Shown here: piece after piece, positions 1 to 64,000 of the stretch
Numbering within the stretch: position 1 is the first letter of the stretch
Layout: the number at the start of each line of letters is the position of its first letter
Source of the DNA: Thermoanaerobaculia bacterium
GTDB lineage: Bacteria; Acidobacteriota; Thermoanaerobaculia; Gp7-AA8
Reading direction: 5' to 3'
Length of the DNA: 64,000 nt
NCBI GenBank assembly: GCA_035482045.1
Contig: DATHRD010000063.1
Span: 2,541 to 66,540 of the forward strand
Position numbers and translations under genes: made by a program
The notes under the pieces: generated by a model
What the model was told of the DNA's origin: nothing
Seen by the model: the letters and a program-made list of their open reading frames with translations, nothing else
Database searches by the model: none

Positions 1-2
1 TG

Positions 3-452
3 GCTACGATTCCGCACGGAGACTCGGTGCTCGCACAAGGCCTCGGCTCCACGGTGCAAGGGGCACCGGTGATCCCCTCCGTCGACCCGACGCCAACCGG
101 TGCGGGTGTCACGCGGAAGTACCTGGAGCCCTATGGCACGACGCCTCTGCCGCCCGGCTTCGATATTCAGAACCCGAACGCCGCGCTCACGAACGCGATC
201 CAGGGGCAGACCATCAGCAGCACGGTCGTGCTGCAAGTCAGCTCGACGGCGGTGGACAGCGGCATCCTCAACATCCCGTTCATCACGGTCAATGCGAAGG
301 CGACGAAACTCGACGCCACCTTCTGGATTGAGACGGTGGAACAGCCGGGCGGCACCCCGTTCATGCAGCTCCAGTATTCGCAGACGATCATCCTCCATTT
401 CTTCGGGATCGATTGGCCGCACGTGACGGTGGGGACGCTGATCAAGCAGTAG
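3..452 (+). CDS. hypothetical protein, C-terminal part; the frame is open to the window start, so the gene is probably 5'-truncated
   Basis: ORF 27..452 has no in-frame stop back to position 3; no family recognised. Confidence 0.3.
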   Translation, partial: ATIPHGDSVLAQGLGSTVQGAPVIPSVDPTPTGAGVTRKYLEPYGTTPLPPGFDIQNPNAALTNAIQGQTISSTVVLQVSSTAVDSGILNIPFITVNAKATKLDATFWIETVEQPGGTPFMQLQYSQTIILHFFGIDWPHVTVGTLIKQ

Positions 453-640
453 CGGCGACCATCGGCTGGCGGAGGGTTGCACGGCTCGGAATCTCCTCGG
501 CTTGTAAACAAGTGGGGATCGGCGCCATCTGATCTACGATTCGTGGAGCGCGCGAGCGCGCTCCTGTCGCGTACGCAGATGACCGAAGCTCTGACCCCAG
601 ACATGCCCATTGGCGTCGTGCCGTTCCGGAGGCGCTGCCG

Positions 641-1876
641 ATGAAACTGACCAGAATCGCGGTCTTGTTACTGGCACTGGCCTCCAGTGTGCCGGCGGTG
701 CCAACGGCCGATGCCGAGCTGATCCCCAGCGCGGACGGATTGACCGTCCACGACACCGTCCTGCACGTGTCGTGGCTGACGAACGCCAATCTGGCGGGCA
801 CGGCCGCGGGAAGGTTCGGTCTCGCCAAGATCACTCCGAACGGTTCGATGGATTATCCGACCGCGCTTCAATGGGTCGCGGTTCTGAATGCCATGAACGG
901 CGGCGCCGGCTACCTGGGACACAACAACTGGCAGCTTCCCGCCACGCCTGTGACCGATCCGACGTGCGGTTCGACCGGACCGAATGGCGACTCCTTCGGG
1001 AAAGGTTGCCTGAACAGCGCGATGGGGTCGCTGTATTACGAGTCGTTGGGCCTTCTGTTTCCCAACACGGCAGTGCCCATCCCCAGCACAGCGACCGGCC
1101 CTTTCACTGGTTTTCAGCCGTATCTCTACTGGTCCGACACGAGCAACGTGGATTCATCCAAGGGTTTTCTCGCCTTCTCGTTCAACACCGGATGGGAGGG
1201 ATCGAATGTCGATAAACACTATATGTATGCCCTGCCGATGATCCCGGGCAAACTCCCCGGCACTCCGCCCGCGACCGGCAATGGTCTGCAGGTCAGCGCG
1301 GACGGGCAGACAGTCTACGATCCGGTGGCCGACGTCACCTGGCTGGCGAACGCCGATCTTGCGAAGACTCAGACATTCGGCGCCCAGTGCGTCAACGGGG
1401 ACGGCACTCTTTGCATCCCCACCGATGGCTCCATGTCGCACACGACGGCGGAGAACTGGATCAACGGCATGAACGCCGCCCACTACCTCGGTCAATCGAA
1501 CTGGCAGTTGCCGCCGACCGCATCGATCGACGCGGCGTGCAGTCTTCAGAACTTCGGCTTTGACTGCACGGGAAGTCCGATGGGACATCTGTTCTACAGC
1601 CAGCTCCACCTGAGCCAGGGAGCTCCCGCGGTCCCGACGCCGAATGTCAACGTCGGCCCCTTCAGCGATGTGCAGCCATATCTCTACTGGTCGTGCACGG
1701 CGGCGCCAGGCAGCCAGATCCTCTGTCAATCCGCCCCGCCAGCTCCCGGTTTCGGCTGGAGCTTTTCGTTCGGCAACGGCTTCACGGGGACGGACGTGGT
1801 GGGAAACGATCTGTACGTGATGGTGTATTACCCCGAGTCAGCGGGTGTTCCGCGCCGGAGGGCGGTGCGGCATTAG
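641..1876 (+). CDS. secreted protein with two internal about 200 aa repeats, possible DUF1566 (Lcl-like) domains
   Basis: N-terminal signal peptide MKLTRIAVLLLALASSVPAVPTADA; duplicated blocks ...TVHDTV..VSWLTNANLAG...NWQLPATP and ...TVYDPV..VTWLANADLAK...NWQLPPTA; NW(Q/R)LP motif resembles DUF1566. Confidence 0.55.
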   Translation: MKLTRIAVLLLALASSVPAVPTADAELIPSADGLTVHDTVLHVSWLTNANLAGTAAGRFGLAKITPNGSMDYPTALQWVAVLNAMNGGAGYLGHNNWQLPATPVTDPTCGSTGPNGDSFGKGCLNSAMGSLYYESLGLLFPNTAVPIPSTATGPFTGFQPYLYWSDTSNVDSSKGFLAFSFNTGWEGSNVDKHYMYALPMIPGKLPGTPPATGNGLQVSADGQTVYDPVADVTWLANADLAKTQTFGAQCVNGDGTLCIPTDGSMSHTTAENWINGMNAAHYLGQSNWQLPPTASIDAACSLQNFGFDCTGSPMGHLFYSQLHLSQGAPAVPTPNVNVGPFSDVQPYLYWSCTAAPGSQILCQSAPPAPGFGWSFSFGNGFTGTDVVGNDLYVMVYYPESAGVPRRRAVRH

Positions 1877-1967
1877 ATGACTCTCGTCTGATGTCTTGAC
1901 GACCGCGCCGTCCGCAATCGAACTCGCGGCGTAGAGCGGGCGTCCCGATCGGACTGGAGAGTCCGAC

Positions 1968-2960
1968 CTACGTTCGCTCCAGCAGGCTGCGCGCGGCGCG
2001 CACGAGCACACCCGTCTCACCACGGCGGAAGACGCTGCTCCAGGCGATTCGCAGCCATGCCACGAGAACCAGCGCCGGCCGGGCGACGACCGACCATCGC
2101 CGCCCGTAGTGCGCGGTTCCCCAATCGAGGAGGTCGGACCAGAGCTTTTCGGGGTCGTGATGCAGCTTGTTGTCGCCCGCGACCGTTCCGCCGATGGCGT
2201 GGACCACGCGCGCGTTCTCGACAACCGCGACCCGCCATCCGGCTTTGCGGGCGCGAAGGCAGAGATCGATGTCCTGGCAGTAGAAGCGGTAGCGCTCGTC
2301 GAGCGGGCCGGCCGCTTCCCAGACCTCACGCCGAATGGCCATCGCGGCGCCGCTGACCCAATCGATGTCGCGCTGTGAGCACAGACAAGAGTGTCTGTGC
2401 CACATAGGCGGTCGTTTGTGGCACAGACACTCCTGTCCGTGCCACATCGGCGATCGTTTGTGGCACAGACACTCCTGTCTGTGCTTTCTCCGAGACCCAG
2501 GGGACCGGAAGAAACGCGCCAGATGGCCGGCTCCGCTGACGACGCCGATCATCCAGGCCAGGGTGGGTGTCCGGCCGCCGCTCCATTGCGGACTCCCGTC
2601 TTCGTTGAGGAGCCGCCCGCCGGCCACGCCGAGGATGGGGTCAGCGTCGAACGCAGACAGGATGGCCTGCAGCGCCCCCTCTTCCACGATCGCGTCGCTG
2701 TTGAGCAGCACGATGATGCGGCCGCGGGTGGCGGCGACGCCGCGATTCGCCGCCGGCGCAAAGCCGCGGTTCGATTCGAGCCTCACGACCTGGACGGATG
2801 GCACCTCGCGCGCGAGCAGCTCCGCGGTTCCGTCGCTCGATCCGTCGTCGACGACGATGACCTCGGCCGCATCCGGCATCGAGGCCAGCACGGCGCGGCA
2901 GCAGCGCAACGTCATCGACGCCGTGTTGAACGTCGGGATGACGATGGAGAGGTCGGGCAT
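1968..2960 (-). CDS. family 2 glycosyltransferase; central loop carries an in-frame 35 aa insertion encoded by three hairpin repeat units
   Basis: N-terminus SIVIPTFN...VIVVDDGSSDGT...NRGFAPAANRG...LLNSDAIV is typical GT2 (GT-A fold); insertion RKHRQECLCHKRSPMWHGQECLCHKRPPMWHRHSCLC maps to repeat 2383-2488. Confidence 0.8.
   Translation of the reverse strand: MPDLSIVIPTFNTASMTLRCCRAVLASMPDAAEVIVVDDGSSDGTAELLAREVPSVQVVRLESNRGFAPAANRGVAATRGRIIVLLNSDAIVEEGALQAILSAFDADPILGVAGGRLLNEDGSPQWSGGRTPTLAWMIGVVSGAGHLARFFRSPGSRRKHRQECLCHKRSPMWHGQECLCHKRPPMWHRHSCLCSQRDIDWVSGAAMAIRREVWEAAGPLDERYRFYCQDIDLCLRARKAGWRVAVVENARVVHAIGGTVAGDNKLHHDPEKLWSDLLDWGTAHYGRRWSVVARPALVLVAWLRIAWSSVFRRGETGVLVRAARSLLERT
2383..2488. 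repeat. about 2.5 tandem copies of a 42 bp hairpin unit (GTGGCACAGACACTCCTGTCYGTGCCACATCGGCGATCGTTT; stem GGCACAGACA/TGTCTGTGCC) lying inside the GT2 CDS
   Basis: direct reading of the sequence; same hairpin recurs at 37668-37765 and 37905-37935. Confidence 0.7.
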
Positions 2961-2982
2961 GCGGCCAATACCTTATCGCGCA

Positions 2983-3030
2983 ATCGCCGCCGAGCCGGCG
3001 GCGGTACAGCCGGCCAGCGGCCGGCGCTAC
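2983..3030. repeat. half copy of the GC-rich palindromic REP-A element (CGCCGCCGAGCCGGCGG...GGCCGGCGCTAC)
   Basis: matches the right arm of elements at 3285, 10597, 15253 and 58294. Confidence 0.4.
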
Positions 3031-3284
3031 GTTTACGGCGACATGCGATCATCAACGCCTTGGTCTTCATCATCGAACACGCTGCGGTGCTAGCGCTCCT
3101 GCTCGTGGTCGCTGCAGCGGCAGGGACGCTCGTGCTGGGATCGCAATCGTCGCTCGCTCTGCGGGCGGCGATGGGGATGGCTGTGGCCGGGCAGGTCTTC
3201 GTCGTCCTCGGGACGATCGGCGCGCTCCGGACGTGGAGCATCTGCGCGTTCGGAGCAATCGTGATCGTAGCGGCGATCGCCATC

Positions 3285-3384
3285 GTAGCGCCGGCGGCTC
3301 GCCGGCTGGATCGCCGGCGGCTCGCCGGCGAGTCAAACCGCCGCCGAGCCGGCAGCGGTCCGGCCGGCCAGCGGCCGGCGCTAC
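3285..3384. repeat. REP-A palindromic element (GTAGCGCCGGCGG ... CCGGCGCTAC), about 100 bp imperfect hairpin
   Basis: outer arms GTAGCGCCGGCGG / CCGGCGCTAC and inner GGCTGGAYCGCC motifs; five copies in this window. Confidence 0.6.
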
Positions 3385-3386
3385 TA

Positions 3387-4766
3387 ATGGCCCTCTTTAC
3401 CCTTCCCCTCTTCCTGCTCGCACTCTATCCGCCGATCGCGTTCGACGAGACTCTCTACCATCTGCCATTCGTCGCGGCGATCGCGCGTTCCGGCTCGATC
3501 GGATTCCTGACGGACATGCGCTTGCCGGTGTTCCCGCGGATCCACGAGTTGCTTTGCGTGCCGGCTTTTCTGCTGGCGGGCGACACGGCAACGCACCTCG
3601 TCGCGCTGGCCGAGGTGCTGATCCTGGCAGGGCTGATGATCGAATGGCCGTCGCAGCGGCTGGCCGGCTTTCTCGCGGCCGCGCTCTTCCTCGGCAATCC
3701 GATCGTCGTGCAGATGGCCACGATCACCTATGCCGAGGCGGCTTTGGCCCTCTTCGTCGCCGCAGGCGTCTATTGTTTGAACCGCAACGCCGCCGCGGCC
3801 GGGTTTCTCCTCGGTACGGCGTGCAGCGTGAAGTACCTCGGCTGGTACTTCGCCGTGGCCGCGCTCCTGTACCTGTTGCTTTTCGGCACGAACCGCCGGC
3901 GCATGATTCCCCTATTCGCCGGCACATTTGCGGTCGCTGTGGTTCCGATGTACGCCCGTATCCTCGCGCTCACGGGCAATCCGGTTTTTCCCTTTATGCC
4001 GAGGGTGTTCGGAACGAGCGCGTGGACGATGTCGCTGCCGGCGGCGATCGCGCCGTCCGTGCGCATCGTGAACGCCCTGCGCCTCTTCTGGGACATCACC
4101 TTCGCCCGCGGGCGCGTCAACTTCCAGCCGCCGTACTCGCCGCTGTTCGCCGTGGCGATGTTGATCACGGTGATTGCGGCGACGCGCGATCGCCGCGCTG
4201 CATTCCTTTCGGCAATCTGCGCGGGGTACATCGCCATCTTCACCTTCCTGCCCCAGGACTCCCGTTATCTGCTACCGCTGCTTCCGCTGGTCAGCATCAC
4301 CGCCGCGACCAGCGTCGTGCCGATGATGCGGAGGAAGATGGTCATCGCGCTGTCTCTGCTATCGATCGCACCGGGCGTGGCCTATGCCGGATACCGCATG
4401 GCGCGCCAGGGTCCTCCGCCGGTCGCCGCAACGCAACGGCAGCAGTATCTGGAGGCGCACGTTCCGGAGTACCGCGCGCTCGAGCACCGCGGACCGGGAC
4501 GGATCTACGAGTGCGGCGCGGAGCAGTTGAAGTACTTCGGAGGCGAGGAGTTGCTCGGCGACGTCACGGGCCCGTTCGCGAATCAGACGATCCTCGGCGG
4601 GAGCGCCGACGCCGAGGCGTTGTGGCGATCGTTGGAACGGCTTCGGATCCGCTATCTGCTCGTGTCGGCCCACTGTCCGGTTCAGTGGCAGCGTCTCCCC
4701 GCGGAGCCGCGATTCGAGCTCGTTTACGCGGATGCGGGGGCCAAGCTCTGGCGGTTGCGGGAGTGA
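3387..4766 (+). CDS. GT-C family membrane glycosyltransferase (ArnT / PMT / GT39-83-like), polytopic
   Basis: start MALFTLPLFLLALYPPIAFDETLY gives TM1 followed by a DE motif, as in ArnT/PMT enzymes; many predicted TM helices. The upstream part of ORF 2391..4766 runs through REP hairpins and was not taken as coding. Confidence 0.65.
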   Translation: MALFTLPLFLLALYPPIAFDETLYHLPFVAAIARSGSIGFLTDMRLPVFPRIHELLCVPAFLLAGDTATHLVALAEVLILAGLMIEWPSQRLAGFLAAALFLGNPIVVQMATITYAEAALALFVAAGVYCLNRNAAAAGFLLGTACSVKYLGWYFAVAALLYLLLFGTNRRRMIPLFAGTFAVAVVPMYARILALTGNPVFPFMPRVFGTSAWTMSLPAAIAPSVRIVNALRLFWDITFARGRVNFQPPYSPLFAVAMLITVIAATRDRRAAFLSAICAGYIAIFTFLPQDSRYLLPLLPLVSITAATSVVPMMRRKMVIALSLLSIAPGVAYAGYRMARQGPPPVAATQRQQYLEAHVPEYRALEHRGPGRIYECGAEQLKYFGGEELLGDVTGPFANQTILGGSADAEALWRSLERLRIRYLLVSAHCPVQWQRLPAEPRFELVYADAGAKLWRLRE

Positions 4767-4789
4767 CATCGGGCGAGCGTTGAGCTGTC

Positions 4790-5030
4790 ATCCAACTGTC
4801 ATCCTGAGGCTGCCGCAGCCGCGCCTATGGCGTTGGTGATAGCGCAAATTAAACGTCGCGGCGGAGGACGCCGAAGGACCCCCTGCGCGCTTGCCGGGTC
4901 GGGCGGCGGTAATCGCTCGATGCAAGCACGAAGGGGGTCCTTCGGCGTCCTCCGCCGCGACCTTTGATCTCAGCACGCACCAACATTAAGGGCGCGGCTG
5001 CGGCAGCCTCAGGATGACAGCTTTGATGAC
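4790..5030. repeat. about 240 bp nested imperfect palindrome (MITE-like or long stem-loop) in the intergenic gap between GT-C and the GT2-GT4 fusion gene
   Basis: GCTGTCATCCTGAGGCTGCCGCAGCCGCGCC ... GGCGCGGCTGCGGCAGCCTCAGGATGACAGC outer arms; CGCGGCGGAGGACGCCGAAGGACCCCCT ... AGGGGGTCCTTCGGCGTCCTCCGCCGCG inner arms. Confidence 0.6.
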
Positions 5031-5056
5031 CGGTCGCGACCCTACCCGCCGCCTCC

Positions 5057-7249
5057 GTGCGCCGGACTAGAATCGCGGCAGTGAATGTGCGCCGCTTGAT
5101 TCACCGCATCGCCGGCCGCCGGCCGCTCGACTGGACGCGCGGCGCGGGCAGGGAGGCGGCGGAGCGGCCTGGCACGGTCGATGTCGTCATTACGGTCTAC
5201 GGTGCCGCCACGGAGCTTCAGGCCTGCCTCGATAGTGTCGCCCGCGAGACCGATCTGGCTCGCCATCGCGTCGTGCTCGTCGTCGACGGGCCGCAGGACG
5301 AGGCAGTGGAATCGATCGTCACAAGCTTCGCGTCCGCACATTCAGAGTCGGTGCGCGTGCTCCGGAACGAGCGGAGGAGCGGCTTCGTTGTCGCGGCGAA
5401 CCTCGGGATGAACGACTCGACGGCGGATGTCGTCCTGCTCAACAGCGACACGATCGTCACGCCCCGCTGGATCGAGAAACTCATCGACGCCGCATACAGC
5501 TCCGGAGACATCGGAACGGTCACGCCGCTCTCGAATCACGCCACGATCTGCTCCGTTCCACAGGGCTGGGATGAGAACCTTCTGCCGGCGGGGTTCGACG
5601 CCGTCTCATTTGGGACCGTCGTGGAAACGGCATCGGCGCGCAGCTACCCGCGTCTCCCGACCGGTGTCGGGTCTTGTCTCTATATCCGCCGGGCGCTTCT
5701 CGATGACATCGGCTGCTTCGATGCCGCGCGCTTCGGACTCGGCTACGGAGAAGAGAACGATCTCTGTCTGCGCGCCCTGGCGCGCGGCTGGCTTCACATC
5801 GCCGACGATGCCACGTTCATCTACCACGCCGGTGCCGGCAGCTTCGGGTCCTCACGATTCGAACTGAGACGGCAGGCTCGGGCCACGCTGCGACGGCTGC
5901 ATCCCCGCTACGAGGCCACGATCGCGGAATTCATCCGCCTCGATCCGCTGGCGGCGGTACGCGCCCGGATTCGTTCCGCGCTCGGAGAAACAAACGCCCG
6001 CCAGCGGCGCGTCGTCCATCTCGTCCACGGCTGGCCTCCGTTCCAGCAGGCCGGCACCGAGCTCTATGCCTACTGGCTCGCACACCGGCAGAAGGCGACT
6101 CATCACGTGGCGGCCTACGTGCGCGGCGCCGATCCGACGCGCGAACATGGCGAAGCGCTGGAGCTGTTCGACGACGGCGTGCGGGTGCGGCTGATCACGA
6201 ACAACTTCACGGCGCGGAATCCGTTTCGAAGGAACGCGATCCACGATTCGCTGATCGAGCGCGACTTCACGCGCTTCCTGAAAGACGAGCGCCCCGATCT
6301 GCTGCACATCCATCACCTGGCCGGGCACGCATTCTCGTTGGCGGGAGTGGCCAGGCGGCTCGGCATCCCGATCGTGCTGCAGATTCAGGACTGGTGGTTT
6401 CTCTGTGCGCGCGTGAACCTCTTCGACCGGGACGGCAACCGCTGCACCGGACCGGCCGCAGCGAAGTGCGCGCGCTGCGCCACGCTGACGAAGATCGCCC
6501 CGGCCGGCGTGACCAATCGCCTGCTGCACCTTGCCCGGCGATCGGCCGCGCACGCCGCGATCCGCGCCTGCGACGCCTATGTGGCCGGCTCGAATGCCAT
6601 TCGCGACGACTACGTGCGCGCCGGAGTGATCCCGCCGTCGAAGCCGTTTCACGTGATCCCCTACGGCGTCAGCGTCGACATTCCGCGCCAGCCGCGGGAG
6701 CGGGCGCAGCGGCCGATCCGATTCGGCTACGTAGGCTCCATCGCTCCGCACAAGGGTGTTCACATCGCCGTCGAAGCGATGCGCGCGCTCGATCCATCGC
6801 AGGCCTCGCTGCACATCTGGGGCGATGCCACGGCTTTCCCTGACTACGTTCACAATCTGGAGCGGGGCGGCAACGCCTCAGTCATCTTCGAGGGTCGTTT
6901 CCGTGAGGATGAAAAGCCGCGCGTCTTCGCCTCGATGGACGTCCTGCTCGTCCCCTCCATTGGATTGGAGTCGTTCGGCCTGGCCGCGCGCGAGGCCATG
7001 ACCTGCGGAGTTCCGGTGATCGCATCGGAAGGCGGCGCGCTCTCCGAGATGTTCGCCGCGGGAGAGTGTGGCGCGCTCTTCCCGGCCGGCGACGCCGCGG
7101 CACTCCGCCACCTTTTGCGGCGTGTCGTCGACGATCCGCGCATCATCGATCGCTGGTCGGAGCGTCTGCCCCTGCCGAAGCGCAACGACGTCCACGCGGC
7201 CGAGATCGAAGCGGTGTATGACGCGGTGCTGGCGGAACACAAACGATGA
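5057..7249 (+). CDS. bifunctional glycosyltransferase: N-terminal GT2 (GT-A) domain fused to C-terminal GT4 (GT-B) domain
   Basis: N: VDVVITVYGA...VVLVVDGPQDEA...LLNSDTIVTPRW; C: FGYVGSIAPHKGVHIAVEAM...LLVPSIGLESFGLAAREAMTCGVPVIASEGGALSE (E-X7-E GT4 motif). Confidence 0.8.
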   Translation: MRRTRIAAVNVRRLIHRIAGRRPLDWTRGAGREAAERPGTVDVVITVYGAATELQACLDSVARETDLARHRVVLVVDGPQDEAVESIVTSFASAHSESVRVLRNERRSGFVVAANLGMNDSTADVVLLNSDTIVTPRWIEKLIDAAYSSGDIGTVTPLSNHATICSVPQGWDENLLPAGFDAVSFGTVVETASARSYPRLPTGVGSCLYIRRALLDDIGCFDAARFGLGYGEENDLCLRALARGWLHIADDATFIYHAGAGSFGSSRFELRRQARATLRRLHPRYEATIAEFIRLDPLAAVRARIRSALGETNARQRRVVHLVHGWPPFQQAGTELYAYWLAHRQKATHHVAAYVRGADPTREHGEALELFDDGVRVRLITNNFTARNPFRRNAIHDSLIERDFTRFLKDERPDLLHIHHLAGHAFSLAGVARRLGIPIVLQIQDWWFLCARVNLFDRDGNRCTGPAAAKCARCATLTKIAPAGVTNRLLHLARRSAAHAAIRACDAYVAGSNAIRDDYVRAGVIPPSKPFHVIPYGVSVDIPRQPRERAQRPIRFGYVGSIAPHKGVHIAVEAMRALDPSQASLHIWGDATAFPDYVHNLERGGNASVIFEGRFREDEKPRVFASMDVLLVPSIGLESFGLAAREAMTCGVPVIASEGGALSEMFAAGECGALFPAGDAAALRHLLRRVVDDPRIIDRWSERLPLPKRNDVHAAEIEAVYDAVLAEHKR

Positions 7250-8502
7250 TCCGCACGATCGGGACAGTCATTCGCGGCGAAGGACTCGCCTCCGCTCTTC
7301 GCAGAGCGAACGAGCGGATCGGCGACGCGTTGCACGCCGCGGCGCTGCGCGCGCGCGGAGCCTTTGCCGGAGCCGGCGATGCCTCGATTCTGAACGTCGC
7401 GGCATCGGGCACTGCCTTGCGGCTGGGCGGCGTGCAAACGCAACTCGCTGCCCGCCTGGACGTCGAGCGGAATCTCCGTCCTGTCGCGCTCCTCGCGCCC
7501 GGTGTTCTCGAGCTGTCAACGCCGCGGCCCCATACGCGGCGGATCGCCAGGGATCTCGAGACAGGCATTCGCGAAGCGCTTGCCCTCACCTGCGCGCGGT
7601 CGGTTCATTTCGAAGGGGTGCATGACGTCCCCTTCGACACCGTGACGCGCCTCATCGAGTCGGGGATCAGAGTCATCCTCAGCGTTCATGACTTTTCCCT
7701 CTTCTGCGCGCGACCGCATCTGGTCGAGGAGCCGATGGAACGCTTCTGCTTCTATTCGCAGGACCTCGATCGCTGCGAGCGCTGTCTGCGGCAGACCTGG
7801 GACGTCCGGAAGGATTCCCAACTCGCGCGCCGCACGTTGGGCCGGAAGCTGCTCTCGTCTGCCACGGGAGCAATCTTCCCTTCGCGATTTCTCCTCGAGC
7901 AGCACCGGCAGCTCTTCTCGCTGCCGGACTTGGCCGGGGAGGTCATCGAGCCGGGTGTTGCCGCACCGGTGCGTCCGGTTCATTCCAGCGGAGCAGGCCG
8001 CGCGATCGCCTACGCCGGCAGCGTGAAGGTTCACAAGGGCGCCCACCTGCTACCCGAGTTGGCCCGCCTTCTCGGCAATGTCGAGGTACACGTCTTCGGC
8101 GGCGGGGATGAGGATCTGCTCCGCGCGATGCGGCGCATTCCGAACATCACTATTCACGGTTACTACCGCGGCGGCACCCTCCCCCATCTGCTCGCGCGCC
8201 ACGGCATCGGTCTGGTCGTGCTCCCTTCGCTCTGGCCGGAGACGTACAGCCTCGTGCTATCCGAGGCGTGGCTCGCCGGAGCGGCGGTTGCCGCCTTCGA
8301 CCTCGGCGCACAGGCAGAGCGCATCCGTGGCCAGGGCGGCGGCTTTCTCGCGCCGCTCGAGGGCGGCGTTGCAGGACTGGCGCGGATCATCGACGATTGG
8401 ACGGCCGGCCGGATCACGGCCGCGATCCCGCACACGGTCGCCTCGCCGGCCGATGCGGCGGCGGCCCACGTCGATCTCTATCGAACGTGCGGCGTGCTGT
8501 GA
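7246..8502 (+). CDS. GT4 (GT-B fold) glycosyltransferase
   Basis: AYAGSVKVHKGAHLL...GLVVLPSLWPETYSLVLSEAWLAGAAVAAFDLGAQAERI; ATGA overlap with the upstream gene suggests an operon. Confidence 0.7.
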   Translation: MIRTIGTVIRGEGLASALRRANERIGDALHAAALRARGAFAGAGDASILNVAASGTALRLGGVQTQLAARLDVERNLRPVALLAPGVLELSTPRPHTRRIARDLETGIREALALTCARSVHFEGVHDVPFDTVTRLIESGIRVILSVHDFSLFCARPHLVEEPMERFCFYSQDLDRCERCLRQTWDVRKDSQLARRTLGRKLLSSATGAIFPSRFLLEQHRQLFSLPDLAGEVIEPGVAAPVRPVHSSGAGRAIAYAGSVKVHKGAHLLPELARLLGNVEVHVFGGGDEDLLRAMRRIPNITIHGYYRGGTLPHLLARHGIGLVVLPSLWPETYSLVLSEAWLAGAAVAAFDLGAQAERIRGQGGGFLAPLEGGVAGLARIIDDWTAGRITAAIPHTVASPADAAAAHVDLYRTCGVL

Positions 8503-8634
8503 TTCCCGCGTCTGGCACGCTTCACGCTATGCACACGATCAACCCGAGTCGATCGGGGACGCTGGCGAACGTAAGAGCGCGTCGATAATCCCTGAGGGGT
8601 CGACGCGCTTCGTGTTTATTGCGCCGCTTGCGCG

Positions 8635-8724
8635 GGCGTTGTCGGTTATCGGTTGTCGGGACCGCTACACGTGGTTCCCCGTCGCCCGTCTTTGACAACG
8701 AGACAACCGACAACCGACAACGCG
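8635..8724. repeat. heptad-repeat palindromic element (GCGTTGTCGGTTRTCGGTTGTCGGG ... GACAACCGACAACCGACAACGCGC)
   Basis: TTGTCGG heptads in inverted orientation around an about 40 bp core; copies at 9953, 62875 and expanded at 54957. Confidence 0.65.
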
Positions 8725-8732
8725 CGAAGCGC

Positions 8733-9902
8733 CTACACCGTGACTGCTTCCGCCCCCACCCCTGCCGCCCGGCGCAGCGTCTCCGCTACGTCGGTGGCTT
8801 CCCAGGTGAATTCGGGCTCGGTGCGGCCGAAGTGGCCGTAGGCGGCAGTCCTCTTGAAGATCGGCCTGCGCAGCTTGAGTGAATCGATGATGCCGCGCGG
8901 CGTCATCAGGAAGTTCTCGCGGACCAGGTCGACGATCATCTCCTGCGCGACGCGCTCGGTGCCGAAGGTATCGACATAGACCGATACCGGATCGGCCACG
9001 CCGATGGCGTAAGCAAGCTGCACTTCCACTTCGTCGGCGAGCCCCGAGGCCACGATGTTCTTGGCGATGTAGCGGGCCATGTAGCAGGCCGAGCGGTCGA
9101 CCTTCGTGGGGTCTTTGCCCGAGAACGCGCCGCCGCCGTGACGGCCGCGTCCCCCATACGTGTCGACGATGATCTTGCGGCCCGTCAGGCCGGTGTCGCC
9201 CTGCGGACCGCCGGTGACGAAGCGGCCGGTGGGGTTGATGTGAAACTTGGTACGGTCGTCGAGCAGCTCGGGGGGGACGACAGGCTTGATGATCGTCTCG
9301 ATGATGGCGTCGCTCAGGTCGCCGTGGCTAATGCTCGGCGAATGCTGGGTGGAGATGACGATGGCCGCGGCGCGGATGGGGCGTTTTCCCTCGTATTCGA
9401 TGGTCACCTGCGACTTGCCGTCCGGGCGGAGGAAGTCGAGCTCATTCGACTTGCGCGCCTCGGCCAGCCGGCGCGCCAGTTTATGGGCGAGCATGATCGG
9501 CAGCGGCATCAGCTCCGGCGTCTCGCGGCAGGCAAAGCCGAACATCAGGCCCTGATCTCCCGCGCCGCCGGTGTCGACGCCCTGGGCGATGTCCGGAGAC
9601 TGCGGATCGATGGAGGAGACGACGGCGCAGGTCTCGCTGTCGAAGCCGTACTTGGCCCGCGTGTAACCGATCTCCTTGATGGTGTTGCGCACGATCGAGG
9701 GGAAGTCGACATAGGTCCTGGTGGTGATCTCGCCGGAGATCATGGCCAGGCCGGTGGTGACGAGCGTTTCACAGGCCACGCGGCCGGTCGGGTCTTCGGC
9801 GATCACGGCGTCGAGAATCGCGTCCGAAATCTGGTCTGCAATCTTGTCCGGGTGACCCTCGGTGACTGATTCCGAGGTGAATAGCGTTCTGAGTATGGAC
9901 AT
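8733..9902 (-). CDS. metK: S-adenosylmethionine synthetase
   Basis: [32 protein letters not shown]...[17 protein letters not shown]; full-length MetK signature motifs. Confidence 0.97.
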
Positions 9903-9952
9903 CGTTCAAAGCTCCTGGTTGGAATGGGGGTAATCGTAACATGCGCCTGCGG

Positions 9953-10051
9953 CGCGTTGTCGGTTGTCGGTTGTCTGCGCGCTGCGGCGCGCGTGGACGA
10001 GCGCTCAAGAACACGCCAGAGCCAACTCAACCGACAACCGACAACGCGCGC
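9953..10051. repeat. heptad-repeat palindromic element, second copy, on the other side of metK
   Basis: GCGCGTTGTCGGTTGTCGGTTGTC ... CAACCGACAACCGACAACGCGCGC; core resembles the copy at 62875. Confidence 0.65.
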
Positions 10052-10063
10052 GGAGCGCGCGCC

Positions 10064-10579
10064 TCAGAATCCTTCCAGCAAATTCGTCACCAGCGACTCG
10101 GCGAAGCGGAGTGCGATCTCGTTGATGGCGCGCGTCTCCTGGGTCAGGGCGTCGGTCGACGTGGCGTTGACCTGATAGTTCTCGGCGAAGCGGTACTGAT
10201 CGTTCTTCCAGAGCACCTTGTCGTCGGCGCGATGGTCGACCAGCTCGATCTTGGCCGTGATCGATACCTGGTATTGCGTGGCCAGACCCTGGGCGTTGAA
10301 GGAGACGGGATAGATGCCGAAGGAGTCGATCTCCCCGTGGAGGATGACGTCCGCCTCCGCCGGGGCGTTGACCAGTTTGAGGCGGCCGCGCGAGACGAAC
10401 TCCTCCGCCACCGACTCCGTCACCCGCTGTTCGAGCTCGACGCGTGTCGTCTTGTTGACAAATGCCGGCACCTGAACTGTGTGGACCGTCGGTGCGAGCA
10501 GGTTGTTGGCTTTGCCGACCAACGTATAGCCGCAGGACGCGAGCAGCATCGGCACGAACAGGAGGACGAGACGTTTCAT
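10064..10579 (-). CDS. lptE: LPS-assembly lipoprotein LptE (RlpB-like)
   Basis: lipoprotein signal MKRLVLLFVPMLLASCGY; about 170 aa; lies immediately downstream of leuS as in the conserved leuS-lptE arrangement. Confidence 0.7.
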   Translation of the reverse strand: MKRLVLLFVPMLLASCGYTLVGKANNLLAPTVHTVQVPAFVNKTTRVELEQRVTESVAEEFVSRGRLKLVNAPAEADVILHGEIDSFGIYPVSFNAQGLATQYQVSITAKIELVDHRADDKVLWKNDQYRFAENYQVNATSTDALTQETRAINEIALRFAESLVTNLLEGF

Positions 10580-10596
10580 AGGACGAAAGGTAACAC

Positions 10597-10698
10597 GTAG
10601 CGCCGGCGGCTCGGCGGCTGGACCGCCAGCGGCTCGCTGGCGGCCTGTTTATCGCCGCCGAGCCGGCGGCGGTCCAGCCGGCGGGCCGCCGGCGCTAC
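10597..10698. repeat. REP-A palindromic element between leuS stop and lptE start
   Basis: GTAGCGCCGGCGGCTCGGCGGCTGGACCGCC...GGCGGTCCAGCCGGCGGGCCGCCGGCGCTAC. Confidence 0.65.
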
Positions 10699-10726
10699 GC
10701 TTTGCGGCGCTTCGCGCGTTACGAAA

Positions 10727-13330
10727 CTACCCCTTCACCACGATGTTCACCAGCTTGCCCGGTACGTAGACCTCTTTCACGACCTCTTTCCCCGAGATCC
10801 ACTGCTGGACTTTTCCGTTGCCACGAATAGCTGCCAACACGACGTCCTTCTCTGGCGGGTTCGGGACCTCCACCTGTCCGCGCAGCTTGCCGTTGACCTG
10901 CACGACGATGGTGACGACATCCTCGACCATCAGCGCCGGATCGGCTTTCGGCCAGGACGATGTGAGGATGAAGCCCTCGTTGCCGAACATGCTCCACAGC
11001 TCCTCGGTGATGTGCGGCGCGAAGGGATGGAGGAGCTTGAGCAGCGTCGTGTAGGACTCGCGGAGCGTGCCCGCATCGGTATCGCCGGAGGCCAGCGCAT
11101 CGCCGATGGCGTTCGACAGCTCCATGAGGCCAGAGATGGCCGTGTTGAACTCGAAACGGTCGAAGCGCCGCGTGACGGCATCGATCGTCTGATGCGTCTT
11201 GCGCGTCAGTGGATGACGCGACGGTCCGACCAAAACCGCGGCGACTCGCTCGGCGACCGCCTCGCGGTCGGAAGACGATCGGCCGTCGAGTGCCAGAACC
11301 TGCTCGCCCATGTGCCAGACTCGATTGAGGAAGCGCGACGCGCCGTTGACGGCATCGTCCGACCACTCCGCCTCTTTCTCCGGCGGCGCGATGAAGAGAG
11401 TGTAGACGCGCTCCGTGTCGGCGCCATATTTTTCGATCAGCTCATCCGGCGGAACGACGTTGAAGTGCGACTTCGACATCTTGCTGGTCTCGGCGATGAG
11501 AGCCTTGCCTGTCCCTTTGTGCACAGGCTTCCCATCGACCCATTCGACGTCGGCGATCGACACCCACGTCCCCAGCTCGGCGTCGCGGTAACCCTCCTTC
11601 GTGATCATCCCCTGATTGAAGAGGCGCGTGAACGGCTCTTCGTAGTCCAGCAACCCCATGTCGTGCAGCGTGCGGCAGATGAAGCGCGCGTAGAGCAGAT
11701 GGAGGATGGCGTGCTCGATGCCGCCGATGTACTGATCGACCGGCAGCCAGCGGTTGGCCAGCGCCGAGTCGAAGATCTTCGTACCGTCCTTCGCGGAGAT
11801 GAAACGGGCGTAGTACCACGACGAATCGACGAATGTGTCCATCGTGTCGGTCTCGCGCCGCGCGGGACCCTGACAACGAGGGCAGGTCGTGTTGACGAAG
11901 CGTTCATCCTTTGCCAGCGGGTTCCCCTCGCGCCCGGTAAAGGGGACATCGAGCGGCAGTTCGACCGGCAGTTGCTCCTCCGGAACAGGAACGATGCCGT
12001 CGCGGTCGCAGAAGATCATCGGGATCGGCGTCCCCCAATAGCGTTGCCGGGAGATGAGCCAGTCGCGCAGGCGATAGCGGACCATCTTCCTGCCGATGAC
12101 CAGCCGCTCGATCTCTTCGATGATGCGTTCGATGGCTCTTGGTGTGGGCATGCCGGAGATGACTCCGGAATCGATTGCCATCGCGAACTCGTCCTTCACC
12201 ACAAACGCTTCGGTGAGGTTATCCACGTTCGGCACTTCCCTGGTCACCGGGGCGACTACCATTCGAATCGGCAGTCCGTACTGCTTCGCGAACTCGAAGT
12301 CGCGCTGGTCGTGCCCGGGCACGGCCATGATCGCGCCTGTTCCGTACTGCATCAGCACGAAGTTGCCGAGCCAGATGGGGATCTCTTCGTGCGTAAATGG
12401 ATTCGTGGCCGTCTTCCCGGTGAAGCGCCCTTCCTTCCCCGCCTCCTGCCGCTCCAGGTTCGACTGATTGCGCACGCCGGCGATCCACTGCTCGATCTCC
12501 GCGCGCTCCGGATTATCGGCGATGAGCGCCGCGACGTCGGGATGTTCCGGCGCCAGGACCATGAACGTCGCGCCGTAGATCGTGTCGGGACGCGTGGTGA
12601 AGATGCGCAGCGTTTTTCCTAACGACGGCACCGCGAACTCGACGTCGGCGCCGACGGAGCGGCCGATCCAGTTGCGCTGCATCAGCTTCACCTTTTCCGG
12701 CCAGTGCTCCAGCGTGTCGAGGCCCTCGTCGAGCCGGTCGGCGTAGTCGGTGATCTTCAGGAACCACTGCTCGAGGTCGCGCTGCACGACGATGGTGCTG
12801 CATCGTTCGCAGCGCCCGTCGATGACCTGTTCGTTGGCGAGCACGGTCTGGTCGGACGGGCACCAGTTGACCGGCGCCTTGGCGCGATAGGCCAGGCCCC
12901 GTTCATACAACTTCAGGAAGAGCCATTGGTTCCAACGGTAGTACTCCGGGTCGCACGAGGCCAGCTCTTTCGACCAGTCGTAAAGGATGCCCCAGCGGAG
13001 AAACTGCTTCTTCTCCCGCTCGATGTTCGAGAGCGTCCACTGCCGCGGATGGATGCCGCGTTTGATGGCGGCGTTCTCGGCGGGCAGACCGAAGGCGTCC
13101 CATCCCATGGGGTTGAGCGCGGCGCGGCCCTGCATGCGGAAGTACCGGTAGAGAGCGTCGCCCAGGATGTAGTTCCGGCCGTGGCCGACATGAAGGTCAC
13201 CCGAGGGGTACGGGAACATGTTGAGCATGTAGAACTTGTCGCCGGGCGCGGCGACATCGACCTCGGCCACCTTCGCATCGGCCCAGGCGCGCTGCCACTT
13301 CTCTTCGATCAGTTTCGATTCGTAAGGCAT
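10727..13330 (-). CDS. leuS: leucyl-tRNA synthetase
   Basis: MPYESKLIEEKWQRAW...PYPSGDLHVGHGRNY (HIGH motif)...KMSKS motif present; 867 aa. Confidence 0.97.
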   Translation of the reverse strand: MPYESKLIEEKWQRAWADAKVAEVDVAAPGDKFYMLNMFPYPSGDLHVGHGRNYILGDALYRYFRMQGRAALNPMGWDAFGLPAENAAIKRGIHPRQWTLSNIEREKKQFLRWGILYDWSKELASCDPEYYRWNQWLFLKLYERGLAYRAKAPVNWCPSDQTVLANEQVIDGRCERCSTIVVQRDLEQWFLKITDYADRLDEGLDTLEHWPEKVKLMQRNWIGRSVGADVEFAVPSLGKTLRIFTTRPDTIYGATFMVLAPEHPDVAALIADNPERAEIEQWIAGVRNQSNLERQEAGKEGRFTGKTATNPFTHEEIPIWLGNFVLMQYGTGAIMAVPGHDQRDFEFAKQYGLPIRMVVAPVTREVPNVDNLTEAFVVKDEFAMAIDSGVISGMPTPRAIERIIEEIERLVIGRKMVRYRLRDWLISRQRYWGTPIPMIFCDRDGIVPVPEEQLPVELPLDVPFTGREGNPLAKDERFVNTTCPRCQGPARRETDTMDTFVDSSWYYARFISAKDGTKIFDSALANRWLPVDQYIGGIEHAILHLLYARFICRTLHDMGLLDYEEPFTRLFNQGMITKEGYRDAELGTWVSIADVEWVDGKPVHKGTGKALIAETSKMSKSHFNVVPPDELIEKYGADTERVYTLFIAPPEKEAEWSDDAVNGASRFLNRVWHMGEQVLALDGRSSSDREAVAERVAAVLVGPSRHPLTRKTHQTIDAVTRRFDRFEFNTAISGLMELSNAIGDALASGDTDAGTLRESYTTLLKLLHPFAPHITEELWSMFGNEGFILTSSWPKADPALMVEDVVTIVVQVNGKLRGQVEVPNPPEKDVVLAAIRGNGKVQQWISGKEVVKEVYVPGKLVNIVVKG

Positions 13331-13432
13331 GGAGCGGCGAAGTATAAACGGGCCGGCACGGGCGGCATTTGTGCGTTTGCACGTCAGGCCGCATTTCTCA
13401 CACTCTCACTGGAATCGTCGGCACTCTGTACC

Positions 13433-13652
13433 CCGTCGAGAGCCCTTCTCCCCCGCGGTTTCTTGCGGGGGAGAAGGTGCCGACAGGCGGATGAGGGGGC
13501 GGTTCTCACGGCGAAGTTGACTGTTTTCAATCGTTTCCACCCTCCCGTTCATGAAAGTAGTCCACTGCTCTGCAAGAGCCAAAGCCCCCTCATCCGCCTT
13601 CGGCACCTTCTCCCCCCCGCTGAAAAACGCGGTGGGGAGAAGGACTCTCGAT
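13433..13652. repeat. about 220 bp MITE-like dyad element in the leuS 5' leader region: terminal hairpins plus 25 bp inverted arms around an about 90 bp core
   Basis: CTTCTCCCCCGCGGTTTCTTGCGGGGGAGAAG + GGTGCCGACAGGCGGATGAGGGGGC ... GCCCCCTCATCCGCCTTCGGCACC + CTTCTCCCCCCCGCTGAAAAACGCGGTGGGGAGAAG. Confidence 0.55.
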
Positions 13653-13715
13653 GAACACTGTGCCGGCGATTTCAATCAGATTGTGAGAAATCCAGGTTTG
13701 GGTAGGCAATCGTCA

Positions 13716-14085
13716 GTCTCGGGGTATGGAACGACAGGTCTCGGGGTCTGGTGCGCCAAGTCCCGGGATCCGGAACGTCAGGTCTCGGGGTGCGGAACGT
13801 CAGGTCTCCGCGTGCGTAACGTCAGGTCCCGGGGTCCGGAACGTCTAGTCTCGGGGGTGGGGACGTCAGGTCCCGGGGTCCGGAACGTCTGGTTTCGGAG
13901 GTGGGGACGTCTAGTCTCAGGGGTGGGGACGTCAGGTCCCGGGGTCCGGAACGTCTGGTCTCGGGGGTGGGGACGTCAGGTCCCGGGGTCCGGAACGTCA
14001 GATCTCGGGGGTTGGGACGTCAGGTCTCGGGGTCCGGAACGTCAGGTTTCGGGGGTCGGGACCGGACGGGCGCACCCCCGGACTG
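13716..14085. repeat. tandem array of about 17 copies of a 22 bp unit (consensus GTCYCGGGGTSCGGAACGTCAG), with a 44 bp higher-order alternation
   Basis: direct reading; units are contiguous with no spacers, so not CRISPR. Confidence 0.9.
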
Positions 14086-14215
14086 GACGATTCACCGCCC
14101 GTACTGAACCGTTCACAGTGCGGACTGGACAATCAGTGCGAGGAACCGGGCGATTCACCGTGCGGACCGGACGATCCACCGTGCGGACCGGACGCCGCGC
14201 ACAGGGCCCGTCACG
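14086..14215. repeat. second short tandem array, about 6 copies of an about 21 bp unit (CGGACYGGACGATYCACCGTG)
   Basis: direct reading; abuts the first array and the dtd stop. Confidence 0.7.
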
Positions 14216-14645
14216 GCCACACGAACGTAACCGGCCCGTCGTTCTCCAACGCCACGATCATCATTTCCCGGAAGCGGCCGGTCTTCACCTCGATGCCGGT
14301 CGATGCCAGCTCCGCGACGAACAACGCGAACATCGTCCGGGCCCGCTCCGGCTCCTCGGCGTTGTCGAAGCTGGGGCGGCGTCCGCGGGCGATGGAGCCC
14401 GCCAGCGTGAACTGCGACACGGCCAGAATGGCACCGCCGGCCTCGGTCACGTCGCGGTTCATCTTCCCCGCGTCGTCGCTGAAGATGCGCAGCTCGCGGA
14501 TCTTCTTCGCGGCGTCGCGCATGGCCGGTTCGGAGTCACCCTTCTCGACGGCAGCCAGGACGAGCAGGCCGGTTCCGATCTCCGAAACCAGCTCGTCGCC
14601 GACAGTCACGGATGCGCGCCGCACGCGCTGGATGACACACTTCAC
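14211..14645 (-). CDS. dtd: D-aminoacyl-tRNA deacylase
   Basis: GTG start giving VKCVIQRVRRASVTV...; RIFSDDAGKMN...SQFTLAG...RPSF...NDGPVTF matches Dtd throughout; 145 aa. Confidence 0.9.
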   Translation of the reverse strand: MKCVIQRVRRASVTVGDELVSEIGTGLLVLAAVEKGDSEPAMRDAAKKIRELRIFSDDAGKMNRDVTEAGGAILAVSQFTLAGSIARGRRPSFDNAEEPERARTMFALFVAELASTGIEVKTGRFREMMIVALENDGPVTFVWP

Positions 14646-14793
14646 AGCGGCGGATTCTACTCGCGGTAGAAAAACGCACAGGTTCTCGCCCCTCGGATAA
14701 AATACCCGGACCCACACGACGCCCGAGAGCCTCATCTCTCGCGCGGCACGTCCGCGCGCATGTGGACTGAAACAATCGAACAGGAGAATCCAA

Positions 14794-15243
14794 ATGTCAG
14801 GAACAGTAAATCGAGTCATTCTCGTCGGACGCCTCGGCAAAGACCCCGAGATCCGCTCCATCCCCAGCGGTACGAGCGTGGCGAAGTTCTCGCTCGCCAC
14901 CGACGAGAAGTTCACCGACAAGAACGGACAGAAGCAGGAACGAACGGAATGGCACAACATCGTGGCCTGGGGCAAGCTGGCCGAGATCTGCGGCCAGTAT
15001 CTTCGGAAGGGAAAGCTCGTCTATATCGACGGGTCGATCCGCACCGATAGCTGGGACGACAAGGAAACCGGCGTGAAGAAGTACCGTACCGAGATCATCG
15101 CCAAGGACATGCAGATGCTCGACAAGAAGGGCGATGACGAGGGCGGCGGCTACAGCGGAGGCGGCGGCTATACCCGCAAGCCCGCCACCGCGGGCGCGCC
15201 CGCGGGCGGCGAGGTGGAAGACGACGACGAGGTACCGTTCTAG
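14794..15243 (+). CDS. ssb: single-stranded DNA-binding protein
   Basis: [21 protein letters not shown]...[14 protein letters not shown]...; Gly-rich tail ending DDDEVPF; AGGAGAA RBS upstream. Confidence 0.95.
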
Positions 15244-15252
15244 GAGCGAGGA

Positions 15253-15358
15253 GTAGCGCCGGCGGCCTCGCCGGCTGGACCGCCGGCGGCTCGCCGGCGA
15301 CATTCTCAAAACCGCCAGCGAGCCGCTGGCAGTCCAGCCGCCGAGCCGGCGGCGCTAC
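15253..15358. repeat. REP-A palindromic element between ssb and the hemolysin-III gene
   Basis: GTAGCGCCGGCGGCCTCGCCGGCTGGACCGCC...CAGTCCAGCCGCCGAGCCGGCGGCGCTAC. Confidence 0.65.
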
Positions 15359-15371
15359 CTCGACACACACC

Positions 15372-15992
15372 ATGTACGCCGGCGAGCGATTCAACAGCAT
15401 CACGCACATCGCGGGGAGCGTGCTGGCGGTCACCGCGTCGGTCTTCGCCATCCATGCCGCTGTCACGCACGGGCGCGACGCCACCACGATCACGGCTGTG
15501 GCGATCTACGGCTCGATGCTGATCGTGCTCTATCTCAGCTCGACGCTCTACCACTCGTTGCGCGGCAAAGCGAAGACAGTCTTTCACGTCTTCGACCACT
15601 GCGCGATCTACCTCCTCATCGCCGGCACGTACACGCCGCTCACGCTCGTCACGCTGCGCGGCCGCTGGGGATGGTGGCTGTTCGGCACCGTCTGGACTCT
15701 GGCCATCGCCGGCGTTTTGAAAGACACCCTCCTGCACGGGCGCTACCGCCCCGTCTCGGTCGTGCTCTACATCCTGATGGGATGGCTCGTCGTGGTGGCC
15801 ATCAAGCCGCTGCGGATGGCCATGCCGGCGGATGGGATCACCTGGATCGCCGCCGGCGGCGCCGTCTACACCGCCGGCCTCGTCTTCTTCGCACTGTCGA
15901 AGCGCGTCGCGCACATGCACGGCATATGGCACCTCTGCGTGATCGGCGGCAGCGCCTGCCACTACGTGGCCGTCATGCGGTACGTGGTGTAA
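15372..15992 (+). CDS. hemolysin III / PAQR family channel protein
   Basis: MYAGERFNSITHIAGSVLAV...SSTLYHS...FDHCAIYLLIAGTYTP...; 7-TM pattern typical of YqfA/HlyIII. Confidence 0.85.
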   Translation: MYAGERFNSITHIAGSVLAVTASVFAIHAAVTHGRDATTITAVAIYGSMLIVLYLSSTLYHSLRGKAKTVFHVFDHCAIYLLIAGTYTPLTLVTLRGRWGWWLFGTVWTLAIAGVLKDTLLHGRYRPVSVVLYILMGWLVVVAIKPLRMAMPADGITWIAAGGAVYTAGLVFFALSKRVAHMHGIWHLCVIGGSACHYVAVMRYVV

Positions 15993-16512
15993 AAGCGTAG
16001 AGCGGGCGTCCTCGCCCCTACGCGCTAACTTACGCTGGCATCCTCCCGAGAATCCCTGCTGTATAGCCGCGATAGCGGCCAAAGACGATAGCCAGGGGTG
16101 CGAGCGCTTCTTGCGAGCACCCCTGGTCATCGACGTCAATGCATGTCGTGCCGCGTCAGCGGCACTGGACGTCATCGGACGACTGTGACTCCACTCCAGT
16201 GCCGCTGGCGCGGCACAGAACCATGGCGCCTGGTTACCAGGGGTGCTCGCAAAAAGCGCTCGCACCCCTGGCTACCTTCCGTTGCCGCTATCGCGGCGTT
16301 TGGCCTTAGGCGTTGCGTTTACGTTAGCGCGTATGGGCGTCCCGCCTGCTCCCGGCGGGCGTCCTTGCCTGACGGTGGGGCCGAGGGCGTCACCACTTCG
16401 GTTCCCGAAGCGGCTTCCGGGCGGTCCTGCGATCAAAGACTCGGAAGTCTCACGGAAACCACCGGCGGGCGAGGACGCCCGCCGGGAGCAGGCAGAGATG
16501 CCTGCTCTACGC
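15993..16512. repeat. left copy of an about 520 bp highly structured element forming a long inverted repeat with 17575-18110
   Basis: about 90 % identical to the reverse complement of 17575-18110 over about 330 bp; contains palindromes CCAGGGGTGCGAGCGC..GCGAGCACCCCTGG (x2), TGCCGCGTCAGCGGCACTGG..CCAGTGCCGCTGGCGCGGCA, and end-to-end pairing GCGTAGAGC..GCTCTACGC. Confidence 0.85.
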
Positions 16513-17034
16513 GCCGTCCAGGTAGCGCTCGCGGACGATGCCCATGTGGTGACGCTCGTGGCCGAGGATGATGTAGGCGAGGGCACGGACGCTGATGGGG
16601 TTGTCGCTGGCGGTGCCGGTGCGGCGCCATGCCTCCTCCGGCAAGGCCTGCAACATCATCACGTTGGCGCGCCGCACCGCGGCCAGTTCGCCGGCGAGAT
16701 CGGACATCGGCCGATCGTCGGCGCCGCTGTTGACGACGTACGGCTCCTGATCGAACCCAGGCAGCGACTTGGTCTCGCCGCGCGCGATGGAAAGCGCCCG
16801 GTAGGCGAAGATGCGCTCCGCGTCCGTGACGTGTCCGACGAGTTGCTTGACGCTCCACTTGTCCGGCGCGTAGCGATGAGACGCCTGCTCTTCCGACAAG
16901 CCGCCGAGCAGCGTCGCCGTCTCCCGTGCCTGCGCGTCGAGCGCGTCCACGATGTCATCCTCGCTGGCAAGGTCGATGTACTTCTGATAGTAGCTGCCGT
17001 ATTCGCCGGCCTGGGGCCGTCCCGCGTTTTTCAT
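16507..17034 (-). CDS. DinB/YfiT-like (DinB_2) metal-dependent four-helix-bundle protein
   Basis: start MKNAGRPQAGEYGSYYQKYIDLA...; HxxD and HxxxH-type motifs (VGHVTDAERIF... ILGHERHHMG); about 175 aa. Confidence 0.7.
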   Translation of the reverse strand: MKNAGRPQAGEYGSYYQKYIDLASEDDIVDALDAQARETATLLGGLSEEQASHRYAPDKWSVKQLVGHVTDAERIFAYRALSIARGETKSLPGFDQEPYVVNSGADDRPMSDLAGELAAVRRANVMMLQALPEEAWRRTGTASDNPISVRALAYIILGHERHHMGIVRERYLDGA

Positions 17035-17064
17035 ATGCGCATCATCGCGTAGACTCGCCCATGA

Positions 17065-17556
17065 ATGGAAGAGATGGAGATCGGACGGCTTGCCGGCGAC
17101 GACGAGGCCCGCGCCTGCGCCGGGATGATGTCCTCGAGCGAACCGTGGATTTTCTTCGGCCGGACGTTCGAGCAATGCCTGGCCCGCGTGACCAATCCAG
17201 CCGGAGAAGTGTGGGTGGCACGCCATGGCGGCATCCCGCGAGGATTCGTGATCCTCGTGCTGCAAGGGGCGTTCGTCGGCTACATCCAGATCGTCTGCGT
17301 CGCCGCGGACGCTCGGGGCGGCGGGATCGGATCGCGCCTCGTCCGCTTCGCCGAGGAGCGCATCTTCCGCGAGTTCCCCAACGTGTTTCTCTGCGTCTCG
17401 TCGATCAATCCGCGCGCCCGGCAGCTCTACGAGCGCCTCGGGTACACGCTGGTCGGCGAGCTTGACGACTATCTCGTGCGCGGACACTCCGAGTTCCTGA
17501 TGCGAAAGTCAGTCGGGCCGCTGGCCGAGTTTCGTCCGGATGCCGCCGGAGTCTAA
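17065..17556 (+). CDS. GNAT family N-acetyltransferase
   Basis: VCVAADARGGGIGSRLVRFAEE (acetyl-CoA binding Q/RxxGxG/A motif); 163 aa; divergent from the DinB-like gene with a 30 bp gap. Confidence 0.8.
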   Translation: MEEMEIGRLAGDDEARACAGMMSSSEPWIFFGRTFEQCLARVTNPAGEVWVARHGGIPRGFVILVLQGAFVGYIQIVCVAADARGGGIGSRLVRFAEERIFREFPNVFLCVSSINPRARQLYERLGYTLVGELDDYLVRGHSEFLMRKSVGPLAEFRPDAAGV

Positions 17557-17574
17557 CGACTGAGTGACGGTGAC

Positions 17575-18110
17575 GGCGAACCCGCGGAGAGCGGGCATCC
17601 TGCCTGCTCCCGGCGGGGGTCTCGCCCGACGGTGGGGACGAAATCATCTCCAAAATGTCGGGCCAACACGCCGACGCCTAACCCGCGCTTCGAGGTTCAA
17701 CCCTGCTCTTGCCGGGACCCACCGCCGGGCGAGACGCCCGTCGGGAGCAGGCAGGATGCCTATACGCGCTGACTAAACGCAACGCCGAAGCCCAAACGCC
17801 GCGATAGCGGCAGCGGATGGTAGCCAGGGGTGCGAGCGCTTTTTGCGAGCACCCCTGGTAACGAGGTGCCATGGTTCCGTGCCGCGCCAGCGGCACTGGA
17901 GTGGAGCCACAGTCGTCCGATAACGTCCAGTGCCGCTGACGCGGCACGACATGCATCGACATCGATGACCAGGGGTGCTCGCAAAAAACGCTCGCACCCC
18001 TGGCTACCGTCTTTGGCCGCTATCGCGGCATACACAGCAGGGATTCCCTGGGAGCACGCCAGCGTAAGTTAGCGCGTATGGGCAGGATGCCCGCTCTCCG
18101 AACGCAACGC
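17575..18110. repeat. right copy of the about 520 bp structured element (inverted relative to 15993-16512)
   Basis: see left copy; outer end ...GCGCGTATGGGCAGGATGCCCGCTCTCCGAACGC mirrors the left outer end. Confidence 0.85.
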
Positions 18111-18146
18111 GACGGCGGGACTGCCGAACCACCGCGAGACACCGTC

Positions 18147-18602
18147 TCAGCTTTTGGCAGCAGCCGCGGCCATTGTCCGGAAGCGCTGACGCAACGTCTC
18201 CAGGCGCTCCTCGATCCCAGGCGCCGACATCACGACCTTTTCCAGGTGCTTGCCGAAGCCCGGACCGGTGATCTGCCGAATCTCCGGAAGCAACGGATGA
18301 ATCTTCGCGAAGGTGGCGAAGATCTCCCCGTTCGCGTCGAGAAACATCTCACGGTCGATGGCATCATGGGTGACCAGCGAGCAGGCCATGTCCCAATATC
18401 CGGCGACCATTCGCAGGTGCGGATTGTGCGGGCCCGCCAGCGCGGCCTTCACGTCGTCGATGGTCTCGGGGTTGAAGTCGCGCACGAACCAGAGTCTGGC
18501 TTCGCGGAGAACGGCCTCGCGGCGCATCTCGAAGATCTGCAGAATCAGCTTGGCACTTTCGTAGGGTGTCGGCATGGCCGCGCACTCTATCGCAATCGGC
18601 AA
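18147..18602 (-). CDS. hypothetical protein
   Basis: 151 aa ORF with plausible start; no family recognised. Confidence 0.45.
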   Translation of the reverse strand: MPIAIECAAMPTPYESAKLILQIFEMRREAVLREARLWFVRDFNPETIDDVKAALAGPHNPHLRMVAGYWDMACSLVTHDAIDREMFLDANGEIFATFAKIHPLLPEIRQITGPGFGKHLEKVVMSAPGIEERLETLRQRFRTMAAAAAKS

Positions 18603-18627
18603 AGGTTTGTGATCACTCAGTCAATCA

Positions 18628-18742
18628 GTGATTGGTAGATTAGTAGATTAGTCGATTAGTGGATTAGAACCGATCAGAACCAGGCATCCGGACCACTCCA
18701 CGAATCCACTGATCCACTAATCTACTAATCTACTAATCTTCC
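18628..18742. repeat. AT-rich imperfect palindrome built from TAGATTAG octamer repeats, between two same-strand genes
   Basis: GATTAGTAGATTAGTCGATTAGTGGATTAG ... CCACTAATCTACTAATCTACTAATC. Confidence 0.55.
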
Positions 18743-19283
18743 GCCCGTCCGAGCGCAGGCGGGCCGTCCCGCTCATCGCCCAGTTGTACGGAATCTCCGG
18801 GGAGTCATACGGAAGGCGGTAGTGATCGGGGTCTTCGTAGTTGTAGGCCTTGGTAGGGCAGTTCACGACGAGCGCGTCGGAAGCGCCGAGGTTTTGCAGG
18901 CCGTGCCACACGCCGCTCGGGATCACGACGAAACAGGGCCGGGCGTCGCCGGCGTGCAGCTCCATCACCTGTCCGGCCGTCCTGCTCTCCTCGCGGCCGT
19001 CGAAGAGCACGATCTTCAAATGTCCCTGATTCACGAAGAGCCGATCGATCGTGCCGGCGTGACAGCTCCATGCGCCGATCGCCGCCGGAAAGAGGCGCGA
19101 TTGGTAGATGTGGACGACGGGAAGGCCGGTGGGGTCCCATTCCGGGCGATACATCTCGGTGATCACGCCATGGTCCCGAGGGACGTGGAGCACTTCGCGA
19201 ACGACGATGCCGTCGATCCCCTTCTCGATCTTCTGCCAATCGTTCGTCACCAACTGCGTATCTTTACGCGCCCCTGGAAGCAT
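18717..19283 (-). CDS. RmlC-like cupin (dTDP-4-dehydrorhamnose 3,5-epimerase-related)
   Basis: 188 aa; cupin-like core with ...FVVIPSGVWHGLQNLGASDALVVNCPTKAYN...; resembles RmlC/sugar-isomerase cupins. Confidence 0.55.
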   Translation of the reverse strand: MLPGARKDTQLVTNDWQKIEKGIDGIVVREVLHVPRDHGVITEMYRPEWDPTGLPVVHIYQSRLFPAAIGAWSCHAGTIDRLFVNQGHLKIVLFDGREESRTAGQVMELHAGDARPCFVVIPSGVWHGLQNLGASDALVVNCPTKAYNYEDPDHYRLPYDSPEIPYNWAMSGTARLRSDGRKISRLVD

Positions 19284-19294
19284 GCAATCTCCTG

Positions 19295-20173
19295 CTACAA
19301 ACCCTTGAACCGTCGAACATCGTCGATGCCGGCTCCCTTCCGCCGCCGGAACGCTTTCAGGAGCTTCGAAGGCTGCGGTAGTCGCCGCCGGATACGAAGG
19401 GCGGTCTGGCTGAGGAGCTGTCCGACCAGTTGACGATACGTCATCTGCCTGGCATCGCGGCCGTCGGCGATCATGCGCACCAGCAATGTCGTTTCCAGAT
19501 CAGGCTCCGCGGCAATGCGGGCGCTCCAGGCGGCCTGCTCGTGACACGGCCGGCTCTGATAAACGCCGCGCCGCATCGACGCGGGAAACTTGATTCCTGT
19601 CAACCGCGGCACGAAGGTGAAGCGGTAACCGGCGTCGCGCGCTCTCCGCCAGAGATCGGTGTCCGGGACAACACTCACCTCCCTGTAATTGCGCCAACCG
19701 CCCAACGCTTCCGTAACGCTGCGGCGATGGACGGTGCACGACGGAGGCCCCCAGACCCGGATATCCGGCCGCGGTTTGACCGGCCATACATCGCCGCCAT
19801 CGGCCTCGACCAGAGCGAGGAGCGAGTGCGTCATATCCGCGCCTGATGCGTCGATCGCCGCCACGTGCGTCTGGAGATGATGCGGCAGCCACAGATCGTC
19901 ATGGCCGAGGTAGGCGATCAACTCACCGCGGGCCTGCCGCAGTCCTTCGTTGTTCGGACCGCTCTGATGCCCGGTGCACACCGGCAGGTTGATCCACCGC
20001 AAGCGGGGATCGTCGATGCCCACAACGACCTGTTCCGAGTCGTCGGTACAACCATCGCCGACGACGAGCAGCTCGAAATCGTCCATCGTCTGCCGCAGCA
20101 CGCTGCCGATCGAGTACGGGAGGACGCTGCTCCAGTTGTAGGTGGGGATGATCACCGAGACCCGCGGAGGCAT
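19295..20173 (-). CDS. family 2 glycosyltransferase
   Basis: MPPRVSVIIPTYNWSSVLPYSIGSVLRQTMDDFELLVVGDGCTDDS... Confidence 0.8.
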   Translation of the reverse strand: MPPRVSVIIPTYNWSSVLPYSIGSVLRQTMDDFELLVVGDGCTDDSEQVVVGIDDPRLRWINLPVCTGHQSGPNNEGLRQARGELIAYLGHDDLWLPHHLQTHVAAIDASGADMTHSLLALVEADGGDVWPVKPRPDIRVWGPPSCTVHRRSVTEALGGWRNYREVSVVPDTDLWRRARDAGYRFTFVPRLTGIKFPASMRRGVYQSRPCHEQAAWSARIAAEPDLETTLLVRMIADGRDARQMTYRQLVGQLLSQTALRIRRRLPQPSKLLKAFRRRKGAGIDDVRRFKGL

Positions 20174-20186
20174 TCCGCGGATTGTG

Positions 20187-22544
20187 TCATGCCGGTTTCG
20201 CGCGTACGACCACGAACGTCACGTCATCATTCGGCGGCCGCTCGCCGTTCCAGCGTCTGGCCGTGGCGGCCAGCGAGGCGATCACGTCGGCGGCTGTAGC
20301 ACCGCCCGCCGCAGCCGCGAATTCGTCCACGGCAACCGCGTAGCCGAGCTGCTGACCCGATTCGTTCTGCAATTCGGGGAACCCGTCGGTCATGAACAGC
20401 ACCGTGTCGCCCGGGGCGAGGTCGATGGCTACATCGTGATAGTCGGCGCCGAGCGTCCCCAGCGGCGTAGCCCCTCGCGCCACTTCCTCGATCCTGCCGC
20501 TCCCCGGCCGGTGTACATAGCCTGGAAGCATGCCGGCTGACGCGACCGTCAGCCAGTCGCGCTCGAAACGCGCCAGCAGCAGGGCCATGGCCATCCGTCC
20601 AAGGTCCATCCGCTTCACCTTCTCCGCCGCGTCGCGCAGGAACTGCGCCGGCATCACATCGGGCGTGTAGCCCGCGAAGAGGGCCTTGATGACCGTGACC
20701 ATCGTTCCGGCCTTCGCACCGTGGCCGGTGGCATCGCCGATCGTGACGGAGAGAACACCATTCGGCGCAACGTGAAAGTCGTAATAGTCGCCGCCGACCT
20801 CCGCCGCCGTCAGCGTGAAGACAGCCACGTCGTAGCGGTCATGCGCCGGAACGGACTTGGGCAGCATCGAGAGCTGGAAGCGCCGCGCCTCTTCGAGGTC
20901 GACCGACTTCCGCTCGTACTCGAGCGCCAGGATGCGCTGCTGGATCTCCTGCTCTTTCCGCGTCCGTTCCTGCTCGACGATGGTTTGCTGCTGCAGGCTC
21001 AAGTCCTGAGCCATCCGGTTGAAGGCCGCGGCAAGCTTGCCGATCTCGTTGTTCGACTTTACCGGCAGCCGTGTCATCAGGTCGCCCTGGGCAATCCGTT
21101 CGGCTCCGCGCGTGACGAGGTTCACGTCGCGCGTCATGTGATTGGCGATGGGGACGATGCCGATGAGCGCCACGAAGATGAGACCCATGCCGTAGCCGAA
21201 ATTCCTGGCCGCCGTCTTCCGCAGCTCCTCGAGGTTGTCGCCGACCGGCCGGGCCACACCGACGCGCAGGCCGCTCTGTGGATCGACCGAGGTGACGACG
21301 ATCCAGTCTTTCACGTCGTTGACCGGCCGGTTGCTGAGGACGCGGTCACTGATGCCGGCGCTGTCCAGCGTTTTGCGATCGTCCGGGGTCCGCGTGTAGA
21401 GGTTGTTGTCATGGTCGACGGCGAAGGTGATTTCGTCGCTGTCATCGACGCGCGCGCCCAGGACGCGCCGGACGACTTCCGGGGTGCTCACCTGCGCCGA
21501 GATGTGGCCGATGATCGTCCCGGCGTTCCGCAGCGGGACGTTGAACCGTTGCCCGAAGACGACGTCGTTAGCCTTGATCCGATGCGGCTCGGGGTCGATC
21601 ACTTTCCGTTCGCTCGTGGTGGCTTCAGCGGCGCTGGTGGTTGCAGGTGCGGCGGCAGCCTCCGGGGCTGCCGCAACCTGAGGTGCGGCATGGGGCGCTA
21701 TGGCCGGGGGCACAGGCGGATGCCTCTCCCCCTCGTGCGCATGGACGCGAGCGGCCGCCGCTTCGCGCTGCTGACGCCGCGCATGGAAATACTCGTCGCG
21801 CTGCTTCTGCGCGGCGTCGAATCGCGCACTCCACTGCGACTGGGCCTGCTTCAACGACTCGGTGAGTTGCTTCTGCCTGTCCTGGATTCTCTTCTCCGTC
21901 GCCGTCCGCTCCTCAGGCGACAGCGTCTGCCAGCCCTGTCCGAGCTTAATGCTGAGCATCGCGATCTCGTTGATGGCGTCACGCTGCTCGGGGGTCATCG
22001 TGAACTTCGGAAGCTTCGGCGCCGGAGGCACACCGGCGACGACTGTCTTCGGCGCAGCGCCGGAATCGGCGTCCGCACTCGGATCGGACTCATCGTCCAG
22101 TTCCGCGACCTGCGGGGGCATCGGAGCCGGAGGAGGCTCCTCGACACCCGGCGGCGAGTTGCGGCTCGTGGAAGGAACGTGACTCAGTTCCTTGCGCACG
22201 ATCGTCCTGACCTCGGGCATGACCATCCGCATGGGGTGAATCTCGAGCGAGTCCACCAGCGACGCGGCATCCCCCATCGTCATCAGAATGTTGCCGACGT
22301 TGGGCGTCCGATCCCCGCCGGCGCCGGGAGCCGGGAGCGCCGATACTTCCGCCAGGCGCTGCTGCAAATCGCCTCGAATCGTTGCCAGTCGCCGGTCCAT
22401 CTGCCGCGTCCGCGCGTCGGCCTCGCGCCGCGATGCCAGTTCCAGCGCGTTGCGTGACGATTGATACGAATAGACGACGATCACGCTCAGCGGCAGAACC
22501 GAGAGGAGGAAACAGGCCAGGACAAGCTGAGCGCGGATCTTCAT
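20187..22544 (-). CDS. membrane-anchored signalling protein: N-terminal TM/sensor region, HAMP domain, PP2C-type (SpoIIE/RsbU) serine phosphatase domain
   Basis: start MKIRAQLVLACFLLSVLPL; HAMP (EIGKLAAAFNRMAQDL); PP2C motifs GGDYYDF...IGDATGHGAKAG...LFMTDGFPE. Confidence 0.85.
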   Translation of the reverse strand: MKIRAQLVLACFLLSVLPLSVIVVYSYQSSRNALELASRREADARTRQMDRRLATIRGDLQQRLAEVSALPAPGAGGDRTPNVGNILMTMGDAASLVDSLEIHPMRMVMPEVRTIVRKELSHVPSTSRNSPPGVEEPPPAPMPPQVAELDDESDPSADADSGAAPKTVVAGVPPAPKLPKFTMTPEQRDAINEIAMLSIKLGQGWQTLSPEERTATEKRIQDRQKQLTESLKQAQSQWSARFDAAQKQRDEYFHARRQQREAAAARVHAHEGERHPPVPPAIAPHAAPQVAAAPEAAAAPATTSAAEATTSERKVIDPEPHRIKANDVVFGQRFNVPLRNAGTIIGHISAQVSTPEVVRRVLGARVDDSDEITFAVDHDNNLYTRTPDDRKTLDSAGISDRVLSNRPVNDVKDWIVVTSVDPQSGLRVGVARPVGDNLEELRKTAARNFGYGMGLIFVALIGIVPIANHMTRDVNLVTRGAERIAQGDLMTRLPVKSNNEIGKLAAAFNRMAQDLSLQQQTIVEQERTRKEQEIQQRILALEYERKSVDLEEARRFQLSMLPKSVPAHDRYDVAVFTLTAAEVGGDYYDFHVAPNGVLSVTIGDATGHGAKAGTMVTVIKALFAGYTPDVMPAQFLRDAAEKVKRMDLGRMAMALLLARFERDWLTVASAGMLPGYVHRPGSGRIEEVARGATPLGTLGADYHDVAIDLAPGDTVLFMTDGFPELQNESGQQLGYAVAVDEFAAAAGGATAADVIASLAATARRWNGERPPNDDVTFVVVRAKPA

Positions 22545-22596
22545 CGAGGCAACCACGATGTAAGACGAAATTGGGCGGAGAAGGTTTGGGGATCGC

Positions 22597-22842
22597 TTAA
22601 CGATGACCGGCCAAACCGGCAACGCCAAGCTGCCGCAGCGGATCCCAGTCGCGCGGTGGCTGATGTTCCTGACTGAACCACGGCGCGCCGTTCAGCAACC
22701 AGCGCTCGCGCAACTGTTCGTGGGTGAAGTCGAAGTCGTCAAAGTCGAACTCTGTTCCGCAGCAGATGCAGATGTTGTGATCCGCGGCCGGCCATGGCAG
22801 AGGCTCGTAACGGCAAACCGGGCAACGGTCAATCATTGGCAC
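22597..22842 (-). CDS. small Cys-rich (zinc-ribbon-like) hypothetical protein
   Basis: CPVC...CICCG spacing; 81 aa; immediately upstream of the phosphatase gene on the same strand. Confidence 0.3.
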   Translation of the reverse strand: MPMIDRCPVCRYEPLPWPAADHNICICCGTEFDFDDFDFTHEQLRERWLLNGAPWFSQEHQPPRDWDPLRQLGVAGLAGHR

Positions 22843-22939
22843 TCCTTCTCGAAGTACTCCAGACCGCGATGACGCTTGTACAAATACGTACCGATGTATC
22901 CGCTGGCATTAAGAACACTCGGACCGAGCCCGACCCGCC

Positions 22940-23686
22940 CTACTCCTCTTCGAGCAGCTCGTCCGGGATGTCGAAGTTCGTGTACACGTTCTGGACGTCG
23001 TCCTGATCGTCGAGCATCTCCATGAGACGCATCATCTGCTTCGACTTCTGCTCGTCGAGCTTGACGTAGTTGGACGGGATCTGGCCCAGCTTCGCTTCGA
23101 CGGTCGGGATCTTGTTCTTCTCCAGCGTCTGGCGCACCTGCTCGAAAGCCTCGGGTGTGGTGTAGATCTCGTAGATGTCGGTATCGTCGGTCTGCAGGTC
23201 GTCGGCACCGGCTTCCAGCGCCAGTTCCATCAGTTTGTCCTCGTTCGCAGCGCTCTTCTCGATGGCGAAGTATCCTTTGCGCTCGAACTGGAAACGCACC
23301 GAGCCGGGCGTGCCCATGTTGCCGCCGCACTTCTCGAAGACGTGACGGATCTCGGGAGTGGTCCGGTTCGTGTTGTCGGTCATGGTCTCGACCATGATGG
23401 CCACGCCGCCGGGACCGTAGCCCTCGTAGGTCAGTTCCTCGTAATTCACGCCTTCGAGCTCACCGGTTCCGCGCTTGATGGAGCGGTCGATGTTGTCTTT
23501 GGGCATGTTGTTCGCCTTGGCTTCGGCGACGGCGGCGCGCAAGCGGGGATTGCCGTCGACGTCTCCCCCACCCAACCGCGCCGCGACGGTCATTTCCTTG
23601 ATGATGCGGGTGAATATCTTTCCGCGCTTGGCGTCGGCCGCACCTTTCTTGTGCTTGATGGTGCTCCATTTGCTGTGGCCGGACAT
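22940..23686 (-). CDS. yebC: YebC/PmpR family DNA-binding transcriptional regulator
   Basis: [31 protein letters not shown]... canonical YebC N-terminus; 248 aa. Confidence 0.95.
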
Positions 23687-24051
23687 CGGGCTGCTCCTTT
23701 TGGTTGAGGCGGGACCCAGGTCCCGGGTATTTGAGGGGGCGCGATTATAGCTGAACGATTAAGCTTCGGTGGATGGATTCGCCAGCCTTCCCGCTCCGCA
23801 TCATCTTCGACGACGGGGCCGTGCAGGAAATCGCCTCGCCCGAGGACCTGCTGGACGAAGTCGACACGATCGACTCCACCGATCCCGGAAACCGCATCTG
23901 GATCCGGGACGAACGGGATCGGACCATTCGTCTGCGGATGCGTGGTGGAATCGTTGAGATCTTCGAGGTCTCCTAACGGTCCGCGCGTCAGAACCCTCGC
24001 TACGCCACTGTTGGCGGAGCCTTGGGCAACCAACGCCGCCGGCCGTGCCGG

Positions 24052-26228
24052 CTAGCGGCCGGTCGATGGCGTTGCCGCACCTCCGAAGTGAACCGGCACA
24101 CCCATCTCGCGCAGCAGGTTGTGCGCTCCGTCGACCGCGTCCATGACCCAGAGCATGTAGACGGCATCGACGTGAATCGAGCGGGTGATGTCGGGATCGA
24201 CGACGAAGTCGGAGCCGAGCGACTCGTACGTGCCGTCGAACAGCAGGCCGCACAGCTCACCCTTGGCATTCAGAGTCGGCGAGCCGGAATTGCCGCCGGT
24301 GGTGTCGACCGTGGAGAGGAAGTTGACCGGGACGGCGCCGAGGTGCGCATCGATGTAGCCGGCGGTCTTGTTCGTGCGGATGGCCTCCAGCTCCGCCTTC
24401 GGCGCGTCGAACTCGCCGGAGCCGGTGTTCTTGGCCAGGATGCCGCTGAGCGTCGTCAGTGGCGTGTACGCAACGCCGTCGCGCGGGGTGTAGCCTTCGA
24501 CCTGGCCGAACGTGACACGGAGGGTTCCGTTGGCGTCGGGATACAGACGGCCGCCGCTCGAAGCGCGCAGCGCATCCATGTACATCGGACGGATGCGCGA
24601 CATGGCACCGCCGATCTCCTTCAGCTGCCGTTCGTTCTCGAGCGAGAGCGGCGAGATGGCTGCGGCGAGGTTGATCATGGCGTCGTTGCGCGCCACCAGT
24701 TGTGAGGTCGTCTCGTCCTGCATGGCCTTGCGCTGTGCAAGATCGCCGATCTTCGTGTTCGCGTAGAGCTGATCGAGAAACGGCTCGACGCCGCCGGACT
24801 TGGCAATGGCCTCGTCGATCGGAGCGATGCGCTGCCCGGCTGGCAGTTTCTGGGACTCGTTGAGGAAGTAGCGCAGACCGGCGCGATCGCTGTTCGGCTC
24901 GATGCCTTTCTGCGCGCGGTTCACGCCCTCGGTGATACGCGGCCAGTCGCGCTGCTGGAAGCCGGACTCGCGGTCCATGTCGGCGGTCTTGGCTTTCTCC
25001 AGCGAGAGGCGATAGATCGTCGACGATTGCGCCAGCATCGGCGAGCTGCGGACGATCCAGCCGAGGACGGTATTGCGCTGCTCATGCGCCATGGCCTGCT
25101 GCTCGAGCGCGTTGATCTGATTCATCACATCTTTGTACTTGGCCGCTTCCGGGTGCCCGGCGATATAGGCGGCCAGGTCCGCTTCGCGTTTCTGGCGCTG
25201 CGCGACGATGTGGAAGTTGTTGAAGCCCGTCAGCGTGCCGGTGTAGTTCTTCAGCACGTTGTCGTTGCCTTTGATGCGGCTGGCGTTCGCGATCTCGACG
25301 TTCTTATCGGTCTTCCCGAGGTCGCGAAGGATGTTGTTCAGGTCCGTGGCGTACTTGATCGTCGACGGATAGGAGTAGCTCTGCATGTTCGCCACTTCCG
25401 CGGCAGTGCGGTAGCGGAACGTGCGGCCGGGATAGCCTGCCACGAGCACGAAGTCGCCCGGGTTCACGCTCTCGGTGGACACCTTGAGGATGTGGGCCGG
25501 GTGATAGGGCACGTTATCCTTCGCGTAGTCGGCCGGTTTGCCGTCCTTGCCGACGTAGGCGCGGAGATAGGACCAGTCGCCGGTGTGGCGCGGCCACATC
25601 CAGTTGTCGGTCTCGCCGCCGAAATCGCCGATCCCGAGGGCCGGCGCATAGACGAGGCGAACGTCTTTGATCTCCATCTGCGTCATGCGCAGGTACTGCG
25701 ACCCTTCGAAGAACGAGGCCACGCGGCAGCGCACGCCGCCAAGCTTCTCGCACTCGTCGACGAGTCCCTTGACGTTGCGATCGATGGCCTTCTCGCGGTC
25801 GATGTTCGAAAGCGACGCCGGCACGTTGCCGGTGACGCGCGCCGTGACGTCTTCGATGTTCGTCGTCACGAAGATGCGCGAGCCGGGGCCGGCCGGCAGT
25901 TCCTCCTCGCGCGTCCTGGCGAGGAAGCCGTTCGTGATGAGGTCGCGCTCCTTTGTGGAGTTGTACTGCAGTGCGCCGAAGCCGCAGTGGTGGTTCGTGA
26001 CCACCAATCCGTCGGTCGACACGAACGATGCGCTGCAGCCGCCCAGCGAGATCACGGCACCCATCGGGTCGCCGGTGAGATCCGCGAAACGGTTGGCGTC
26101 GATTTTCAGTCCTGCCTTCTTCAGCTCCGCCGCCAGCGACGGGATCTGCTGCGGCATCCACATTCCTTCCGCGCCGAAAGCCGTCGCCGCGGCCAGGCTG
26201 AGGATTCCAATCAAGAGTTTCTTCACAC
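24052..26228 (-). CDS. S46 family dipeptidyl-peptidase (DPP7/DPP11-like), secreted
   Basis: GTG start after AGGAGA RBS giving VKKLLIGILSLAAATAFGA signal peptide; GMWMPQQ...GGCSASFVSTDGLVVTNHHCG...GGNSGSP matches S46. Confidence 0.85.
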
Positions 26229-26480
26229 GTTCTCCTTCAGGTTTGTTTGAGCGTTGAAATGGGGAACCGGGCGTGGCCCGATTACTTCGAGGAACGCGCG
26301 CGTTCCTGAAACACAATCTTCTTGACTTTACCTGACAGAAGGCGGGCAGCGCCAATTCCCACCACGATCGGGCCGACCATCTCGGCAACGGTCCAGATCT
26401 GCACGCGATAAGTCTACAACTCCTGCCCCCTGCGCGGTTGACGCTGGGTGCAGAGGGTAAGATCCTACTTGATCGCCGTG

Positions 26481-26759
26481 TCTACCTTTGACTGGGATGC
26501 TGACAAAGAACGGAAGAACTTCCGCAAGCACAGGATCACATTTGCCGAGGCGCAGACCGTGTTCGACGATCCCGTTGCGCGCATCGAAGATGACAGCGAT
26601 CACTCAATCGGCGAGCACCGGGAACTGATCATCGGTTATTCTCGTGAAGGGCGATTGCTCGTGGTGAGCTTCGTCCAGCGCGGAGAGATCCTCCGCATCA
26701 TCAATGCCCGCCGGGTCGACGCCCGCGAACGCAAACACCATGAAGAAGAAAACACTTGA
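26481..26759 (+). CDS. brnT: BrnT-family toxin (DUF497 ribonuclease)
   Basis: GTG start giving (M)STFDWDADKERKNFRKHRITFAEAQTVFDDP..., the conserved BrnT N-terminus; 92 aa. Confidence 0.75.
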   Translation, partial: STFDWDADKERKNFRKHRITFAEAQTVFDDPVARIEDDSDHSIGEHRELIIGYSREGRLLVVSFVQRGEILRIINARRVDARERKHHEEENT

Positions 26760-26985
26760 CAACGACGATCTCCGGCCCCATTACGATTTCGACTACACCA
26801 AGATGAAGCCGAACCGTTTTGCGAACGAAAAGAAGGTTTACAAACAGACGTTTATCGTCCTCGATGAAGACGTCTCGAAAGTCTTCCAGTCATCCGAGGA
26901 CGTGAACGTCGTGCTTCGATCAGCGATCCGCGCCATGCGCACCGCGACCCCCAGGCCGCGCGCCCAGAAACGACGCGCCTCCTGA
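26740..26985 (+). CDS. brnA: BrnA-family antitoxin (RHH-like)
   Basis: MKKKTLDNDDLRPHYDFDYTKMKPNRFA...; overlaps the brnT stop by 20 nt; 81 aa. Confidence 0.7.
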   Translation: MKKKTLDNDDLRPHYDFDYTKMKPNRFANEKKVYKQTFIVLDEDVSKVFQSSEDVNVVLRSAIRAMRTATPRPRAQKRRAS

Positions 26986-27051
26986 AAAACGCGCGCTTAG
27001 GAGCAATGGCCGAACCTAAAGCTCGCGATCGGAGCGCTGGCGCTCCCATCG

Positions 27052-28107
27052 TTACAACTCCAACCTTCCCACCACCGCCTCCCCCGCCCCCTTCGTGCCG
27101 AGGCTGCCGCCGAGGTCGTGGGTGGTCTCGCCGGCCTCGATCGCGGCAACGACAGCGCGCTCGATGATGCCGGCCTCGGCAGGGTGGCCGAGGTATTCGA
27201 GCATCATCGCGGCGGTCAGGATCGCGCCGATGGGGTTCGCCACATCCTTGCCCGCGTACTTCGGCGCGGAGCCGTGGATCGGCTCGAATAGGGAGACTTT
27301 GCCGGGATGGATGTTGCCCGAGGCGGCCATGCCCAGGCCGCCTTGCAGAGCCGCGCCGAGGTCGGTGACGATGTCGCCGAACATGTTGTTCGTCACGATC
27401 ACCTCGAACATCTCCGGCGCGCGCACCATCTGCATCGTCAGAGCGTCGACGAACATGTGGAAGTGCTCGATGCCCGGATACTCCTTCGCCACCTCTTCGA
27501 AAGTCCGCAGCCAGAGGTCGCCGGAAAAGCGCATGACGTTGTTCTTGTCCGACATGCAGACCGACTTGCGGCCGGTCTCCTTCGCGAATTGGAAGGCGTG
27601 GCGGATGATCCGTTCGACTCCCTTGCGCGTGGAGACGTCTTCCTGCACGGCGATCTCGTCGCTCGTCCCTTTCTTGAAGTTGCCCCCCATGCCGACGTAG
27701 GCCCCCTCGGTGTTCTCACGGAAGATGACGAAGTCGACGTCCTGGCGAGTCTTCCCCTTGAGCGGGCAGAGGCGCTCGTCGAGCAGTTTGACCGGGCGAT
27801 AGTTGACGTAGAGATCGAGCTGGAAGCGCATGCCGAGGAGGATGTCGGCGGCATGCTTCATGTCAGGGATGCGCGGATCGCCGAACGCGCCGAGGTAGAC
27901 GGCCGCGTAGTTGTTGCGGATGTCGTCCATCCCACCCGGAGGGATGGAGATGCCGGTGCGGAGGTACTCGTCGGCGTTCCAGCCGAAGTGGACGAGTTCG
28001 AGGCCGAGCTTGCGGGCATCGTTGACGCGGTTCAGGACGCGCAGACCCGCGTCGATGACTTCCGGACCGATCCCGTCGCCGGGGATCACGGCTATTCTCT
28101 TTGGCAT
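27052..28107 (-). CDS. isocitrate/isopropylmalate dehydrogenase family enzyme (tartrate dehydrogenase / 3-isopropylmalate dehydrogenase-like)
   Basis: MPKRIAVIPGDGIGPEV...NLFGDI(V)TD...GSAPKYAGKD(V)ANP; 351 aa. Confidence 0.85.
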   Translation of the reverse strand: MPKRIAVIPGDGIGPEVIDAGLRVLNRVNDARKLGLELVHFGWNADEYLRTGISIPPGGMDDIRNNYAAVYLGAFGDPRIPDMKHAADILLGMRFQLDLYVNYRPVKLLDERLCPLKGKTRQDVDFVIFRENTEGAYVGMGGNFKKGTSDEIAVQEDVSTRKGVERIIRHAFQFAKETGRKSVCMSDKNNVMRFSGDLWLRTFEEVAKEYPGIEHFHMFVDALTMQMVRAPEMFEVIVTNNMFGDIVTDLGAALQGGLGMAASGNIHPGKVSLFEPIHGSAPKYAGKDVANPIGAILTAAMMLEYLGHPAEAGIIERAVVAAIEAGETTHDLGGSLGTKGAGEAVVGRLEL

Positions 28108-28152
28108 GGCGGCGGCGGATTATAGGCGGGGACAGCGCGGGGAGTTGCGACT

Positions 28153-30135
28153 ATGCTTATTCGTATGAAAATCGCCGTCATCGCTGCTGTGCTGACGATT
28201 TGTTCGACCGCCGTCTTCGCCGGCGCCGATCTGAGCCTCGTCGCCTTCAGCTCTCCCCCGACTCTCCTGGCCGGCTCGCTGCTGCCGCTCGGGTTTACCC
28301 TGCACAACGGCGGCGTTGACAACGCGAAGGACGTGGTCGTGACCATCACCGCGACCGGTGGCGTGACGACTCGGTGCGAGAACGGCTGTTCCGTCGGCAC
28401 CGTTCTGGCCGGCACGCAGTCGTACTTCAGTCCGGGAATTGCGTTCAACAACCCGGGCGACGTGACGATCACGGCTACGGTATCGAGCAGCACGCCCGAC
28501 CCTGACCTCAGCAACAACAAAACGTCAGTGATTGTGACGGTGTCACCGGATCCCGACGTTGTCGTGAGCTTCTTCTTCGTGCCCCTGAAAGTGGATCTCG
28601 GACTCCCCTTTTCGCTGGAGATCTACGCGCACGATGAGTCTCTTGTCGTGGCGCACAACGTCGATGTAACCATCGACTTCCGCCCTGACGTGGGCATCAA
28701 GTCGCTGCCAGCAGGTTGCAGTAGTGCCCAGGCCGGGCGCGTCGTCTGCCACGCCGACACCCTGCCGAATAGCGGAGAGGTACTGTCCACATTCACCCTG
28801 ATCGGGCCGCCGGCGTATGGCGACGGAGGGATCACCTTCACCGCCACGGCGACCGAGAGCGAGCAGGACTTCGATCCCAAATCGAACACGGCAACGACCT
28901 TTACCCCGATCGTTCTCCCCCTGGTGGTGACATCAACGGCGAACGATGGCAGCGGCTCGCTGCGACAGGCCATCTTCGACGCCAATGCCGCCGCCACGAG
29001 CGGCCCCATCAGGATCAGTTTCGGCATCGACGAGCCCTCGGCAAACAAGTGGAAGACGATCCACATCACCTCCCCGCTTCCGGCGGTGACGGCATCGAAC
29101 ACTCAGATCGACGGAGCTACGCAGAGCAGTCTCCTCGGAGATACAAACCCCGACGGTCCGGTGATCGAGATCAGCGGCGGCGGGACCGTCGACGGCGATG
29201 GCCTCACCCTCGAAGGATGCGTCGCCGAGGTCGCGAATCTCGCCATCAACGGATTCCAACGCAACGGCGTCTCGGTCTTCGATGCGCACCTTCCCGCGAA
29301 GTGCACGGTGTCCGCGCAGCTTCACAACCTCTTCATCGGCACCGATCCAACCGGCTCCGAAGCGCGGCCGAACGGGCAGCGCGGCATCGGGATATCGAGC
29401 GGAGGAGCATCCATTTTCGACTGCGTCGTCTCTGGCAACGCCAGGAGCGGTGTCTTCGACCTGGCGGGACTGGTGGGGATCTTTGGAAATCGGATCGGCG
29501 TGAAGGCTCACAGCGATGACCCGCTGCCGAATGGTGCCAGCGGTATCTTTATCGGCCCGGGAGGCTACGGCTCTTTCATCGGATCGGACATCATCGCGTC
29601 CACCCGCCCGGGGAACGTGATCGCCTTCAACCGCGAGATGGGAGTTGCCATCGCCGCCGGCGTATTCGACGTCTCGGTCCGCGGCAACAGGATCTGGAAC
29701 AACGGCGGACTCGGAATCGACATTGGCCTCGACGGGCCGACGATGTCGACGATGTCGGATCAAGGCTCACTGATCACCGCACCAACGCTGACGCTCGCGC
29801 ACTACGACCCCGTGTCGAACAAGACGATCGTCGAGGGAGACGCAGTGGCCCATTCCAATGCGGGCGATCCTTTCTTCCCGGTCGACTTCTATGCGAATGA
29901 CGCCGCGGGCCCGTCGGGCTTTGGCGAAGGACAGCGCCCGATCGGCATGACGAAGGACGCCAACTTCACCTCGGCAACGCATTTCCATATCGAGTTTGAC
30001 GGCGATCTGACAGGCCAGTTCATCACGGCCACAGCGACAAATGTGAATTACGAGGGTTTCGCCAAGCCGGAAGGGACCGATCAAGGCTTCCTGACGCAGA
30101 CCTCGGAGTTCAGCCGGGCCATCGAGGTCCGTTAG
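28153..30135 (+). CDS. secreted right-handed beta-helix protein with N-terminal DUF11/CARDB-like domain
   Basis: signal peptide; DLSLVAFSSPPTLLAGS...; VTSTANDGSGSLRQAIFDANAA cap motif; repeated N-x-I-x-GN beta-helix rungs; C-terminal 28 aa shared with the next gene. Confidence 0.65.
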   Translation: MLIRMKIAVIAAVLTICSTAVFAGADLSLVAFSSPPTLLAGSLLPLGFTLHNGGVDNAKDVVVTITATGGVTTRCENGCSVGTVLAGTQSYFSPGIAFNNPGDVTITATVSSSTPDPDLSNNKTSVIVTVSPDPDVVVSFFFVPLKVDLGLPFSLEIYAHDESLVVAHNVDVTIDFRPDVGIKSLPAGCSSAQAGRVVCHADTLPNSGEVLSTFTLIGPPAYGDGGITFTATATESEQDFDPKSNTATTFTPIVLPLVVTSTANDGSGSLRQAIFDANAAATSGPIRISFGIDEPSANKWKTIHITSPLPAVTASNTQIDGATQSSLLGDTNPDGPVIEISGGGTVDGDGLTLEGCVAEVANLAINGFQRNGVSVFDAHLPAKCTVSAQLHNLFIGTDPTGSEARPNGQRGIGISSGGASIFDCVVSGNARSGVFDLAGLVGIFGNRIGVKAHSDDPLPNGASGIFIGPGGYGSFIGSDIIASTRPGNVIAFNREMGVAIAAGVFDVSVRGNRIWNNGGLGIDIGLDGPTMSTMSDQGSLITAPTLTLAHYDPVSNKTIVEGDAVAHSNAGDPFFPVDFYANDAAGPSGFGEGQRPIGMTKDANFTSATHFHIEFDGDLTGQFITATATNVNYEGFAKPEGTDQGFLTQTSEFSRAIEVR

Positions 30136-30248
30136 GCCTCCGTTCGAGAGGCAGGAGAAGGTCAAACGCCGATCACGCGCCCGACGAGCGCACAGCCGTG
30201 GATGATGATTGTCACGTGTGCGGCCGGCGTTCGGCATAGACTTATTTT

Positions 30249-32237
30249 ATGAAGAGCCCACTCGCAGCCGCTCTGCTCGCCCTCCTGGCCATGCCGCTGC
30301 TCGCCGACGCCGATCTGAGCATCACGAACGAATCGACATTGACCGTCGTGCGCGCGGGAGCAAACGCGCCCATCGACTACACGATCCACAATGCAGGACC
30401 GGACACGGCTTCGAAAATACTCATTACGATCACGATGACCGGCGTGACGGAGTCAACCCCATGCACCAGCGGCTGCACGACCGTCTCGGTCCCTATCAGC
30501 AGTGACCTTCCGGCCGGAAAGTCCGTCCGCTACTACTCAACCTTGCCGGCTCCTGCCACTGCCGGTGAGGTCACGTTGACGGTCACGGTCTCCAGTGGCG
30601 TTCCCGATCCGAACCCCGCCGACAACAGCTACACGACAACGTTCACAGTCTCACCCGACCCCGACGTCTTGATCGGTGTCGGCGCGGCGCCGCGGTTGGA
30701 CCTCGGTCTGCCGTTCCGACTGACGATCGGCCTGGGCAATTACGCGCCAATCGATGCTCATGACGTCGACGGAACTGTCGACTTCTCCACCGACGCAAGC
30801 GTCCTGTCCTTGCCAGTGGGATGCACCAATCCGATACCGGGACGCGTCATCTGCCACGTTGACGCGCTGGCAGGGGGAATCGCCGGTGTCCGGACCTTTC
30901 CCGTGACGCTTGTCGCGCCGCCCACGTACGGCTCAGGGTCGATCTCCTTCGCGGCCACCGCTACCGAGCGCGAGCCGGATTTCGATCCTCAGTCAAACGT
31001 AGCGTCCTCGACCTCCCAGCTCTACAACACCTTCTACGTGACATCAACCGCCAACGATGGAACAGGCTCGCTGCGGCAGGCCATCCTCGACGCCAACGCC
31101 GCAACGAGCGGTCCGATTGCGATCGCATTCCGGATCGGAGAGGCCTCGTCGGCGCCGTGGAAAACCATCCGAATCACATCGCCATTGCCGCCGATCGAAG
31201 GCTACGACGTGCGCGTCGACGGCGCTACGCAGAGTGGCTTCTTCGGAGATACAAACCCTGACGGTCCGGAGATCGAGATCACCGGCTCTGGCAGCGTCGA
31301 TGGCGACGGCCTGGAACTGACCAATTGTGAGGGCGAGTTCGCGAATCTCGCCATCAACGGGTTCCGAGGCAACGGCCTCTCCGTCACAGATTCTCACCGT
31401 TCCCCGGACTGCTCGCAGTACTTTCAGAGCACGCTTCACAACCTATTCATCGGCACCGACCCTACTGGCACCGAGGCCCGGCCGAACGGGCAGCGCGGGA
31501 TCGCGGTTTCCGTTGCCGGAGTTGCCATCGTTCATGACTGCGTCCTATCGGGCAACGATCGGAGCGGGATCTTCGACCTGTCGGGAGTCATGACGATCTG
31601 GGGAAACCGCATCGGGGTGAAGGCTCACAGCGATGACCCGCTGCCGAACGGTGCCAGCGGAATCTTTATCGGCCCCGATGGCTACGGATCAGCCATTGGA
31701 GCCGACATCCTCACGCCCACCCGCCCTGGGAACGTCATCGCCTTCAATCGAGAGATGGGGGTAGCCATCGCCTCGGGCGTGAACAGTGTATCCGTCCGCG
31801 GCAACAGGATCTGGAGCAACGGAGGGCTGGGCATCGACATCGGCCTCGATGGGCCCACGCTGTCGACGAAGTCACGGTTTGGCTCCCCGATCGATGTGCC
31901 GACGCTGACTCTCGCACACTACGACCCCGTGTCGGCGAAGACGACCATCGAAGGCGACACGCTGTCGTCACTCACAATCGACCTGTATGCGAGCGACATC
32001 GCGGGCCCCTTTGGGTTTGGCGACGGGCAGCGGCCGATCGCTTCGAAGAGCGCCGACCTCGTTGAAGTTGGCTCGGCGAACCACTTCCGCATCGTAGTGG
32101 ACGGCGACCTGACCGGCCAGTTCATCACGGCGACGGCGACGTTCACGGACTACGAAGGCTTCGCCAAGCCGGAAGGGACCGATCAAGGCTTCCTGACGCA
32201 GACATCGGAGTTCAGCCGGGCCATCGAGGTACGATGA
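30249..32237 (+). CDS. paralog of the preceding secreted beta-helix protein
   Basis: same architecture; VTSTANDGTGSLRQAILDANAA; near-identical central block and C-terminus YEGFAKPEGTDQGFLTQTSEFSRAIEVR. Confidence 0.65.
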   Translation: MKSPLAAALLALLAMPLLADADLSITNESTLTVVRAGANAPIDYTIHNAGPDTASKILITITMTGVTESTPCTSGCTTVSVPISSDLPAGKSVRYYSTLPAPATAGEVTLTVTVSSGVPDPNPADNSYTTTFTVSPDPDVLIGVGAAPRLDLGLPFRLTIGLGNYAPIDAHDVDGTVDFSTDASVLSLPVGCTNPIPGRVICHVDALAGGIAGVRTFPVTLVAPPTYGSGSISFAATATEREPDFDPQSNVASSTSQLYNTFYVTSTANDGTGSLRQAILDANAATSGPIAIAFRIGEASSAPWKTIRITSPLPPIEGYDVRVDGATQSGFFGDTNPDGPEIEITGSGSVDGDGLELTNCEGEFANLAINGFRGNGLSVTDSHRSPDCSQYFQSTLHNLFIGTDPTGTEARPNGQRGIAVSVAGVAIVHDCVLSGNDRSGIFDLSGVMTIWGNRIGVKAHSDDPLPNGASGIFIGPDGYGSAIGADILTPTRPGNVIAFNREMGVAIASGVNSVSVRGNRIWSNGGLGIDIGLDGPTLSTKSRFGSPIDVPTLTLAHYDPVSAKTTIEGDTLSSLTIDLYASDIAGPFGFGDGQRPIASKSADLVEVGSANHFRIVVDGDLTGQFITATATFTDYEGFAKPEGTDQGFLTQTSEFSRAIEVR

Positions 32238-32394
32238 GCCCGCACCACGGGCGGCGACACGCTCGGGGTCAGGGGTTCCCCCGGAACGATGATCCGCGCG
32301 CATACGGGCGCCGCGCCTACGAGCTATGTCACTGCTGCCTCACCGTTATTGGTGGTCCTGGGCACGTGAACGCGAAAAAATGGTGAGTTAACGC

Positions 32395-32705
32395 ACTCGC
32401 GGAGTTCGTGATTAGACTTCGCGAGTCCATGAATTGACTCTGGGAGGCAATTAATTGACTCCGGGAGGCCATGAATTGACTCCGGGAGGCAATTAATTTG
32501 ACTCTGCGAGGCCATGAATTGACTCCGGGAGGCAATTAATTTGACTCTGGGGGGCAATTAATTGACTCCGGGAGGCAATTGATTTGACTCTGGGAGGCCA
32601 TGAATTGACTCGGGAAGGCCATGAATTGACTCTGGGAGGCCATGAATTGACTCCGGGAGGCCATGAATTGACTCCGGGAGGCAATTAATTGACTCCGGGA
32701 GTCCG
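32395..32705. repeat. tandem array of about 14 copies of a 21-22 bp unit (CATGAATTGACTCCGGGAGGC alternating with AATTAATTGACTCCGGGAGGC)
   Basis: direct reading; contiguous units with no spacers. Confidence 0.9.
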
Positions 32706-32789
32706 TGAATGGACGCGTTGGCTCACGAACGAGACCCTCGCCAACGACAGAACGCTCCGTCGATCCGACGTCTTGCCTCTGAATACGCC

Positions 32790-32965
32790 GGTTTGGAACT
32801 ACCGCCGCGCGAAAACACGTCTCAGCCCGGATTCCCTGGGAGAGCAGGCACGGACGCTTGCTCTACGCCCGGGGACCGGTCGGACTGGAGAGTCGGGCTA
32901 CGTTCGCTCAGAAGGCTGCGCGCGGCGAGCACGAGCATTGCCGTCTCGCCGTGGCGGAGACCCTA
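32790..32965 (-). pseudogene. orphan 3'-end fragment of a GT2 gene plus its downstream hairpin, duplicated from the 1890-2040 region
   Basis: about 85 % nt identity to 1925-2030; minus-strand translation ...LVLAARSLLSER* versus ...LVRAARSLLERT* at the 3' end of the GT2 at 1968-2960. Confidence 0.5.
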
Positions 32966-33069
32966 TGCGCCGCCATGCCCCGAGCACACCAGCACCAGCC
33001 GCTCGACGACCGACTTTCGGTCCGAGGCCGAGCTTTACCGGTCCAAAGCCGGCCTATTCACCGTCCGGC

Positions 33070-33909
33070 TCAGGTAGGGCTGACCGTGCCCCCGGGAGCG
33101 GCGAGCTCGATGCCAGCATCGACGACGGCCTGCCGCACCCGCGAGTCGCAGAGCGCGGCAGTCTCGGCATCCCACTCGTAACGCCAATGCGGGTAGGCAT
33201 TTACGCGGACACCGGGATGGGTGACCAGCTCCGTCGTCCCGTCGACGTGCGAAAGCAGGTCGACGACTCGGCCGGCGGTCAGGTGGCCCGCCTCCATCAC
33301 GCCGATGGTGTGATCGTTAACGCTGCAATCGTTTGACCGAGCGACCGCGGCCGCGGCGGCCCCGACGCGGTTCAGCGCCGCGATCATCGTCCGCCGAACG
33401 ATCCCACCCCTTCCGCCCCTGTCGTCTACACGGCGCACGTAGCCGATCCCGTATTCGCCCGCCAGCCGGAGGGTGATCGCAAAGACGCGGGGCAGCATGT
33501 GCAAGTGCTGGTGCCCGTTGAGGTGCGTCACCCGGAGGCCGGACGCCAGTACGCGCTCGATCTGTGCGCGCAGCTCGCCTTCGATCGCGGCAGAGTCCTT
33601 TCGCCCGAGGAGGAAGCCGAGGTACGACTTCGGAAAGCGCATGCCGGTCAGCGAGCGCTCCTCGACGAGCGCCAGATGGACGCCCACCGCGAGCGAGGGC
33701 ACGTCGCGCAGCCGTGCCACGGCGTCGTCGAATGCCACACCATTGGCGACGACGCTGCACGCGGTCACGATCCCGTCGCGATGTGCGCGGATGGCCCCCT
33801 CGGTCATCCCGCGATGGAGGCCGGCGTCATCCGCGGTGACGATGAGCCGCCTTGTTGTAACGCCGGCCGCTCTCGCGTCACTACCCGGCAAAGGAGGAAT
33901 TCTCATGCG
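33070..33909 (-). CDS. YdjC/ChbG (HpnK-like) carbohydrate deacetylase family protein
   Basis: LIVTADDAGL...NGHQHLHMLP...; start codon uncertain (several in-frame Met). Confidence 0.65.
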   Translation of the reverse strand, partial: RMRIPPLPGSDARAAGVTTRRLIVTADDAGLHRGMTEGAIRAHRDGIVTACSVVANGVAFDDAVARLRDVPSLAVGVHLALVEERSLTGMRFPKSYLGFLLGRKDSAAIEGELRAQIERVLASGLRVTHLNGHQHLHMLPRVFAITLRLAGEYGIGYVRRVDDRGGRGGIVRRTMIAALNRVGAAAAAVARSNDCSVNDHTIGVMEAGHLTAGRVVDLLSHVDGTTELVTHPGVRVNAYPHWRYEWDAETAALCDSRVRQAVVDAGIELAAPGGTVSPT

Positions 33910-34378
33910 ACTGCGCATCCTAACCATTCTCGTCGTTCTCACCGCCGCCGTAGCGGCCAACGCCCAGGTTCAACAGGTCCGGCAGTACGCCGCGAAGTTC
34001 GTCTGCGGCAAAGCCCCCAACGACACGCTCAACGTGGCGCCAGGGTCTTACTTCACGACCATCAACGTCCACAACCCCGCCCTCGTGGCCGCCGTCGAAT
34101 TCCGGAAGAAGTTCGCGCTGGCCGAGATGGGCGAAAAGCCAGGGAAGATCTCGCAGTGGTTCCCCACCGCCCTGAAGGCCGACGAGGCGATGCAGATCGA
34201 TTGCCGGAACATCTACGCGCACCTCGGCATCGCACCAGGCACGTTCATCGACGGGTTCGCCGTCATCGAGCTCTCACCGAGGCAGGAGCTCGACGTCGTC
34301 GGCGTCTACACCGCGGCCGGGAGCACGGGCGTGTCGACGATGCACATGGAGCGCGTGGCAGGCAGGCTCACGCAGTAG
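33906..34378 (+). CDS. small secreted hypothetical protein
   Basis: AAAGGAGG RBS then MRLRILTILVVLTAAVAANAQ signal peptide; 157 aa. Confidence 0.6.
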
Positions 34379-34386
34379 CCGCGCGG

Positions 34387-35184
34387 CTAGGTTTCCACGG
34401 GATGGTGGTCGCCGGCAAGGACGCCGCCGGCCGCCTCCCGCTTCTCGCGCACGACACGCTGCACTTCCTCGTGGGAAACGCGCTCGCGCAACTCCGGATA
34501 GAGCTTCACGAGCTCGACAAAGATCTTGAGGATCACGCGGGGAGACGACAGGTGCGACCGGCCGCGGATTCGCGGGAAATAGTCGAGGCCGATCTGCTGG
34601 ATCGTAAAGCCGCGGTTCTTCGCCTTCACCACCAGTTCCGCGTCGATCAGCGAGCCCTCGGACTTCAATTCGACTGCCTCCAGCACTTCGCGCTTCAGCA
34701 GCTTGAACGAGAAGTTGATGTCGCGGTGTGGCCAGCCGAAAAGTACGCCGATCAGACCGTTGTACAGATACGAGTAGAGCGTCCGCCTCAGCCCTTCGAG
34801 CGTTCTGTCGAGACGGTATCCGGCGATCAGGTCGGCGCCCGTCACTTCCATGGCCCGCATGGCCCGGCCGAGGGCGTCGGGATCGAAGGGAAGGTCGGCG
34901 TCCATGTAGAGAACGAGATCCTTCGTGGCAGCGGCGAAACCGGTCTTGAGCGAGCCGCCCAGCTTGCGGTTCCGCTCGTGGCGGATCATGCGGATGCGCG
35001 GGTTCTCGGCGGCGCGGCAGGCCACGAGAAACGGCGACTGATCGGTGGAAGCGTCGTCGACGATGATGATCTCGTAGTCGTCAGCGTACTTTGTGCAGGC
35101 CTCCACCGCCGCGTTGATCGCGTGTTCGATGTTCAACTCTTCGTTGAACATCGGGATGACGAGCGAGACGGACCGGTTACGCAT
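34387..35184 (-). CDS. polyprenyl-phosphate glycosyltransferase (GT2; DPM1/ArnC-like)
   Basis: SLVIPMFNEELNIEH...YEIIIVDDASTDQS...; 265 aa. Confidence 0.85.
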   Translation of the reverse strand: MRNRSVSLVIPMFNEELNIEHAINAAVEACTKYADDYEIIIVDDASTDQSPFLVACRAAENPRIRMIRHERNRKLGGSLKTGFAAATKDLVLYMDADLPFDPDALGRAMRAMEVTGADLIAGYRLDRTLEGLRRTLYSYLYNGLIGVLFGWPHRDINFSFKLLKREVLEAVELKSEGSLIDAELVVKAKNRGFTIQQIGLDYFPRIRGRSHLSSPRVILKIFVELVKLYPELRERVSHEEVQRVVREKREAAGGVLAGDHHPVET

Positions 35185-35243
35185 CGGAGGGGCTTGGACG
35201 GCTTATCATACAGAACACGGGCAGACTCGTCTTTATGCTTTCT

Positions 35244-37052
35244 TCATCGACCGTGCTCACCCGTCTCGACGCGCAGCAACTGCACCGCCAGCGTACGGGG
35301 ATCCTGGTTGTGCACGAGGGCGCCCGGCGAGAACGATCGGGAGGAACGAAAGCGCAGGTCGATCCGCGGTGCGGCGGGAAAGGCCAGATTCGTTGTGACT
35401 GCTTCCTTCCCGACTTTGGCGACGATGGCGGGTTGTCCGTTGACTGATATTGCGACGGTGTCGGTGTCGTAGGGCGCGTCTGACGTGAGACGAAGCACCA
35501 ACGAGGCCGCGCCGCCGTTGGCATGCGGAAGACGAATCGCGGCGTCAGGCGAGAGCCAGCGCCATTCCTCGCCGGCAGGAGTGTGCTCGAGCGCATAGAC
35601 ACCGTAAAGCGGCTGATACCTCTGCCCCGCCCTCTGCGGCTCGATCGACACCTCCCGATACAGATCACGTGTCAGCTTCCAGTACGCGTCGCTCTCCGGC
35701 CACCCGAAAATGTGCGCGCCGGCCTCGCGCGAGCCGCCGTTCGTGAAGAGGAACAACGGGACGTCGGGACGGTCGTAGAGCTCCGCGATCGCCTTCTCGA
35801 CCGGCAGGACGCGGAAGCGTGAGAGAAGGTACTCGGCGTGCGGTTTCAGGGCTACGTCGTAACCGATCACGCTGTTCGGCGGCAGGGTTGCGTTCGCGAA
35901 CGCGGCGGCGGCGGCGGGAGGGGACGGCAGTCTCGTTCGCGTGCCGACGAGCGGCCATACGTAAACGAGCGTGGCGATACCGAGGATCGCCGTCACGATC
36001 CACGGGGACGCGGCCAGCTTCACGCTTTGTCGAATGACCCCCAGGCCGAGTGCCGCAAGCAGCGCGAAGAGGATCATGATCGGCAGGCTGTACCGCGGAC
36101 CGTCAGCCGGGTCCATCCAACCGAGCTCGAAGGTCAATTGCACGACGGTAAAGACGAGCAGCGGCAGGATCGTCGAGCGCAACCTGTCGCGACAAAGCAA
36201 TCGCACGAAGGCGGCGATGCCGAAGACGATGCAGACGAACAGCGGAAGCGTCACGTACTTCGAGCCCCACGGATGCAGCACGAAACGGACCGCCAGTTGC
36301 GCCATCGACATCGCGCCGCGGGACACGGAAGCGTCGTGCGTGGCGACGTACTGCATCTGCTTGGTCTCATACAGTCGCAGCGCCTCAAAGCCTCCCGCCG
36401 CATCGGCGAGCGGCAGGAACCACATGGCCGACAGCAGACCGAAAGCGATCAGGCACGCCGCCCTCTTGCGCATCGTCCGCATCTGCAGCAGCGCGACGAT
36501 GAGCATCGGCGCGATCGGAACGAGGAGTTGCGGACGCGTACCGATCGCAGCGGACGTCCAGATGCCGATGGCGATGGCGTTCCGTTCGTGCTCCTCGCGA
36601 TGCGGCGCGCTGACGGCGAAGAGCGACAGGCCGAGGAACATCATGGCCGGCCCGTCGGAAAGAGCGAGCGTGCCGTGTACGAGCATCGACGCGGAGAAGT
36701 AGAAGAGCAGCGCGCCGCAAACGGCCAGGTCGGGATCGTCGATCCAGTTGCGAAAGGCGCGCGCGATGGCGACGAATCCGATCGGTGCCGCGACGACGCT
36801 GAAGACGATCAGCGCCCGCCACGGGTCGTGTACGACCGCATCGAAGACCTTCCCGAGAATGATGAGCAACGGGTAGCCGGGCGGGTGCGGATGGTAGCGC
36901 GACGGATCGAAATTACGGACAGCCTCGGCGAAGAGGAACTCGTCGTTCTCCCAGGGCGTGCGCGGCATGGTGAGGACGCGTGAGACCAGCACGACGACGG
37001 CGCCGAGCGCTTCGCGCCACCACCCCCGTACAATCGCCTGTGTGGGATTCAT
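35244..37052 (-). CDS. GT-C family membrane glycosyltransferase (ArnT/PMT-like), polytopic
   Basis: TM1 then ...PWENDEFLFAEAV... (DE motif in the first loop); >10 predicted TM segments; directly upstream of the polyprenyl-P GT2 on the same strand. Confidence 0.65.
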   Translation of the reverse strand: MNPTQAIVRGWWREALGAVVVLVSRVLTMPRTPWENDEFLFAEAVRNFDPSRYHPHPPGYPLLIILGKVFDAVVHDPWRALIVFSVVAAPIGFVAIARAFRNWIDDPDLAVCGALLFYFSASMLVHGTLALSDGPAMMFLGLSLFAVSAPHREEHERNAIAIGIWTSAAIGTRPQLLVPIAPMLIVALLQMRTMRKRAACLIAFGLLSAMWFLPLADAAGGFEALRLYETKQMQYVATHDASVSRGAMSMAQLAVRFVLHPWGSKYVTLPLFVCIVFGIAAFVRLLCRDRLRSTILPLLVFTVVQLTFELGWMDPADGPRYSLPIMILFALLAALGLGVIRQSVKLAASPWIVTAILGIATLVYVWPLVGTRTRLPSPPAAAAAFANATLPPNSVIGYDVALKPHAEYLLSRFRVLPVEKAIAELYDRPDVPLFLFTNGGSREAGAHIFGWPESDAYWKLTRDLYREVSIEPQRAGQRYQPLYGVYALEHTPAGEEWRWLSPDAAIRLPHANGGAASLVLRLTSDAPYDTDTVAISVNGQPAIVAKVGKEAVTTNLAFPAAPRIDLRFRSSRSFSPGALVHNQDPRTLAVQLLRVETGEHGR

Positions 37053-37113
37053 CCGCGCCTTAATCGTACTGCACACCGTTTTTCACCGGCGTCGGCTGCG
37101 CGAGCGCGTCCAC

Positions 37114-37665
37114 ATGCTGATCCGCTTCCTGACCTGCCCGGTGCTCCGCGTTCTCGACGCGGTCCCACCCGGGGCCTCTCTCCTCGACATCGGCGCCGGT
37201 CACGGTCTCTTCGCCGTGCTCGCGCAGGCCCGCGGCGTGCGTCGCATCGTCGTAGTCGATCCCGATGCGCGGAAGGTGCGGCCGCTGGCCGGCATCGAGC
37301 TCGTCATCGGTTTCGACGATTCCGTTCGCGGAACCTTCGACGCGATCTCGATCATCGACGTGCTGTACAAGATCCCGATCGATGAGTGGGATGCGCTTCT
37401 GACCCGCTGCCGCGAGCGCCTCGCCGAGGGCGGCGTTCTCGTCATCAAAGAACAGGACCCGACCGCACGTCTGAAGAACGCATGGAACGCCATCCAGGAG
37501 CGGATCGCGACCGCGCTGCACCTGACGCTCGGACATTCGTTCAGCTACGAGGCGCCGGCCGCCTTCAGGGCACGATTGGAGCGGCTGGGGTTCAGCGACG
37601 TGAAAGCGCGCCGAATCGACTTCGCCTACCCGCACGCGCACGTGCTGTACATCGCGCGTCGGTGA
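37114..37665 (+). CDS. class I SAM-dependent methyltransferase
   Basis: LLDIGAGHGLFAVLAQARGVRRIVVVDPD (motif I); start chosen at MLIRFL to avoid overlapping the divergent GT-C gene. Confidence 0.55.
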   Translation: MLIRFLTCPVLRVLDAVPPGASLLDIGAGHGLFAVLAQARGVRRIVVVDPDARKVRPLAGIELVIGFDDSVRGTFDAISIIDVLYKIPIDEWDALLTRCRERLAEGGVLVIKEQDPTARLKNAWNAIQERIATALHLTLGHSFSYEAPAAFRARLERLGFSDVKARRIDFAYPHAHVLYIARR

Positions 37666-37667
37666 GG

Positions 37668-37765
37668 AGCACAGACAAGAGTGTCTGTGCCACATCGGAC
37701 CTCGGATTTCTCGGCCGTCGTGCAAACGGCAGCATCAATGTGGCACACACACTCTTGTCTGTGCT
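37668..37765. repeat. two inverted copies of the GCACAGACA..TGTCTGTGC-CACAT hairpin element between convergent genes (likely a bidirectional terminator)
   Basis: GAGCACAGACAAGAGTGTCTGTGCCACATCGG ... ATGTGGCACACACACTCTTGTCTGTGC. Confidence 0.6.
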
Positions 37766-37787
37766 TCGTGCACTCGCAACGGCCCCT

Positions 37788-38573
37788 TCAGAGGTTCACC
37801 AACTCCAGATGCTCGATCTCTCTCTCCAGGAAATCGCCGGCGATCCGCCGGAACCTCTCCTCGGCGTCGGTGACGAGAAACGTGTGTTTCGACGCACCGG
37901 CTTGCCGCTCAGACAGGAGTGTCTGTGCCACATGCCGCGCGGTCGTCTCGGCGCTGTCGACGATGATCACATCCGGGCCGACGACCTGCTCGATCGTGCC
38001 GCGAAGGATCGGGTAGTGCGTGCAGCCGAGGACCAGCGTGTCGATGCCGGCGTCGAGCAGCGGCTCGAGGTAGACCTCAGCCACCTCGCGGGCCACGTGC
38101 GTGTTCGCCCATCCTTCCTCGGCCAGCGAGACGAAGAGCGGCGCGGCGGACTCGATCACCTCGATCGTTGCATCGAGACTCTTGATCGCGCGCGTATACG
38201 CCTTCGAACGCACGGTCCCCTCGGTGGCGATGACGCCGACCCGTCCGCGCGTCCGTTGCACCGCCGCCCGTGCCCCCGGCTCCACGACGCCGATGACCGG
38301 GATCGGCAGCGTCTCCTGCAACGCCGGGAGCGCCGCCGCTGTGGCCGTGTTGCACGCCACGACGAGCATGCCGATGCCGCGATCGAGGAGATGCGCGGCG
38401 GCCTGCAGCGAGTAACGGATCACCGTGTCGGCTGACTTCGTACCGTAGGGCACCCGGGCGGAATCGCCGAGGTAGATCAAGGAATGATGAGGGAGGGCGC
38501 GGGCGATCTCGCGGAAAACGGTGAGGCCGCCGACGCCCGAATCGAAGATGCCGACGCTAAACGGCATCGGCAT
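37788..38573 (-). CDS. murI: glutamate racemase
   Basis: FSVGIFDSGVGGLTVFREI...VVACNTA...LGCTHYP; one copy of the 25 bp hairpin element lies inside the CDS at 37905-37935. Confidence 0.9.
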   Translation of the reverse strand: MPMPFSVGIFDSGVGGLTVFREIARALPHHSLIYLGDSARVPYGTKSADTVIRYSLQAAAHLLDRGIGMLVVACNTATAAALPALQETLPIPVIGVVEPGARAAVQRTRGRVGVIATEGTVRSKAYTRAIKSLDATIEVIESAAPLFVSLAEEGWANTHVAREVAEVYLEPLLDAGIDTLVLGCTHYPILRGTIEQVVGPDVIIVDSAETTARHVAQTLLSERQAGASKHTFLVTDAEERFRRIAGDFLEREIEHLELVNL

Positions 38574-39960
38574 CTTCGGCCGCCACCATCGCCCCGCCAC
38601 CCTCGCGCTTGATGTTGTACTGCTCGATCTTCTTGTAGAGATTCGAGCGCGGCGTGTCGATCGCGTCCGCTGTCTTCGAGACGTTCCAGCCGTTCTCGCG
38701 CAGCTTGGCCAGGATGAAGGCCTTCTCCGCCTCGTCCTTGAAATCCTGCAGCGTGGCCAGGCGCATAGTCGAAGAGATGATGTCCGCCGCGGCGCGGAAG
38801 AACTCCGCGGGCAGATCGGAGATGTCGATCGCGTCGGCGGGAACCATGATCACGATCCGTTCGATCATGTTGCGCAACTCCCGGACGTTGCCGCGCCAGG
38901 CGGCTTCCTGCATCGCTTTCAGCGCCGAAGGCGTGAACTTCTTCCCATGCCGGTTGTACTGCTCTGAGAACAACGTGACGAAGTGCTGCACCAGGGCCGG
39001 AATGTCCTCTTTCCGCTCGCGCAGGGGCGGCGTGCGCACGGGGATGACGTTCAGGCGATAGAAGAGATCTTCGCGAAAACGTCCGGCACGGATCTCCTCC
39101 ACGATGTCCTTGTTCGTCGCGGCGATGACGCGCACGTCGACCTTGATCACGGTCGCCGAGCCGACCGGCTCGACTTCCCCTTCCTGGAGCACGCGCAACA
39201 CTTTCGCCTGCGTACGCAGCGACATGTCACCGACTTCGTCGAGAAAGATCGTCCCGCCGTCGGCGGCGACGAACTTTCCCGTCTGCTTCCGCACCGCGCC
39301 GGTGAACGATCCTTTCTCGTGGCCGAACAACTCCGATTCGATGAGCTCCTCGGGGATGGCCGCGCAGTTCACCTGGACGAACGGCAGGGCCGCGCGGGAC
39401 GACCGGCGGTGGATCTCCCGCGCCACCAGTTCCTTGCCGGTACCCGATTCTCCCGTGATCAGCACCGTCGCCTTCGTCGGCGCGGCCATCTCGATCTGGG
39501 CCCTCAGCTCGCGCATCGGCAACGAGTCACCGACGATCTGGTAGTCGCGGGCCTCGCGCTCGCGCAGCTCGCCGACCTCTTCCTCGAGCTTTTGCTGCCG
39601 GACGGCGTTGCGGACCGAGAGCAGGAGCTTGTCGCGGTTGAGCGGCTTCTCCAGGAAATCGAACGCGCCGCGCTTCGTACACTCGACCGCGGTGGAGATG
39701 TCGCCGTGTCCCGAGACCATGATCACCGGCGACGGCACCTTCTGCTCTTTCAGGTTGTCGAGGACTTCGATGCCGTCGAGCACAGGCATCTTGATATCCA
39801 GCAGGATGGCGTCGTACGGCGCCGCCGTGTGCGTCGCCTTCTCGATCCCGTCCTGCCCCGACCGCGCCTCGTCGATGCGGTACCCCTCGTACTCCAGCGT
39901 CATCCGGATCGCTTCCCGGATGGCGGTCTCGTCGTCGATCACCAGAATTCGAAACGCCAT
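38557..39960 (-). CDS. sigma-54-dependent response regulator (NtrC family: REC + AAA+ + HTH)
   Basis: MAFRILVIDDE...D55-type receiver; GESGTGKELVAREIH; GAFTGA; ESELFGHEKGSFTGA. Confidence 0.9.
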   Translation of the reverse strand: MAFRILVIDDETAIREAIRMTLEYEGYRIDEARSGQDGIEKATHTAAPYDAILLDIKMPVLDGIEVLDNLKEQKVPSPVIMVSGHGDISTAVECTKRGAFDFLEKPLNRDKLLLSVRNAVRQQKLEEEVGELREREARDYQIVGDSLPMRELRAQIEMAAPTKATVLITGESGTGKELVAREIHRRSSRAALPFVQVNCAAIPEELIESELFGHEKGSFTGAVRKQTGKFVAADGGTIFLDEVGDMSLRTQAKVLRVLQEGEVEPVGSATVIKVDVRVIAATNKDIVEEIRAGRFREDLFYRLNVIPVRTPPLRERKEDIPALVQHFVTLFSEQYNRHGKKFTPSALKAMQEAAWRGNVRELRNMIERIVIMVPADAIDISDLPAEFFRAAADIISSTMRLATLQDFKDEAEKAFILAKLRENGWNVSKTADAIDTPRSNLYKKIEQYNIKREGGGAMVAAEDADAV

Positions 39961-40007
39961 TCAGTTCCCTCGCTCGTGCATGAGTCCAGCCAATTGTAGG
40001 CGCTGGA

Positions 40008-40022
40008 CCGAGGTATCCTCGG
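40008..40022. promoter_or_regulatory. 15 bp perfect palindrome CCGAGGTATCCTCGG, 4 nt upstream of the ATG at 40027
   Basis: identical palindrome recurs at 40756-40770, 3 nt upstream of the ATG at 40774. Confidence 0.4.
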
Positions 40023-40026
40023 TGGG

Positions 40027-40563
40027 ATGCAGTTCACCAAGGTGCTGACCACCTTCGCCGACTTTTTCGAGCGCGAGAGGATTCGGTGGGCGATCGCCGG
40101 TGGCGTTGCCGTTGCCGCCTGGGGATACGAGCGTGGAACTCAGGACATAGATTTCGTGGTTTCGGGCGAGAATCGCGAGAAGGTGACGGCATTCGCAGAA
40201 TCGATCGGCTACGAGACGATTCACGCCTCCGAATCGTTTTCGAATCACATACATCCGTCGGAGGCGTTCGGACGCGTCGATGCGATTTATGTGAATGGCC
40301 GCACCGCGGAAGACATGTTCGCGGCGGCGACGAAGCGTGTCGCCGCCGGCACCATAGTTGCTCCCGTGATCAGTGCTGAGCACATCGCAATGATGAAAGC
40401 GTTCGCAATCAAGACAGATCCTACACGCCGGTATCGCGATGGGCGCGATGTCGAATTCCTGCTCACGGTCCAAGGCATCAATCGAGAGGCTGTTCGGAAT
40501 TACTTCGCCCGCTTCGGGCTGTTAGAGCTTTTCGATGACATCGACTCCGCAAGCAACCGATGA
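40027..40563 (+). CDS. nucleotidyltransferase-fold protein (pol-beta superfamily; G[GS]..x..D[IV]D motif)
   Basis: AIAGGVAVAAWGYERGTQDIDFVV; 178 aa. Confidence 0.5.
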   Translation: MQFTKVLTTFADFFERERIRWAIAGGVAVAAWGYERGTQDIDFVVSGENREKVTAFAESIGYETIHASESFSNHIHPSEAFGRVDAIYVNGRTAEDMFAAATKRVAAGTIVAPVISAEHIAMMKAFAIKTDPTRRYRDGRDVEFLLTVQGINREAVRNYFARFGLLELFDDIDSASNR

Positions 40564-40753
40564 CGACTTTGATCTGGAGCGCGATCTTCCGGTGACCGCT
40601 GCTGACATCGAGGCGCTCGATCGCGCCCGAAACATTCCACCTCTTGGATTCGAAAAATATCTGCAGTGGCTCAGCGAGGTTACGATCGCGCCAGACGGAC
40701 CTCGCCGAGCCTCGTGGCCAGACTCTCCTTTCGAGCTTTACTTTCCCGAATAG
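40535..40753 (+). CDS. small acidic hypothetical protein
   Basis: 72 aa ORF overlapping the NTase stop by 29 nt; ends ...DSPFELYFPE. Confidence 0.3.
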   Translation: MTSTPQATDDDFDLERDLPVTAADIEALDRARNIPPLGFEKYLQWLSEVTIAPDGPRRASWPDSPFELYFPE

Positions 40754-40755
40754 AG

Positions 40756-40770
40756 CCGAGGTATCCTCGG
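40756..40770. promoter_or_regulatory. second copy of the CCGAGGTATCCTCGG palindrome
   Basis: see 40008-40022. Confidence 0.4.
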
Positions 40771-40773
40771 CGG

Positions 40774-40965
40774 ATGAATCCCGTCGAGCAGTACATCCGC
40801 GACTATCTGAAGCTCGACCGGGACCTCACCTCTTCCGATTACGAAGAGGCCTTCTGCCGAATGTCGCGCGCGGAACGCGACGCGGCGGCCGACGTATTTG
40901 ACTCCGATCCGACGCAGATGTCGTTTGCCGAGGCCGTCGGGCGCAACGGTCCCTTCGAGCTCTAA
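40774..40965 (+). CDS. small acidic hypothetical protein
   Basis: 63 aa; ends ...NGPFEL, similar to the tail of the preceding small ORF. Confidence 0.3.
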   Translation: MNPVEQYIRDYLKLDRDLTSSDYEEAFCRMSRAERDAAADVFDSDPTQMSFAEAVGRNGPFEL

Positions 40966-40990
40966 ATCCTCAAGTACAATCCGCGCCGCT

Positions 40991-42451
40991 ATGGACGTCA
41001 CCATCACTCGTGAACCGAAGGTCGCGAAAGCGGATCATCTCTTTGTACTCATCGCCGAGAACAGCAAACCGGACGTCGCCTTCGCCGCGAAAGCGATGCA
41101 GGCCATCGCCGAGGCGGGCTTTACCGGCCGGGCGGAGGAATCGCTGACGACCGTCGCCGGCGAACCGAAGAAGATCACGCTCGTCGGCATCGGCAAGGAA
41201 GAAGCGCTGACCATTCGCGGCCTCCGCGCCGCCATCTACGGCATCGCCAGAACGGCGAAGAAGCAGCGCGACCGTGACATCATCGTCGTCCTCCCCTACG
41301 CGGTGCCGAAGCTCGGTATCGATGACACCACCCGCGTCGCCGCCGACGCCCTGGCCGCATCGGACTACAAGTACGACACCTACATCACGAAGAAGGACGA
41401 CAAGTCGCTGCCGATCAGCGCCTCGCTCGTACCCCCTCACGGCATCGACGCCAAGCACGCAAAGCTGCTCAACGACGAGGCGAAGGCCATCGCCGCCGGC
41501 GTGCGCACGGTGCGCGACCTCGGCAACGCGCCCGGCAACCTCGTCACCCCCACCTACCTCGGCCAGCGCGCCGAGGAGGTGGCCAAGAGTGTGGGCATCA
41601 AGTGCACCGTCTACGGAAGACGCGAAATCGAGAAGATGAAGATGGGCGGCCTGCTGGCCGTCAACCGCGGCTCAGCCGAGGAGCCCCGATTCATCGTCCT
41701 CGAATACGCGCCGCGCAAAGCGAAGAAACACGTCGCGCTGGTCGGCAAGGGCATCACCTTCGACTCCGGCGGCATCTCCATCAAACCGGCCGACAAGATG
41801 GAGGAGATGAAATTCGACATGTGCGGCGCCGCGGCCGTCATCGGCACGATCCAGGCGGCGGCAATGCTGGCCTTGCCGGTGCGCGTCACCGGCGTCATCG
41901 CCTCCACGGACAACCTCCCCAGCGGCAGCGCCTACAAGCCGGGCGACATCATCACGACGATGAGCGGCAAGACCGTCGAGATCGTGAATACCGATGCCGA
42001 AGGGCGCATGATCCTGAGCGATGCCCTGCACTACGCCTCGGAGCTCAAGCCCGATCACATCCTCGACTACGCCACGCTCACCGGCGCGTGCGTCGTCGCT
42101 CTGGCCAGCGAAGCGGCCGGACTCTTCTCCAATAACGACGAGCTGGCTCAGAAGTTGATTGCCTGTGGAGAGCGCGTCGGTGAGCGCCTCTGGAGACTTC
42201 CCGAGTGGGACGATTACAAGGAACTGATCCGCAGCGAATGGGCGGACATGAAAAACTCGGGCGGGCGATGGGGCGGAGCGATCACGGCGGCAGTCTTCCT
42301 GAAGGAGTTCGTCAATTGTCCATCGTGGGCGCATCTCGACATCGCCGGCACGGCGTACGCGGAGTCCGAAACAGCGCGCGAAGCGCGCGGAGCGACAGGC
42401 GCCGGCGTGCGCGTTACGGTGGCCTTTCTCGAATCGCTCTCGCGCTCCTGA
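40991..42451 (+). CDS. pepA: leucyl aminopeptidase (M17)
   Basis: NTDAEGRMILSDAL signature; VGKGITFDSGGISIKP; start MDVTITREPK. Confidence 0.92.
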   Translation: MDVTITREPKVAKADHLFVLIAENSKPDVAFAAKAMQAIAEAGFTGRAEESLTTVAGEPKKITLVGIGKEEALTIRGLRAAIYGIARTAKKQRDRDIIVVLPYAVPKLGIDDTTRVAADALAASDYKYDTYITKKDDKSLPISASLVPPHGIDAKHAKLLNDEAKAIAAGVRTVRDLGNAPGNLVTPTYLGQRAEEVAKSVGIKCTVYGRREIEKMKMGGLLAVNRGSAEEPRFIVLEYAPRKAKKHVALVGKGITFDSGGISIKPADKMEEMKFDMCGAAAVIGTIQAAAMLALPVRVTGVIASTDNLPSGSAYKPGDIITTMSGKTVEIVNTDAEGRMILSDALHYASELKPDHILDYATLTGACVVALASEAAGLFSNNDELAQKLIACGERVGERLWRLPEWDDYKELIRSEWADMKNSGGRWGGAITAAVFLKEFVNCPSWAHLDIAGTAYAESETAREARGATGAGVRVTVAFLESLSRS

Positions 42452-42495
42452 CCGCCTGCCTCGCCGGCGCTTGCGACGCGCGGAGCCCGGCGCAG

Positions 42496-43452
42496 ATGCG
42501 CCTCTCTCCGCCACCGCGCAGTGACGTCAACTTCGCCACCGTCGACTCACCGAGCCTGCAGTTTCTCCCCAGACAGCAGGAAGCGAAGATCTGGCGGCTC
42601 GACGAAGATCCGATCGTCATCCCCGGCGATCATCTCAACACGTACCTCGGACCGCTCGAAGCGCCGCTGTTCGTCAGGTACGACACGCTGGATCTGACCA
42701 TCGGCAAGTACAGCGAGCCGGGGACCGACGGCTTCGCCACGGTCGAGATCTTCCGCTTCCCCGATTTCGTGAAGGCGTTCGGCGCCTACTCGAAGCAAAA
42801 GAACGGCAATCTCCAATTCCTCAACATCCCGAACGAGTCATTCGCCAAAGTGCACTCCGTTCACGTCTGGCGCGGCCCGTTCTACGTGCGCATTACCGGT
42901 GCGGGGGCGGGCGACGCCATTCTTCGCCTGGCCACCTTCGTCTCCGACCGCATGCCGCCGGCACCGAACAAGCCGGCTGTCTTTGCGTTCCTGCCCGACC
43001 TGCAACGCGTACCGGGCAGCGAGCGCTATTCGGCCGACTCGGCATTCGGGCAGTCGTACCTCGGCAATTCGTTTCAGGCGACGTTCAAGGTCGACAACGA
43101 TGTCATCGAGGGGATCGTCATCCCCGCGGCGAACAAGCAGGCCGCCTCGAACATCCTCGATCAGTACAAGGGGCTCTACCTGCACAACGGCAAGCTGCTC
43201 GATCCGATCCCGAACCTCGGCGAGGACAACTTCACCGCCGAGGACCGCTTCCTCGGGCGCGTCGTCGCCTTCCGCATCGATCGCTTCGTCGTCGCCTTCA
43301 ACGGCTTTCACGAGCGCCAGCACCTTCTCGACCTCGCCACCGCCGCCGACCAGCGCATCCTCGGCACGATCCGCAAGCAACTGGTCACCGCGGACAACGA
43401 CGCGGAGAACGCGAACACGTCGACAGCGCCTCCGTGGGCGCGGAAACACTAA
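42496..43452 (+). CDS. hypothetical protein, possibly a lipoprotein if translation starts upstream at a non-ATG codon
   Basis: in-frame upstream LSRIALALLTACLAGAC resembles a lipoprotein signal/lipobox, but no canonical start codon precedes it. Confidence 0.4.
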   Translation: MRLSPPPRSDVNFATVDSPSLQFLPRQQEAKIWRLDEDPIVIPGDHLNTYLGPLEAPLFVRYDTLDLTIGKYSEPGTDGFATVEIFRFPDFVKAFGAYSKQKNGNLQFLNIPNESFAKVHSVHVWRGPFYVRITGAGAGDAILRLATFVSDRMPPAPNKPAVFAFLPDLQRVPGSERYSADSAFGQSYLGNSFQATFKVDNDVIEGIVIPAANKQAASNILDQYKGLYLHNGKLLDPIPNLGEDNFTAEDRFLGRVVAFRIDRFVVAFNGFHERQHLLDLATAADQRILGTIRKQLVTADNDAENANTSTAPPWARKH

Positions 43453-43461
43453 CCCAGCCGG

Positions 43462-45042
43462 TCACTCCACCGCGAAATCGCGCCGCACGAAACCAAGCGA
43501 CCGCGTACCGGTGATCCGCAGCAGCACCTTCGCGGCGTACTTCCCTGCCGGAAGCTCGAACGGCTCACGGAGCGTAAGATAGCCTGTGTTCACACGCCCG
43601 GCGCCGCTGAAATTGATCCGCTTGGCCTTGAATCCGACCGCCCGGCCGTGCTCATCGAAGATATAAAGCAGGATGTCGACGCCCGGCGATTGATCGGAAA
43701 GCTGCGGCACGACCTCGGCGCGGGCGAAGCTCACCGCCACCTCCGCCCCACCCTCGTACGTCCTCACGCCGGCGTTCAGCGACACTCCCGCCTGCGGCAC
43801 GTCGTTGAGCAGGATGTCGGCGAGCTGCAGGGAATCGAGCGCCGGTTTCCGCGGCGTATATCCGAAGCCTTCGCGGTACGAAACCTCCGCGCCGCGGGGC
43901 AGGCCGCTCACCCGAACGGAGATGCGCCCGCTGGAGCGGTCTCTCTGACGGAATCCGAGCACGTACACAACCCGCTGCTCCTGGACCAGCGTGTCAACCG
44001 CCTCGACGAGATTGTTGCGGTTGACGATCACGCGGCCGCCGGTGCCGCGGGAGAGCATGTAAAGCGCATCGTTTTCGAGATCGGTGAACGTGTGACGGAG
44101 GCCCTTGATGTCGATGCTGTCGAGCGTCACGCCGGCCGAGACGAACGTCTCGTGCATCTGTTTCACGAGATCGAGAAGATGCGCGTCCAGGTTCGGCGGA
44201 CGCCCCTTTGCCTTGATGTCGGTGATGCGGGTGGAATCAAAGCCCTCGGTGAAGACGAGGAGATGCTTCTGTCCTTCGAGCGCGCCGAAGCGCGCGGCGG
44301 CCTCGCCGAGGCCCTCGAGCTGAAACTCGATCAAGCGATTCCGAGGCGCAGCCATCGCGTCCTGATTGGCCTGACCGCCCTTGAGCTGGTCCACCACTTC
44401 ACTTCCGAGAAACGATGACAGGTCATCGTCCGAGCCACTGACTGCTCCGCCCTGCTCCATTGTCGTAACCCACTGGGCTCGCTCGGCGCTGGCCAGGGCC
44501 ACACCGAGGGGGTCTTGTGCCTCGCTGCTCTTGAGCGTGTAGATCGACCGTGCCACCGCCACGCGGTCGGCAAGGAAGGGCGAGAGAAAATGCACACCGC
44601 GGGTTGATGAGTACGTGGCCACCGAGAAGAAGTCGGTGGCGGGATTCGAATGCACAACCGCCTGTTCCGCCGCTTTCTGTGCGCGGCCGATGCTGCCCGG
44701 CGTCGCGAATGTGAGGTCGAACAGCAGCAGATAGAGCCGGCGCTCGCGGCGAGGGCGCTCAGCCGCCACGGGCGCACCAGCCTGCGCGGATGCGAAGTCA
44801 AACGTGTCGAAGTACTCGATGGGTTGCGGATGCCCGTCGATCGATAGTTGAAACGCATCCCTGGTCAGCCCGGTGACCGGCTTGCCGTCGCTGGTCGTGA
44901 CGTACACCGGCACCTGCACGACTTCCACGGTCACGCTCTCGCGGACTTGTGCGCTCGCCGAGAGCGCACAGGCGGCGAGCAGGATGATTCCCAGCGCCCG
45001 CAACGACAGGCTACTCCCCCACCGTGAAGTCTTCGCGGGCAA
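43462..45042 (-). CDS. VWFA-related acidobacterial domain protein (von Willebrand A-like), secreted
   Basis: signal peptide; RRLYLLLFDLTFATPGSIGRAQKAAEQ... VWA-like core; tandem paralog follows. Confidence 0.65.
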   Translation of the reverse strand: MPAKTSRWGSSLSLRALGIILLAACALSASAQVRESVTVEVVQVPVYVTTSDGKPVTGLTRDAFQLSIDGHPQPIEYFDTFDFASAQAGAPVAAERPRRERRLYLLLFDLTFATPGSIGRAQKAAEQAVVHSNPATDFFSVATYSSTRGVHFLSPFLADRVAVARSIYTLKSSEAQDPLGVALASAERAQWVTTMEQGGAVSGSDDDLSSFLGSEVVDQLKGGQANQDAMAAPRNRLIEFQLEGLGEAAARFGALEGQKHLLVFTEGFDSTRITDIKAKGRPPNLDAHLLDLVKQMHETFVSAGVTLDSIDIKGLRHTFTDLENDALYMLSRGTGGRVIVNRNNLVEAVDTLVQEQRVVYVLGFRQRDRSSGRISVRVSGLPRGAEVSYREGFGYTPRKPALDSLQLADILLNDVPQAGVSLNAGVRTYEGGAEVAVSFARAEVVPQLSDQSPGVDILLYIFDEHGRAVGFKAKRINFSGAGRVNTGYLTLREPFELPAGKYAAKVLLRITGTRSLGFVRRDFAVE

Positions 45043-46588
45043 ATGCCAGCGTGTCGTGACCGTCGAGCCGCACGAGGACCTTCATAGCATAGGTTCCGGG
45101 CAGCAGGTCGAATGATTGCGACATCTCGACGTTTCCGCCGTCGAGGCCGCCCGCTCGTGCGCGCGTCACGTCGACGTCGATGTCCTTCTGCGCGAAGGAA
45201 ACCGACGTCTGGCCCGCGAAGACGTAGATCAGTGCCTGACCCTTCACGTTCAGGTCGTCACTCGCGAGCGCCAGCAACTCCCGGCCCGGCAAGGCGATCT
45301 TCACCGTGGCCTTTTTCGGGGCGGTAGCGACCGCGGTCGTCATCGTGATTCCGTTCTGCGGGATATCGTTGGTCACGATGTCGGCCAGGCGGAGAGCGTC
45401 GTTCGTCGATGGCTTGTCCGCGATCGACGAGTACGACTCGCGATAGGACACGTAGGAGCCCCGCGGCGCGCCGTTGACTTTCACGGCGATGTCATTCTGC
45501 TTCCGGCCGGTGTCCGGCGCATGAAAACCGAGGACGTAGACCACCTGCTGTGAATCGGTGAGTTGCTGAAGGGCCGCTTTCAGGTCATTGCGATCCTCGA
45601 CCACCTGGCCTCCCGTATCGGCAACCGTGACGTGCAATGCCTCGTTGAACGCCCGGCCGGAAGCACGGAGTCCACCGATGTCGATGGCGTCGAGGAACAC
45701 ACCGGCGGAGGCGAACTCCTTCTGCATCCTGAATTGTGATTGAACAATCCGCGAATCAAACCCGCGATAGTCGAATTGCCGCGTTCCGTGAGAGGCCGTG
45801 AGCTGCTCCATCGGTCCCGAACGGGGGCCGTCGGTGGGCGGGTGGGCGCCATTCAAGAGCAGGAAGCTGCTGAACCCTTTCGACAGCAGCACGACGTGCT
45901 TGTATCCCTCCATCGGCGCCAGCCGTTCCGCGAGCTGGCCGAGCGCCTCGAATTGATCATCGACCCGGCGGCGCGCCGCTTCGGCCACGAGCTCGGCGGC
46001 GATTCCCGCTCCCGCTCTTTGCAGGTCGCGGATTTCCGAAGCGTCATCGTTGATCAGCGCCATCCGTTCGCCCGGCGAGATCGTCAGCCGCAGCGGATCG
46101 TTGGGCGAAGCCGCGCTGAAGCTGGCCACCGCTCGGCGGAGGGCAGCCTGATCGCGCGTGAACGGCACGATGAACTCGACGTCGTCATCCCGGTTGAGCA
46201 GCGCCACGGCGAAGTAGTCGCTCGGCTGCGCGGCAGTCAGATACTGCTCCGCGGCAAGTTTGGCGCGTTGCATCGAGAACGGCGCCGCGTTGGCGAGATC
46301 GAACGTCAGCACGTAGAGACGCCGCTGCCGCGGGTCCCGCGTCTGCTCCGCGGAGAGAGAGGCGAAATCGACCACATCGAAGTAGTCGATCTTCTGGGTA
46401 CGGCCATTGACCCGCAACGTGAAGTCGTCGCGCGTCAGACCGCGCACCGTGGCACCGGCGCTGGTGACGTAGACCGGCACTTGCACCACTTCCACCGTCG
46501 TCGTCTCGCGATGCTGCGGCGCGGCGAAGGCCAGCGGTCCGAGGGTGAGAAAGAGAACTGCGGGAAGGAGCACGCGGGCGAATCGCAT
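45011..46588 (-). CDS. VWFA-related acidobacterial domain protein, paralog
   Basis: start MRFARVLLPAVLFLTLGPLAFAAPQ; RRLYVLTFDLANAAPFSMQRAKLAAEQ... Confidence 0.65.
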   Translation of the reverse strand: MRFARVLLPAVLFLTLGPLAFAAPQHRETTTVEVVQVPVYVTSAGATVRGLTRDDFTLRVNGRTQKIDYFDVVDFASLSAEQTRDPRQRRLYVLTFDLANAAPFSMQRAKLAAEQYLTAAQPSDYFAVALLNRDDDVEFIVPFTRDQAALRRAVASFSAASPNDPLRLTISPGERMALINDDASEIRDLQRAGAGIAAELVAEAARRRVDDQFEALGQLAERLAPMEGYKHVVLLSKGFSSFLLLNGAHPPTDGPRSGPMEQLTASHGTRQFDYRGFDSRIVQSQFRMQKEFASAGVFLDAIDIGGLRASGRAFNEALHVTVADTGGQVVEDRNDLKAALQQLTDSQQVVYVLGFHAPDTGRKQNDIAVKVNGAPRGSYVSYRESYSSIADKPSTNDALRLADIVTNDIPQNGITMTTAVATAPKKATVKIALPGRELLALASDDLNVKGQALIYVFAGQTSVSFAQKDIDVDVTRARAGGLDGGNVEMSQSFDLLPGTYAMKVLVRLDGHDTLAFAREDFTVGE

Positions 46589-46747
46589 CAGTAACCCCCT
46601 CGGCTCGTCGTGATGTCCGTCAGACGTCCAACGCCGCTGCGTGCCGGTCGTGTGCCACAGGGTGGAGGTCCTTCGTTCAGGCAGCATCGTTCGCACCCCT
46701 CCCGCGCTGTCCGCCCCTCGGGGCGAATCGTCACCTGTAGCGGACGG

Positions 46748-47224
46748 TCAGGCGCGCTCCCACGTTCCGCTCTTGCCGCCCGACTTGCGCACGAGCTGGA
46801 GCGATTCGATGCTGATGCCCTTCTCGGCGCTCTTGCACATGTCGTAGATCGTCAGCGCGGCCACGGCGCAGGCGGTCATGGCCTCCATCTCCACGCCCGT
46901 CTTTCCCTCGCAGCGGACGATGGAGCGGACTTCGATCGTGCCGGTGTCCTGATCGAGATCGAACGTGATGTCGACCGAGGTGATGGCCAGCGGATGCGCG
47001 AGCGGGATCAGATTCGGCGTCTGTTTGGCGGCCAGAACTCCCGCCACCTTGGCCGTCGTGAGCACATCGCCCTTCGGCAGCGCCTGCTCCACCAGCTTGC
47101 GCAACGTCTCCGGCGACATCCGCACGGTCGCCAGCGCCACCGCCTCACGCGATGTGTTGCGCTTCGAGCCCACGTCGACCATGGAGATGCCGCCAGTGTC
47201 GTCGAGATGAGAAAAGTCGGTCAT
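46748..47224 (-). CDS. moaC: cyclic pyranopterin monophosphate synthase
   Basis: MVDVGSK..TSREAVA...NLIPLAHPL...EMEAMTACAVAALTIYDMCK. Confidence 0.92.
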   Translation of the reverse strand: MTDFSHLDDTGGISMVDVGSKRNTSREAVALATVRMSPETLRKLVEQALPKGDVLTTAKVAGVLAAKQTPNLIPLAHPLAITSVDITFDLDQDTGTIEVRSIVRCEGKTGVEMEAMTACAVAALTIYDMCKSAEKGISIESLQLVRKSGGKSGTWERA

Positions 47225-47227
47225 GTC

Positions 47228-47336
47228 AGCTCAGAAGGATGAAGGATGAAGGATGAACGGTGAAAGCGTGAAGCAGACAAGAGCTTACCTCTTCATCACC
47301 TTCATTCTTCATCCTTCACTCTTCACTCTTCATCCT
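47228..47336. repeat. imperfect hairpin built from (GAAGGATGAA)n / (TTCATCCTTC)n repeats between mobA stop and moaC start
   Basis: GAAGGATGAAGGATGAAGGATGAACGG ... CTTCATCCTTCACTCTTCACTCTTCATCCTTCACC. Confidence 0.55.
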
Positions 47337-47877
47337 TCACCCTTCCCCACTCTTCCGGCGTATTCACATTCATCAACGGCTCGCCCGCGAACGTCGATCG
47401 CAACTCCTCCTCGGCGACGATGTCGGCCTCTTCCCCGCTGGTGAGGCCTTTGAGATCGTACCGCCCGGCCGCGACCCGCTGCTCGATCCGCGCCAGCAGC
47501 TCGGGCGCATAACCGGCGCAGAGCATCTGGGTCTTGCCGCTCCAGACAGGCGCGAGGAAGAGCGCAGGCGAGCGCTCGAAACGCTCGCGAAGATGCCGCA
47601 GGATCGCGGTGGTGATGAGCGGATAGTCGACGGCCAGGATGAAGCAGCGCCGGCGGGCATGATCGAGAGCACGCGCGACGCCGAAGATCGGGGCCTGTTC
47701 CTCGTGCGCGCTCTCGTAGATCGTCGTGATCGCCGCCGCAGTTCCGCCGTGCCGCTGCACGGCGATCAACTCCTCGAACGCTGACGATGCCGCGGCCACG
47801 ACGCGGTCGAGGAACAGTTCCGTCTTCGGACGTCCCATCCTTCGCGACTGACCACCGATCAGGATGTAGCAGTTCAC
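47323..47877 (-). CDS. mobA: molybdenum cofactor guanylyltransferase
   Basis: GTG start giving VNCYILIGGQSRRMGRPK...; C-terminal NVNTPEEW matches MobA; the long upstream extension in the ORF track was rejected. Confidence 0.8.
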   Translation of the reverse strand: MNCYILIGGQSRRMGRPKTELFLDRVVAAASSAFEELIAVQRHGGTAAAITTIYESAHEEQAPIFGVARALDHARRRCFILAVDYPLITTAILRHLRERFERSPALFLAPVWSGKTQMLCAGYAPELLARIEQRVAAGRYDLKGLTSGEEADIVAEEELRSTFAGEPLMNVNTPEEWGRVKDEE

Positions 47878-48542
47878 TTCCGATAGCTCCGCGCCAGTGC
47901 GGCGACATCCGCCCCCATACGATAGCGGATGACCGTCCGCCAGTTCTGTGCGACCGTGCGGATCACTCCCTTGCGCAGAAAACGGCGACCCGAGGTCGTA
48001 ACGGTCATCGGCAGGAGGACCGATCGCCCGCGGCGTTTCATCCGAATGGCCAGCTCGTAGTCCTCCATCAACGGGATCTCCAGAAAGCCGCCCATATCGA
48101 GGAACGTGTCGCGGCGGACGAACTGCGCCTGATCGCCCCAGGGGCATCGGGTGAGGCTGGTGCGCAGGTTGATCAACGCCGCCGCGACGCGGAGCCTGGC
48201 CCACTCTTCGACGAAGGCGATGCGGAACCCGCCAAAGTCCGCGCCGCCGGCCAGCGCGGCTTCGACTGCACGCGCGGCGCCCGCCGGCAACCGGCTGTCG
48301 GCGTGAAGAAAAATCAACGTCTCGTGCGAAGCGGCGTGCGCACCGAGATTCAACTGCCGTGCGCGGTTCGGTTCGGACAGCAGCACGCGGGCGCCGCCGC
48401 CCGTGGCGAAGCGGGGCGTGCGGTCAACGCTTCCGCCGTCGGCAACGATCACCTCCGACGCCCCGGCCGCGAACGCGGATTCGATCGCGCCGGCGATCCA
48501 CTCTTCCTCGTTCAGCGTTGGGATGATGGCGGTGACCGTCAC
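47874..48542 (-). CDS. family 2 glycosyltransferase
   Basis: GTG start giving VTVTAIIPTLNEEEWIAGAIES...VIVADGGSVDRT; overlaps the mobA start by 4 nt. Confidence 0.65.
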   Translation of the reverse strand: MTVTAIIPTLNEEEWIAGAIESAFAAGASEVIVADGGSVDRTPRFATGGGARVLLSEPNRARQLNLGAHAASHETLIFLHADSRLPAGAARAVEAALAGGADFGGFRIAFVEEWARLRVAAALINLRTSLTRCPWGDQAQFVRRDTFLDMGGFLEIPLMEDYELAIRMKRRGRSVLLPMTVTTSGRRFLRKGVIRTVAQNWRTVIRYRMGADVAALARSYRK

Positions 48543-48543
48543 G

Positions 48544-49035
48544 CTACGTCTTCTTGCGCTCCTTGGCCGCCAACTGCTTGGCGTGCCGCGCCTGCCCGAG
48601 CGTGACGTTGATCGGGTTTGAGCGCTCCAGGAACGGCACCGGCGGCCGCGAGCGGACACCAAGCTCGCGATGAACGGCCAGCAGCGACTCATCGTCGGGA
48701 TGCGCTTTCAGTCCTTGCTCGACGACCTCGATGGCCTTCTTTCGGTGCCCCGCCACGGTGTACACGCGCGCCAGATTGGCGTAGTGATCGACGTTGTAGA
48801 ACTGCAGCTCGATGGCACGCTTGCAGAGATCGATGGACGGCTTGATCTTCTTCTGCACCATGGCCAGGCACACGCCGAAGTACGAGAGGCCGGTGGCCGT
48901 CTTCGCGGAGAGCATCGGCGAAGGCGGATCCTCGCCGCCGTAGATGTCCAGAAAGAGCGTGAGGGCGCGCAGGTACTCCTCGGCCTTCGTGAGCGCGATC
49001 GCCTCGTCGATGAGCTTGAGGACTCCGGCCATCAC
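48544..49035 (-). CDS. TPR-repeat protein
   Basis: repeated A-x3-Y...A helical hairpin pattern (e.g. YFGVCLAMVQK..., HYANLARVYTVAGHRKKAIE). Confidence 0.55.
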   Translation of the reverse strand: MMAGVLKLIDEAIALTKAEEYLRALTLFLDIYGGEDPPSPMLSAKTATGLSYFGVCLAMVQKKIKPSIDLCKRAIELQFYNVDHYANLARVYTVAGHRKKAIEVVEQGLKAHPDDESLLAVHRELGVRSRPPVPFLERSNPINVTLGQARHAKQLAAKERKKT

Positions 49036-49736
49036 AGTAACTCGCGCGATCGGAGCCGTTGCACGAACCGCTCGATGCGTTCCCGTTCTTCGTCGTTAGC
49101 CGCGGCGAAGCTGACCCCGTACTTCGCCGTTCCCCCGGTGAACTCCGCCCGCAACACGTCGCACTCCAGTTGCAGCGGTTTCGGGTCGCCGGGCAGATAG
49201 AAATGAAGCCGCAGCTTGCCTGCCCCGGGCAGTACGCGATCGACTTCCAGAAACATGCCACTGGCCGAGATGTTGATGCTGCGCCCGATGATGAACCGGC
49301 CATTCTTCTCGACCGAGACCTCGATGCGCGTGAGCGTCCGCAGTTCGCGCCGCGACGGGATCGTGGTCAGCCTGGCGATCTTGATGTCGAGCTCGTGGCG
49401 CTGCAGCGGCCGGAAGATGACGTCGTTGCAGCCGGCGGAGAGGCAGAGCTCAGCGTGCTCGGGGCAATCGCGCTCACAGACGAGCAGCAGCGACATGGCC
49501 CGCGTCGAGGCATCGGAGCGCACCTCACGGCAGAACTCCGGAGCGGTCATGTCGAAGAGGTCGAAGGCGAACATGATCAGCTGCGGCCGGTCGCTGCGCG
49601 CGATCTCCAGTCCGTTCGTTCCGGTCAGCGCGGTGACGATCGTGGCCTCGCGCCGGCGCAGGATCGATTCCTGAAACAGCAGCGAGCCCCTCGAGTGGTC
49701 GACCAGAAGGATGCGAACGGTGTCGGATGCGCTCAC
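49032..49736 (-). CDS. response-regulator receiver domain fused to a PilZ domain
   Basis: VRILLVDHS...; C-terminal RxxxR-like RRELR ... D-x-S-x-x-G (INISASGMF) PilZ motifs. Confidence 0.7.
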   Translation of the reverse strand: MSASDTVRILLVDHSRGSLLFQESILRRREATIVTALTGTNGLEIARSDRPQLIMFAFDLFDMTAPEFCREVRSDASTRAMSLLLVCERDCPEHAELCLSAGCNDVIFRPLQRHELDIKIARLTTIPSRRELRTLTRIEVSVEKNGRFIIGRSINISASGMFLEVDRVLPGAGKLRLHFYLPGDPKPLQLECDVLRAEFTGGTAKYGVSFAAANDEERERIERFVQRLRSRELL

Positions 49737-50866
49737 GCCGCCGAAGTCTCCCGCAAACGGCTGATGTTGCGCTTGAGATCGTCGACGAGCAGCGCCACGT
49801 GCTCCTTCGTATTCGTCTTGCCCAGTCCGAAACGGATCGAGCCGTACGCCAGCGCTTCCGGCACTCCGATCGCGGTCAGCACCGGCGAAGCGCTTCGATC
49901 GCCCGAGCTGCAGGCGGAGCCCGACGAAAGGGAGAAGTGACGCAGCGCCATCATCACGGAGTCGGCCTCGACCCGATCGAAGCTCACATTCAGGTTACCC
50001 GGCAAACGCCGCTCGCGCGGTCCGTTGACGAACGCCCCCGGCACCTCGGCCACCACGCGATCCCAAAGCTCGTTGCGGAGCGCAGTGAGCCATTCGCATT
50101 CCGCGATCATCTCTTCCCCGCGAATCCGGAACGCCTTGACCATCCCCACCACGCCGGGCACATTCACCGTCCCGCTGCGCACCCGTTTCTCCTGCCCTCC
50201 GCCGAGCATGACCGGCTCGATGCGAATGCCGCGCCGGACGATCATCCCACCGATGCCCTTGGGCCCATAAAGTTTGTGCGCGGAGAAGGCGGCCAGATCG
50301 ACGTTCATCATGTCCAGCGGCACCTTGCCGGCAGCCTGGGTGACGTCGCTGTGAAACAGGACGCCGCGCTCGCGACAGATCGCGCCGAGGACGCCGACCT
50401 GCTGGAGGGTACCGATCTCGCCGTTCGCCGCCTCGACTGAGACCAGCTTCGTGTTGGGCTTCAGCGCGGTTCGCAGCTCCTCGGGATCGATGAACCCTTC
50501 GCTATCCGGGTGCAGCATCGTCACCTCGACCCCGTTCCTTTCCAGCCGCTGCGCGGGGACAAGGATCGACTTGTGCTCCATCGCCGAGGTGATGAAGTGA
50601 TCGCCGGGGAGCAGAAGATTGAGAGCGATGTTGTTCGACTCCGTGGCCCCCGCGGTGAAGTAGACCTCGTTCGGCTGCACCCCGAAGAAACGGGCGATCC
50701 CGAAGCGTGCATCCTCGACCGCGTTCGACGCCCGGCGGCCATGCTCGTGCGTCAGCGAGGCCGGATTGCCGAAGTTCTCCGTGAAGAACGGCAGCATCGC
50801 CTCGACCACGCGCGGGTCGACGGGCGTCGTGGCGTGATGGTCCATGTAGACCGGGAGCTCGGGCAT
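49733..50866 (-). CDS. iscS: cysteine desulfurase (IscS/NifS family)
   Basis: start MPELPVYMDHHATTPVDPRV...; SAHKLYGPKGIG (PLP lysine); SSGSACSS active-site Cys loop. Confidence 0.9.
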   Translation of the reverse strand: MPELPVYMDHHATTPVDPRVVEAMLPFFTENFGNPASLTHEHGRRASNAVEDARFGIARFFGVQPNEVYFTAGATESNNIALNLLLPGDHFITSAMEHKSILVPAQRLERNGVEVTMLHPDSEGFIDPEELRTALKPNTKLVSVEAANGEIGTLQQVGVLGAICRERGVLFHSDVTQAAGKVPLDMMNVDLAAFSAHKLYGPKGIGGMIVRRGIRIEPVMLGGGQEKRVRSGTVNVPGVVGMVKAFRIRGEEMIAECEWLTALRNELWDRVVAEVPGAFVNGPRERRLPGNLNVSFDRVEADSVMMALRHFSLSSGSACSSGDRSASPVLTAIGVPEALAYGSIRFGLGKTNTKEHVALLVDDLKRNISRLRETSAA

Positions 50867-50929
50867 CAGGGAAATGATAACCGCTGCGTGCCGGGATGCC
50901 GCATCGGCTCGTCGCGGGGTTGAGTCGCC

Positions 50930-51160
50930 CGCGTCCATCTGCGGATGAATCAGATCTCGGCAGATTCGGGCTGGGAGCGAACGAACATTGACGCGACGCG
51001 TTCGTACCGAGGGAACGAATCCGCAGATGACGCAGATGAACGCAGATAAAAGCGTCCATCGGTTCTCCATCCGGCGGCGATACTCAAGACCGACGATCCG
51101 CGGATGAAAACGTCCTCCATCTGCGTACATCTGCGTCATCTGCGGATAAGCCTTTTCAAT
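50930..51160. promoter_or_regulatory. dyad of triplicated 9-mers (GCAGATGAC/GCAGATGAA x3 ... CATCTGCGT x3) upstream of iscS
   Basis: CGCAGATGACGCAGATGAACGCAGATA at about 51028; CCATCTGCGTACATCTGCGTCATCTGCGG at about 51117. Confidence 0.4.
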
Positions 51161-51324
51161 CCCGGACTGCGAGACCGCGTCACCAATCGACCCGGCACCT
51201 AACGTTACGGTCCCGCGGACGCGGTGCCGCTCCCGGCTGGGTCCCGAGTGCGATACCATTCGGCGTGCGGCACCGCTCCGCTGACCTTGGAACGTTGGAC
51301 GCTGCGCGCCGTGGAGAAAAACTT

Positions 51325-52050
51325 ATGCATAAGCTTTTCTTATTCGTCGGAATAGCGGTTCTCTTCAATCGAGCAGCGTTCGCAGCCGACGGCTGTGAAC
51401 AAGGAACGTTCCCAGTCAGATCGATCAGCGGTTTCGACCTGTCTAAACCCGGCAATTTGGAAATTGCCATGGATGCATTAAAGTTAGATGAAGGGGACGA
51501 ATTGGAGTTTGCGTCGTCCCACGAAAGCGGTCATAAAACTACGAAGGTTCGGACTTGTCGAGAATATGACGCAGCGATCGAACAGAGACTCTTACTTATG
51601 ACTGGGACTCAGCGGACACCTGAATTTCTGCGTGAGTGTAAAGTCTTGAGATTTCTGAAGAAAGCAAACGCGGCGAGCAGTAGTTGTATCGAGGGGTATC
51701 AATTGACCAAAAAATCGCCGGACGAACTGCCTCCTTCTCTTGGTTACGTTATATCGGGCGAACAAGCAGAAGCAGTCGATAAAGCGGAACAGGTCAATTG
51801 GAGTTGGAGAAAATTTTCGCCAGAACTGGAATTTCATGTTTTGAGCCCCACAACGCTTACTGCCACAGGCCAGGGTGTAGTCGATAAATTAGAAGTCATG
51901 GGATTTGGCGATTTCAATCATGATGGTATCCAGGATATGCTGGTATGGATCAGCGACTACGGTGGAGGAACGTTGGTCCACTACGATGCAATTGTCCTGA
52001 CGCGAAAAGATAAAAAGTCTGGTTTTCACACGTTAGCCAGAATTGAGTGA
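51325..52050 (+). CDS. secreted hypothetical protein encoded in a low-GC islet
   Basis: MHKLFLFVGIAVLFNRAAFAADG signal peptide; clearly AT-richer codon usage than its neighbours; C-terminal GDFNHDGIQD (FG-GAP-like). Confidence 0.55.
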   Translation: MHKLFLFVGIAVLFNRAAFAADGCEQGTFPVRSISGFDLSKPGNLEIAMDALKLDEGDELEFASSHESGHKTTKVRTCREYDAAIEQRLLLMTGTQRTPEFLRECKVLRFLKKANAASSSCIEGYQLTKKSPDELPPSLGYVISGEQAEAVDKAEQVNWSWRKFSPELEFHVLSPTTLTATGQGVVDKLEVMGFGDFNHDGIQDMLVWISDYGGGTLVHYDAIVLTRKDKKSGFHTLARIE

Positions 52051-52124
52051 CTTCGGGTTTCGCGTCCAACAAATCGGTGGGCGTTCCATCGTTGGCCGGG
52101 AACCGGTAGGATCGGACACTGCTT

Positions 52125-52799
52125 ATGAGCTTTCTCATCACCGCCACCCTTCTTTTCGCCACGAAGCTTTCGATCGAAAGCGTCAATCCCGGGAATCAAG
52201 GGAAGGTTTGTTTCGCGACGACCCTGGACGCGAAGGAGTGGATGATGCTGGCGAGGAAGCAGCTCGGACCGGCGGTGATCGACCACCCGACGAAGGAGAT
52301 GCTCGACGAGCACTACTCGGAAATGGATGGCGGCAGCACGTTCGCATTCCAGGTACCGGCGCCCCCGGGGATTGCAGCCGAGGAGGTGACGGTGCTGCAC
52401 CAGGCCGGAGTCCGCGTCGTGCGTGCGGATACTCTGCAGGGAACGCTCCTGGTCCACGGCAAGGAGCGGGAGGCAAACGGGGTGGCGTGCGGCAGCTTGC
52501 CGGACGGAGTCACGCCACTCTTCGTCCTCCGCAACGGCCAGCGGAGCGAGTACCTCGGCAGTGCGACCCTCGTCGATTCGAAAACGTTCCGGTGGAACGA
52601 CAGGCGCTATGCAGTTGGCCAGACACTTCAGGCTGGCGACCTGCGTGCCGTCGCGATCGTGCGCATCGGCATGGACCTCATCGCGGCACTGGTGGGCGCG
52701 GAAGGCAGCGGCGCCTGCGACGGAATCCACGCCCTCATCGATTTGACGAAGGCGGACCTCCCCGTCATCGCGCGCAATACGTGGGGTTGCGGGGATTAA
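52125..52799 (+). CDS. hypothetical protein
   Basis: 224 aa ORF; competes with antisense ORF 52026..53090; no family recognised. Confidence 0.3.
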   Translation: MSFLITATLLFATKLSIESVNPGNQGKVCFATTLDAKEWMMLARKQLGPAVIDHPTKEMLDEHYSEMDGGSTFAFQVPAPPGIAAEEVTVLHQAGVRVVRADTLQGTLLVHGKEREANGVACGSLPDGVTPLFVLRNGQRSEYLGSATLVDSKTFRWNDRRYAVGQTLQAGDLRAVAIVRIGMDLIAALVGAEGSGACDGIHALIDLTKADLPVIARNTWGCGD

Positions 52800-53289
52800 T
52801 GCCGCCCGGGTCAGTCTAAAGTCTACAAAACGCACTTCATCCGTCGCCAGTTCCACGGAGAAAGCGGTCCATCCGGATGCCTGCCGCGCTTCGCCGGCGA
52901 TACTCGTGTCTTCGAGCGATATTTCTCGGAATCCTCCGCAACTGATCGTGTCCGTTTTCCAGAGGCGGCCGCTCTTTCCGAACAGTTGCACGCACATGCC
53001 GTTGTGTTCGACGAGGAACAGCGTCCTGGGCGCATCCATCGTCACTGCGGCGACGTCCGTGCCGATCCGCTCCACGAGGGTTCGCGTCACGAGGATCTAC
53101 TTGTTGGATACTGGCATGATGCCGGAAACGGCGAAGCGGACGCCGAGTCGGATCCTGTCTCGCACACGGGGGTAGTCGCCGATCTCCGCATGCCCGCCGC
53201 TGTCGATCGGCCCGTCGTCGATGCTGATCGTCGCGTACAAGTCGCCGATGAGGGACGGACGGAGACGCGATGGCTTCGAACAACGGATC

Positions 53290-53580
53290 GACTGTCCCTG
53301 ACTCAGCAATTTCTGGTCATCAGTTGCTCATTTAGCGGATCAGATCACCAATTTTGGAATCTCAATTGTCAAGTTTTCGACTTCGATCATGACGTTTGCA
53401 ACTTCGATCATTACGTTTGCGATATTAATCACGAATTTTATGACTGATACCATTACATCAAACGGCTAAATCACCAATTTGACGGATTGTATCGCGAACT
53501 TCGTAACTTCTATCATGAACTTTGCGATTCTATTCATGAGCTTCGCGCCTAACGTCACCAGTTTGATGAGTTAGATCGTT
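53290..53580. repeat. AT-rich region of degenerate direct repeats (ATCACCAATTTGR x3; ACTTCGATCATKACGTTTGC-like about 20-mers x4)
   Basis: direct reading; GC far below the window average. Confidence 0.5.
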
Positions 53581-53710
53581 GAAACATCTGCGGAGACGCC
53601 ATCGTCTCTATCAGAAAAGCGATCACTCGTCACAAGGACACCGCACTTTCCGCCAGCTTCGCCATCAATGAAGTCCGATTCGCCTTCCATGCTGCCGGAT
53701 TCGCCATCGT

Positions 53711-55513
53711 TCAGCTCCTCTTGTGCCGCCGTCTCCGCTTCGTCGCCTCCACCGGCGCCTCGGCGTCGGCGGCGCGGCGCACCCTCTGCGCGAACTGCTG
53801 CCACTGGCGAAAGGCGTCCACGTGTTTTCCTGACGAGAGCGCGTAGAGCTCGAGCAGCGCCAACGCGTCGCTGAACGGCTCGCGGTAGACGAACTTGAAC
53901 TGCGCCCGACGATCGGTCGGCGGCTCCAGCAGGCGCCAGAGCGTGTCGAGGGCCGTCTCGATCTGATGCCGCGTCCCCGCCGCCAGCGCCATGCGCGTAC
54001 ACATCGGCTGAATCAGCTCGCGGATGAAGAGGATCACTTCGCCGATCTTCATGCGCGACGCGCGCCGCGCCTCCTCCCGCTCCAACTCCTGGAGAATCCA
54101 CGGAAGGAACAGCACCGAGAGCAGCACCGGATCGGAGATCTTCCGCCCGGCCTGCACGGTGCGGTCGAGCACCTCCAGCATCTTCCAGAAGTACTGCGAC
54201 TGATCCCCGACGATGGCCTTGTAGACCTCGGGGACGAGTGGATCGAGCAGGCCGCTGTCGACCATCAGGCGGATGGCCCCGCGCGACCAGCCGCGCCGCA
54301 GCAGTTCGAGGATCTCCTCGGAAACGCGCGGGGCGGAGGCCTTCAGGATCTCGGTCTTGTGACGGATGATGGCGTCATAGGTGGCCGGCTCGATCTCGAA
54401 GCCGAGGCGTGAGGCAAACTCGATGGCCCGCATCATCCGCACCGGATCCTCGCGGAAACGGACGTCGGGATCGCCGATCACCCGCACCCGTTTCGCCTCC
54501 AGGTCTTCCAGCCCGCCGACGTAGTCGATCACCGAGAAGTCGGCGATGTTGTAGAAGAGCGCGTTGATGGTGAAGTCGCGCCGCCGCGCGTCCTGCAGGG
54601 GCGACCCGAAGGTGTTGTCGTCGGTGATCAGCAGCTCCTCGGCATCGTCGGCCCGCTCGGGCTCGCGCCGGAAGGTGGCCACCTCGACCAGCATGTCCTG
54701 AAAGATGATGTGTACGAGGCGGAAGCGCCGGCCGATGATGCGGCTGTTGCGGAAGAGGCGCCGGATCTCGGCCGGATGCGCGTCCGTGGCCAGGTCGAAA
54801 TCCTTCGGCGTCCCGCTCATCAGCAGATCGCGTACGCTGCCGCCGCAGAGATAGGCGCGGTAGCCGCTGCGGTGCAACCGGTAGAGGACTTTGAGGACGT
54901 TCTCCGGGATCCGCCGCCGCGAGATGGGGTGGTCGCTGCGGTCGATGACGACGCCGGGATCGTCGGGGATAGGTTCGACGGGGATTGGTTCGACGGGGGT
55001 CGGGAGTCGGGGGTCGGGGGTCGGAGAGAGGGTCAGATCAGGCTCATCGTTGTCGGCTGTCAGTTTTCGGTTCGCGGGGGTCGGGGGTCGGGGGTCGGGA
55101 GTCGGAGGTAGGTCACTGCTGGTTGTCGGTTGTCGGTTGACGGTTATCGCGGGGGCCGGGGGTCGGGGGTCGGGCGTCGGAGAGAGAGCGTTGTCGGTTG
55201 TGGGTTGTGGGCTGTCGGTTGTCGCGGGGGTCGGGAGTCGGGGGTCAAGGGTCGGAGAGAGATTGTTGTCAGTTGTCGGTTGAGGGTCGTCGGTGATCAG
55301 GTGAGATGGCAGGTCCGGCTCATGAGAACTGACGAGCTCCGACCGCCGACCCCCGACTCCCGACTCCCGTTCAGGGTCTGGTTCACCGGAGGCGTCTAAC
55401 TCCGACCCCCGACCCCCGACCCCCGACTCCCGTTCAGGATCAGGTCCATCGGAGGCGACTAACTCCGACCCCCGACCCCCGACTCCCGACCCCCGATTCT
55501 CGATCCCGCTCAT
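53711..55513 (-). CDS. pcnB: poly(A) polymerase I / tRNA nucleotidyltransferase family protein with an about 200 aa low-complexity N-terminal extension
   Basis: core NVLKVLYRLHRSGYRAYLCGGSVRDLL...PKDFDLATDA...RRDFTINALFY matches PcnB. No canonical start codon lies between the repeat region and the core. The ATG at 55513 overlaps the lepB stop (ATGA). Confidence 0.75.
   Translation of the reverse strand: MSGIENRGSGVGGRGSELVASDGPDPERESGVGGRGSELDASGEPDPERESGVGGRRSELVSSHEPDLPSHLITDDPQPTTDNNLSPTLDPRLPTPATTDSPQPTTDNALSPTPDPRPPAPAITVNRQPTTSSDLPPTPDPRPPTPANRKLTADNDEPDLTLSPTPDPRLPTPVEPIPVEPIPDDPGVVIDRSDHPISRRRIPENVLKVLYRLHRSGYRAYLCGGSVRDLLMSGTPKDFDLATDAHPAEIRRLFRNSRIIGRRFRLVHIIFQDMLVEVATFRREPERADDAEELLITDDNTFGSPLQDARRRDFTINALFYNIADFSVIDYVGGLEDLEAKRVRVIGDPDVRFREDPVRMMRAIEFASRLGFEIEPATYDAIIRHKTEILKASAPRVSEEILELLRRGWSRGAIRLMVDSGLLDPLVPEVYKAIVGDQSQYFWKMLEVLDRTVQAGRKISDPVLLSVLFLPWILQELEREEARRASRMKIGEVILFIRELIQPMCTRMALAAGTRHQIETALDTLWRLLEPPTDRRAQFKFVYREPFSDALALLELYALSSGKHVDAFRQWQQFAQRVRRAADAEAPVEATKRRRRHKRS
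54957..55505. repeat. about 550 bp expansion of heptad repeats: (GGGGTCG)n and (GTTGTCG)n blocks followed by their inverted complements (CGACCCC)n
   Basis: direct reading; same TTGTCGG heptads as the elements at 8635, 9953 and 62875. Confidence 0.85.
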
Positions 55514-56268
55514 GGACTTTCGCCGGCCTCGCCCTCGGGCGTCAAACCCGGCGTGAAGTGGTATTTGCTGTCGACGATGAAGAACATCCGTTCCCATCGC
55601 GTCTTCGTGAAGAAGTGGACGGCCACTCCTAGCAATTCCTTGACCCTGGCCGAGCTCGGGGCGTCCTGCGGCGGCGGCGTTCCCTCGAAGGACCAATAGA
55701 CCATGAAGGCGCGCCCCTTGATCATGGAGCGGGGCACGGTCCCCCAGTATCGGGAGTCGCTGGAGCGGTCGCGGTTGTCACCCATGGCGAAGTACTGGCC
55801 ATCGGGGACGAGGTACGGCCCGAACTGGTCCCGCGATCGGTACGGTTCCGGGAGCTGGGGCCGCGGAGGATAGATCGTCGGATCGACATGGATCACGTAT
55901 GGCTCCGACTGGGGCTTGCCGTTGATGGAAACGACCTTGTCGTGGACTTCCACCGTGTCCCCGGGCAGGCCGATCACGCGCTTCACGAAGTCGGTGTCCG
56001 GCTGCAGGGGATACCGGAAGACGATGATGTCGCCGCGCCGGATCGCGCGCAGCGGCAGCAGCCCGCCGAGCGACGTGCCCGGTCCATAGATGAATTTGTT
56101 GACGATGATGTGATCGCCGACCTTCAGGTTGTCTTCCATCGATCCCGTCGGGATCTTGAACGCCTGAAAGGCGAAGATACGGGCAAAGTTGACGAAGATG
56201 ACGGCGATCAGGAGCGCTTCGTAGTACTCGCGGGTCGTTGATTTCTTTACGGTTTCATCGACGGCCAT
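55510..56268 (-). CDS. lepB: signal peptidase I
   Basis: PTGSMEDNL (Ser nucleophile box), GDIIVFRYP, VKRVIGLPGD (Lys box), YFAMGDNRDRSSDSRYWG. Confidence 0.92.
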   Translation of the reverse strand: MAVDETVKKSTTREYYEALLIAVIFVNFARIFAFQAFKIPTGSMEDNLKVGDHIIVNKFIYGPGTSLGGLLPLRAIRRGDIIVFRYPLQPDTDFVKRVIGLPGDTVEVHDKVVSINGKPQSEPYVIHVDPTIYPPRPQLPEPYRSRDQFGPYLVPDGQYFAMGDNRDRSSDSRYWGTVPRSMIKGRAFMVYWSFEGTPPPQDAPSSARVKELLGVAVHFFTKTRWERMFFIVDSKYHFTPGLTPEGEAGESP

Positions 56269-57334
56269 TCGGCGGGGGTATTCCCTTCAGATCGTCCGCG
56301 ATCAGTGCGGCGGCAAATGATTGTACGACAGCGGGTGGGGCGGACAGCGTGTTTCCGTTGCGGGCATAGCGGTGCGGAGGGAGATTCGGGTCCGCTGTGA
56401 TGAAGGTTACAGGGTTGCTGGGGTGCTGGGGTGCTGGGGTGCTGGAGTGCCGGGGTTCCGGGTTGACGACGTAGGTTCGGGTGTTGTCGATCCAGGCCAC
56501 CTTGGCGATGTCGCGCCAGAATGAGTCGCTGACCGCGGGCGCGATGGCGATGGCCACCCGTGCGTTGCGCATGAGCGCGGCCCGCGCGTCGCTCCAGGCG
56601 AATGGGCTGCGGTCGAGCCAGACCACCAGGGGCAGCCGCTCGTTGTAGTGCATGGCATTCGGCCTCATGACCAGCACGCCGCCGATCGGCTCGATGGAGA
56701 CGTCGAGGCGCGCCGCGGGGGCGACCTCCTCCTGCCGCTTCTCTCCCTCGTACGTCATCGACAGCACGCTCTGTGACGCATCCGGAGACTGGACGACCAC
56801 GGCAAACCGGACCGCCTGCGGTTCCCAGGAGAGCGCGTCGATCTGCGTCCGCGGAAAGTCGACCGATAGCTGCGCGGACGTTGGGATGTGAACGGTGCGC
56901 ACGATGCTACCTGTCGGGGTGTGCAGGATATAGCTCACCTTGTGACCCCGAGGAGCCCACTGCACGTTCACCTCGTCCGCGGGGTCCTCGGGGATCCAGT
57001 GGATGTCGCTGCCGTCGATCGATACGAGGCCGACATCGAAGTTGTCCTTCCGTTTGGCCGAGAAGACGATCTCCTTGCGCTCGGGCGAGACGTCGTACGA
57101 GTCGATCGCCAGGAACTCCGGCGTCAGCGCTTTGTCGCCGTTGACGATACGGTTTCCGGCGACGCGAACCGAGGGGAGTTGTGCTCTGGCCACACATTTG
57201 AACGACGCGCAATAGTCGCCGACAAGCGCCGCGGCCGGCACCGATTCCCATCCCTTTGGCAACGGGAGCGACGCGCTGGCGCACCCTCCCAGGAGCAGCA
57301 GCCCCAGCCATGACATCCGTCGCATGCGCTGCAT
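56255..57334 (-). CDS. hypothetical lipoprotein (possible beta-propeller)
   Basis: MSWLGLLLLGGCASA lipobox; no enzymatic motif recognised. Confidence 0.5.
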   Translation of the reverse strand: MQRMRRMSWLGLLLLGGCASASLPLPKGWESVPAAALVGDYCASFKCVARAQLPSVRVAGNRIVNGDKALTPEFLAIDSYDVSPERKEIVFSAKRKDNFDVGLVSIDGSDIHWIPEDPADEVNVQWAPRGHKVSYILHTPTGSIVRTVHIPTSAQLSVDFPRTQIDALSWEPQAVRFAVVVQSPDASQSVLSMTYEGEKRQEEVAPAARLDVSIEPIGGVLVMRPNAMHYNERLPLVVWLDRSPFAWSDARAALMRNARVAIAIAPAVSDSFWRDIAKVAWIDNTRTYVVNPEPRHSSTPAPQHPSNPVTFITADPNLPPHRYARNGNTLSAPPAVVQSFAAALIADDLKGIPPPNGRR

Positions 57335-57424
57335 TCTAACACGCGCTCATAACTCGTTTGTTTACAAGCATCAACAGCCGCCGCCGATTGGCTGCGTTAT
57401 TGCTGAATAACTAAACCAGTACGA

Positions 57425-58282
57425 ATGAGGAGGAATGCGATGATGGATCTACGAAACGAGCTGATCGAGTCCGGATCTCGCCAGAAAGGCCGCGGAGGGA
57501 AAGCCACGCTCGCCTCTCTTGCGATTCACGGCGCCATGATCGGCCTGATCGTCGTCCTGTCCATGCAGGCGACGCAGAAAGTAGCCGCGGAGCACAAGCC
57601 GGAGCTGGCCTACCTTTCGACGAAGGCCGCCCCACCTCCACCGCCACCCCCGCCGCCCGCTGCTTCGCATGCCGCATCGACCCCGAAGATCGTGAAACCG
57701 GTGGAGGTACCGCAGCAGACGTTTGTGCAGCCAACCGAGATTCCTAAAGAAGTCCCGCAAGTCGAGATCCCCACCCCGACCGCCACGGCGCAGGTCGATC
57801 CGACACCATCCACGTCCACTGACCCGCCAGGCGCCCAGGAAGGCGGCGTAGCCGGCGGCGTGGCAGGAGGTGTCGTCGGCGGCCAGATCGGCGGCACGGT
57901 CGGTGGCACAGTCGGTGGCCAGATCGGCGGCGTTCTCGGCGGAACCGGCGAAGGGACCGGCGACGCGAAATCAGCGCCTGACCCCGCCGAGGGACCGCTT
58001 CCGGTTGGAGGCGACGTCAAAGCGCCCGTGGCAATCACACGTTCCAAGCCTGACTACACGGACGCCGCGCGCAAGGCTCACATCACCGGCGTCGTCATCG
58101 TCGAGACCATCGTCAACAAACAGGGAGAAGTCGAGCAGGTGAAGGTACTCAAAGGCTTGCCGCTCGGTCTCAGCGAAGAGGCCGTCGAAGCAGTCAAGAA
58201 GTGGCATTTCCACCCCGGCACACTCAACGGCAAGCCCGTCGAGGTCGTCTTCACGCTGACGGTGAACTTCACGCTGCAGTAG
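57425..58282 (+). CDS. tonB: TonB family energy transducer
   Basis: N-terminal TM anchor, poly-Pro (PPPPPPPPPAA) spacer, Gly-rich linker, C-terminal TonB domain ...GVVIVETIVNKQGEVEQVKVLKGLPL...AVEAVKKWHFHPG. Confidence 0.85.
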   Translation: MRRNAMMDLRNELIESGSRQKGRGGKATLASLAIHGAMIGLIVVLSMQATQKVAAEHKPELAYLSTKAAPPPPPPPPPAASHAASTPKIVKPVEVPQQTFVQPTEIPKEVPQVEIPTPTATAQVDPTPSTSTDPPGAQEGGVAGGVAGGVVGGQIGGTVGGTVGGQIGGVLGGTGEGTGDAKSAPDPAEGPLPVGGDVKAPVAITRSKPDYTDAARKAHITGVVIVETIVNKQGEVEQVKVLKGLPLGLSEEAVEAVKKWHFHPGTLNGKPVEVVFTLTVNFTLQ

Positions 58283-58293
58283 TAGAGCGTAAC

Positions 58294-58332
58294 GTAGCGC
58301 CGGCGGTCCGGCCGGCGAGCCGCCGGCGCTAC
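58294..58332. terminator. short REP-A palindrome (GTAGCGCCGGCGG TCCGGCCGGCGAG CCGCCGGCGCTAC) just after the tonB stop
   Basis: perfect 13 bp arms; position 12 nt after the tonB stop codon. Confidence 0.6.
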
Positions 58333-58677
58333 GTCACCTCAAGCACCGAGCGTCAGAGTACCTGTACCAAAGATCTCAGAAAGGATGCAGAATGCTCCGA
58401 GATTCACCCGTGTTAGGATCAGTCGGAGAGAGACATGGCGACTCGGCGACAGTCAGCAAGAGCGAAACAGCCTGGCGAGCACATCAAGCCATCGCCGGTC
58501 CGCCGCGAACCTTCGACCCGGCGACTTCTTTTTCCAACGGAGCCGAGCACGCTTGGGCGCAAGACGATACAGGACGCTGTCAACGCCGTCCTCCTTAAGA
58601 GCCATCGGACGTAACTCCGAGGCCGATCGGGTCGGATTCTCGATGCGCTCGCGGGCGCCGAAAGATCTTCTGAGGGC

Positions 58678-59295
58678 CTAACTTTGCACGCCCCTGAGCC
58701 AGAAGAGAATCGTGTGCGAAAAGTCCACGAACGTGAGCTCGTTGAGATCCAACCGTAATTCTGAGCATATGCCGCGTAGATCGCTCCGAAACCTGATGTA
58801 GCGGTTGTAGATCGTCGTTCCTCCTGGGATCAGAGCTGAGCCTGATTCCGTTCGGAGCCAATCCCTCACACGAGCGACGGCGATCCTCGGATCGTTGTCA
58901 TGCCGCTGAATATCCAATCCGCCGATGTCTGAGATGAACTTCTGAAATCGATGACCCTCCGAATCGAAGATAAGCAAGGATTTGTCCGCGCGCCTCCGAC
59001 TGAACGATTTGCAACCAAGATCGATACCCAACTCCAACGGCATGTTGAAGCGCGGGAGAGCACTCACTTCGTCGAGTTGCGTCCGAGACAAATCGTGGAT
59101 CGAGAATCGTGACTTTCCAATAAGGCTGACGATCTTCTGAAGGCGTACCTCGCTCGAATCGAGACGCTCGCGGGCGCAACTCGGACGAAAGCCGGCGTCA
59201 TGCACGGTAAAAACGATGGCCTCGAAGATCGGGGCGTATTCCCTGTCAAAAGGACAGTTGATGAATACGTTTTCGTCATAGCCCGAGGGCGCCAT
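58678..59295 (-). CDS. hypothetical protein in a low-GC islet; N-terminal half is tentatively TIR-like / nucleoside-2-deoxyribosyltransferase-like (flavodoxin-like fold)
   Basis: NVFINCPFDREYAPIFEAIVFTVHDAGFRP ... PRFNMPLELGIDLG resemble TIR-like (DUF1863/MTH538) motifs; about 48 % GC in sampled 60-mers versus about 68 % flanks. Assignment is by eye only. Confidence 0.4.
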   Translation of the reverse strand: MAPSGYDENVFINCPFDREYAPIFEAIVFTVHDAGFRPSCARERLDSSEVRLQKIVSLIGKSRFSIHDLSRTQLDEVSALPRFNMPLELGIDLGCKSFSRRRADKSLLIFDSEGHRFQKFISDIGGLDIQRHDNDPRIAVARVRDWLRTESGSALIPGGTTIYNRYIRFRSDLRGICSELRLDLNELTFVDFSHTILFWLRGVQS

Positions 59296-59304
59296 CGTTG
59301 TCCC

Positions 59305-60894
59305 CTACTCCCCCGCCCGCGTCGGCTGCGGCGCTCCAGGCTTCTTGCGCGAGATCGCCTTCGCCTGAAGAAACAGGCCGAGGTAATCGCGGCCGCCGGC
59401 TTTCGAATCGGTCCCCGACATGTTGAAACCGCCGAACGGATGGACGCCCACCAGCGCGCCGGTACATTTGCGATTGAGATAGAGATTGCCGACGAAGAAC
59501 TCCTCGCGCGCGCGTTCGAGCTTCGACTCATCGTCGGTGAAGACCGCGCCGGTGAGTCCGTATTGGGTGTTGTTGGCGATCCGCAGGGCGTCGTCGAAAT
59601 CCTTCGCCCGGCTCACAGCCAGTACCGGCCCGAAGATCTCCTCCTGCGAGATCGTCCCATCGGGAGCCACGTCGCCGATCACGGTCGGCTCGACGAAGAA
59701 GCCCTCGGCGTCGCGCACGTCGCCGCCGGCCAGGAGCTTCCCTCCCTCGGCCTTCCCCTTCTCGATGAACTCCTTGATCTTCCGCATGGCCGACTCGTTC
59801 ACGACAGGACCAACCTGGGTCGATCCCTCTTCCGGCGCGCCGATCCGCAGGGCCTTCGTCTTCGCCACGACCATCGGCACGAACTTGTCGTAGATGGCGT
59901 CGTCGACGATCAGGCGCGAGCAGGCCGAGCACTTCTGTCCCTGGAAACCGAACGCCGAGGCCACCACGGCGGCAGCGGCATCATCGAGATTGCCGGTGTC
60001 GCGGTCGACGATGATGGCGTCCTTCCCACCCATCTCCGCGACGACGCGCTTGATCCAGAGCTGGCCGGGCTTGGCCTTGGCCGCCTCCTCGTTGATGTGC
60101 AGACCGACTTCCTTCGATCCGGTGAAGGAGATGAAGCGAAGGCGCGGGCTCATCACCAGCGGATCGCCGACCTCGGCGCCGGAACCGCTCAGGAAGTTGA
60201 CGACGCCGGGCGGCATCCCCGCTTCCTCGAGCAGGGCAAAGAAGCGCCAGGCGATCCACGGCGCATCCGACGACGGTTTGAGAATGACGCAGTTGCCGGT
60301 GGCGACGGCGGCCGTGGTCATGCCGGCCATGATGGCCAGCGGGAAGTTCCACGGCGGGATGACACCTCCGACGCCGAGGGGAACGTAGACCAGGGCATTG
60401 TCCTCCGAGGCGATCTTCGTTATCGGCTGCTCGCCTCCCCATCGATACGCTTCGCGGGCGTAGAACTCGAGGAAGTCGATTGCCTCGGCGGTGTCGGCGT
60501 CGGCCTCGGGCCAGCTTTTGCCGACCTCGTACACCATCGTGGCCGAGAACTCGTGCTTGCGCTGTCTTAGAAGCGCTGCCGTCTTCACCAGCAGTCCCGC
60601 CCGCACATCGAGCGGCTGGCGCTTCCATGACTCGAAGGCCTTCCATGCGGCGTCCAGAGCGCGCTCGACGTGCTCCCTGGTGGCCTTGTTGAATCGCCCG
60701 AGGAGCTGCGATTTGTGCGACGGGTTGATCGAGTCGTACGTCTTCAGCCCCGTGATCCGTTCACCGCCAATCACGACCGGGTGCTCGCGGCCGAACTCCG
60801 CTCTGACGGTGGCCAGTGCCGCTTCCATCGCCGCTTTCTCCTCAGGTTTGCTAAAGTCGGTCAGCGGTTCGTTCCTGAATTCACTCAGCATCAT
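59305..60894 (-). CDS. L-glutamate gamma-semialdehyde (1-pyrroline-5-carboxylate) dehydrogenase, ALDH superfamily
   Basis: ALDH Glu and Cys motifs (EMGGKD...; GQKCSA); N-terminal region typical of RocA/PruA-type P5CDH. Confidence 0.88.
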   Translation of the reverse strand: MMLSEFRNEPLTDFSKPEEKAAMEAALATVRAEFGREHPVVIGGERITGLKTYDSINPSHKSQLLGRFNKATREHVERALDAAWKAFESWKRQPLDVRAGLLVKTAALLRQRKHEFSATMVYEVGKSWPEADADTAEAIDFLEFYAREAYRWGGEQPITKIASEDNALVYVPLGVGGVIPPWNFPLAIMAGMTTAAVATGNCVILKPSSDAPWIAWRFFALLEEAGMPPGVVNFLSGSGAEVGDPLVMSPRLRFISFTGSKEVGLHINEEAAKAKPGQLWIKRVVAEMGGKDAIIVDRDTGNLDDAAAAVVASAFGFQGQKCSACSRLIVDDAIYDKFVPMVVAKTKALRIGAPEEGSTQVGPVVNESAMRKIKEFIEKGKAEGGKLLAGGDVRDAEGFFVEPTVIGDVAPDGTISQEEIFGPVLAVSRAKDFDDALRIANNTQYGLTGAVFTDDESKLERAREEFFVGNLYLNRKCTGALVGVHPFGGFNMSGTDSKAGGRDYLGLFLQAKAISRKKPGAPQPTRAGE

Positions 60895-60934
60895 TCCTCC
60901 GGGTCCCCTTGTTGCAGATCAAAACGCCGCCGGT

Positions 60935-61675
60935 ATGTACTCGAAAAGCGCTTCCATCGCAATCGCTACGCTGCTGCTGTGCGTATCGTGCTCGTTCACG
61001 CCGCCGTGGGCTGATGAGCCGATCGGCCAGGAAGTGAATCTGTCGTTCGTCATTCGCGACAATCTGATATTCCTCCCCTCTGCGACGGTCGACGGCCGCG
61101 CGGGACAGTTCCTCTTCGGTACAGCTCAGGCCAGGACGGCGCTGGACGAACGCTTCGCCGCCAGCCTGCCCGCGGCGGCTTGGCGCGGCGGGCGGCTCCT
61201 GCAAATCAATCAGAAGGAAGCGCTCCACTTCACACCGGTGGTTCTGGACTTGCATTCTGTGGCTGACGGCATCATCGGCGCCGATGTGTGGGGCAGTCGC
61301 GCCGTCTCGATCGACTACACCTCGGGGTTGATCACGTATCAGAAAGAAGGAATCCATCCGGAGCTGATGACCATCTACCGCTTCGCCGCCGAGCCGCGCG
61401 TAACCGTCATCGTCGACGGAAAGCCGGTGGATGCCATCGTCGACACGACCTCTCCCGACACGCTGACGCTTCCGCGCGGCGCCGCCCCCGCCGGCCGGAC
61501 GCACGCGCGTCTGCAGCTCGGCGGAGCCGATCTGGGCAACCTCGATATCCACCTCGCCGACGTCTCCGATCCGCGCGTCGGCAACCGCGTCCTCTCCAAA
61601 TTTCTCGTGACGATCGACTACGGAACGCGCGAAGTCGGACTATGGCGCGACCCGCGAACCCTACAGGAGCACTAG
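60935..61675 (+). CDS. retropepsin-like (clan AA) aspartic protease lipoprotein
   Basis: MYSKSASIAIATLLLCVSCS lipobox; two half-sites ...FGTAQA... and ...VDTTSPDT... resembling D[TS]G[AS] loops. Confidence 0.55.
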   Translation: MYSKSASIAIATLLLCVSCSFTPPWADEPIGQEVNLSFVIRDNLIFLPSATVDGRAGQFLFGTAQARTALDERFAASLPAAAWRGGRLLQINQKEALHFTPVVLDLHSVADGIIGADVWGSRAVSIDYTSGLITYQKEGIHPELMTIYRFAAEPRVTVIVDGKPVDAIVDTTSPDTLTLPRGAAPAGRTHARLQLGGADLGNLDIHLADVSDPRVGNRVLSKFLVTIDYGTREVGLWRDPRTLQEH

Positions 61676-61681
61676 AATCAG

Positions 61682-62863
61682 ATGATGCGAACAACGCTCG
61701 CGTTCCTTCTACTCGGCGTCGCCACGGCCGCGGGCGCCCAATCATCGCTGCAGTTTCACGGGTACCTCGCCGCGCGCGAGATCTACGTCAACGCCCAGCC
61801 CGGGTGGCTTCAGGACGGCGTGGGGCGCTTCGATGTCGGCGCGGCCAATCCCGACGACCATCACCTCGTCAACGTCGACAGCGCGCAACTGGGCCTCGAC
61901 TGGACGCCATCCTCCTGGTTCCTGTTCCACGGAGACGGCGTGGCGCGGCATGAGCAGTCCGGCTCCGGCGGCAAACGCGCCGGCATCGTGCAGGCCTACC
62001 TCGAAATCCACAACCCGCACTGGCGCCTGCGCGCCGGCGAGTTCTGGCTGCCGACGTCCCGGGAGAACACGGATCCTCTCTGGACGTCGAAGTACACGAT
62101 CACCTACTCCGCGCTGAACTCGTGGATCGCCCAGGAAGTGCGGCCGATCGGCGCGGACCTGCAGTGGTCGCCGAGCTTCTACGTGACGGTCGGCGGGACA
62201 GCCTTTCGAGGGAATGACACGATGGGCACCGCGCTGGCCGCCCGCGGCTGGACGCTCGGTAACTATCTGACCACGTATGACGAGCGCATCCCGCTGCCGG
62301 ATTACGACTCGGTGCGGCCGATCGGCGCGGATCTCGACAACAAGAACGGCTATTCCGAGCGCGTTCGCGTGTCCCTTCCCGAGCGTGCCATGCTCCAGGT
62401 TGCACACATCGACAACCGCGCACCGATTTCTCCGGTCGATCTGAAGGGTCAGACGCCGTGGCAGACGCACTTCAACGTCGTCAGCGGAGAGGCCGGTACG
62501 ACGGGCGACACCACGGTCGCGGCGGAATGGGCGTACGGCTCGACCGCGGTGGGATTCCCGGGTGGCCGCTTCACCATGGATTTCGATACCGAGTACCTGC
62601 TGGCCTCTCACAAGTTCGGTACGGAGCGTGTCAGCGCACGCGTCGAGCGATTCTCGACGCGCGATGCGTTGCGTCCGCCCACCGACGGCAGCCGTGAGAA
62701 CGGCCGCGCCTGGACCGTGGCCTGGATGCACGATGCCAGCGCCAACGCACGCACCGGCATCGAATACGTGAGGGTCAGCGGCAACCGCCCCGGCCTCGCG
62801 CCAGACTTCGATCCACGCACCGGCGGTTCGACGGTAACGATCGAGTACCGGTACGGGTTCTGA
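61682..62863 (+). CDS. secreted, probable outer-membrane beta-barrel protein of unknown function
   Basis: signal peptide MMRTTLAFLLLGVATAAGAQ; alternating amphipathic pattern; ends with aromatic ...YRYGF; paralog starts at 63028. Confidence 0.5.
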   Translation: MMRTTLAFLLLGVATAAGAQSSLQFHGYLAAREIYVNAQPGWLQDGVGRFDVGAANPDDHHLVNVDSAQLGLDWTPSSWFLFHGDGVARHEQSGSGGKRAGIVQAYLEIHNPHWRLRAGEFWLPTSRENTDPLWTSKYTITYSALNSWIAQEVRPIGADLQWSPSFYVTVGGTAFRGNDTMGTALAARGWTLGNYLTTYDERIPLPDYDSVRPIGADLDNKNGYSERVRVSLPERAMLQVAHIDNRAPISPVDLKGQTPWQTHFNVVSGEAGTTGDTTVAAEWAYGSTAVGFPGGRFTMDFDTEYLLASHKFGTERVSARVERFSTRDALRPPTDGSRENGRAWTVAWMHDASANARTGIEYVRVSGNRPGLAPDFDPRTGGSTVTIEYRYGF

Positions 62864-62874
62864 GTCTGCGCCTT

Positions 62875-63002
62875 GCGCGTTGTCGGTTGTCGGTTGTCGG
62901 GCGCTGCGGAGCGCGTGGGAACGAGCGTTCAAGACGCGCGCCCACGTCCGACATTCAACGGGCACCAACAACCAACCGACAACCGACAACCGACAACGCC
63001 GC
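62875..63002. repeat. heptad-repeat palindromic element separating the two outer-membrane paralogs
   Basis: GCGCGTTGTCGGTTGTCGGTTGTCGGG ... CCGACAACCGACAACCGACAACGCC; core similar to the copy at 9953. Confidence 0.7.
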
Positions 63003-63027
63003 ACAGCGGCAGAACTACAATCCCCTC

Positions 63028-64000
63028 ATGCGGTCCTTCCGTCTGGCACTCCTCACCCTCGCCCTCGCCTCTCCGGCGATCGCGCAATCGGCGTTCCAGC
63101 TTCACGGCTTCCTCTCTGCTCGTGAGATCTATACGAGTGGACAGCCCTCGTGGCTCGAGGGCGGGTTCGGCCGCTTCGACACGGGCGCGTCAGGCGTCAA
63201 CGACCATCGCATCCTGACGCTCGGCGCCGCCCAGGTCGGCGCCGACTGGACGCCAGTATCGTGGCTCAACCTCCACGCCAGCGGTGTGGCGCGCCGCGAC
63301 CAACCGGGCGCGGAGGGCAAACGCACCGGCCTCGTCGACGCATACGTCAACCTGCACTCCGAGCATTTCGATGTTCGCGCCGGCCAGTTCTTCCTCGCCA
63401 CGTCGCGCGAGAACACCGGTCCGCTCTGGACCTCTCCATACACCGTCAACTTCTCGCCGCTCAACTCATGGATCGGTGAAGAGTTCCGCCCCGTGGGGAT
63501 CGACCTCGCCTGGCGGCCAAACCTCTACGTGACGGCAGCCGCCACCGCCTTTCGCAACAACGACACGCTCGGTGCGCTCCTGGCGTGGCGGGGCTGGTCG
63601 GTCGGTAACCGCCTTACGGTCTACGACGAAGTCCTTCCCTTGCCACCGCTCTTCTCTCTCCCCACCACATTCGCCAAGCAGCGCCACGACGGTACCGTCC
63701 CATTCGAGCGCGATCTCGACGGGCGCACCGGCATCTCGGCCCGACTCCGGCTGCAACTCCCCGAACGAGCAATGGCGCAGGTCACGCACGTCGACAACCG
63801 CGGCGAACGTGACGAGTATCGCGGCGAATACGCATGGCAGACGCGCTTCAACATCGCCGCCGCGCAGGTAGGCCTCACCTCGCCGGCGACAATCGCCACC
63901 GAGTACTGCTGGGGCAAGACCGGCATGGGGGATGCGCCCCGTTTCGTGCAGGCGGACTTCGCGACCTGGTACATCCTCACGTCGTACAAGCTCGGTAACG
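63028..64000 (+). CDS. paralog of the preceding outer-membrane-like protein, 3'-truncated by the window end
   Basis: MRSFRLALLTLALASPAIAQSAFQLHGFLSAREIY... aligns with MMRTTLAF...QSSLQFHGYLAAREIY; absent from the ORF track because no stop lies in the window. Confidence 0.5.
   Translation, partial: MRSFRLALLTLALASPAIAQSAFQLHGFLSAREIYTSGQPSWLEGGFGRFDTGASGVNDHRILTLGAAQVGADWTPVSWLNLHASGVARRDQPGAEGKRTGLVDAYVNLHSEHFDVRAGQFFLATSRENTGPLWTSPYTVNFSPLNSWIGEEFRPVGIDLAWRPNLYVTAAATAFRNNDTLGALLAWRGWSVGNRLTVYDEVLPLPPLFSLPTTFAKQRHDGTVPFERDLDGRTGISARLRLQLPERAMAQVTHVDNRGERDEYRGEYAWQTRFNIAAAQVGLTSPATIATEYCWGKTGMGDAPRFVQADFATWYILTSYKLGN

Follow-up and report, generated by a model that had tools for sequence, protein, structure and literature searches.

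The GT2 family glycosyltransferase gene at positions 1968–2960 (minus strand) of the window contains an in-frame array of three copies of a 22-nt hairpin. The window is the whole stretch of DNA analysed here, 64,000 nucleotides from a Thermoanaerobaculia (Acidobacteriota) MAG. These hairpins are members of a REP/REPIN-like family, mostly intergenic, that is abundant in many Thermoanaerobaculia MAGs. The array as a whole is probably explained by a REP/REPIN-like doublet that was inserted in a loop of the glycosyltransferase, was retained and was then remodelled in place. This repeat family appears not to have been described before, and a literature search for the hairpin sequence itself returned only miR-214-related human and animal matches.

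The three copies of the hairpin (GCACAGACA-N4-TGTCTGTGC) lie 42 nt apart and carry zero or one mismatch each. Their cores occupy positions 2379–2484. This confirms the in-frame repeat of the original prediction, which was made from the sequence alone, and the translation is exactly as given there. The REP-derived insert, recognised by its absence from empty-site orthologues, its pLDDT and its RNA fold, spans positions 2379–2486 (minus strand) and encodes residues 159–194 (KHRQECLCHKRSPMWHGQECLCHKRPPMWHRHSCLC), with 6 Cys and 7 His in 36 residues. Core 3 (2463–2484; GCACAGACA CTCC TGTCTGTGC) is the first of the three in gene orientation. It is followed by a 20-nt spacer (2443–2462; CACATCGGCGATCGTTTGTG) that is identical to the sole spacer of the nearest relative, L195. 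Core 2 (2421–2442; GCACAGACA CTCC TGTCCGTGC) has one mismatch and is part of an extra 42-nt unit that is absent from L195. The second 20-nt spacer (2401–2420; CACATAGGCGGTCGTTTGTG) resembles, in its gene-sense form, the spacer allele of the orthologous locus L002. Core 1 (2379–2400; GCACAGACA AGAG TGTCTGTGC) comes last in gene orientation. Its loop reads AGAG and theirs CTCC, so it is inverted relative to cores 2 and 3.

Tandem Repeats Finder reports the array as a repeat of period 42 with 2.2 copies and a 92% match at positions 2392–2484. Six hairpin matches are observed in the 64-kb window, against an expectation of 0 by chance and none in shuffled sequence. As RNA, the 136-nt array region folds into a single long hairpin with the middle copy at its tip (−86.7 kcal/mol, z = −10.5). 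An identical three-hairpin allele, encoding an identical protein, is present on two contigs of separate origin, one in ENA and one in JGI (source metagenomes ERZ27253567 and JGI 3300050821). A reading as a CRISPR array is rejected: the two spacers are nearly identical (3 differences), there are three repeats only, and the array lies within an ORF.

The host gene encodes a protein of 330 aa with a GT-A fold. The ORF matches PF00535 (Glycos_transf_2) with E = 1.9e-27 (96.7 bits). In the orthologue alignment the NSD (residues 87–89) and DDGS (residues 38–41) motifs are invariant, giving the DxD-type motif, and all columns that are invariant among 40 orthologues are retained in the window gene. 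The AlphaFold2 model has a confident GT-A core (pLDDT mostly >88, given as >90 for the core), and Foldseek matches it to the GT-A enzymes WrtF and GalNAc-T2 with E = 1e-11 to 1e-12. Values of dN/dS between the window gene and other insert-bearing orthologues are 0.17–0.20, and this ratio of about 0.2 points to purifying selection on the host gene. The insert appears to have left the enzyme functional.

The insert site directly precedes the invariant DWVSGA motif. In most sequences of a set of 120 homologues and 80 metagenome loci, 15–20 repeat-free residues lie between GVVSG and VDWVSG. The window loop is 36–38 residues longer than the loop of the empty-site orthologues. In the model with the insert, residues 158–196 have pLDDT <50. 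The model of an empty-site orthologue has its secondary-structure elements in the same order, and its loop (residues 152–164) is poorly defined too (pLDDT 50–62). The insert is thus predicted to lengthen a loop that is already unconstrained without it. The original prediction of a REP-like element tolerated as a coding insertion in a GT-A loop is borne out by the existence of repeat-free orthologues and by the low confidence of the loop, which holds both with the insert (window) and without it (empty-site orthologue). At this position the orthologues have either a short repeat-free loop or repeat-derived sequence, and not a homologous, non-repeat sequence in place of the repeat.

The family unit has the form ATGTG-GCACAGACA-CTCT-TGTCTGTGC(C). 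Its consensus, (C)AATGTGGCACAGACACTCTTGTCTGTGCC, contains neither a GTAG nor a CGTC tag; a separate GTAG-tagged repeat family coexists in the window, and two adjacent genes of the window carry inserts from two different repeat families. The preferred loop of the hairpin is AGAG or CTCT, and the asymmetric flank (CACAT) reads ...GTGCCACAT(TG); GGAG and CACAC are variants of loop and flank. Most often, two units stand in inverted orientation with a spacer between them, and such a doublet can fold as one long hairpin. In the type A doublet, GGCACAGACAAGAGTGTCTGTGCCACATTG and CAATGTGGCACAGACACTCTTGTCTGTGCC enclose a variable spacer, so that terminal inverted repeats surround a short core; start-to-start spacing is 39–139 nt with a mode at about 72–80. 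In the type B doublet the units face the opposite way round a conserved core of ~55 nt. Inverted pairs number 75 (36 '-+' and 39 '+-') against 7 direct pairs, and there are 60 singlets. Nearly all hairpins (207 of 216) lie outside good ORFs and 9 lie inside. Where the stem varies, the compensatory change GGCA/TGCC is found in seven copies, against one half-changed copy.

The exact 20-nt pattern GGCACAGACA-N4-TGTCTGTGCC matches >113 stretches of one-genome-per-species GTDB contigs, which is to be read as at least that many. Among the matches listed, about two thirds are from Thermoanaerobaculia MAGs, with many copies per genome and several MAGs that have many loci. These repeat-bearing loci contain 142 exact hairpins in 542 kb. 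The 13-bp stem is also found, with a TTCC/GGAA loop, in Planctomycetota, Verrucomicrobiota, Sumerlaeota and Terriglobia MAGs. No target-site duplication is detected around the copies; their 8-nt outer flanks match at 2.2–2.8 of 8 positions on average, which is about chance level. A RAYT-like tblastn probe (an approximate consensus) has no match in the window or in 812 kb from 195 repeat-bearing loci. All-against-all clustering of 3209 ORFs of the repeat loci, with Pfam annotation of the recurrent families, shows no transposase enriched near the copies. The ORF families that recur there are ordinary large ones (histidine kinases, ABC transporters, kinases and peptidases). The Rfam scan of the whole window matches no family.

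The other copies named in the original prediction are real. A canonical type A inverted doublet (REPIN-like; 37668–37765) has cores at 37669–37690 and 37743–37764 and forms a 96% complementary pair. It lies in the 122-nt gap between two convergent genes, a methyltransferase gene (36958–37665, plus strand) and murI (37788–38600, minus strand). This doublet had been labelled a convergent-gene terminator, a label that does not hold: the terminator and promoter scan finds nothing at the site, with no T-tract and no terminator-like site. Its position between convergent genes is simply the usual location of a REP.

A single copy with its CACAT flank lies inside murI itself (37907–37934; core 37907–37928), where it is read in another frame as HVAQTLLSE. 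The six closest MurI orthologues carry (Y/H)VAQTLLSV(P/R)Q, which is the repeat in another frame, in a variable linker. The remaining MurI orthologues have an unrelated linker (ACVRAAIGASSNGAA) of about the same length, with a one-residue difference. Comparison with solved MurI structures shows no insertion and no length gain. At locus L179, a 960-aa Lhr helicase has a doublet in a linker, and its two hairpins are read in two different frames. In other lineages the same family also occurs at the edges of this GT2 gene: just upstream of the start codon at three loci (L014, L017 and L025), likewise in the N-terminal extension of the protein P0049, and at the gene's 3' end at L012.

At the DNA level, the same GT2 loop holds 0, 1, 2 or 3 hairpins among the orthologues, and the repeat is carried by one clade of close orthologues. 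Three loci (L011, L020 and L048) have a full canonical type A doublet at the GT2 site, with 75-nt spacing and extended terminal inverted repeats. The spacing at this site is 48 nt in L003, L006–8 and L154, and 42 nt in the window's clade (L195, L002 and P0002–P0008). Only the window has three hairpins. One hairpin is present in L051, L010 and L009, and P0034 has a single decaying hairpin. In a neighbour-joining tree calculated with the loop masked, the single-hairpin sequences are scattered among the doublet carriers, which argues for repeated collapses from doublet to singlet. No hairpin is present in L004 and L005 (protein P0017). In 183 of 200 bootstraps P0017 falls within the carrier clade of the window, and the gene next to it is the closest to the window's neighbour gene, so its lineage has lost or replaced the insert.

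The residues that flank the insert differ slightly by carrier clade, with RRGPRKK before and SQRD after the insert in one form, and RR(KSK) before and E after it in the other. This pattern could have arisen by one insertion followed by trimming, or by two insertions. The single-hairpin states of GT2 and MurI are about as long as the repeat-free loops, a length parity that is not predicted by simple insertion.

Locus L195, which encodes P0002, has 94.6% DNA identity to the window gene, and the sole gap between them is exactly 42 nt. The L195 insert consists of the window's unit 1 verbatim and then the terminal hairpin. The extra unit of the window and unit 1 are 90% identical, with 4 differences in 42 positions, and the spacer of the extra unit is a single base away from the spacer of L002, a more distant relative, so that this unit is not a fresh duplication. 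Either the duplication would predate the split and L195 would have lost the unit, or unequal exchange between diverged alleles would have made the window allele. The insert itself is common to orthologues down to about 70% protein identity, with dS of 0.38 between two carriers. It is old, not recent, because it is shared over this range, where third codon positions are up to 52% different. Only the third unit appears to be specific to the window's lineage. The recent insertion that the original prediction had allowed for is thus not supported, and the selection for frame that it had coupled to this event is trivially true of any surviving insert in a gene under purifying selection, 42 being a multiple of 3.

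Within the insert, the stems and their surroundings evolve at very different rates. In 14 carriers, with 18 stem positions counted per hairpin, the stems have 6 mismatches to the family consensus in 468 positions (1.3%). The third positions of 141 flanking codons are 25–52% different from the window and the first and second positions 6–22%. Pairwise comparison of the three orthologous inserts of full length gives differences of 0–3% in the hairpins and left terminal flank, and of 39% in the central spacer. The stems also keep rare codons, among them AGA, which makes up 2% of the Arg codons in eight window genes, and TGT, GCA and ACA. Conservation is far higher in the stems than at neutral sites, so passive decay of the insert cannot be the full explanation. 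From these comparisons it appears that neither protein-level selection nor neutral decay can account for invariant stems with rare codons. Gene conversion, with the other genomic copies as donors, could keep them invariant, and so could selection on the hairpin itself.

The latter possibility leads to an alternative account, in which the hairpins are held in place by a nucleic-acid function (mRNA stability, translation pausing, or a DNA or RNA site for a conserved protein) and selection fixes the stems. The near-frozen stems with their rare codons, the compensatory stem variant, the recurrence of the 13-bp stem in other phyla and the very stable fold of the array are all in line with such a function. 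However, the gene is intact and similarly constrained in lineages with 0, 1, 2 and 3 hairpins alike, so no particular hairpin state is required locally. The lack of an Rfam match in the window and of a terminator signal at the intergenic doublet also speaks against it, and gene conversion from hundreds of identical genomic copies would give the same pattern. As an explanation of the array it is rather unlikely. A broader form of this proposal, which is put forward tentatively and is doubtful to a similar degree, is that the 13-bp-stem hairpin (GTGGCACAGACA-N4-TGTCTGTGCCAC) is more than selfish DNA and is a sequence-specific functional element of Acidobacteriota and of the Planctomycetota/Verrucomicrobiota group, recognised by a conserved protein or acting as an RNA or DNA structure, and kept by purifying selection even within coding sequence. 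If so, the copies in GT2, MurI and Lhr would be natural experiments that show selection at synonymous sites.

Selection could also act on the peptide, with the Cys/His-rich sequence (HRQECLCH...WHRHSCLC) recruited as a functional loop, for example for metal binding. The Cys and His content of the insert, the use of one reading frame in all GT2 carriers and the persistence of the insert across a long divergence fit this reading. It is nonetheless improbable, given that the insert is predicted to be disordered, that close relatives have anything from 0 to 3 of the motifs, that other frames are used in MurI and Lhr, and that protein-level selection leaves the frozen synonymous stem sites and rare codons unexplained. 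A HMMER search with the 38-aa insert against 1.84 billion representative proteins gives 15 matches at E <= 0.001 and no protein family built on the peptide. Inspection of six of these matches showed two unrelated proteins of repetitive sequence, three ORFs that derive from the repeat and are apparently spurious, and one wrongly called N-terminus, which carries a short-spacer doublet.

The original prediction had offered a phase-variable loop as an alternative to recent insertion. Such a contingency locus, in which the copy number of the 42-nt array would switch often within populations and vary the length of the loop, has in its favour a tandem unit that is a multiple of 3 and a difference of two versus three copies between lineages that are 94.6% identical. 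Against it, 4 of 42 positions distinguish the tandem units, which are thus not freshly duplicated, the same three-copy allele is found on two contigs, and copy number varies between lineages and not visibly within one. A 42-nt unit keeps the frame and makes a frameshift impossible, and 2.5 units are far below typical hypermutable tracts. Phase variation is very unlikely on these grounds. Short dispersed repeats can also mislead metagenome assemblers, and the array might in principle have been made or expanded by mis-assembly of dispersed copies. The frame is intact, however, the flanks are collinear with >30 orthologues that have related inserts at the same codon, and the same allele appears in two assemblies of different source, which together make an artefact extremely improbable.

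The preferred reading remains the insertion, retention and remodelling of a REP/REPIN-like doublet. An inverted doublet would have landed in the poorly constrained surface loop of GT2, just before DWVSGA. It would have been kept because it is open in all frames and adds only disordered peptide, with the enzyme staying functional. In the window's clade the spacer would then have been shortened to 20 nt, and one 42-nt unit (hairpin plus spacer) may have been added or differentially lost, which would account for the three hairpins of the window against the two of its nearest relative. Slippage or unequal recombination is the presumed cause of this change in copy number. In several other lineages, recombination between the two near-identical palindromes may have collapsed the doublet to one hairpin, and in at least one lineage the insert was probably lost. 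The stems would have stayed invariant through gene conversion from the genomic pool or through selection on the hairpin. The family itself was presumably spread by an enzyme; no transposase was found in the DNA examined.

The family most closely resembles the repetitive extragenic palindromes, REPs and REPINs (Bertels & Rainey 2011, PMC3116915; Di Nocera et al. 2013, PMC3733652). As in these, a short G+C-rich hairpin is present in high copy, is mostly extragenic and often lies between convergent genes. The predominant arrangement is the inverted doublet, which can form a longer hairpin, there is no target-site duplication, and the elements persist for a long time within a lineage. Intragenic in-frame REPs, and REP dimers encoding 20–30 aa, are on record from several phyla, with repair genes among their hosts (PMC3733652). 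The family described here likewise has occasional in-frame intragenic copies, often as dimers of 20–30 aa, including one in a DNA-repair gene (the Lhr helicase). Unlike REP/REPIN elements, it has no GTAG or CGTC tag, and no RAYT was found with the approximate probe in the DNA examined. Classical REPs are usually species- or genus-specific, whereas here the 13-bp stem and 4-nt loop are conserved class-wide and the same stem is found in other phyla.

The classic in-frame palindromic inserts are the Rickettsia RPEs (PMC3733652, its references 13–14). As summarised in that review, they resemble the GT2 insert in behaviour only: they are in-frame palindromic repeats in functional genes, their peptide lies in loops or linkers, and they are present or absent among orthologues. 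The RPEs described there are longer (RPE-1) or CGTC-tagged and belong to reduced intracellular Alphaproteobacteria, and from that description no sequence relationship is apparent. Compared with the RPEs as summarised there, the element of the window also varies in number at its site (1, 2 or 3 hairpins). MITEs are known to make in-frame fusions as well, for example the Coxiella QMITEs (PMC5896051). Like these and the Neisseria Correia/NEMIS elements, the doublets are non-coding, ~65–160 nt long, and have terminal inverted repeats of ~30–40 nt around a variable or conserved core, and some copies overlap ORFs in frame. In contrast to MITEs, no target-site duplication is detected and no parent IS with the same ends is seen, and the terminal repeat forms a perfect hairpin by itself and is also found as singlets.

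The kind of event is therefore already known; the family appears to be new, belongs to a poorly studied class and behaves like REPs, RPEs and MITEs. A single codon position shows the full doublet, the shortened doublet, the expanded triplet, collapsed singlets and loss, among sequences whose synonymous sites have largely diverged. This makes the natural history of a palindromic repeat in an essential-looking enzyme gene well resolved. The frozen arms beside a drifting spacer and drifting synonymous sites form a clean test case for what maintains REP/REPIN elements, a long-standing question: gene conversion, re-insertion or selection on the hairpin. Repeat-derived peptides of this kind matter for the annotation of soil metagenomes and for the protein-family alignments built from them. 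The Thermoanaerobaculia are a lineage in which several REP families write peptides into proteins.

The GT2 gene and its neighbour both contain repeat inserts. In the window, a second REP family, tagged by GTAG, forms inverted doublets (GTAGCGCCGGC...GCCGGCGCTAC) and is found at positions 3020-3030, 3285-3384, 10597-10698, 15253-15358 and 58294-58332. Of these, the 3285-3384 doublet is part of the membrane-protein gene beside GT2 (3060-4766, plus strand; Pfam SF2091), where it preserves the reading frame and encodes the peptide ...RRLDRRRLAGESNRRRAGSGPAGQRPALL... The SF2091 orthologues of loci L003, L006-9, L154 and L100 are 16-19 aa shorter, exactly at this site. The adjoining GT2 and SF2091 genes therefore carry in-frame inserts from two distinct repeat families.

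Between the SF2091 gene and the next gene, a GT2-GT4 fusion (5057-7249), the intervening DNA is filled by two 99-nt arms (4796-5020) that are 85% complementary and separated by 27 nt. This arm pair is a potential large hairpin or MITE-like element. Elsewhere in the window, tandem heptamers form inverted arrays, with (GTTGTCG)n opposite (CGACAAC)n, at 8633-8726, 9956-10045 and 62879-62997. A block of about 460 nt (55049-55507) contains (GTTGTCG)n interspersed with (CGGGGGT)n and, further along, the complements of both. The pattern has 21 matches against 0.7 expected. Further hairpins built from short tandem units pair (GATTAGTA)n with its own complement at 18634-18742 and (GAAGGAT)n with (CCTTCAC)n at 47234-47345. 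Two long tandem arrays are also present, one with a 22-nt unit in about 16 copies or more (13700-14194) and one with the 21-nt unit GACTCCGGGAGGCCATGAATT in about 14 copies (32415-32714); neither contains CRISPR-like unique spacers.

The hairpin family of the GT2 insert also occurs around GT2 orthologues of other lineages. Doublets lie at the gene's 5' edge in L014 (3024-3120), L017 (3009-3105) and L025 (3000-3096), where gene callers translate the doublet as an N-terminal extension (..KPVWHRHSCLCF.. in the protein P0049). In L012, a doublet at the 3' end (3886-4036) accompanies a GT2 orthologue, P0043, whose C-terminus reads ..SVPH. The GT2 gene neighbourhood has been colonised repeatedly by this family. 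The short-spacer (42-nt) form of the doublet is also present beyond the GT2 gene, as shown by P0257, a 111-aa protein of the representative library with a mis-called N-terminus (..LHRQECLCHKTQAMWHRHSCLCS..) preceding an apparent PLP-dependent dehydratase.

In the Thermoanaerobaculia MAG SMAG_U12840, a doublet of the same family, GGCACAGACA, is found within an ORF for an Lhr-type helicase (L179:1477-1562), which is 960 aa or longer. The doublet falls in a linker that joins the DEAD_assoc domain to WH3, and its two hairpins are read as HRQECLCH and VAQTLLSVP, respectively. The alignment of the solved M. smegmatis Lhr to this protein begins directly after the insert.

In the type B element, two outward-facing hairpins flank a core (..CCGGCCGGAGCCG..GCTGAGGGCTTGCGATC..GAGTC.TGGCGAGACCC) that is conserved over about 55 nt. 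The element occurs, in both orientations, at L157:4227-4330, L174:1352, L121:6314, L138:5723, L108:5106 and about 15 further loci. It looks like a separate MITE-like subfamily whose terminal repeat is the hairpin of the GT2-insert family.

The stem of the GT2-insert family, GTGGCACAGACA...TGTCTGTGCCAC, also occurs in MAGs of the Planctomycetota, Verrucomicrobiota, Sumerlaeota and Terriglobia (L085, L089, L097, L098, L101, L106, L112, L124, L129, L131, L145, L146, L150, L158, L164, L165, L173, L186, L187, L189 and others). In these copies the loop is mostly TTCC/GGAA, and some form close inverted pairs with 31-nt spacing. By chance, about 0.5 matches to this stem are expected across the entire collection. 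It is unusual for one REP stem to be common to several phyla.

Follow-up and report, generated by a model that had tools for sequence, protein, structure and literature searches.

The stretch of DNA analysed here, 64 kb long and called the window throughout, carries the genes leuS and dtd on its minus strand, separated by a spacer of 880 bp that is among the longest non-coding gaps of the window. A block of tandem repeats lies between them, where the first-pass annotation had placed it, and strong Pfam matches verify both flanking genes. An identical LeuS protein in the database is annotated as leucine--tRNA ligase and belongs to a Thermoanaerobaculia MAG; LeuS thus assigns the window to an uncultured, soil-type lineage of this class of Acidobacteriota. 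With respect to transcription, leuS is the gene downstream of the repeat element. The C-terminus of the dtd product (..ENDGPVTFVWP*) is intact and the same as in relatives. The genes around the block are chromosomal housekeeping genes, and many relatives are syntenic here and keep the order ssb-dtd-leuS-lptE-...-metK; what is not kept is the dtd-leuS spacer. In a second, independent assembly (L001, ENA ERZ27253567), the only other copy of the window strain, the spacer is identical base for base and has the same number of units, so the array is not an artefact of a single assembly. The locus contains the following features.

10727..13330, minus strand: leuS, leucyl-tRNA synthetase, 867 aa (Pfam tRNA-synt_1_2, tRNA-synt_1 and Anticodon_1)
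13331..13367, minus strand: conserved segment adjacent to leuS; its TTTATACT box ends 10 nt short of the leuS ATG
13368..13392, plus strand: leftmost partial 22-bp unit, degenerate (..GCACGTCAGGCCGC), separated from the array by the palindromic insertion
13393..13691, no strand assigned: palindromic MITE-like element of 299 bp, with arms of ~108 nt and a loop of 83 nt (inverted-repeat pairs I1-I4)
13692..13708, plus strand: remainder of the degenerate leading unit (CCAGGTTTGGGTAGGCA), from the alignment with L138
13709..14060, plus strand: array 1, 16 contiguous 22-bp units, consensus ACGTCAGGTCTCGGGGTCCGGA
14050..14080, plus strand: junction, in which CGGGGGT (14050-14056, in the last unit) is complementary to ACCCCCG (14074-14080)
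14061..14209, plus strand: tail, ~5.5 degenerate 21-bp units (14079-14194, consensus CGGACCGGACGATTCACCGTG) and a terminal CCGCGCACAGGGCCC
14211..14645, minus strand: dtd, D-aminoacyl-tRNA deacylase, 144 aa, GTG start (Pfam Tyr_Deacylase 1e-49), stop codon at 14211-14213

Anatomy of the repeat block

The repeat block is real and statistically unambiguous. Over the 64-kb window the consensus 22-mer has nine matches at <=3 mismatches against 0.00 expected in shuffles, and the consensus 21-mer has three against 0.01; neither occurs outside the block within the 64 kb. When array 1 is cut into 22-mers, the register is perfect, with 0 indels from 13706/13709 to 14060. Tandem Repeats Finder (TRF) places the 22-bp array at 13700-14054 and scores it 350 at period 44 vs 100 at period 22, the higher score being due to a 44-bp higher-order alternation. 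This alternation, already described in the first-pass annotation, is seen in units 6-13, where the forms ..GGGGTCCGGA and ..GGGGGTGGGG (..TCCGGA vs ..GTGGGG) take turns and make a 44-bp higher-order repeat. The same annotation had counted 17 units of 22 bp, which is fair for 16 clear units and a degenerate one on the left. Its second array of about six 21-bp units corresponds to the ~5.5 degenerate units of the tail, which TRF detects as 5.5 copies at 14079-14194. It was also right that this is not a CRISPR array: the units are contiguous and there are no unique spacers.

The degenerate unit on the left can be understood by comparison with a sister strain (L138), whose LeuS is 97.3% identical and whose orthologous spacer carries the same composite of array, junction and tail. 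There the palindromic insertion is missing, and the equivalent GGACGTTAGGCGTAGGTA directly joins the first unit, ATCGTCAGTCTCGGGG.

At the junction, the pairing between the last unit and the start of the tail gives a 7-bp stem. In two copies from another locus, described below, this stem has a double, pair-preserving change (CGGAGGT/ACCTCCG, L125) and one mismatch (L117). The tail starts with a diverged copy of the 22-bp unit in inverted orientation (GCACCCCCGGACTGGACGATTCA). Compared with the reverse complement of array 1, the tail start of the window scores 29 vs 20.0 +/- 3.3 in shuffles, with 10 of 500 shuffles reaching 29; in L117 the same inverted match at the tail start was detected independently (18-23 nt, 74-83% complementarity). 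An attempt to read the entire 21-bp array as a plain inverted 22-bp array was given up, as only the first ~34 nt align (p ~0.02) and the other 21-mers do not clearly do so. The right end of the element is sharp: it lies at CCGCGCACRGGG(CCC), and only 2 nt separate it from the stop codon of dtd.

The 299-bp palindrome, which does not figure in the first-pass annotation, sits between the array and leuS. It is missing from the orthologous spacer of L138 and has no further copy in the 1.4 Mb of fetched loci, and on these two grounds it is ruled out as a part of the array element. Its absence in L138 points to a later, independent insertion into the degenerate leftmost unit. The only Rfam models that it matches are sub-threshold miRNA hairpins, because it forms a long hairpin itself. 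The window holds many palindromes with arms of tandem heptamers or octamers. Intergenic tandem repeats of several families make up about 3% of its 64 kb, an unusually high density for a bacterial genome.

Other loci and other strains

Relatives that keep the order of genes differ widely in what stands between dtd and leuS. The percentages are identities to the LeuS of the window.

L130, LeuS 90%: spacer of 26 bp, empty (TGA-cgcaggcg-TTTATACT-tcgccgctct-ATG)
L002, LeuS 75%: spacer of ~55 bp, empty
L131, LeuS 91%: spacer of 378 bp, gene for a small membrane protein
L126, LeuS 91%: spacer of 513 bp, palindromic element unlike that of the window
L137, same 90% LeuS cluster: spacer of 1.2 kb, two small genes
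L127-129, LeuS 91%: spacer of 1.7 kb, 553-aa ORF
L132, LeuS 87%: spacer of 3 kb, DUF885 and a RelE/HTH toxin-antitoxin pair

The 22-bp array is absent from the dtd-leuS spacers of all these relatives. We infer that the compact arrangement of dtd and leuS is ancestral and that their spacer is an insertion hotspot. All the compared relatives keep a TTTATACT box ~10 nt before the leuS ATG, and gccgcccg..gcccgTTTATACTtcgccgctcATG is common to L126, L130 and L138 regardless of the upstream content. The only TATACT in the window is the one in this box. The leuS-proximal segment would be a putative promoter of leuS itself, untouched by all the insertions, and leuS would be expressed from this start-proximal site whatever stands upstream. 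A scan of 13250-14300 with the sigma-70 consensus gave no match at the segment.

To find copies of the array, metagenome contigs were scanned for exact matches to the 17-nt core ACGTCAGGTCYCGGGGT. This gave two multi-unit loci (L117 and L091) with 5-9 exact cores at 22-bp spacing, on different contigs of one JGI metagenome, each >100 kb. The 40 further matches were single, isolated 17-mers and are at chance level. A search of 5.8 billion proteins with the translated array had one match, a spurious 'hypothetical protein' (P0001), which led to a fourth array, L125. In L117, 19 units are followed by the same junction and the same tail of 21-bp repeats. Positions 350-898 of L117 are homologous to 13711-14209 of the window; the homology stops there, the flanks are unrelated, and in place of dtd a macB/FtsX-type permease gene turns its 3' end to the tail. 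L125 is the orthologue of L117 from another metagenome. L091 has 19 units and one tail-like unit, and ~90 nt on there are two or three inverted units (ACCCCGAGACC) and then the start of a plus-strand gene.

Three locus types can therefore be listed: dtd-leuS (the window and L138), the 3' side of macB (L117 and L125) and L091. This is a lower bound, the search having covered metagenome contigs and fetched loci. HMM searches with the unit and the tail, including an nhmmer model of the tail, gave no extra copies in the 1.4 Mb of fetched loci. Since the composite recurs at two other, non-homologous intergenic sites, the element is, judged by sequence comparison, a dispersed repeat family rather than a local oddity. 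The common metagenome of L125 and L138 suggests a single organism with no fewer than two copies, at dtd-leuS and at macB.

What the paralogous loci have in common besides the units is the tail, conserved over ~130-150 nt. No leader is shared among the window, L117/L125 and L091. The complete L138 and L117 elements have no terminal inverted repeats, only matches of unit to tail. Relatives without the array have differing fillers at both the dtd-leuS and the macB locus, with no clean empty site for comparison, and no target-site duplication was seen; in the macB relatives L133-L136 (MacB 89-90% identical) the downstream DNA is non-homologous and insertion boundaries are not definable. Membership in the MITE class is not established.

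The number of units varies between strains at both loci. At dtd-leuS there are 16 in the window and 17 in L138. At macB there are 19 in L117 and 16 in L125, with exact 44-bp and 22-bp indels between flanks that are 92-97% identical, and the two tails also differ by whole 21-bp units. These whole-unit differences bear out the earlier suggestion of a VNTR-type minisatellite. One length everywhere and no second locus had been named in advance as the signs that would speak against it; array length, when compared between strains, differs at both loci, and there is more than one locus. The changes are not spread evenly. L138 matches window units 1, 4, 5 and 14-16 exactly, and unit 2 with differences at 2/22 positions. 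The ..GTGGGG units of the window are missing from L138, the interior of which has an 88-bp block with ACATCAAGTCACGGGGTTTGGA and ACCTCAGG.. units, repeated twice and absent from the window. Such conserved edges with block-wise turnover of the interior are the signature of minisatellite slippage or unequal recombination.

Between the window and L138, the tail differs at 14/150 positions (9.3%), with no indel, and the left-edge units differ at 7.3%; among four-fold degenerate sites, the two differ at 43/442 in leuS (9.7%) and at 10/83 in dtd (12%). The divergence of tail and left edge is the same as that of four-fold sites, so there is no detectable purifying selection on these parts. The three right-edge units are identical at 66/66 positions vs ~6 differences expected at the neutral rate, which could be due to gene conversion or to selection.

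There is also a pattern inside the unit. Among 64 units from the four arrays, conservation is 86-100% at positions 1-10, 12-16 and 20; positions 11 and 22 have two alleles, and each of positions 17-19 has three or four. Over these 64 units at four loci the 22-bp register is strictly kept, and indels are almost absent. This contrast of core and linker hints at either a sequence-specific amplification process or a core of 16-17 nt under constraint. Together with the identity at the right edge, it could come from gene conversion and the inheritance of founder variants, from sequence-dependent amplification, or from constraint on the core.

Relatives of the window organism provide one more observation on architecture. 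A 16-bp array of L126 consists of two forward units, a 60-nt loop and eight inverted CCCCGAGACCGCGCAA units. L091, with its array, loop and inverted units, follows the same plan, and the two have a GGTCTCGGGG core in common. The palindromes of the window that are armed with heptamers or octamers are smaller versions of this layout. What looks like two abutting arrays in the window may then be an extremely asymmetric, partly degenerate member of lineage-wide palindromic elements armed with tandem repeats.

Possible explanations of the block

The explanation that we prefer, with a probability of about 0.6, is that the block is one copy of a lineage-specific, non-coding, dispersed and near-neutral minisatellite-bearing element, similar in kind to BOX and BrickBuilt. 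Such an element would consist of n units of 22 bp, an inverted partial unit forming a short hairpin, a few degenerate 21-bp units and a short terminal sequence. The ancestor shared by L138 and the window organism would have received a copy directly behind the stop codon of dtd, and this copy would have split a pair of genes that are only 26-55 bp apart in other relatives. The insertion would have been tolerated since leuS keeps its own start-proximal TTTATACT box. The array would then have been altered as whole blocks of 22, 44 and 88 bp were gained and lost, a pattern that is directly visible, with slipped-strand mispairing or unequal recombination between units as the likely causes, while the outermost units and the tail would simply drift. 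A second, unrelated palindromic element would have been inserted later into the left end. We found no sign that the array benefits its host, and it is most likely near-neutral selfish or junk DNA.

Could the array serve as a platform for a protein? Its 22-bp unit corresponds to two helical turns, so a 16-17-nt core would come to lie on one face of the helix. A lineage-specific protein could bind there cooperatively, and the array, lying upstream of leuS, would work as an insulator, as an anchor for the nucleoid or as a platform for regulation, in the manner of iterons or sopC-type repeats. The strict register across 64 units at four loci agrees with this, and so does the distribution of variation, with the core ACGTCAGGTCYCGGGG(T) conserved and a 3-nt linker hypervariable in every array. 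The GGTCTCGGGG core recurs at other periods in relatives (as 16-bp x 8 in L126 and, in L091, in inverted units of 24 bp), the units at the right edge have changed less than neutral sites, and in 3/3 locus types a gene start lies ~150-400 bp from the array. On the other side, unit number and interior composition vary freely between close strains, and near relatives with the same genes do without the array. Solitary core sites in the window number 1 vs ~1 expected, and no regulator, rep or par gene or other candidate for a binding protein is found nearby. The orientation to the neighbouring gene start in L091 differs from that at the other loci, the conserved tail drifts at the neutral rate, and the pattern of core and linker can also be obtained from inherited variant units or from sequence-dependent amplification. 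On balance we regard a phased protein-binding array, the other suggestion of the first-pass annotation, as unlikely.

A more speculative suggestion can be made along the same lines. The core might be the recognition site of a lineage-specific protein that binds or nicks DNA, and that protein might both constrain the core and drive the amplification. The palindromes and minisatellites of the lineage, several of which share GGTCTCGGGG, would be products of one undescribed repeat-generating system, and the arrays might insulate or regulate their neighbours. We offer this as a long shot that is a little less probable still.

The element might instead act as RNA, being transcribed as the 3' UTR of dtd or by read-through, or else as an antisense or independent small RNA, and serve as a stabiliser, a terminator or a protein sponge. 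At two locus types its tail is next to the 3' end of a gene, dtd or macB, and the junction stem has its one compensatory change in L125. The G-rich plus strand, which is antisense to the two genes, folds better than shuffles (z = -3.3), but the strand that transcription of dtd and leuS would produce is not significantly structured and does no better than shuffles (z = -1.35). Rfam 15 has 0 matches in the window at gathering thresholds, T-box and other aaRS leaders included; in the spacer at E <= 5 there is nothing relevant, the generic hairpin models falling on the neighbouring palindrome. No sigma-70-like promoter and no intrinsic terminator was detected at 13250-14300, and the window has no tRNA or tmRNA genes. 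Moreover, the tail evolves at the neutral rate and the gene context is reversed in L091. A role at the RNA level thus appears quite improbable. Array 1 contains no G4 motif, even when loops of 12 nt are allowed, despite a GC skew of +0.27; canonical G4 motifs in the window belong to other arrays, at ~55 kb.

Contiguous direct repeats of 22 bp are the classic format of plasmid iterons, such as the seven 22-bp repeats of the R6K gamma origin, and the 44-bp higher-order unit with its GGGAC..GTCCC dyad recalls F sopC (12 x 43 bp). The block could accordingly be a set of iterons or a centromere belonging to a plasmid or phage replicon, whether integrated or former. The likeness lies in contiguous, helix-phased direct repeats of 22 or ~44 bp. 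The known arrays stand beside rep or par genes and have a fixed number of repeats, whereas the present array is chromosomal and variable in number, in a housekeeping neighbourhood that is syntenic in many relatives. No rep, par, integrase or transposase gene is present in the 64-kb window, where the genes are ordinary chromosomal ones, and there is no AT-rich region. No similarity was found in 72,556 plasmids or 50,697 phages, and a scan of viral contigs gave one chance-level match. We consider this origin very improbable.

A protein-coding repeat, with 22 residues encoded by 66 bp of the plus strand, is effectively refuted: all three plus-strand frames are nearly stop-free across the array, there is a 372-aa ORF at 13551-14669 (+), and JGI called the ORF P0001 in L125, but the 372-aa ORF starts inside the palindromic element and runs antisense through dtd, a period of 22 is not divisible by 3, the orthologues differ by 22 bp (16 vs 17 units) and would be frameshifted, L091 has stops in all frames, no Pfam match was found, and the sole match among 5.8 billion proteins is another copy of the array.

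Known repeat families and what the element means

Two described families resemble the element that we favour. BrickBuilt of Porphyromonas gingivalis is a minisatellite inside a MITE, with spacer-less 23-nt repeats present in 1-23 copies per site (Klein et al. 2015, PMC4596501). It has leader and tail modules, is intergenic, occurs in ~19 copies per genome and has conserved and variable positions in its unit; one of its copies adjoins leuS, a coincidence with the present locus (PMC4596501). The likeness is considerable. Both have spacer-less units (23 nt there, 22 nt here) with conserved and non-conserved positions, a flanking non-repeat tail, intergenic sites and a copy number that varies between strains. 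Both also exist in several copies, per genome in BrickBuilt and as three locus types across related contigs here. Unlike BrickBuilt, however, our element has only its tail conserved, and we found no terminal inverted repeats, IS relative or promoter-like site. The two are unrelated in sequence and belong to different phyla.

The other family is pneumococcal BOX, built as boxA-boxB(n)-boxC, with a boxB of 45 bp in 0-8 copies and >100 elements per genome (Croucher et al. 2011, PMC3049150). The number of boxB copies is proposed to vary by slipped-strand mispairing or unequal crossover, and longer arrays vary more between strains; the two defined end modules pair with each other, and other small repeats insert into BOX (PMC3049150). 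Our element is likewise a dispersed intergenic composite with a variable tandem module in the middle, and it too has received a foreign insertion, the 299-bp palindrome. It differs in having 22-bp units, 16-19 copies of them, one recognised end module and three locus types so far.

Other comparisons are looser. The scattered intergenic position and the polymorphism of unit number between strains are also features of the mycobacterial MIRU-VNTR. These are families of intergenic minisatellites in operons, with units of 40-100 bp that are often short ORFs coupled to the flanking genes. The present units do not fit that description, being 22 bp long and having a TGA stop in one frame of every unit on the gene-sense strand. 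In cyanobacteria, STRR and LTRR repeats (heptamers and 37-bp units, respectively) form intergenic tandem arrays genome-wide, in many inverted sets. The many heptamer arrays that accompany the 22-mer array in the window are reminiscent of them; the phylum and the sequences are different. We know of no function established for STRR/LTRR or for the arrays described here.

As to the array, ordinary near-neutral repeat DNA is the reading that the evidence favours. Several consequences can nevertheless be mentioned. An undescribed family of dispersed minisatellite elements is documented in uncultured Thermoanaerobaculia (Acidobacteriota). Its arrays break short-read assemblies and attract spurious gene calls, as P0001 and the 372-aa ORF illustrate. 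The array is a ready VNTR marker of strains for this lineage in metagenomes, although its practical value is modest. There are hints that the lineage generates intergenic tandem repeats unusually readily, and the density of such repeats may point to a lineage-specific repeat-generating process.

An insertion hotspot 5' of leuS

The dtd-leuS spacer is an insertion hotspot, lying immediately 5' of the conserved leuS start. In those relatives whose loci lack the 22-bp array (L126, L127-L132 and L137), it is between 26 bp and 3 kb long within the genus, and its content depends on the strain: either a different palindromic element or small membrane or lipoprotein genes. Other fillers, again according to strain, are a 553-aa ORF without Pfam match, or a DUF885 gene together with a RelE/HTH toxin-antitoxin pair. 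Directly downstream of all this variability, the start of leuS keeps the form TTTATACT-N10-ATG.

In the window, one more element occupies this spacer:

13393-13691, palindromic, MITE-like element of 299 bp, between the array and leuS

Its arms of about 108 nt, each with a small hairpin of its own, enclose a loop of 83 nt. The orthologous spacer in sister strain L138 lacks the element, and a search across all retrieved loci found no second copy.

Other tandem arrays and a low-GC stretch

Tandem-repeat DNA, taking all arrays large and small, makes up about 3% of the window. It includes:

32415-32714, second large minisatellite, 14 x 21 bp, unit GACTCCGGGAGGCCATGAATT
54960-55507, heptamer-array complex of 550 bp
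18619-18738, intergenic inverted set of short tandem repeats
47234-47345, set of the same type
51022-51144, set of the same type
2392-2484, set of the same type

The minisatellite comes after a pair of paralogous DUF11/beta-helix genes, in the 620-bp gap behind the second one, and has a higher-order alternation of 43 bp, with variants CCATGAATT and CAATTAATT. The heptamer complex, into which most of the canonical G-quadruplex motifs of the window fall, begins with (CGGGGGT)n and (GTTGTCG)n, arranged as a higher-order repeat of 75 bp (3.3 copies), and continues with inverted (CCGACCC)n, which forms a repeat of 63 bp (2.5 copies). It stands upstream of the gene for a PolyA_pol/CCA-adding enzyme. 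The long ORF of this gene (53711-55696) is probably over-extended through the heptamer arrays, since the Pfam domain begins only at residue 281. Among the intergenic sets, five copies of GATTAGTA face five of TCCACTAA, GAAGGAT heptamers face CCTTCAC heptamers, and CGCAGATGAA faces CATCTGCGTA; there is also a palindromic 42-bp repeat (2.2 copies).

The stretch 51000-54000 may be foreign DNA. Its GC content is 0.52-0.57, compared to about 0.65, and it holds ORFs without Pfam match and several differing 21-bp direct repeats of 2.4 copies (53373-53431, 53496-53547, 53658-53708).

Differences from an independent assembly

A second assembly, L001 (ENA ERZ27253567), elsewhere identical to the window, departs from it exactly at 16297 and leads into different genes (LodA, methyltransferase). 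The position coincides with the end of a repeated segment:

15995-16297, segment of about 300 bp, one of two inverted copies
17798-18100, the other copy
L001 6964-7265, single copy in that assembly

Both window copies, which enclose a DinB_2/acetyltransferase region, are 91-93% identical to the sole L001 copy. The divergence is explained either by a rearrangement between strains or by a join that assembly made at a repeat. A 1-base indel near the 3' end of metK (window 8834, L001 14497), probably a sequencing or assembly difference, makes the called MetK 389 aa long in the window but 371 aa in L001.

Dispersed and apparently mobile palindromes

Three copies of another palindromic element are dispersed in the window:

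8630-8725, in a metK-flanking spacer
9950-10050, in the other metK-flanking spacer
62875-63000, right behind ORF 61682-62863 (without Pfam match)

One of the metK-flanking spacers borders lptE. These elements, whose arms are (GTTGTCG)x3 against (CGACAAC)x3 with GCGCG on both sides, look like hairpins built of repeats, and two of the three loops are alike (..gcgctgcgg.gcgcgtgg.a.cgagcg.tcaaga..). The equivalent spacers of relatives contain other short arrays.

Smaller palindromes differ between L117 and L125, orthologous metagenome contigs with an array copy beside the macB 3' end. Relative to L125 826, L117 has an extra palindromic element of about 125 nt (898-1025; type GAGGAC(C/T)CTTCG..CTGAGCG..), flanked by direct repeats of GCACGGGG, and a related copy is found slightly further on in L125 (about 880-950). 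In this Thermoanaerobaculia lineage, small palindromic elements seem to move actively.

Follow-up and report, generated by a model that had tools for sequence, protein, structure and literature searches.

Multi-unit surface proteins of the CSLREA type, also annotated as "right-handed parallel beta-helix repeat-containing" proteins (TIGR04214, PF13229), are exemplified by the 4,168-aa MCB9450499.1 of an Anaerolineaceae member. The unit opens with ..TV.TT.D.G.GSLR.A, runs through PbH1-type rungs (N.IGTD.TG....N...GI) and LGID.G.DG.T, and is followed by a sandwich with ..G.GEGQ..LG.., ..[FW]ITATAT...TSEFS, and a final strand. T9SS C-terminal domains (TIGR04183/PF18962) are small beta-sandwiches at the extreme C terminus of Sec-exported proteins, and PEP-CTERM/exosortase and LPXTG/sortase signals are short conserved motifs near the C terminus of secreted proteins, often in multicopy families. 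CLIPPER (DUF11, PF01345) domains form the stalks of fibrillar adhesins, and just some members contain an intramolecular Lys-Asn isopeptide triad (Protein Sci 2025, PMC12617251).

Gene pair and domain architecture

In the window, a 64,000-nucleotide stretch from a Thermoanaerobaculia bacterium, two tandem plus-strand ORFs of 660 and 662 aa (paralogs A and B) were found where a sequence-only reading had placed two genes of about 660 aa. They are separated by a 113-nt spacer, and B is the last gene of the array. A is identical to database protein P0009 and B to P0001, which bears the NCBI name [quoted passage not shown] Alignment to the family profile spans the whole of both ORFs (E about 1e-296 to 1e-300; full-length match of A, E = 7e-296), which are collinear with the family and share its signal peptide, ADL start, and C-terminal signature ...GDLTGQFITAT.T...GFAKPEG..QGFLTQTSEFS..[IV]EVR. 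Their features are as follows.

28153..30135, plus strand: paralog A, 660 aa; a signal peptide precedes two DUF11/CLIPPER-type Ig-like domains, a right-handed beta-helix, and, at the C terminus, an Fn3-like sandwich (ORF, Pfam, family profile)
28153..28224, plus strand: predicted Sec signal peptide of A, aa 1-24, followed by the near-invariant ADL (sequence reading, putative cleavage site)
29491..29742, plus strand: central conserved block of A, aa 447-530, RIGVKAHSDDPLPNGASGIFIGP...GLGIDIGLDGPT (A-B alignment; among the best-conserved windows family-wide)
29770..30132, plus strand: C-terminal Fn3/Ig-like sandwich of A, aa about 540-660 (aligned to B547-662; C-terminal-module profile, E = 5e-66)
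30049..30135, plus strand: tail of A, aa 633-660 plus stop; runs from the second half of the last hairpin through TSEFS to the final strand
30249..32237, plus strand: paralog B, 662 aa; architecture as in A (ORF, Pfam, AlphaFold model)
30249..30308, plus strand: predicted Sec signal peptide of B, aa 1-20 (as for A, putative cleavage site)
30309..31022, plus strand: two Ig-like (DUF11/CLIPPER/CARDB-type) domains of B, aa 21-135 and 140-258 (Pfam DUF11 at 22-131; model strands 23-135 and 140-258)
31023..31886, plus strand: right-handed beta-helix unit of B, aa 259-546, with FYVTSTANDGTGSLRQAILDANA as a Cys-less CSLREA unit start (Pfam Beta_helix 354-532, model, BLASTP)
31608..31859, plus strand: central conserved block of B, aa 454-537 (windows 454-481, score 0.87, rank 1, and 510-537, score 0.81, rank 4, across 111 sequences)
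31887..32234, plus strand: C-terminal Fn3/Ig-like sandwich of B, aa 547-662
32151..32237, plus strand: tail of B, aa 635-662 plus stop (third most conserved 28-aa family window, score 0.81)

The predicted signal peptides have a basic N terminus, a hydrophobic core, and small residues ahead of ADL, whose conservation across the family is at least 90%; a low-pLDDT helix spans residues 4 to 13 of the B model. Pfam agreed with the earlier description of a DUF11/CARDB-like N terminus followed by a beta-helix. Both proteins pass the DUF11 gathering threshold of 24.6 bits (A, 42.7; B, 46.7), and CARDB scores 26.7 bits in B. Beta_helix (PF13229), at about residues 354 to 530, passes its gathering score of 25.9 bits in B (29.6) and falls slightly below it in A (24.0); A-B identity in this region is 62 to 82%, and the helix is evident in the B model. 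The N-terminal Ig-like domains are the most variable part of the family, with a column conservation of 0.36 to 0.66 and an A-B identity of 34 to 46%. A and B resemble CLIPPER proteins in having N-terminal DUF11/CLIPPER-type Ig domains over the Pfam threshold, a signal peptide, and a surface-protein-like layout, but they have two such domains, both N-terminal, no long stalk, and no recognized anchoring domain. At the position after ADLS.T, which we take to be that of the isopeptide lysine in typical DUF11 domains, B appears by eye to have an asparagine and A appears to lack a lysine.

Homology of the A/B unit to that of the CSLREA proteins is shown by profile matches, the motif layout, and BLASTP, which aligned the beta-helix unit of B from its start with an internal unit of the 6,809-aa P0133 (E = 7e-20). 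In contrast to the multi-unit proteins, A and B consist of a single unit behind two DUF11/CLIPPER domains, and their GSLRQA lacks the Cys. TIGR04214, a 27-residue N-terminal model with a cut-off of 25 bits, gave no match to A or B at E ≤ 1 in NCBIfam, a search that returned nothing meaningful for either protein; a typical unit of P0122 matches it with 37.1 bits (2e-9).

The two proteins are 59% identical over 651 aligned residues. The earlier statement that they have diverged over most of their length held for the N-terminal domains, at about 35% identity, but identity climbs smoothly from there to about 85% in the beta-helix, drops to 50 to 60% at about positions 558 to 600, and increases again in the tail; the conserved blocks are not islands inside otherwise diverged genes. 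The central block itself is real, with about 80 to 87% amino acid identity between A447-530 and B454-537, although its GVKAHSDD had been mistranscribed as GIKAHSDD.

Family-wide conservation of the tail

The 28-aa tails of A and B (YEGFAKPEGTDQGFLTQTSEFSRAIEVR) are identical at 28/28 residues and at 79/84 nucleotides (94%, roughly the 95% reported earlier), or 80/87 (92%) with the stop codons, and a 71-nt core holds one mismatch. Direct reading revealed neither a hydrophobic segment nor a basic cluster, and no sorting-signal model in Pfam or NCBIfam matched at E ≤ 1, consistent with the earlier remark that it is not PEP-CTERM-like. The suggestion that it might mark a family was borne out by the homolog search: all 120 homologs among the matches listed (47 to 100% identity) have the tail at the extreme C terminus, and it is thus not confined to these two genes. 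The ending ...GDLTGQFITAT.T..Y.GFAKPEGIDQGFLTQTSEFSRAIEVR is shared by more than 100 full-length relatives (Thermoanaerobaculia/Acidobacteriota, identity as low as 47%), and farther Thermoanaerobaculia relatives (30 to 40%) keep DLRG.[FWY]I[ST]AT.T...TSEFS.A..V. The four most conserved 28-aa windows over 111 sequences were B454-481, 328-355, the tail (635-662), and 510-537, which include all of the blocks that had been flagged in the pair. In between-genome pairs, synonymous identity in the tail equals the codon-bias expectation (observed/expected, 1.00), and the constraint therefore acts on the protein, not on the DNA.

The tail as the end of a sandwich domain

In the AlphaFold model of B (pLDDT 89.5), the tail is placed as strands 625-636, 647-652, and 657-660 of an all-beta domain (547-662), which, modeled separately, is an Fn3/Ig-like sandwich. 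The loop at residues 637 to 646 was modeled with moderate confidence (pLDDT about 65 to 75), and its GFAKPEG is at least 90% conserved. The last-hairpin loop, Y.GFAKPEG[IT][DE]QGFL, has a median length of 20 residues in the A/B family versus 5 in the generic unit and is at least 90% conserved at G, A, K, and G. A loop this conserved, yet of moderate pLDDT, fits a functional surface site better than a core strand, a point against a structural reading of this segment.

Whole-model Foldseek against PDB returned generic tandem Ig-like proteins (integrin legs, transglutaminases) and the beta-helix entry 8wm1, on which a literature search found no paper, and was not informative. Profile searches of PDB sequences with the full-length and C-terminal profiles gave nothing significant (best, engineered OspA at E = 0.01), with no single stretch over the threshold. 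Fn3-like modules of carbohydrate-active enzymes and biofilm surface proteins (5g56, 3mpc, 7c7u) are just 13 to 20% identical to the A/B sandwich, which has no sequence-detectable relation to any solved structure. Literature searches on TSEFS/NTSEFS, CSLREA, and choice-of-anchor Q yielded nothing relevant.

A profile of B524-662 matched 5,364 protein clusters (50% identity) from several phyla at E ≤ 1e-3, many of them proteins of 2 to 7 kaa with three to eight copies of the sandwich. TSE[FL]S is present in 83 of the 89 large matches, on average 2.8 times, and each occurrence is followed within about 10 to 15 residues by the ..TV.TT.D.G.GSLRQA start of the next unit, so that TSEFS and one strand close each internal repeat unit of these giant relatives. 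Among small motif-bearing matches, the motif lies at most 15 residues from the end in 30/32. Six natural double-length fusions (P0136, P0146, P0159, P0161, P0169, and P0177) each contain two complete family architectures, and P0146 was found in four samples. The first tail motif is TSEF[SG]..[FVY][RQ]V in most fusions and TTELG in P0177, with none listed for P0136; in the 5/5 fusions with a listed motif, the linker leads into the ADL of the second copy, and the motif is thus internal, as a recognizable variant, in 5/6.

Explanations for the conserved tail

The pattern is most probably one of ordinary structural constraint, in which the tail is the end of the unit's sandwich under purifying selection and A and B are old tandem duplicates within a single-unit surface family. 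The duplication is old, since an A-type and B-type pair shares the locus in another genome. The family would comprise Sec-exported, probably cell-surface proteins of Thermoanaerobaculia, perhaps adhesin-like, in which the signal peptide is followed by two DUF11/CLIPPER-type Ig domains of variable sequence and then by a single unit, a CSLREA-type right-handed beta-helix joined to an Fn3-like sandwich. The tail supplies the second half of the last hairpin (Y.GFAKPEG.DQGFL), TSEFS, and the final short strand (.A[IV]EV), and it may be needed to complete and stabilize the sandwich after the helix. Strong family-wide purifying selection on the protein, acting on both the tail and the beta-helix rungs of the central block, would leave the tail near-identical in A and B, and it would be C-terminal there because the proteins have a single unit; multi-unit relatives end every internal unit with the TSEFS motif. 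Because such selection explains the pattern, neither conversion nor a sorting signal is needed. We regard it as unlikely, yet worth naming, that the lengthened last hairpin is a lineage-specific functional surface, such as a docking or oligomerization arm or a site for holding or handing over the protein to a Thermoanaerobaculia envelope component.

Gene conversion, proposed earlier for the tail, is improbable as an explanation in which DNA exchange between the tandem copies, not selection, would lately have homogenized the tail and perhaps the central block, although several observations in the pair point toward it. At identical residues, 23/28 tail codons are identical (0.82) versus 0.68 over the 372 codons before the tail and a codon-bias expectation of 0.48, and the longest run with at most one synonymous difference (23 codons) falls in the tail (permutation P = 0.025 versus the whole gene); against the local background, however, the excess was not significant, with P = 0.13 (permutation, C-terminal two-thirds) and P = 0.074 (binomial). 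Over the last 42 residues, B is closest to A (0.93), and P0002, its nearest relative in all other regions, is outside the best six (all at least 0.86). With B2, the B ortholog in another genome, nucleotide identity in columns 600 to 640 is 0.75 to 0.79 for A versus 0.65 to 0.68 for B, a hint of mosaicism, but in the tail A-B2 (0.92) and B-B2 (0.93) are near A-B (0.94), and the similarity is not peculiar to the coresident pair. Synonymous identity is higher in the tail than elsewhere in both the window pair (0.82 versus 0.68) and its syntenic counterpart (0.78 versus 0.63), whereas 16 tandem pairs from other genomes, when pooled, show no tail excess (observed/expected, 1.26 versus 1.21 in the remaining gene). 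Moreover, the tail residues are conserved in hundreds of proteins of other genomes, where exchange with A or B is impossible. Since the whole gene also exceeds expectation (0.68), the synonymous excess of the tail mostly reflects unsaturated dS, not a tract; conversion may have made a small contribution to the identity. Codon bias as the sole cause of the tail DNA identity was rejected (expected, 0.48; observed, 0.82).

A role as a secretion or sorting signal, also proposed earlier for the tail, appears quite improbable, whether for the tail or for the whole C-terminal sandwich, and whether as a T9SS-like domain or as a new lineage-specific tag read by export or anchoring machinery after Sec export. 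It would fit the invariably C-terminal tail of the ~660-aa family, the terminal position of the motif in small matches, the likeness to the T9SS beta-sandwiches, and the strongly conserved family-specific loop, which is modeled as a lower-confidence, probably exposed hairpin. An obligate C-terminal signal requires a free C terminus, however, and thousands of proteins have the sandwich in internal, repeated copies; the internal position of the motif in the giant relatives and in double-length fusions makes such a signal unlikely. The T9SS models TIGR04183/TIGR04131 and PF18962, and the PEP-CTERM and other sorting-signal models in Pfam and NCBIfam, did not match A or B at E ≤ 1. The host belongs to the Acidobacteriota, in which T9SS is not known to be established. 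In contrast to PEP-CTERM or sortase-type tripartite signals, the motif is not followed by a transmembrane helix or basic tail, and the conserved neighborhood contains no sortase, exosortase, or secretion-type gene.

Conservation at the nucleotide level, with the 3' end of each gene holding a ribosome-binding site or RNA structure for the next paralog, is very improbable. In many arrays the ATG of the next paralog lies +0 to +22 nt past the stop codon or overlaps it (CGATGATGA), and the conserved ...ATC GAG GTN CGN codons put GAGGT 5 to 7 nt upstream. Yet this would cover the last three to four codons at most, not 28; the A-B spacer is 113 nt, and B retains the identical end as the last gene; subfamilies ending in GVPVQ or GIPVQ lack GAGGT; and between-genome synonymous identity is exactly that expected from codon bias.

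Genomic context and significance

With the candidate sorting signal and conversion hotspot struck off, the tail has little import for biology at large. For domain curators, the TSEFS sandwich that closes every CSLREA-type beta-helix unit, in more than 5,000 clusters, is without a Pfam-A or NCBIfam model.

Tandem arrays occupy the Iso_dh/YdjC locus in the window and at loci L001, L058, L059, and L060, the last three with 2 to 5+1 copies. Conserved neighbors are Iso_dh, an S46 peptidase, YdjC, GT2, and PMT_2, in divergent or convergent transcription. A functional link to the downstream YdjC-GT2-PMT_2 genes was considered but not adopted, as the array faces these genes convergently and diverges from Iso_dh, which leaves synteny as the sole evidence. 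Scans of 27900 to 32600 found no sigma-70-like promoter and three terminator-like sites, all on the minus strand within gene A and at a chance-level count. For the Acidobacteriota envelope field, the locus offers a copy-number-variable array (two to six copies) of single-unit versions at one conserved Thermoanaerobaculia chromosomal site, and its copies, which vary in their N-terminal Ig domains and are conserved in their C-terminal part, have the layout expected for a diversifying surface-protein family.

The tandem paralogs A and B

Paralogs A and B lie on the same strand with a spacer of 113 nt and share 59% amino acid identity over 651 residues.

28153-30135, +, paralog A, ORF of 660 aa
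30249-32237, +, paralog B, ORF of 662 aa
29767-30237, -, long ORF of 156 aa, antisense across the tail of A
31968-32303, -, long ORF of 111 aa, antisense across the tail of B
31095-31130, stretch of B (aa 283-294, with the matching part of A) lacking the cysteine pair of the family consensus

The shared C-terminal tail and near-identical central block recorded in the sequence-only reading were both recovered: the last 28 residues are identical, with 79/84 identical nucleotides (80/87 with the stop codons), and the central block (A447-530/B454-537) is ~80 to 87% identical. Pfam likewise supported the proposed architecture, with DUF11/CARDB at the N terminus and Beta_helix at ~354-530. The conserved blocks do not stand out as isolated patches; identity varies along the whole gene, from ~35% in the N-terminal domains to ~85% in the helix, with a dip at 558-600 and a rise at the end. 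After the unit start, the family consensus carries a cysteine pair (NA.C....PC.IAF), and neither cysteine is present in A and B (DANAATSGPIAIAF and DANAAATSGPIRISF). The antisense ORFs are probably artefactual, a product of the G+C content of 63%, and are unlikely to be coding, because the tail shows no extra synonymous constraint between genomes.

Conservation and structure of the tail

With B as the query, at least 371 relatives were found. The best 120 of these, down to 47% identity, are almost all of ~650 to 680 aa and from Thermoanaerobaculia/Acidobacteriota metagenome genomes, and all end at the extreme C terminus in a variant of GDLTGQFITAT.T..Y.GFAKPEGIDQGFLTQTSEFSRAIEVR; the tail thus marks a family, a point that the earlier reading had left to be checked. 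The best-conserved 28-residue windows in an alignment of 111 sequences were B454-481 (0.87), 328-355 (0.83), the tail at 635-662 (0.81), and 510-537 (0.81). Since the same windows rank at the top, the pattern first noticed between A and B mirrors a family-wide constraint. Relatives at 30 to 40% identity end in DLRG.[FWY]I[ST]AT.T, a variable loop, and TSEFS.A..V. Among species-representative genomes, the full architecture was found only in Thermoanaerobaculia/Acidobacteriota, and other phyla matched the helix core only, except for a KSB1 locus (L046) with a match to residue 657.

The AlphaFold model of B (pLDDT, 89.5) consists of the following elements.

signal-peptide helix
aa 23-135 and 140-258, two Ig-like domains
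right-handed beta-helix
aa 547-662, separate all-beta domain, ending in the tail: strand (625-636), loop of lower confidence (637-646), strand (647-652), and short final strand

The likely explanation for the conservation of the tail is an ordinary one: purifying selection has kept the closing hairpin and strand of a capping sandwich domain. The one detail that stands apart is the lengthened last hairpin (median of 20 residues in the family versus 5 in the generic unit, where the turn is D..GN), which is family specific and strongly conserved.

The sandwich domain as a repeated module

A profile of B524-662 compared with 1.84 billion representative proteins matched 5,364 clusters at an E value of ≤1e-3 and 797 at ≤1e-10, many of them proteins of 2,000 to 7,400 aa with 3 to 8 copies. 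TSE[FL]S occurs in 83 of 89 large proteins (mean, 2.8 occurrences), preceded by ..[FW]ITATATD..N and followed by a short strand, a linker, and the ..TV.TT.D.G.GSLRQA of the next unit. The unit of B, which begins with FYVTSTANDGTGSLRQAILDANA, aligns with an internal unit of a multi-unit relative (E value, 7e-20). This layout and alignment identify TSEFS and the final strand as the element that closes each unit of a widespread module made of helix and sandwich, and the tail is terminal in A and B because each holds only one unit. The multi-unit relatives, from Anaerolineaceae, Verrucomicrobiota, Rhodothermia, and Pseudorhodoferax, are publicly named "CSLREA domain-containing" or "right-handed parallel beta-helix repeat-containing" protein. 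Their typical unit is matched by TIGR04214, whereas A and B, both of which lack the Cys of CSLREA, are not.

The Fn3-like TSEFS sandwich (29770-30132 and 31887-32234) ends each CSLREA-type beta-helix unit in several phyla. Pfam-A and NCBIfam have no model for it, profile searches found no solved structure related by sequence to B or its sandwich, and we found no literature on it.

Sorting signal or gene conversion

The tail had also been read as a possible secretion or sorting signal, or as a site of gene conversion. It is indeed nonhydrophobic, and it has no basic segment either. A role as a C-terminal sorting signal is unlikely, as the same element is internal in the giant multi-unit proteins; moreover, Pfam and NCBIfam gave no T9SS, PEP-CTERM, or other sorting match in A or B, and the conserved neighbors of the array, which are housekeeping or glycosylation-type genes, include no sortase-like gene. 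The first tail is also internal in double-length proteins of ~1,220 to 1,300 aa, each with two complete family architectures, which form six clusters (P0136, P0146 plus P0272-P0274, P0159, P0161, P0169, and P0177), one of them found in four samples. It is kept as TSEF[SG] in five of the six (TTELG in P0177), where a short linker and then ADL, the normal start of the mature protein, follow. The second copy has no signal peptide and, among the five with a listed junction, starts at ADL. The layout of these proteins suggests that neighboring array members have fused.

Gene conversion is unlikely to be the cause of the tail identity. Synonymous identity was measured as the share of matching codons among positions where both sequences have the same residue. 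In the final 400 codons of A and B, it is 23/28 (0.82) in the tail versus 0.68 in the preceding 372 codons, and codon bias alone predicts 0.48; the higher value in the tail falls short of significance (binomial P = 0.074). A run test gave a P value of 0.025 against the whole gene and 0.13 against the C-terminal two-thirds. Tail nucleotide identity is nearly equal for A-B (0.94), B-B2 (0.93), and A-B2 (0.92), where B2 is the B ortholog in the related locus L001, so the similarity extends beyond co-resident copies; the presence of an A-type and B-type pair at the same site in a related genome places the duplication before that split. When 16 tandem pairs from other genomes are combined, the tail has an observed/expected ratio of 1.26, on a par with the remainder of the gene (1.21). 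In comparisons between genomes, the tail ratio is 1.00, which excludes a nucleotide-level function as well. Hints of mosaicism appear near columns 600 to 640 and in nearest-neighbor ranks, and gene conversion may have contributed a minor share of the tail identity.

Upstream of the tail, at 32040-32150 (B aa ~598-634; L001 11790-11900), nucleotide identity is 0.65 to 0.68 for B-B2 and 0.75 to 0.79 for A-B2. THFHIEFDGD is common to A, B2, and several family members, and B has NHFRIVVDGD. Either a local replacement took place in this stretch or B has diverged fast here.

Array and genomic context

The chromosomal site of the array is conserved, in the order S46 peptidase, Iso_dh, array, YdjC, GT2, and PMT_2-like gene, and the copy number varies. 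The window and related loci carry the following arrays.

window 28153-32237, 2 copies
L001 7615-11998, 2 copies
L058 9001-13044, 2 copies
L060 9001-13004, 2 copies
L059 3691-17062, 5 copies in a row and 1 beyond Iso_dh

The N-terminal DUF11 domains, the most variable part of the family, are now named CLIPPER and are typical of adhesin stalks (PMC12617251). This variability fits a diversifying family of secreted or surface proteins.

In many related arrays, the ATG of the next paralog lies +0 to +22 nt past the previous stop codon or overlaps it (CGATGATGA), as at L004 5990-6010, L005, L006, L007 6000 and 8010, L008 8007, L010 1562, L025 5967 and 7953, L028 925, and the L031 and L034 junctions. 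The tail end ...ATC GAG GTN CGN there puts a Shine-Dalgarno-like GAGGT 5 to 7 nt before the next ATG, which suggests possible translational coupling along the close-junction arrays; the 113-nt spacer makes this inapplicable to A and B.

Genes flanking the array include the following.

26448-26759, +, BrnT-family toxin (PF04365; E value, 2e-23), between S46 peptidase and Iso_dh
26704-26985, +, small ORF overlapping the toxin gene
33070-33960, -, YdjC-like deacetylase
34387-35184, -, GT2

A PMT_2/ArnT-like gene lies downstream of the last two in L001, L058, and L060. The conserved cluster of YdjC-like deacetylase, GT2, PMT_2/ArnT-like gene, and methyltransferase is convergent with the array and resembles those of lipid A sugar modification of the ArnC/ArnT type or the Bordetella Lgm type. 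The small ORF, without a Pfam match, is presumably the BrnA antitoxin. The BrnT pair is absent at this position in L001, L058, and L060, and a DarT/NADAR pair lies nearby in L059; toxin-antitoxin modules are apparently gained and lost at the array locus.

Follow-up and report, generated by a model that had tools for sequence, protein, structure and literature searches.

A short tandem repeat between two genes of a Thermoanaerobaculia bacterium raises the question of what such an array is and whether it acts on the genes around it. The original prediction had described 14 copies of a 21-22 bp unit, each with a TTGACT hexamer and a GGGAGG block, and had hinted at a -35-like and Shine-Dalgarno-like function. 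The array was analysed in the whole 64-kb stretch of DNA at hand, hereafter called the window. TRF located it at 32415-32714 (period 21, 14.1 copies, 83% matches, score 384), and a second call described it by a higher-order period of 43 bp (89% matches, score 412). Anchoring on the conserved core resolved 14 units with starts from 32415 to 32691 and steps of 21 bp (ten times) or 22 bp (three times), in full agreement with the predicted copy number and unit length. The 15-mer TTGACTCYGGGAGGC, searched with up to two mismatches, had 13 matches in 64 kb, all within the array, where 0.34 were expected, and none of 100 shuffles reached this number. A 17-mer unit query with up to three mismatches gave no match outside the array across the window. 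The array was also correctly said to be AT-richer than its context, with a GC content of 0.50-0.53 between flanks of 0.63-0.69 and a value of about 0.64 for the whole window. An independent ENA metagenome assembly (L001) is 99.995% identical to the window over 21 kb, array included, and has the same intergenic length of 832 bp. In a third data set, a Logan contig (L011) breaks off within the array, as expected for a repeat. The array is thus a genuine feature, of which the exact copy number may be uncertain as all the assemblies that contain it are built from short reads.

Two convergent stop codons, at 32237 on the plus strand and at 33070 on the minus strand, border the gap of 832 bp that contains the array. 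Upstream, the beta-helix neighbour that had been announced was confirmed by Pfam as a gene for a DUF11/CARDB and right-handed beta-helix protein of 662 aa (30249-32237, plus strand), also called in L001. It is the second of two tandem paralogues, with its stop codon on the side of the array. The gene on the other side (33070-33807, minus strand), which encodes a YdjC/ChbG-family carbohydrate deacetylase of 245 aa according to Pfam, the L001 gene call and homologues, likewise ends towards the array. The gap itself is a mosaic of a repeat element with a hairpin module, a gene fragment and degenerate units of another type. The left flank of the element (32238-32394) is homologous to positions 1027-1183 of a second locus, L004 (alignment, blastn). 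It contains a conserved block of 32 nt, TCACCGTTATTGGTGGTCCTGGGCACGTGAAC (32340-32371), which is 100% identical to L004 and is followed at 32383 by the motif GTGAGTTAACG, found by motif search. The two degenerate left-most units, ACTCGCGGAGT and ACTTCGCGAGT, form a predicted boundary hairpin of 11 pairs (32395-32426, MFE structure), and the 14 head-to-tail units of the array proper follow. The right flank (32715-32875) is made of decaying units and then of about 135 bp with 85% conservation to L004. Near its end a hairpin is formed by GAGCAGGC (32842-32849) and GCTTGCTC (32856-32863), followed by TACGCC. This hairpin module (32842-32869) is a small dispersed repeat, with further copies at 16500 in the window and at 1874 in L004.

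The element is followed by a fragment of a GT2 glycosyltransferase gene (32876-33014, minus strand), composed of a terminator-like hairpin (CGGACT..AGTC) and the last ~125 nt of the gene. The corresponding original, window 1945-2094, comprises the 3' end of the GT2 gene (1968-2960, minus strand) and the hairpin that follows it, and the copy at 32876-33014 matches it at 77%; the duplicated gene fragment reported next to the array is therefore real. The remaining part of the gap (33015-33069) holds about 2-3 degenerate units of 21 bp that are homologous to the end of an array in a related locus, L005, and are also present in L012. The genes of the window include metK, lptE, leuS, dtd, leuB, pepA, moaC, those for poly(A) polymerase, a signal peptidase and TonB, and several glycosyltransferase genes, and no transposase, rep or par gene is found among them. 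The window is ordinary housekeeping chromosome. By the names borne by homologues of YdjC and HemL, the organism belongs to class Thermoanaerobaculia of the Acidobacteriota. A replication landmark was considered and rejected, as the window shows neither a GC-skew switch nor a cluster of DnaA boxes.

The unit is not confined to this locus. A search of 241 million metagenome records with the unit dimer returned exactly two further loci, L003 and L004, both from JGI sample Ga0210394, while the same dimer had no match in the GTDB representative genomes, where relatives of the beta-helix protein were likewise sought without result. The L003 array consists of 14 units and that of L004 of 18. All three arrays are located between convergent genes in unrelated gene contexts: L003 has an ECF sigma factor gene, the ORF of which terminates within the array edge, and a fragment of a periplasmic-binding-protein gene, and L004 has a GT1 glycosyltransferase gene and hemL. 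Across organisms and contexts, the arrays agree in their unit sequence at about 85-90%. Window 32238-32880 aligns to L004 1027-1895 at about 80-85%, degenerate edge units included, with the L004 element interrupted by a nested MITE-like element. L003 has the array and the edge units in common with the window, and not the flanks. Terminal inverted repeats and target duplications are not visible at the homology boundaries of window and L004, which are two flank-sharing copies. No GACTC-type unit was found outside of the arrays, neither in the 64-kb window nor in about 92 kb of relatives' loci. The element, the unit and the 32-nt block were also searched in plasmids, phages and viral contigs with no match, including no similarity to 72,556 plasmids, so that nothing supports a derivation from a known plasmid or phage. 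Directly to the right of the L003 array, L003 4084-4710 is a 95% copy of L003 8738-9365, a segment made of a terminator hairpin and the 3' end of a gene located 4.6 kb away. This arrangement matches that of the GT2 fragment beside the window array.

The repeat unit is composed of a 13-bp near-palindrome, GACTC-NNN-GAGGC, and an AT-rich spacer of 8-9 bp, which in the window is CATGAATT, AATTAATT or AATTAATTT. The spacer is palindromic too (CAATTAATTG, or GCAATTAATTGA with its neighbouring bases), and as a consequence the reverse complement of the whole array is almost the same as the array itself. All 14 units share a single orientation and directly abut. Some of the predicted details were too regular. 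TTGACT is present in 13 of the 14 units, the first one having TAGACT, and GGGAGG is exact in nine and absent as an exact block in the others. The spacers CATGAATT and AATTAATT do alternate, but in the left half only, the right half being a run of four CATGAATT units. Conservation by position was computed on 43 units from the three arrays. Positions G1, C3, T4, G11, T16 and A19 are invariant and A2, A10, C13, A15 and T21 are at least 95% conserved, while the variation is concentrated at the core centre (positions 6-9) and at spacer positions 14, 17 and 18. Positions 6, 8, 14, 17 and 18 are variable in all three arrays.

In the internal units, the 13-bp palindrome is interrupted by a constant A/G mismatch (GACTC versus GAGGC, in 39 of the 43 units), which suggests that the sequence and not the pairing is conserved. 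The first and the last unit of every array are closed by GAGTC instead; the last window unit (32691-32703) is a perfect palindrome, GACTCCGGGAGTC, and in L003 both end units have a perfect-palindrome core. Unit spacing over the three arrays is 21 bp in 30 cases and 22 bp in 13 (mean 21.3 bp), with a mean of 21.25-21.36 bp in each array, which is about 2 x 10.6 bp. At both edges the array decays into degenerate units. The boundary hairpin persists in L004, where an A:T pair has undergone a compensatory replacement by C:G and two pairs are added. The higher-order period is 43 bp in the window, 43 bp in L004 and 64/107 bp in L003, and private unit variants occur in L004 (GACTCTGGCAGGC, seven times) and L003 (GACTCTGAGAGGC, three times). 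The arrays have therefore turned over in situ. Each unit also contains GANTC; an explanation by methylation or restriction was discarded, as elsewhere in the window GANTC is about as frequent as expected (4.0 versus 3.3 per kb).

Loci syntenic to the window were retrieved through YdjC homologues. In L005 and L006 (YdjC 84% identical to that of the window) the gap between the beta-helix gene and ydjC measures 340 bp and carries a different 21-bp array. In L013 (82%) the gene ends overlap and the gap is about 0 bp, in L014 (80%) a gap of 68 bp is without array, and in L008 (76%) a gap of 101 bp contains a fold-back of 15-bp repeats. The GACTC unit is absent from all of these gaps. The L005 array consists of 11-13 copies of the palindromic 21-bp unit TAGTTC-CCCGGTC-GAACTA-TT, and its last degenerate units are the ones homologous to window 33015-33069. 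Orthology of the left flank was not retained, since window and L005 have only the 11-mer ACTGCTGCCTC and GTGAGTTA(A)CG in common, which is too weak. On the side of L004, relatives with HemL identities of 99, 96 and 93% show no array in the gap downstream of hemL and have different neighbour genes there. As the corresponding gaps in relatives are devoid of it, the GACTC-type arrays are gains in particular lineages, and they tend to occupy places of disturbed gene order. One orthologous convergent gap thus displays three different fold-back-forming repeat structures in three relatives.

The array is non-coding, as the mixture of 21- and 22-bp units breaks every reading frame and no ORF survives. 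Concatenated translations of the array, compared with an index of 5.8 billion proteins, gave 1291 word candidates, none of them significant. Coding flanks were rejected likewise, with frame-breaking indels in the window/L004 alignment and short ORFs in different frames. The array has a strong potential to fold, with z-scores of -7.1 (plus strand) and about -8.6 (minus strand) for RNA and of -7.9 for single-stranded DNA. Large fold-backs were also predicted in other convergent gaps of the clade (z of -6.2 in L008, -7.4 in L016 and -6.7 in L017), while the fold of the L014 gap was not stronger than that of shuffled sequences (z +0.96). The overlapping gene ends of L013 and the unstructured gap of L014 indicate that any function is dispensable.

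These data point to the array being, very probably, a non-coding member of a lineage-specific family of dispersed, array-bearing intergenic repeats in soil Thermoanaerobaculia (Acidobacteriota). An element of about 640 bp, with a left flank, tandem near-palindromic units and a right flank with its end hairpin, was copied into the convergent gap, and the array was then expanded and homogenised in place via slippage or unequal recombination. No transposase or terminal repeats were found that would account for the copying of the element. Given the near self-complementarity of each unit, a long imperfect fold-back could form in unwound DNA or in RNA that reads through from either of the convergent genes. 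The most likely effect of such a fold-back is structural: it may act as a bidirectional barrier at both 3' ends, by attenuating transcription and/or by protecting from 3' exonucleases. This is favoured circumstantially by the lack of a canonical intrinsic terminator in the gap and by the large fold-backs in other convergent gaps of the clade, and disfavoured by the two relatives that have no structure at this site, by the fixed A/G mismatch, by the period and by the array type at window 13700, which is not self-complementary. This terminator or stabiliser mechanism, which draws on analogy with other bacterial repeats, is given somewhat less than an even chance. For the repeat-family identity and the effect taken jointly, the probability is estimated at about 0.5.

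The idea of tandem -35-like and Shine-Dalgarno-like elements that would drive or titrate transcription or translation draws on TTGACT in 13 and GGGAGG in nine of the 14 units, and it can hardly be correct. A sigma-70 scan of 31800-33500 found no -35/-10 pair, and the hexamer located 16-18 bp past each TTGACT is TGACTC, GACTCC or ACTCCG, so that the hinted promoter has no -10 partner. The sole ATG to follow a GGAGG does so after 2 nt, and its ORF ends after two codons (ATG AAT TGA). Both flanking genes point into the array, which, placed between two convergent stop codons, has no gene behind it that could be transcribed or translated. The hexamers TTGACT and GGGAGG merely come with the conserved repeat sequence AATTGACTC...GAGGC, inside which both of them fall. 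A sigma-54 -24/-12 element in the conserved left flank was rejected too, where by eye only GG-N10-GC fits. It is also very unlikely that the locus encodes a non-coding RNA of its own in which a module is repeated 14 times, such as a CsrB/RsmZ-like sponge for a protein or for the ribosome with GGGAGG motifs, or with CCUCC motifs if read from the other strand. Such a gene would fit with the conservation of about 640 bp, both flanks included, between two unrelated loci, with the highly conserved 32-nt block upstream and the conserved hairpin at the right end, and with a GGA motif in most units. However, neither strand has a promoter-like or terminator-like site, and a scan of the 832-bp gap revealed no intrinsic terminator of the canonical type. 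No Rfam family matched at gathering threshold, the hits with E<=1 being at chance level (best 19.6 bits against a cutoff of 180 bits). Moreover, GGA is found in a predicted stem and not in a loop (MFE structure), the predicted fold is one long fold-back and not a series of separate hairpins, and L003 has the array without the flanks.

The array may alternatively be a functionless satellite, neutral or selfish DNA expanded by slippage in an insertion-tolerant gap, of which palindromy and period were merely inherited from the founding unit. This is judged unlikely. The patchy presence among close relatives, the decaying edges, the private variants and own higher-order repeats of L003 and L004, which are typical of concerted evolution, the mosaic of several repeat modules in the gap, and the gene fragments and synteny breaks that accompany the arrays (window 32876-33014, the L003 duplicate, the differing downstream neighbours of hemL) all speak in its favour. 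It is at odds with the ~85-90% conservation of the unit across organisms and contexts with variation at few positions, with a 32-nt flank block 100% identical between window and L004 next to a flank of about 80%, with the boundary hairpin retained through a compensatory change, and with the recurrence of one period in unrelated arrays. That last observation would be explained by phasing, and not by RNA folding, if the array was a phased protein-binding array. Each unit would be the site of a dimeric sequence-specific DNA-binding protein, and the two-turn spacing would place the sites on the same face of the helix for a cooperative filament or a wrapped complex. The mean spacing of close to 2 x 10.6 bp in all three arrays is consistent with this proposal, as are a conservation pattern resembling that of a binding site and the half-sites GACTC and GAGGC, held 3 variable bp apart with a conserved asymmetry. 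Nevertheless, a protein-binding role is rather improbable. Genes for rep, parA/parB, a transposase or an orphan HTH protein adjoin none of the three arrays, the window consists of housekeeping chromosome without a DnaA-box cluster, and relatives do without the array at the orthologous site. Six unrelated units would call for six proteins or for one that reads shape, and the positions that are polymorphic in all arrays could go back to ancestral variants of the unit instead of reflecting a constraint.

Among known systems, the array resembles REP/BIME sequences. These imperfect palindromes of 20-40 bp lie outside of genes and cluster at gene 3' ends, frequently in convergent gaps; they vary in presence among close relatives, form mosaics with other small repeats and fold strongly as RNA. 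REP325 of E. coli works both as a terminator and as a stabiliser of mRNA, and for REPs in convergent gaps a correlation with higher expression of the two genes is reported (bioRxiv 10.64898/2026.03.23.713779). REP clusters with head-to-tail units and 5-bp stems were described in Thauera, and canonical REPs have a conserved GTAG or CGTC tag at one end of the palindrome (PMC3733652). In contrast, the unit consensus of the window is without GTAG/CTAC or CGTC/GACG, its units are all head-to-tail and abutting whereas BIME REPs alternate in orientation with linkers, the arrays count 14-18 units in a strict 21/22 bp register, no single or paired unit occurs outside arrays in 64 kb and ~113 kb of relatives, and no RAYT transposase is encoded among the window genes. 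An assignment to canonical REP/BIME was rejected for want of the tag and the alternating orientation, and of solo copies in the DNA searched. The likeness to MITEs and REPINs lies in a small, non-coding, multi-copy element at gene 3' ends that sometimes supplies the stop codon (L003) and that is nested with a true MITE-like element in L004; it differs from MITEs in that no terminal inverted repeats or target-site duplications are apparent at the window/L004 boundaries, where two flank-sharing copies were compared.

Direct repeats of similar size are also known from plasmids. The iterons of R6K and pPS10 are 22 bp long, the parC repeats of pSK41 measure 20 bp, and sopC of F consists of 12 repeats of 43 bp, each with an inverted repeat. 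The likeness concerns direct repeats of about 20-22 (or 43) bp in helical register with an inverted repeat suiting a dimeric binder. Plasmid iterons, centromeres of the parC/sopC type and nucleoid or gyrase sites at convergent gene ends would be the nearest analogues of a protein-binding array. The window array, however, lies between 3' ends without an adjacent rep gene, AT-rich unwinding element or DnaA boxes, its neighbours being the beta-helix, YdjC, GT2 and LeuB genes, and no parA/parB or parM/parR genes are present in the window or beside the L003 and L004 arrays. A replication origin or centromere was thus rejected, the direct-repeat register being there but neither rep/par genes nor a DnaA-box cluster. 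A CRISPR array was dismissed as well, as the units follow each other directly and their spacers of 8-9 bp recur instead of being unique. Minisatellites and VNTRs share with the array the head-to-tail units, the decaying edges, the private variants and the 43/64/107-bp higher-order periods, a combination that implies unequal exchange or slippage. They differ from a repeat with the same unit at unlinked loci with conserved non-repeat flanks, with palindromic units and with one period across unrelated arrays. The array is an undescribed variant of the known bacterial clusters of intergenic palindromic repeats or minisatellites.

The presence of a second array with a unit of 21-22 bp in the window had been noted as unusual. 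It was found as a 22-bp array at 13700-14062 with an adjoining 21-bp array at 14079-14194, and the observation turned out to be a regularity of the clade. A census was made in 176.9 kb of clade DNA that had not been selected for arrays, namely the window and eight loci, by considering tandem arrays with a unit of 10-40 bp in at least 5 copies. Six arrays were obtained, starting at 13700, 14079 and 32415 in the window, at 10769 in L005, at 8963 in L016 and at 21126 in L017. All of them have a period of 21 or 22, with mean periods of 21.0-22.1 bp. The one in L016 has at least 20 copies and higher orders of 43/64/86/129 bp. Consensus sequences of four unit types (window 32415, L005, window 13700 and window 14079) are no more alike than shuffles, the best alignment, of window type A with L005 type B, reaching a p of about 0.06 (cyclic/reverse alignment against shuffles). 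Common ancestry of the four types was rejected as not significant by this comparison. The units of L016 and L017 look unrelated to the rest, too. Palindromy is strong in four of the six types, weak in one and absent in one, the window 13700 type not being self-complementary (z -0.5). The other sizeable arrays in the 176.9 kb have units of 7-8 bp, which are often arranged in inverted pairs, except for one with a 12-bp unit that probably belongs to coding sequence. No description of the shared 21-22 bp period was found in literature searches. A role in RNA structure leaves the clade-wide period unexplained. The regularity may stem from common descent followed by a complete turnover of the sequences, from selection for helical phasing over two turns, or from a ruler-like amplification mechanism.

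Taken by itself, the locus is of moderate interest. It adds an undescribed family of intergenic repeats in a poorly studied, uncultured soil lineage and removes a false lead towards promoters and ribosome-binding sites, and it illustrates a practical problem, as short-read assemblies break within such arrays (L011). It is the 21-22 bp rule of the clade that merits follow-up. The array could be one instance of a clade-wide class with unrelated units, a period that is always 21-22 bp and mostly palindromic sequences, a proposal that has to be considered doubtful at present; at the density of about one per 25-30 kb in the DNA examined, the genomes might, with equally long odds, hold on the order of a hundred or more such arrays. 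If this was true, the arrays would represent a type of bacterial satellite DNA that has not been described before and that has a role in the chromosome, produced by a length-measuring amplification, for example by a hairpin-recognising enzyme of the HUH type adding units head-to-tail, or alternatively used by a chromosomal protein that reads shape or phase and assembles on the arrays. A genome-wide rule would mean that a constraint or a mechanism acts on the length of the repeat rather than on its sequence, be it protein phasing or ruler-like amplification. It would also offer a tractable system for the function of bacterial intergenic palindromic repeats, which is still debated for the REPs of E. 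coli.

Tandem arrays with a unit of 10–40 bp and at least five copies were counted in 177 kb of clade DNA that had not been chosen for arrays, namely the window and eight loci of relatives. The period was 21–22 bp in all six arrays. In the window, 16 copies of a 22-bp unit (about CGTCAGGTCTCGGGGTCCGGAA) occupy positions 13700-14062, with higher-order periods of 44 and 66 bp, and are adjoined by 5.5 copies of a 21-bp unit at 14079-14194. Both arrays have the dtd 3' end on one side and the leuS 5' end on the other. Three clade loci carry 21-bp arrays with palindromic units of unrelated sequence: TAGTTCCCCGGTCGAACTATT in L005 (10769-11001), CGAATACAACGTTGCATTCGC in L016 (8963-~9570, at least 20 copies) and GGCTTTAAGCCTACCCCAGTA in L017 (21126-21290+). 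In contrast to the other array types, the 13700-14062 array lacks self-complementarity (folding z-score -0.5). A degenerate 21-bp periodicity was also seen in an AT-rich stretch (GC 0.39) at window 53330-53560, which contains only short and broken ORFs. It is placed in a 620-bp gap that lies upstream of the minus-strand gene at 52026-53090 and downstream of a poly(A)-polymerase-like gene.

Upstream of the array between the beta-helix and ydjC genes, a 32-nt block (TCACCGTTATTGGTGGTCCTGGGCACGTGAAC) was found at window 32340-32371 and, with 100% identity, at 1131-1162 of the metagenome locus L004, where it also precedes the array; the surrounding flank is only about 80% identical. A search of viral contigs with this block gave no match. 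The beta-helix gene beside the array (30249-32237) and its tandem paralogue (28153-30135) both encode DUF11/CARDB and beta-helix domains and share about 75% nucleotide identity. Among the syntenic loci of relatives, L005 also has two such genes, L013 and L014 have one each, and L008 has four (10876-18878).

Several other repeats were observed. A REP-like palindrome family (GTGGCACAGACACTCNTGTCTGTGCCAC) is kept across the clade, with copies at window 2392-2484, 37682 and 37920 and in L005, L014, L015 and L016; two copies in L016, located in the gap that follows hemL, pair into a stem of 27 bp (z -7.4). Heptamer tandem repeats in inverted pairs, predicted to form long hairpins, lie at window 8638-8721, 9956-10045, 62879-62997 and 55049-55507. 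Pairs of (GTTGTCG)n/(CGACAAC)n bracket metK on both sides, and a second type consists of (CGGGGGT)n/(ACCCCCG)n. The ORF called for poly(A) polymerase is over-long and takes in the 55049-55507 block, which is probably intergenic DNA. Another dispersed family is a ~260-bp element of inverted repeats (GGGGAGAAGG.../...CCTTCTCCCC), found at window 13390-13650 and at 2118-2377 of the metagenome locus L003 (90.8% between the window and the organism from sample Ga0210394). In L004, the flank to the right of the array hosts a nested MITE-like element (1707-1860) with ~25-bp terminal inverted repeats (CCGCCGGGCGAGGACGCC), bounded by duplicated GAGCAGGC; partial copies are located at window 16462-16512 and 17584-17761.

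Larger duplications were detected as well. In the window, a ~385-bp inverted duplicate (15996-16379 and 17718-18100, 91% identity) flanks a DinB-family gene region. In L003, a periplasmic-binding-protein gene has its 3' half and terminator hairpin duplicated with 95% identity (4084-4710 and 8738-9365), and a defence-like SIR2-NACHT gene (4898-8392) adjoins the duplicate. Since the L003 array abuts the 4084-4710 copy, with the SIR2-NACHT gene as a neighbour, it lies in a rearranged and probably variable region.
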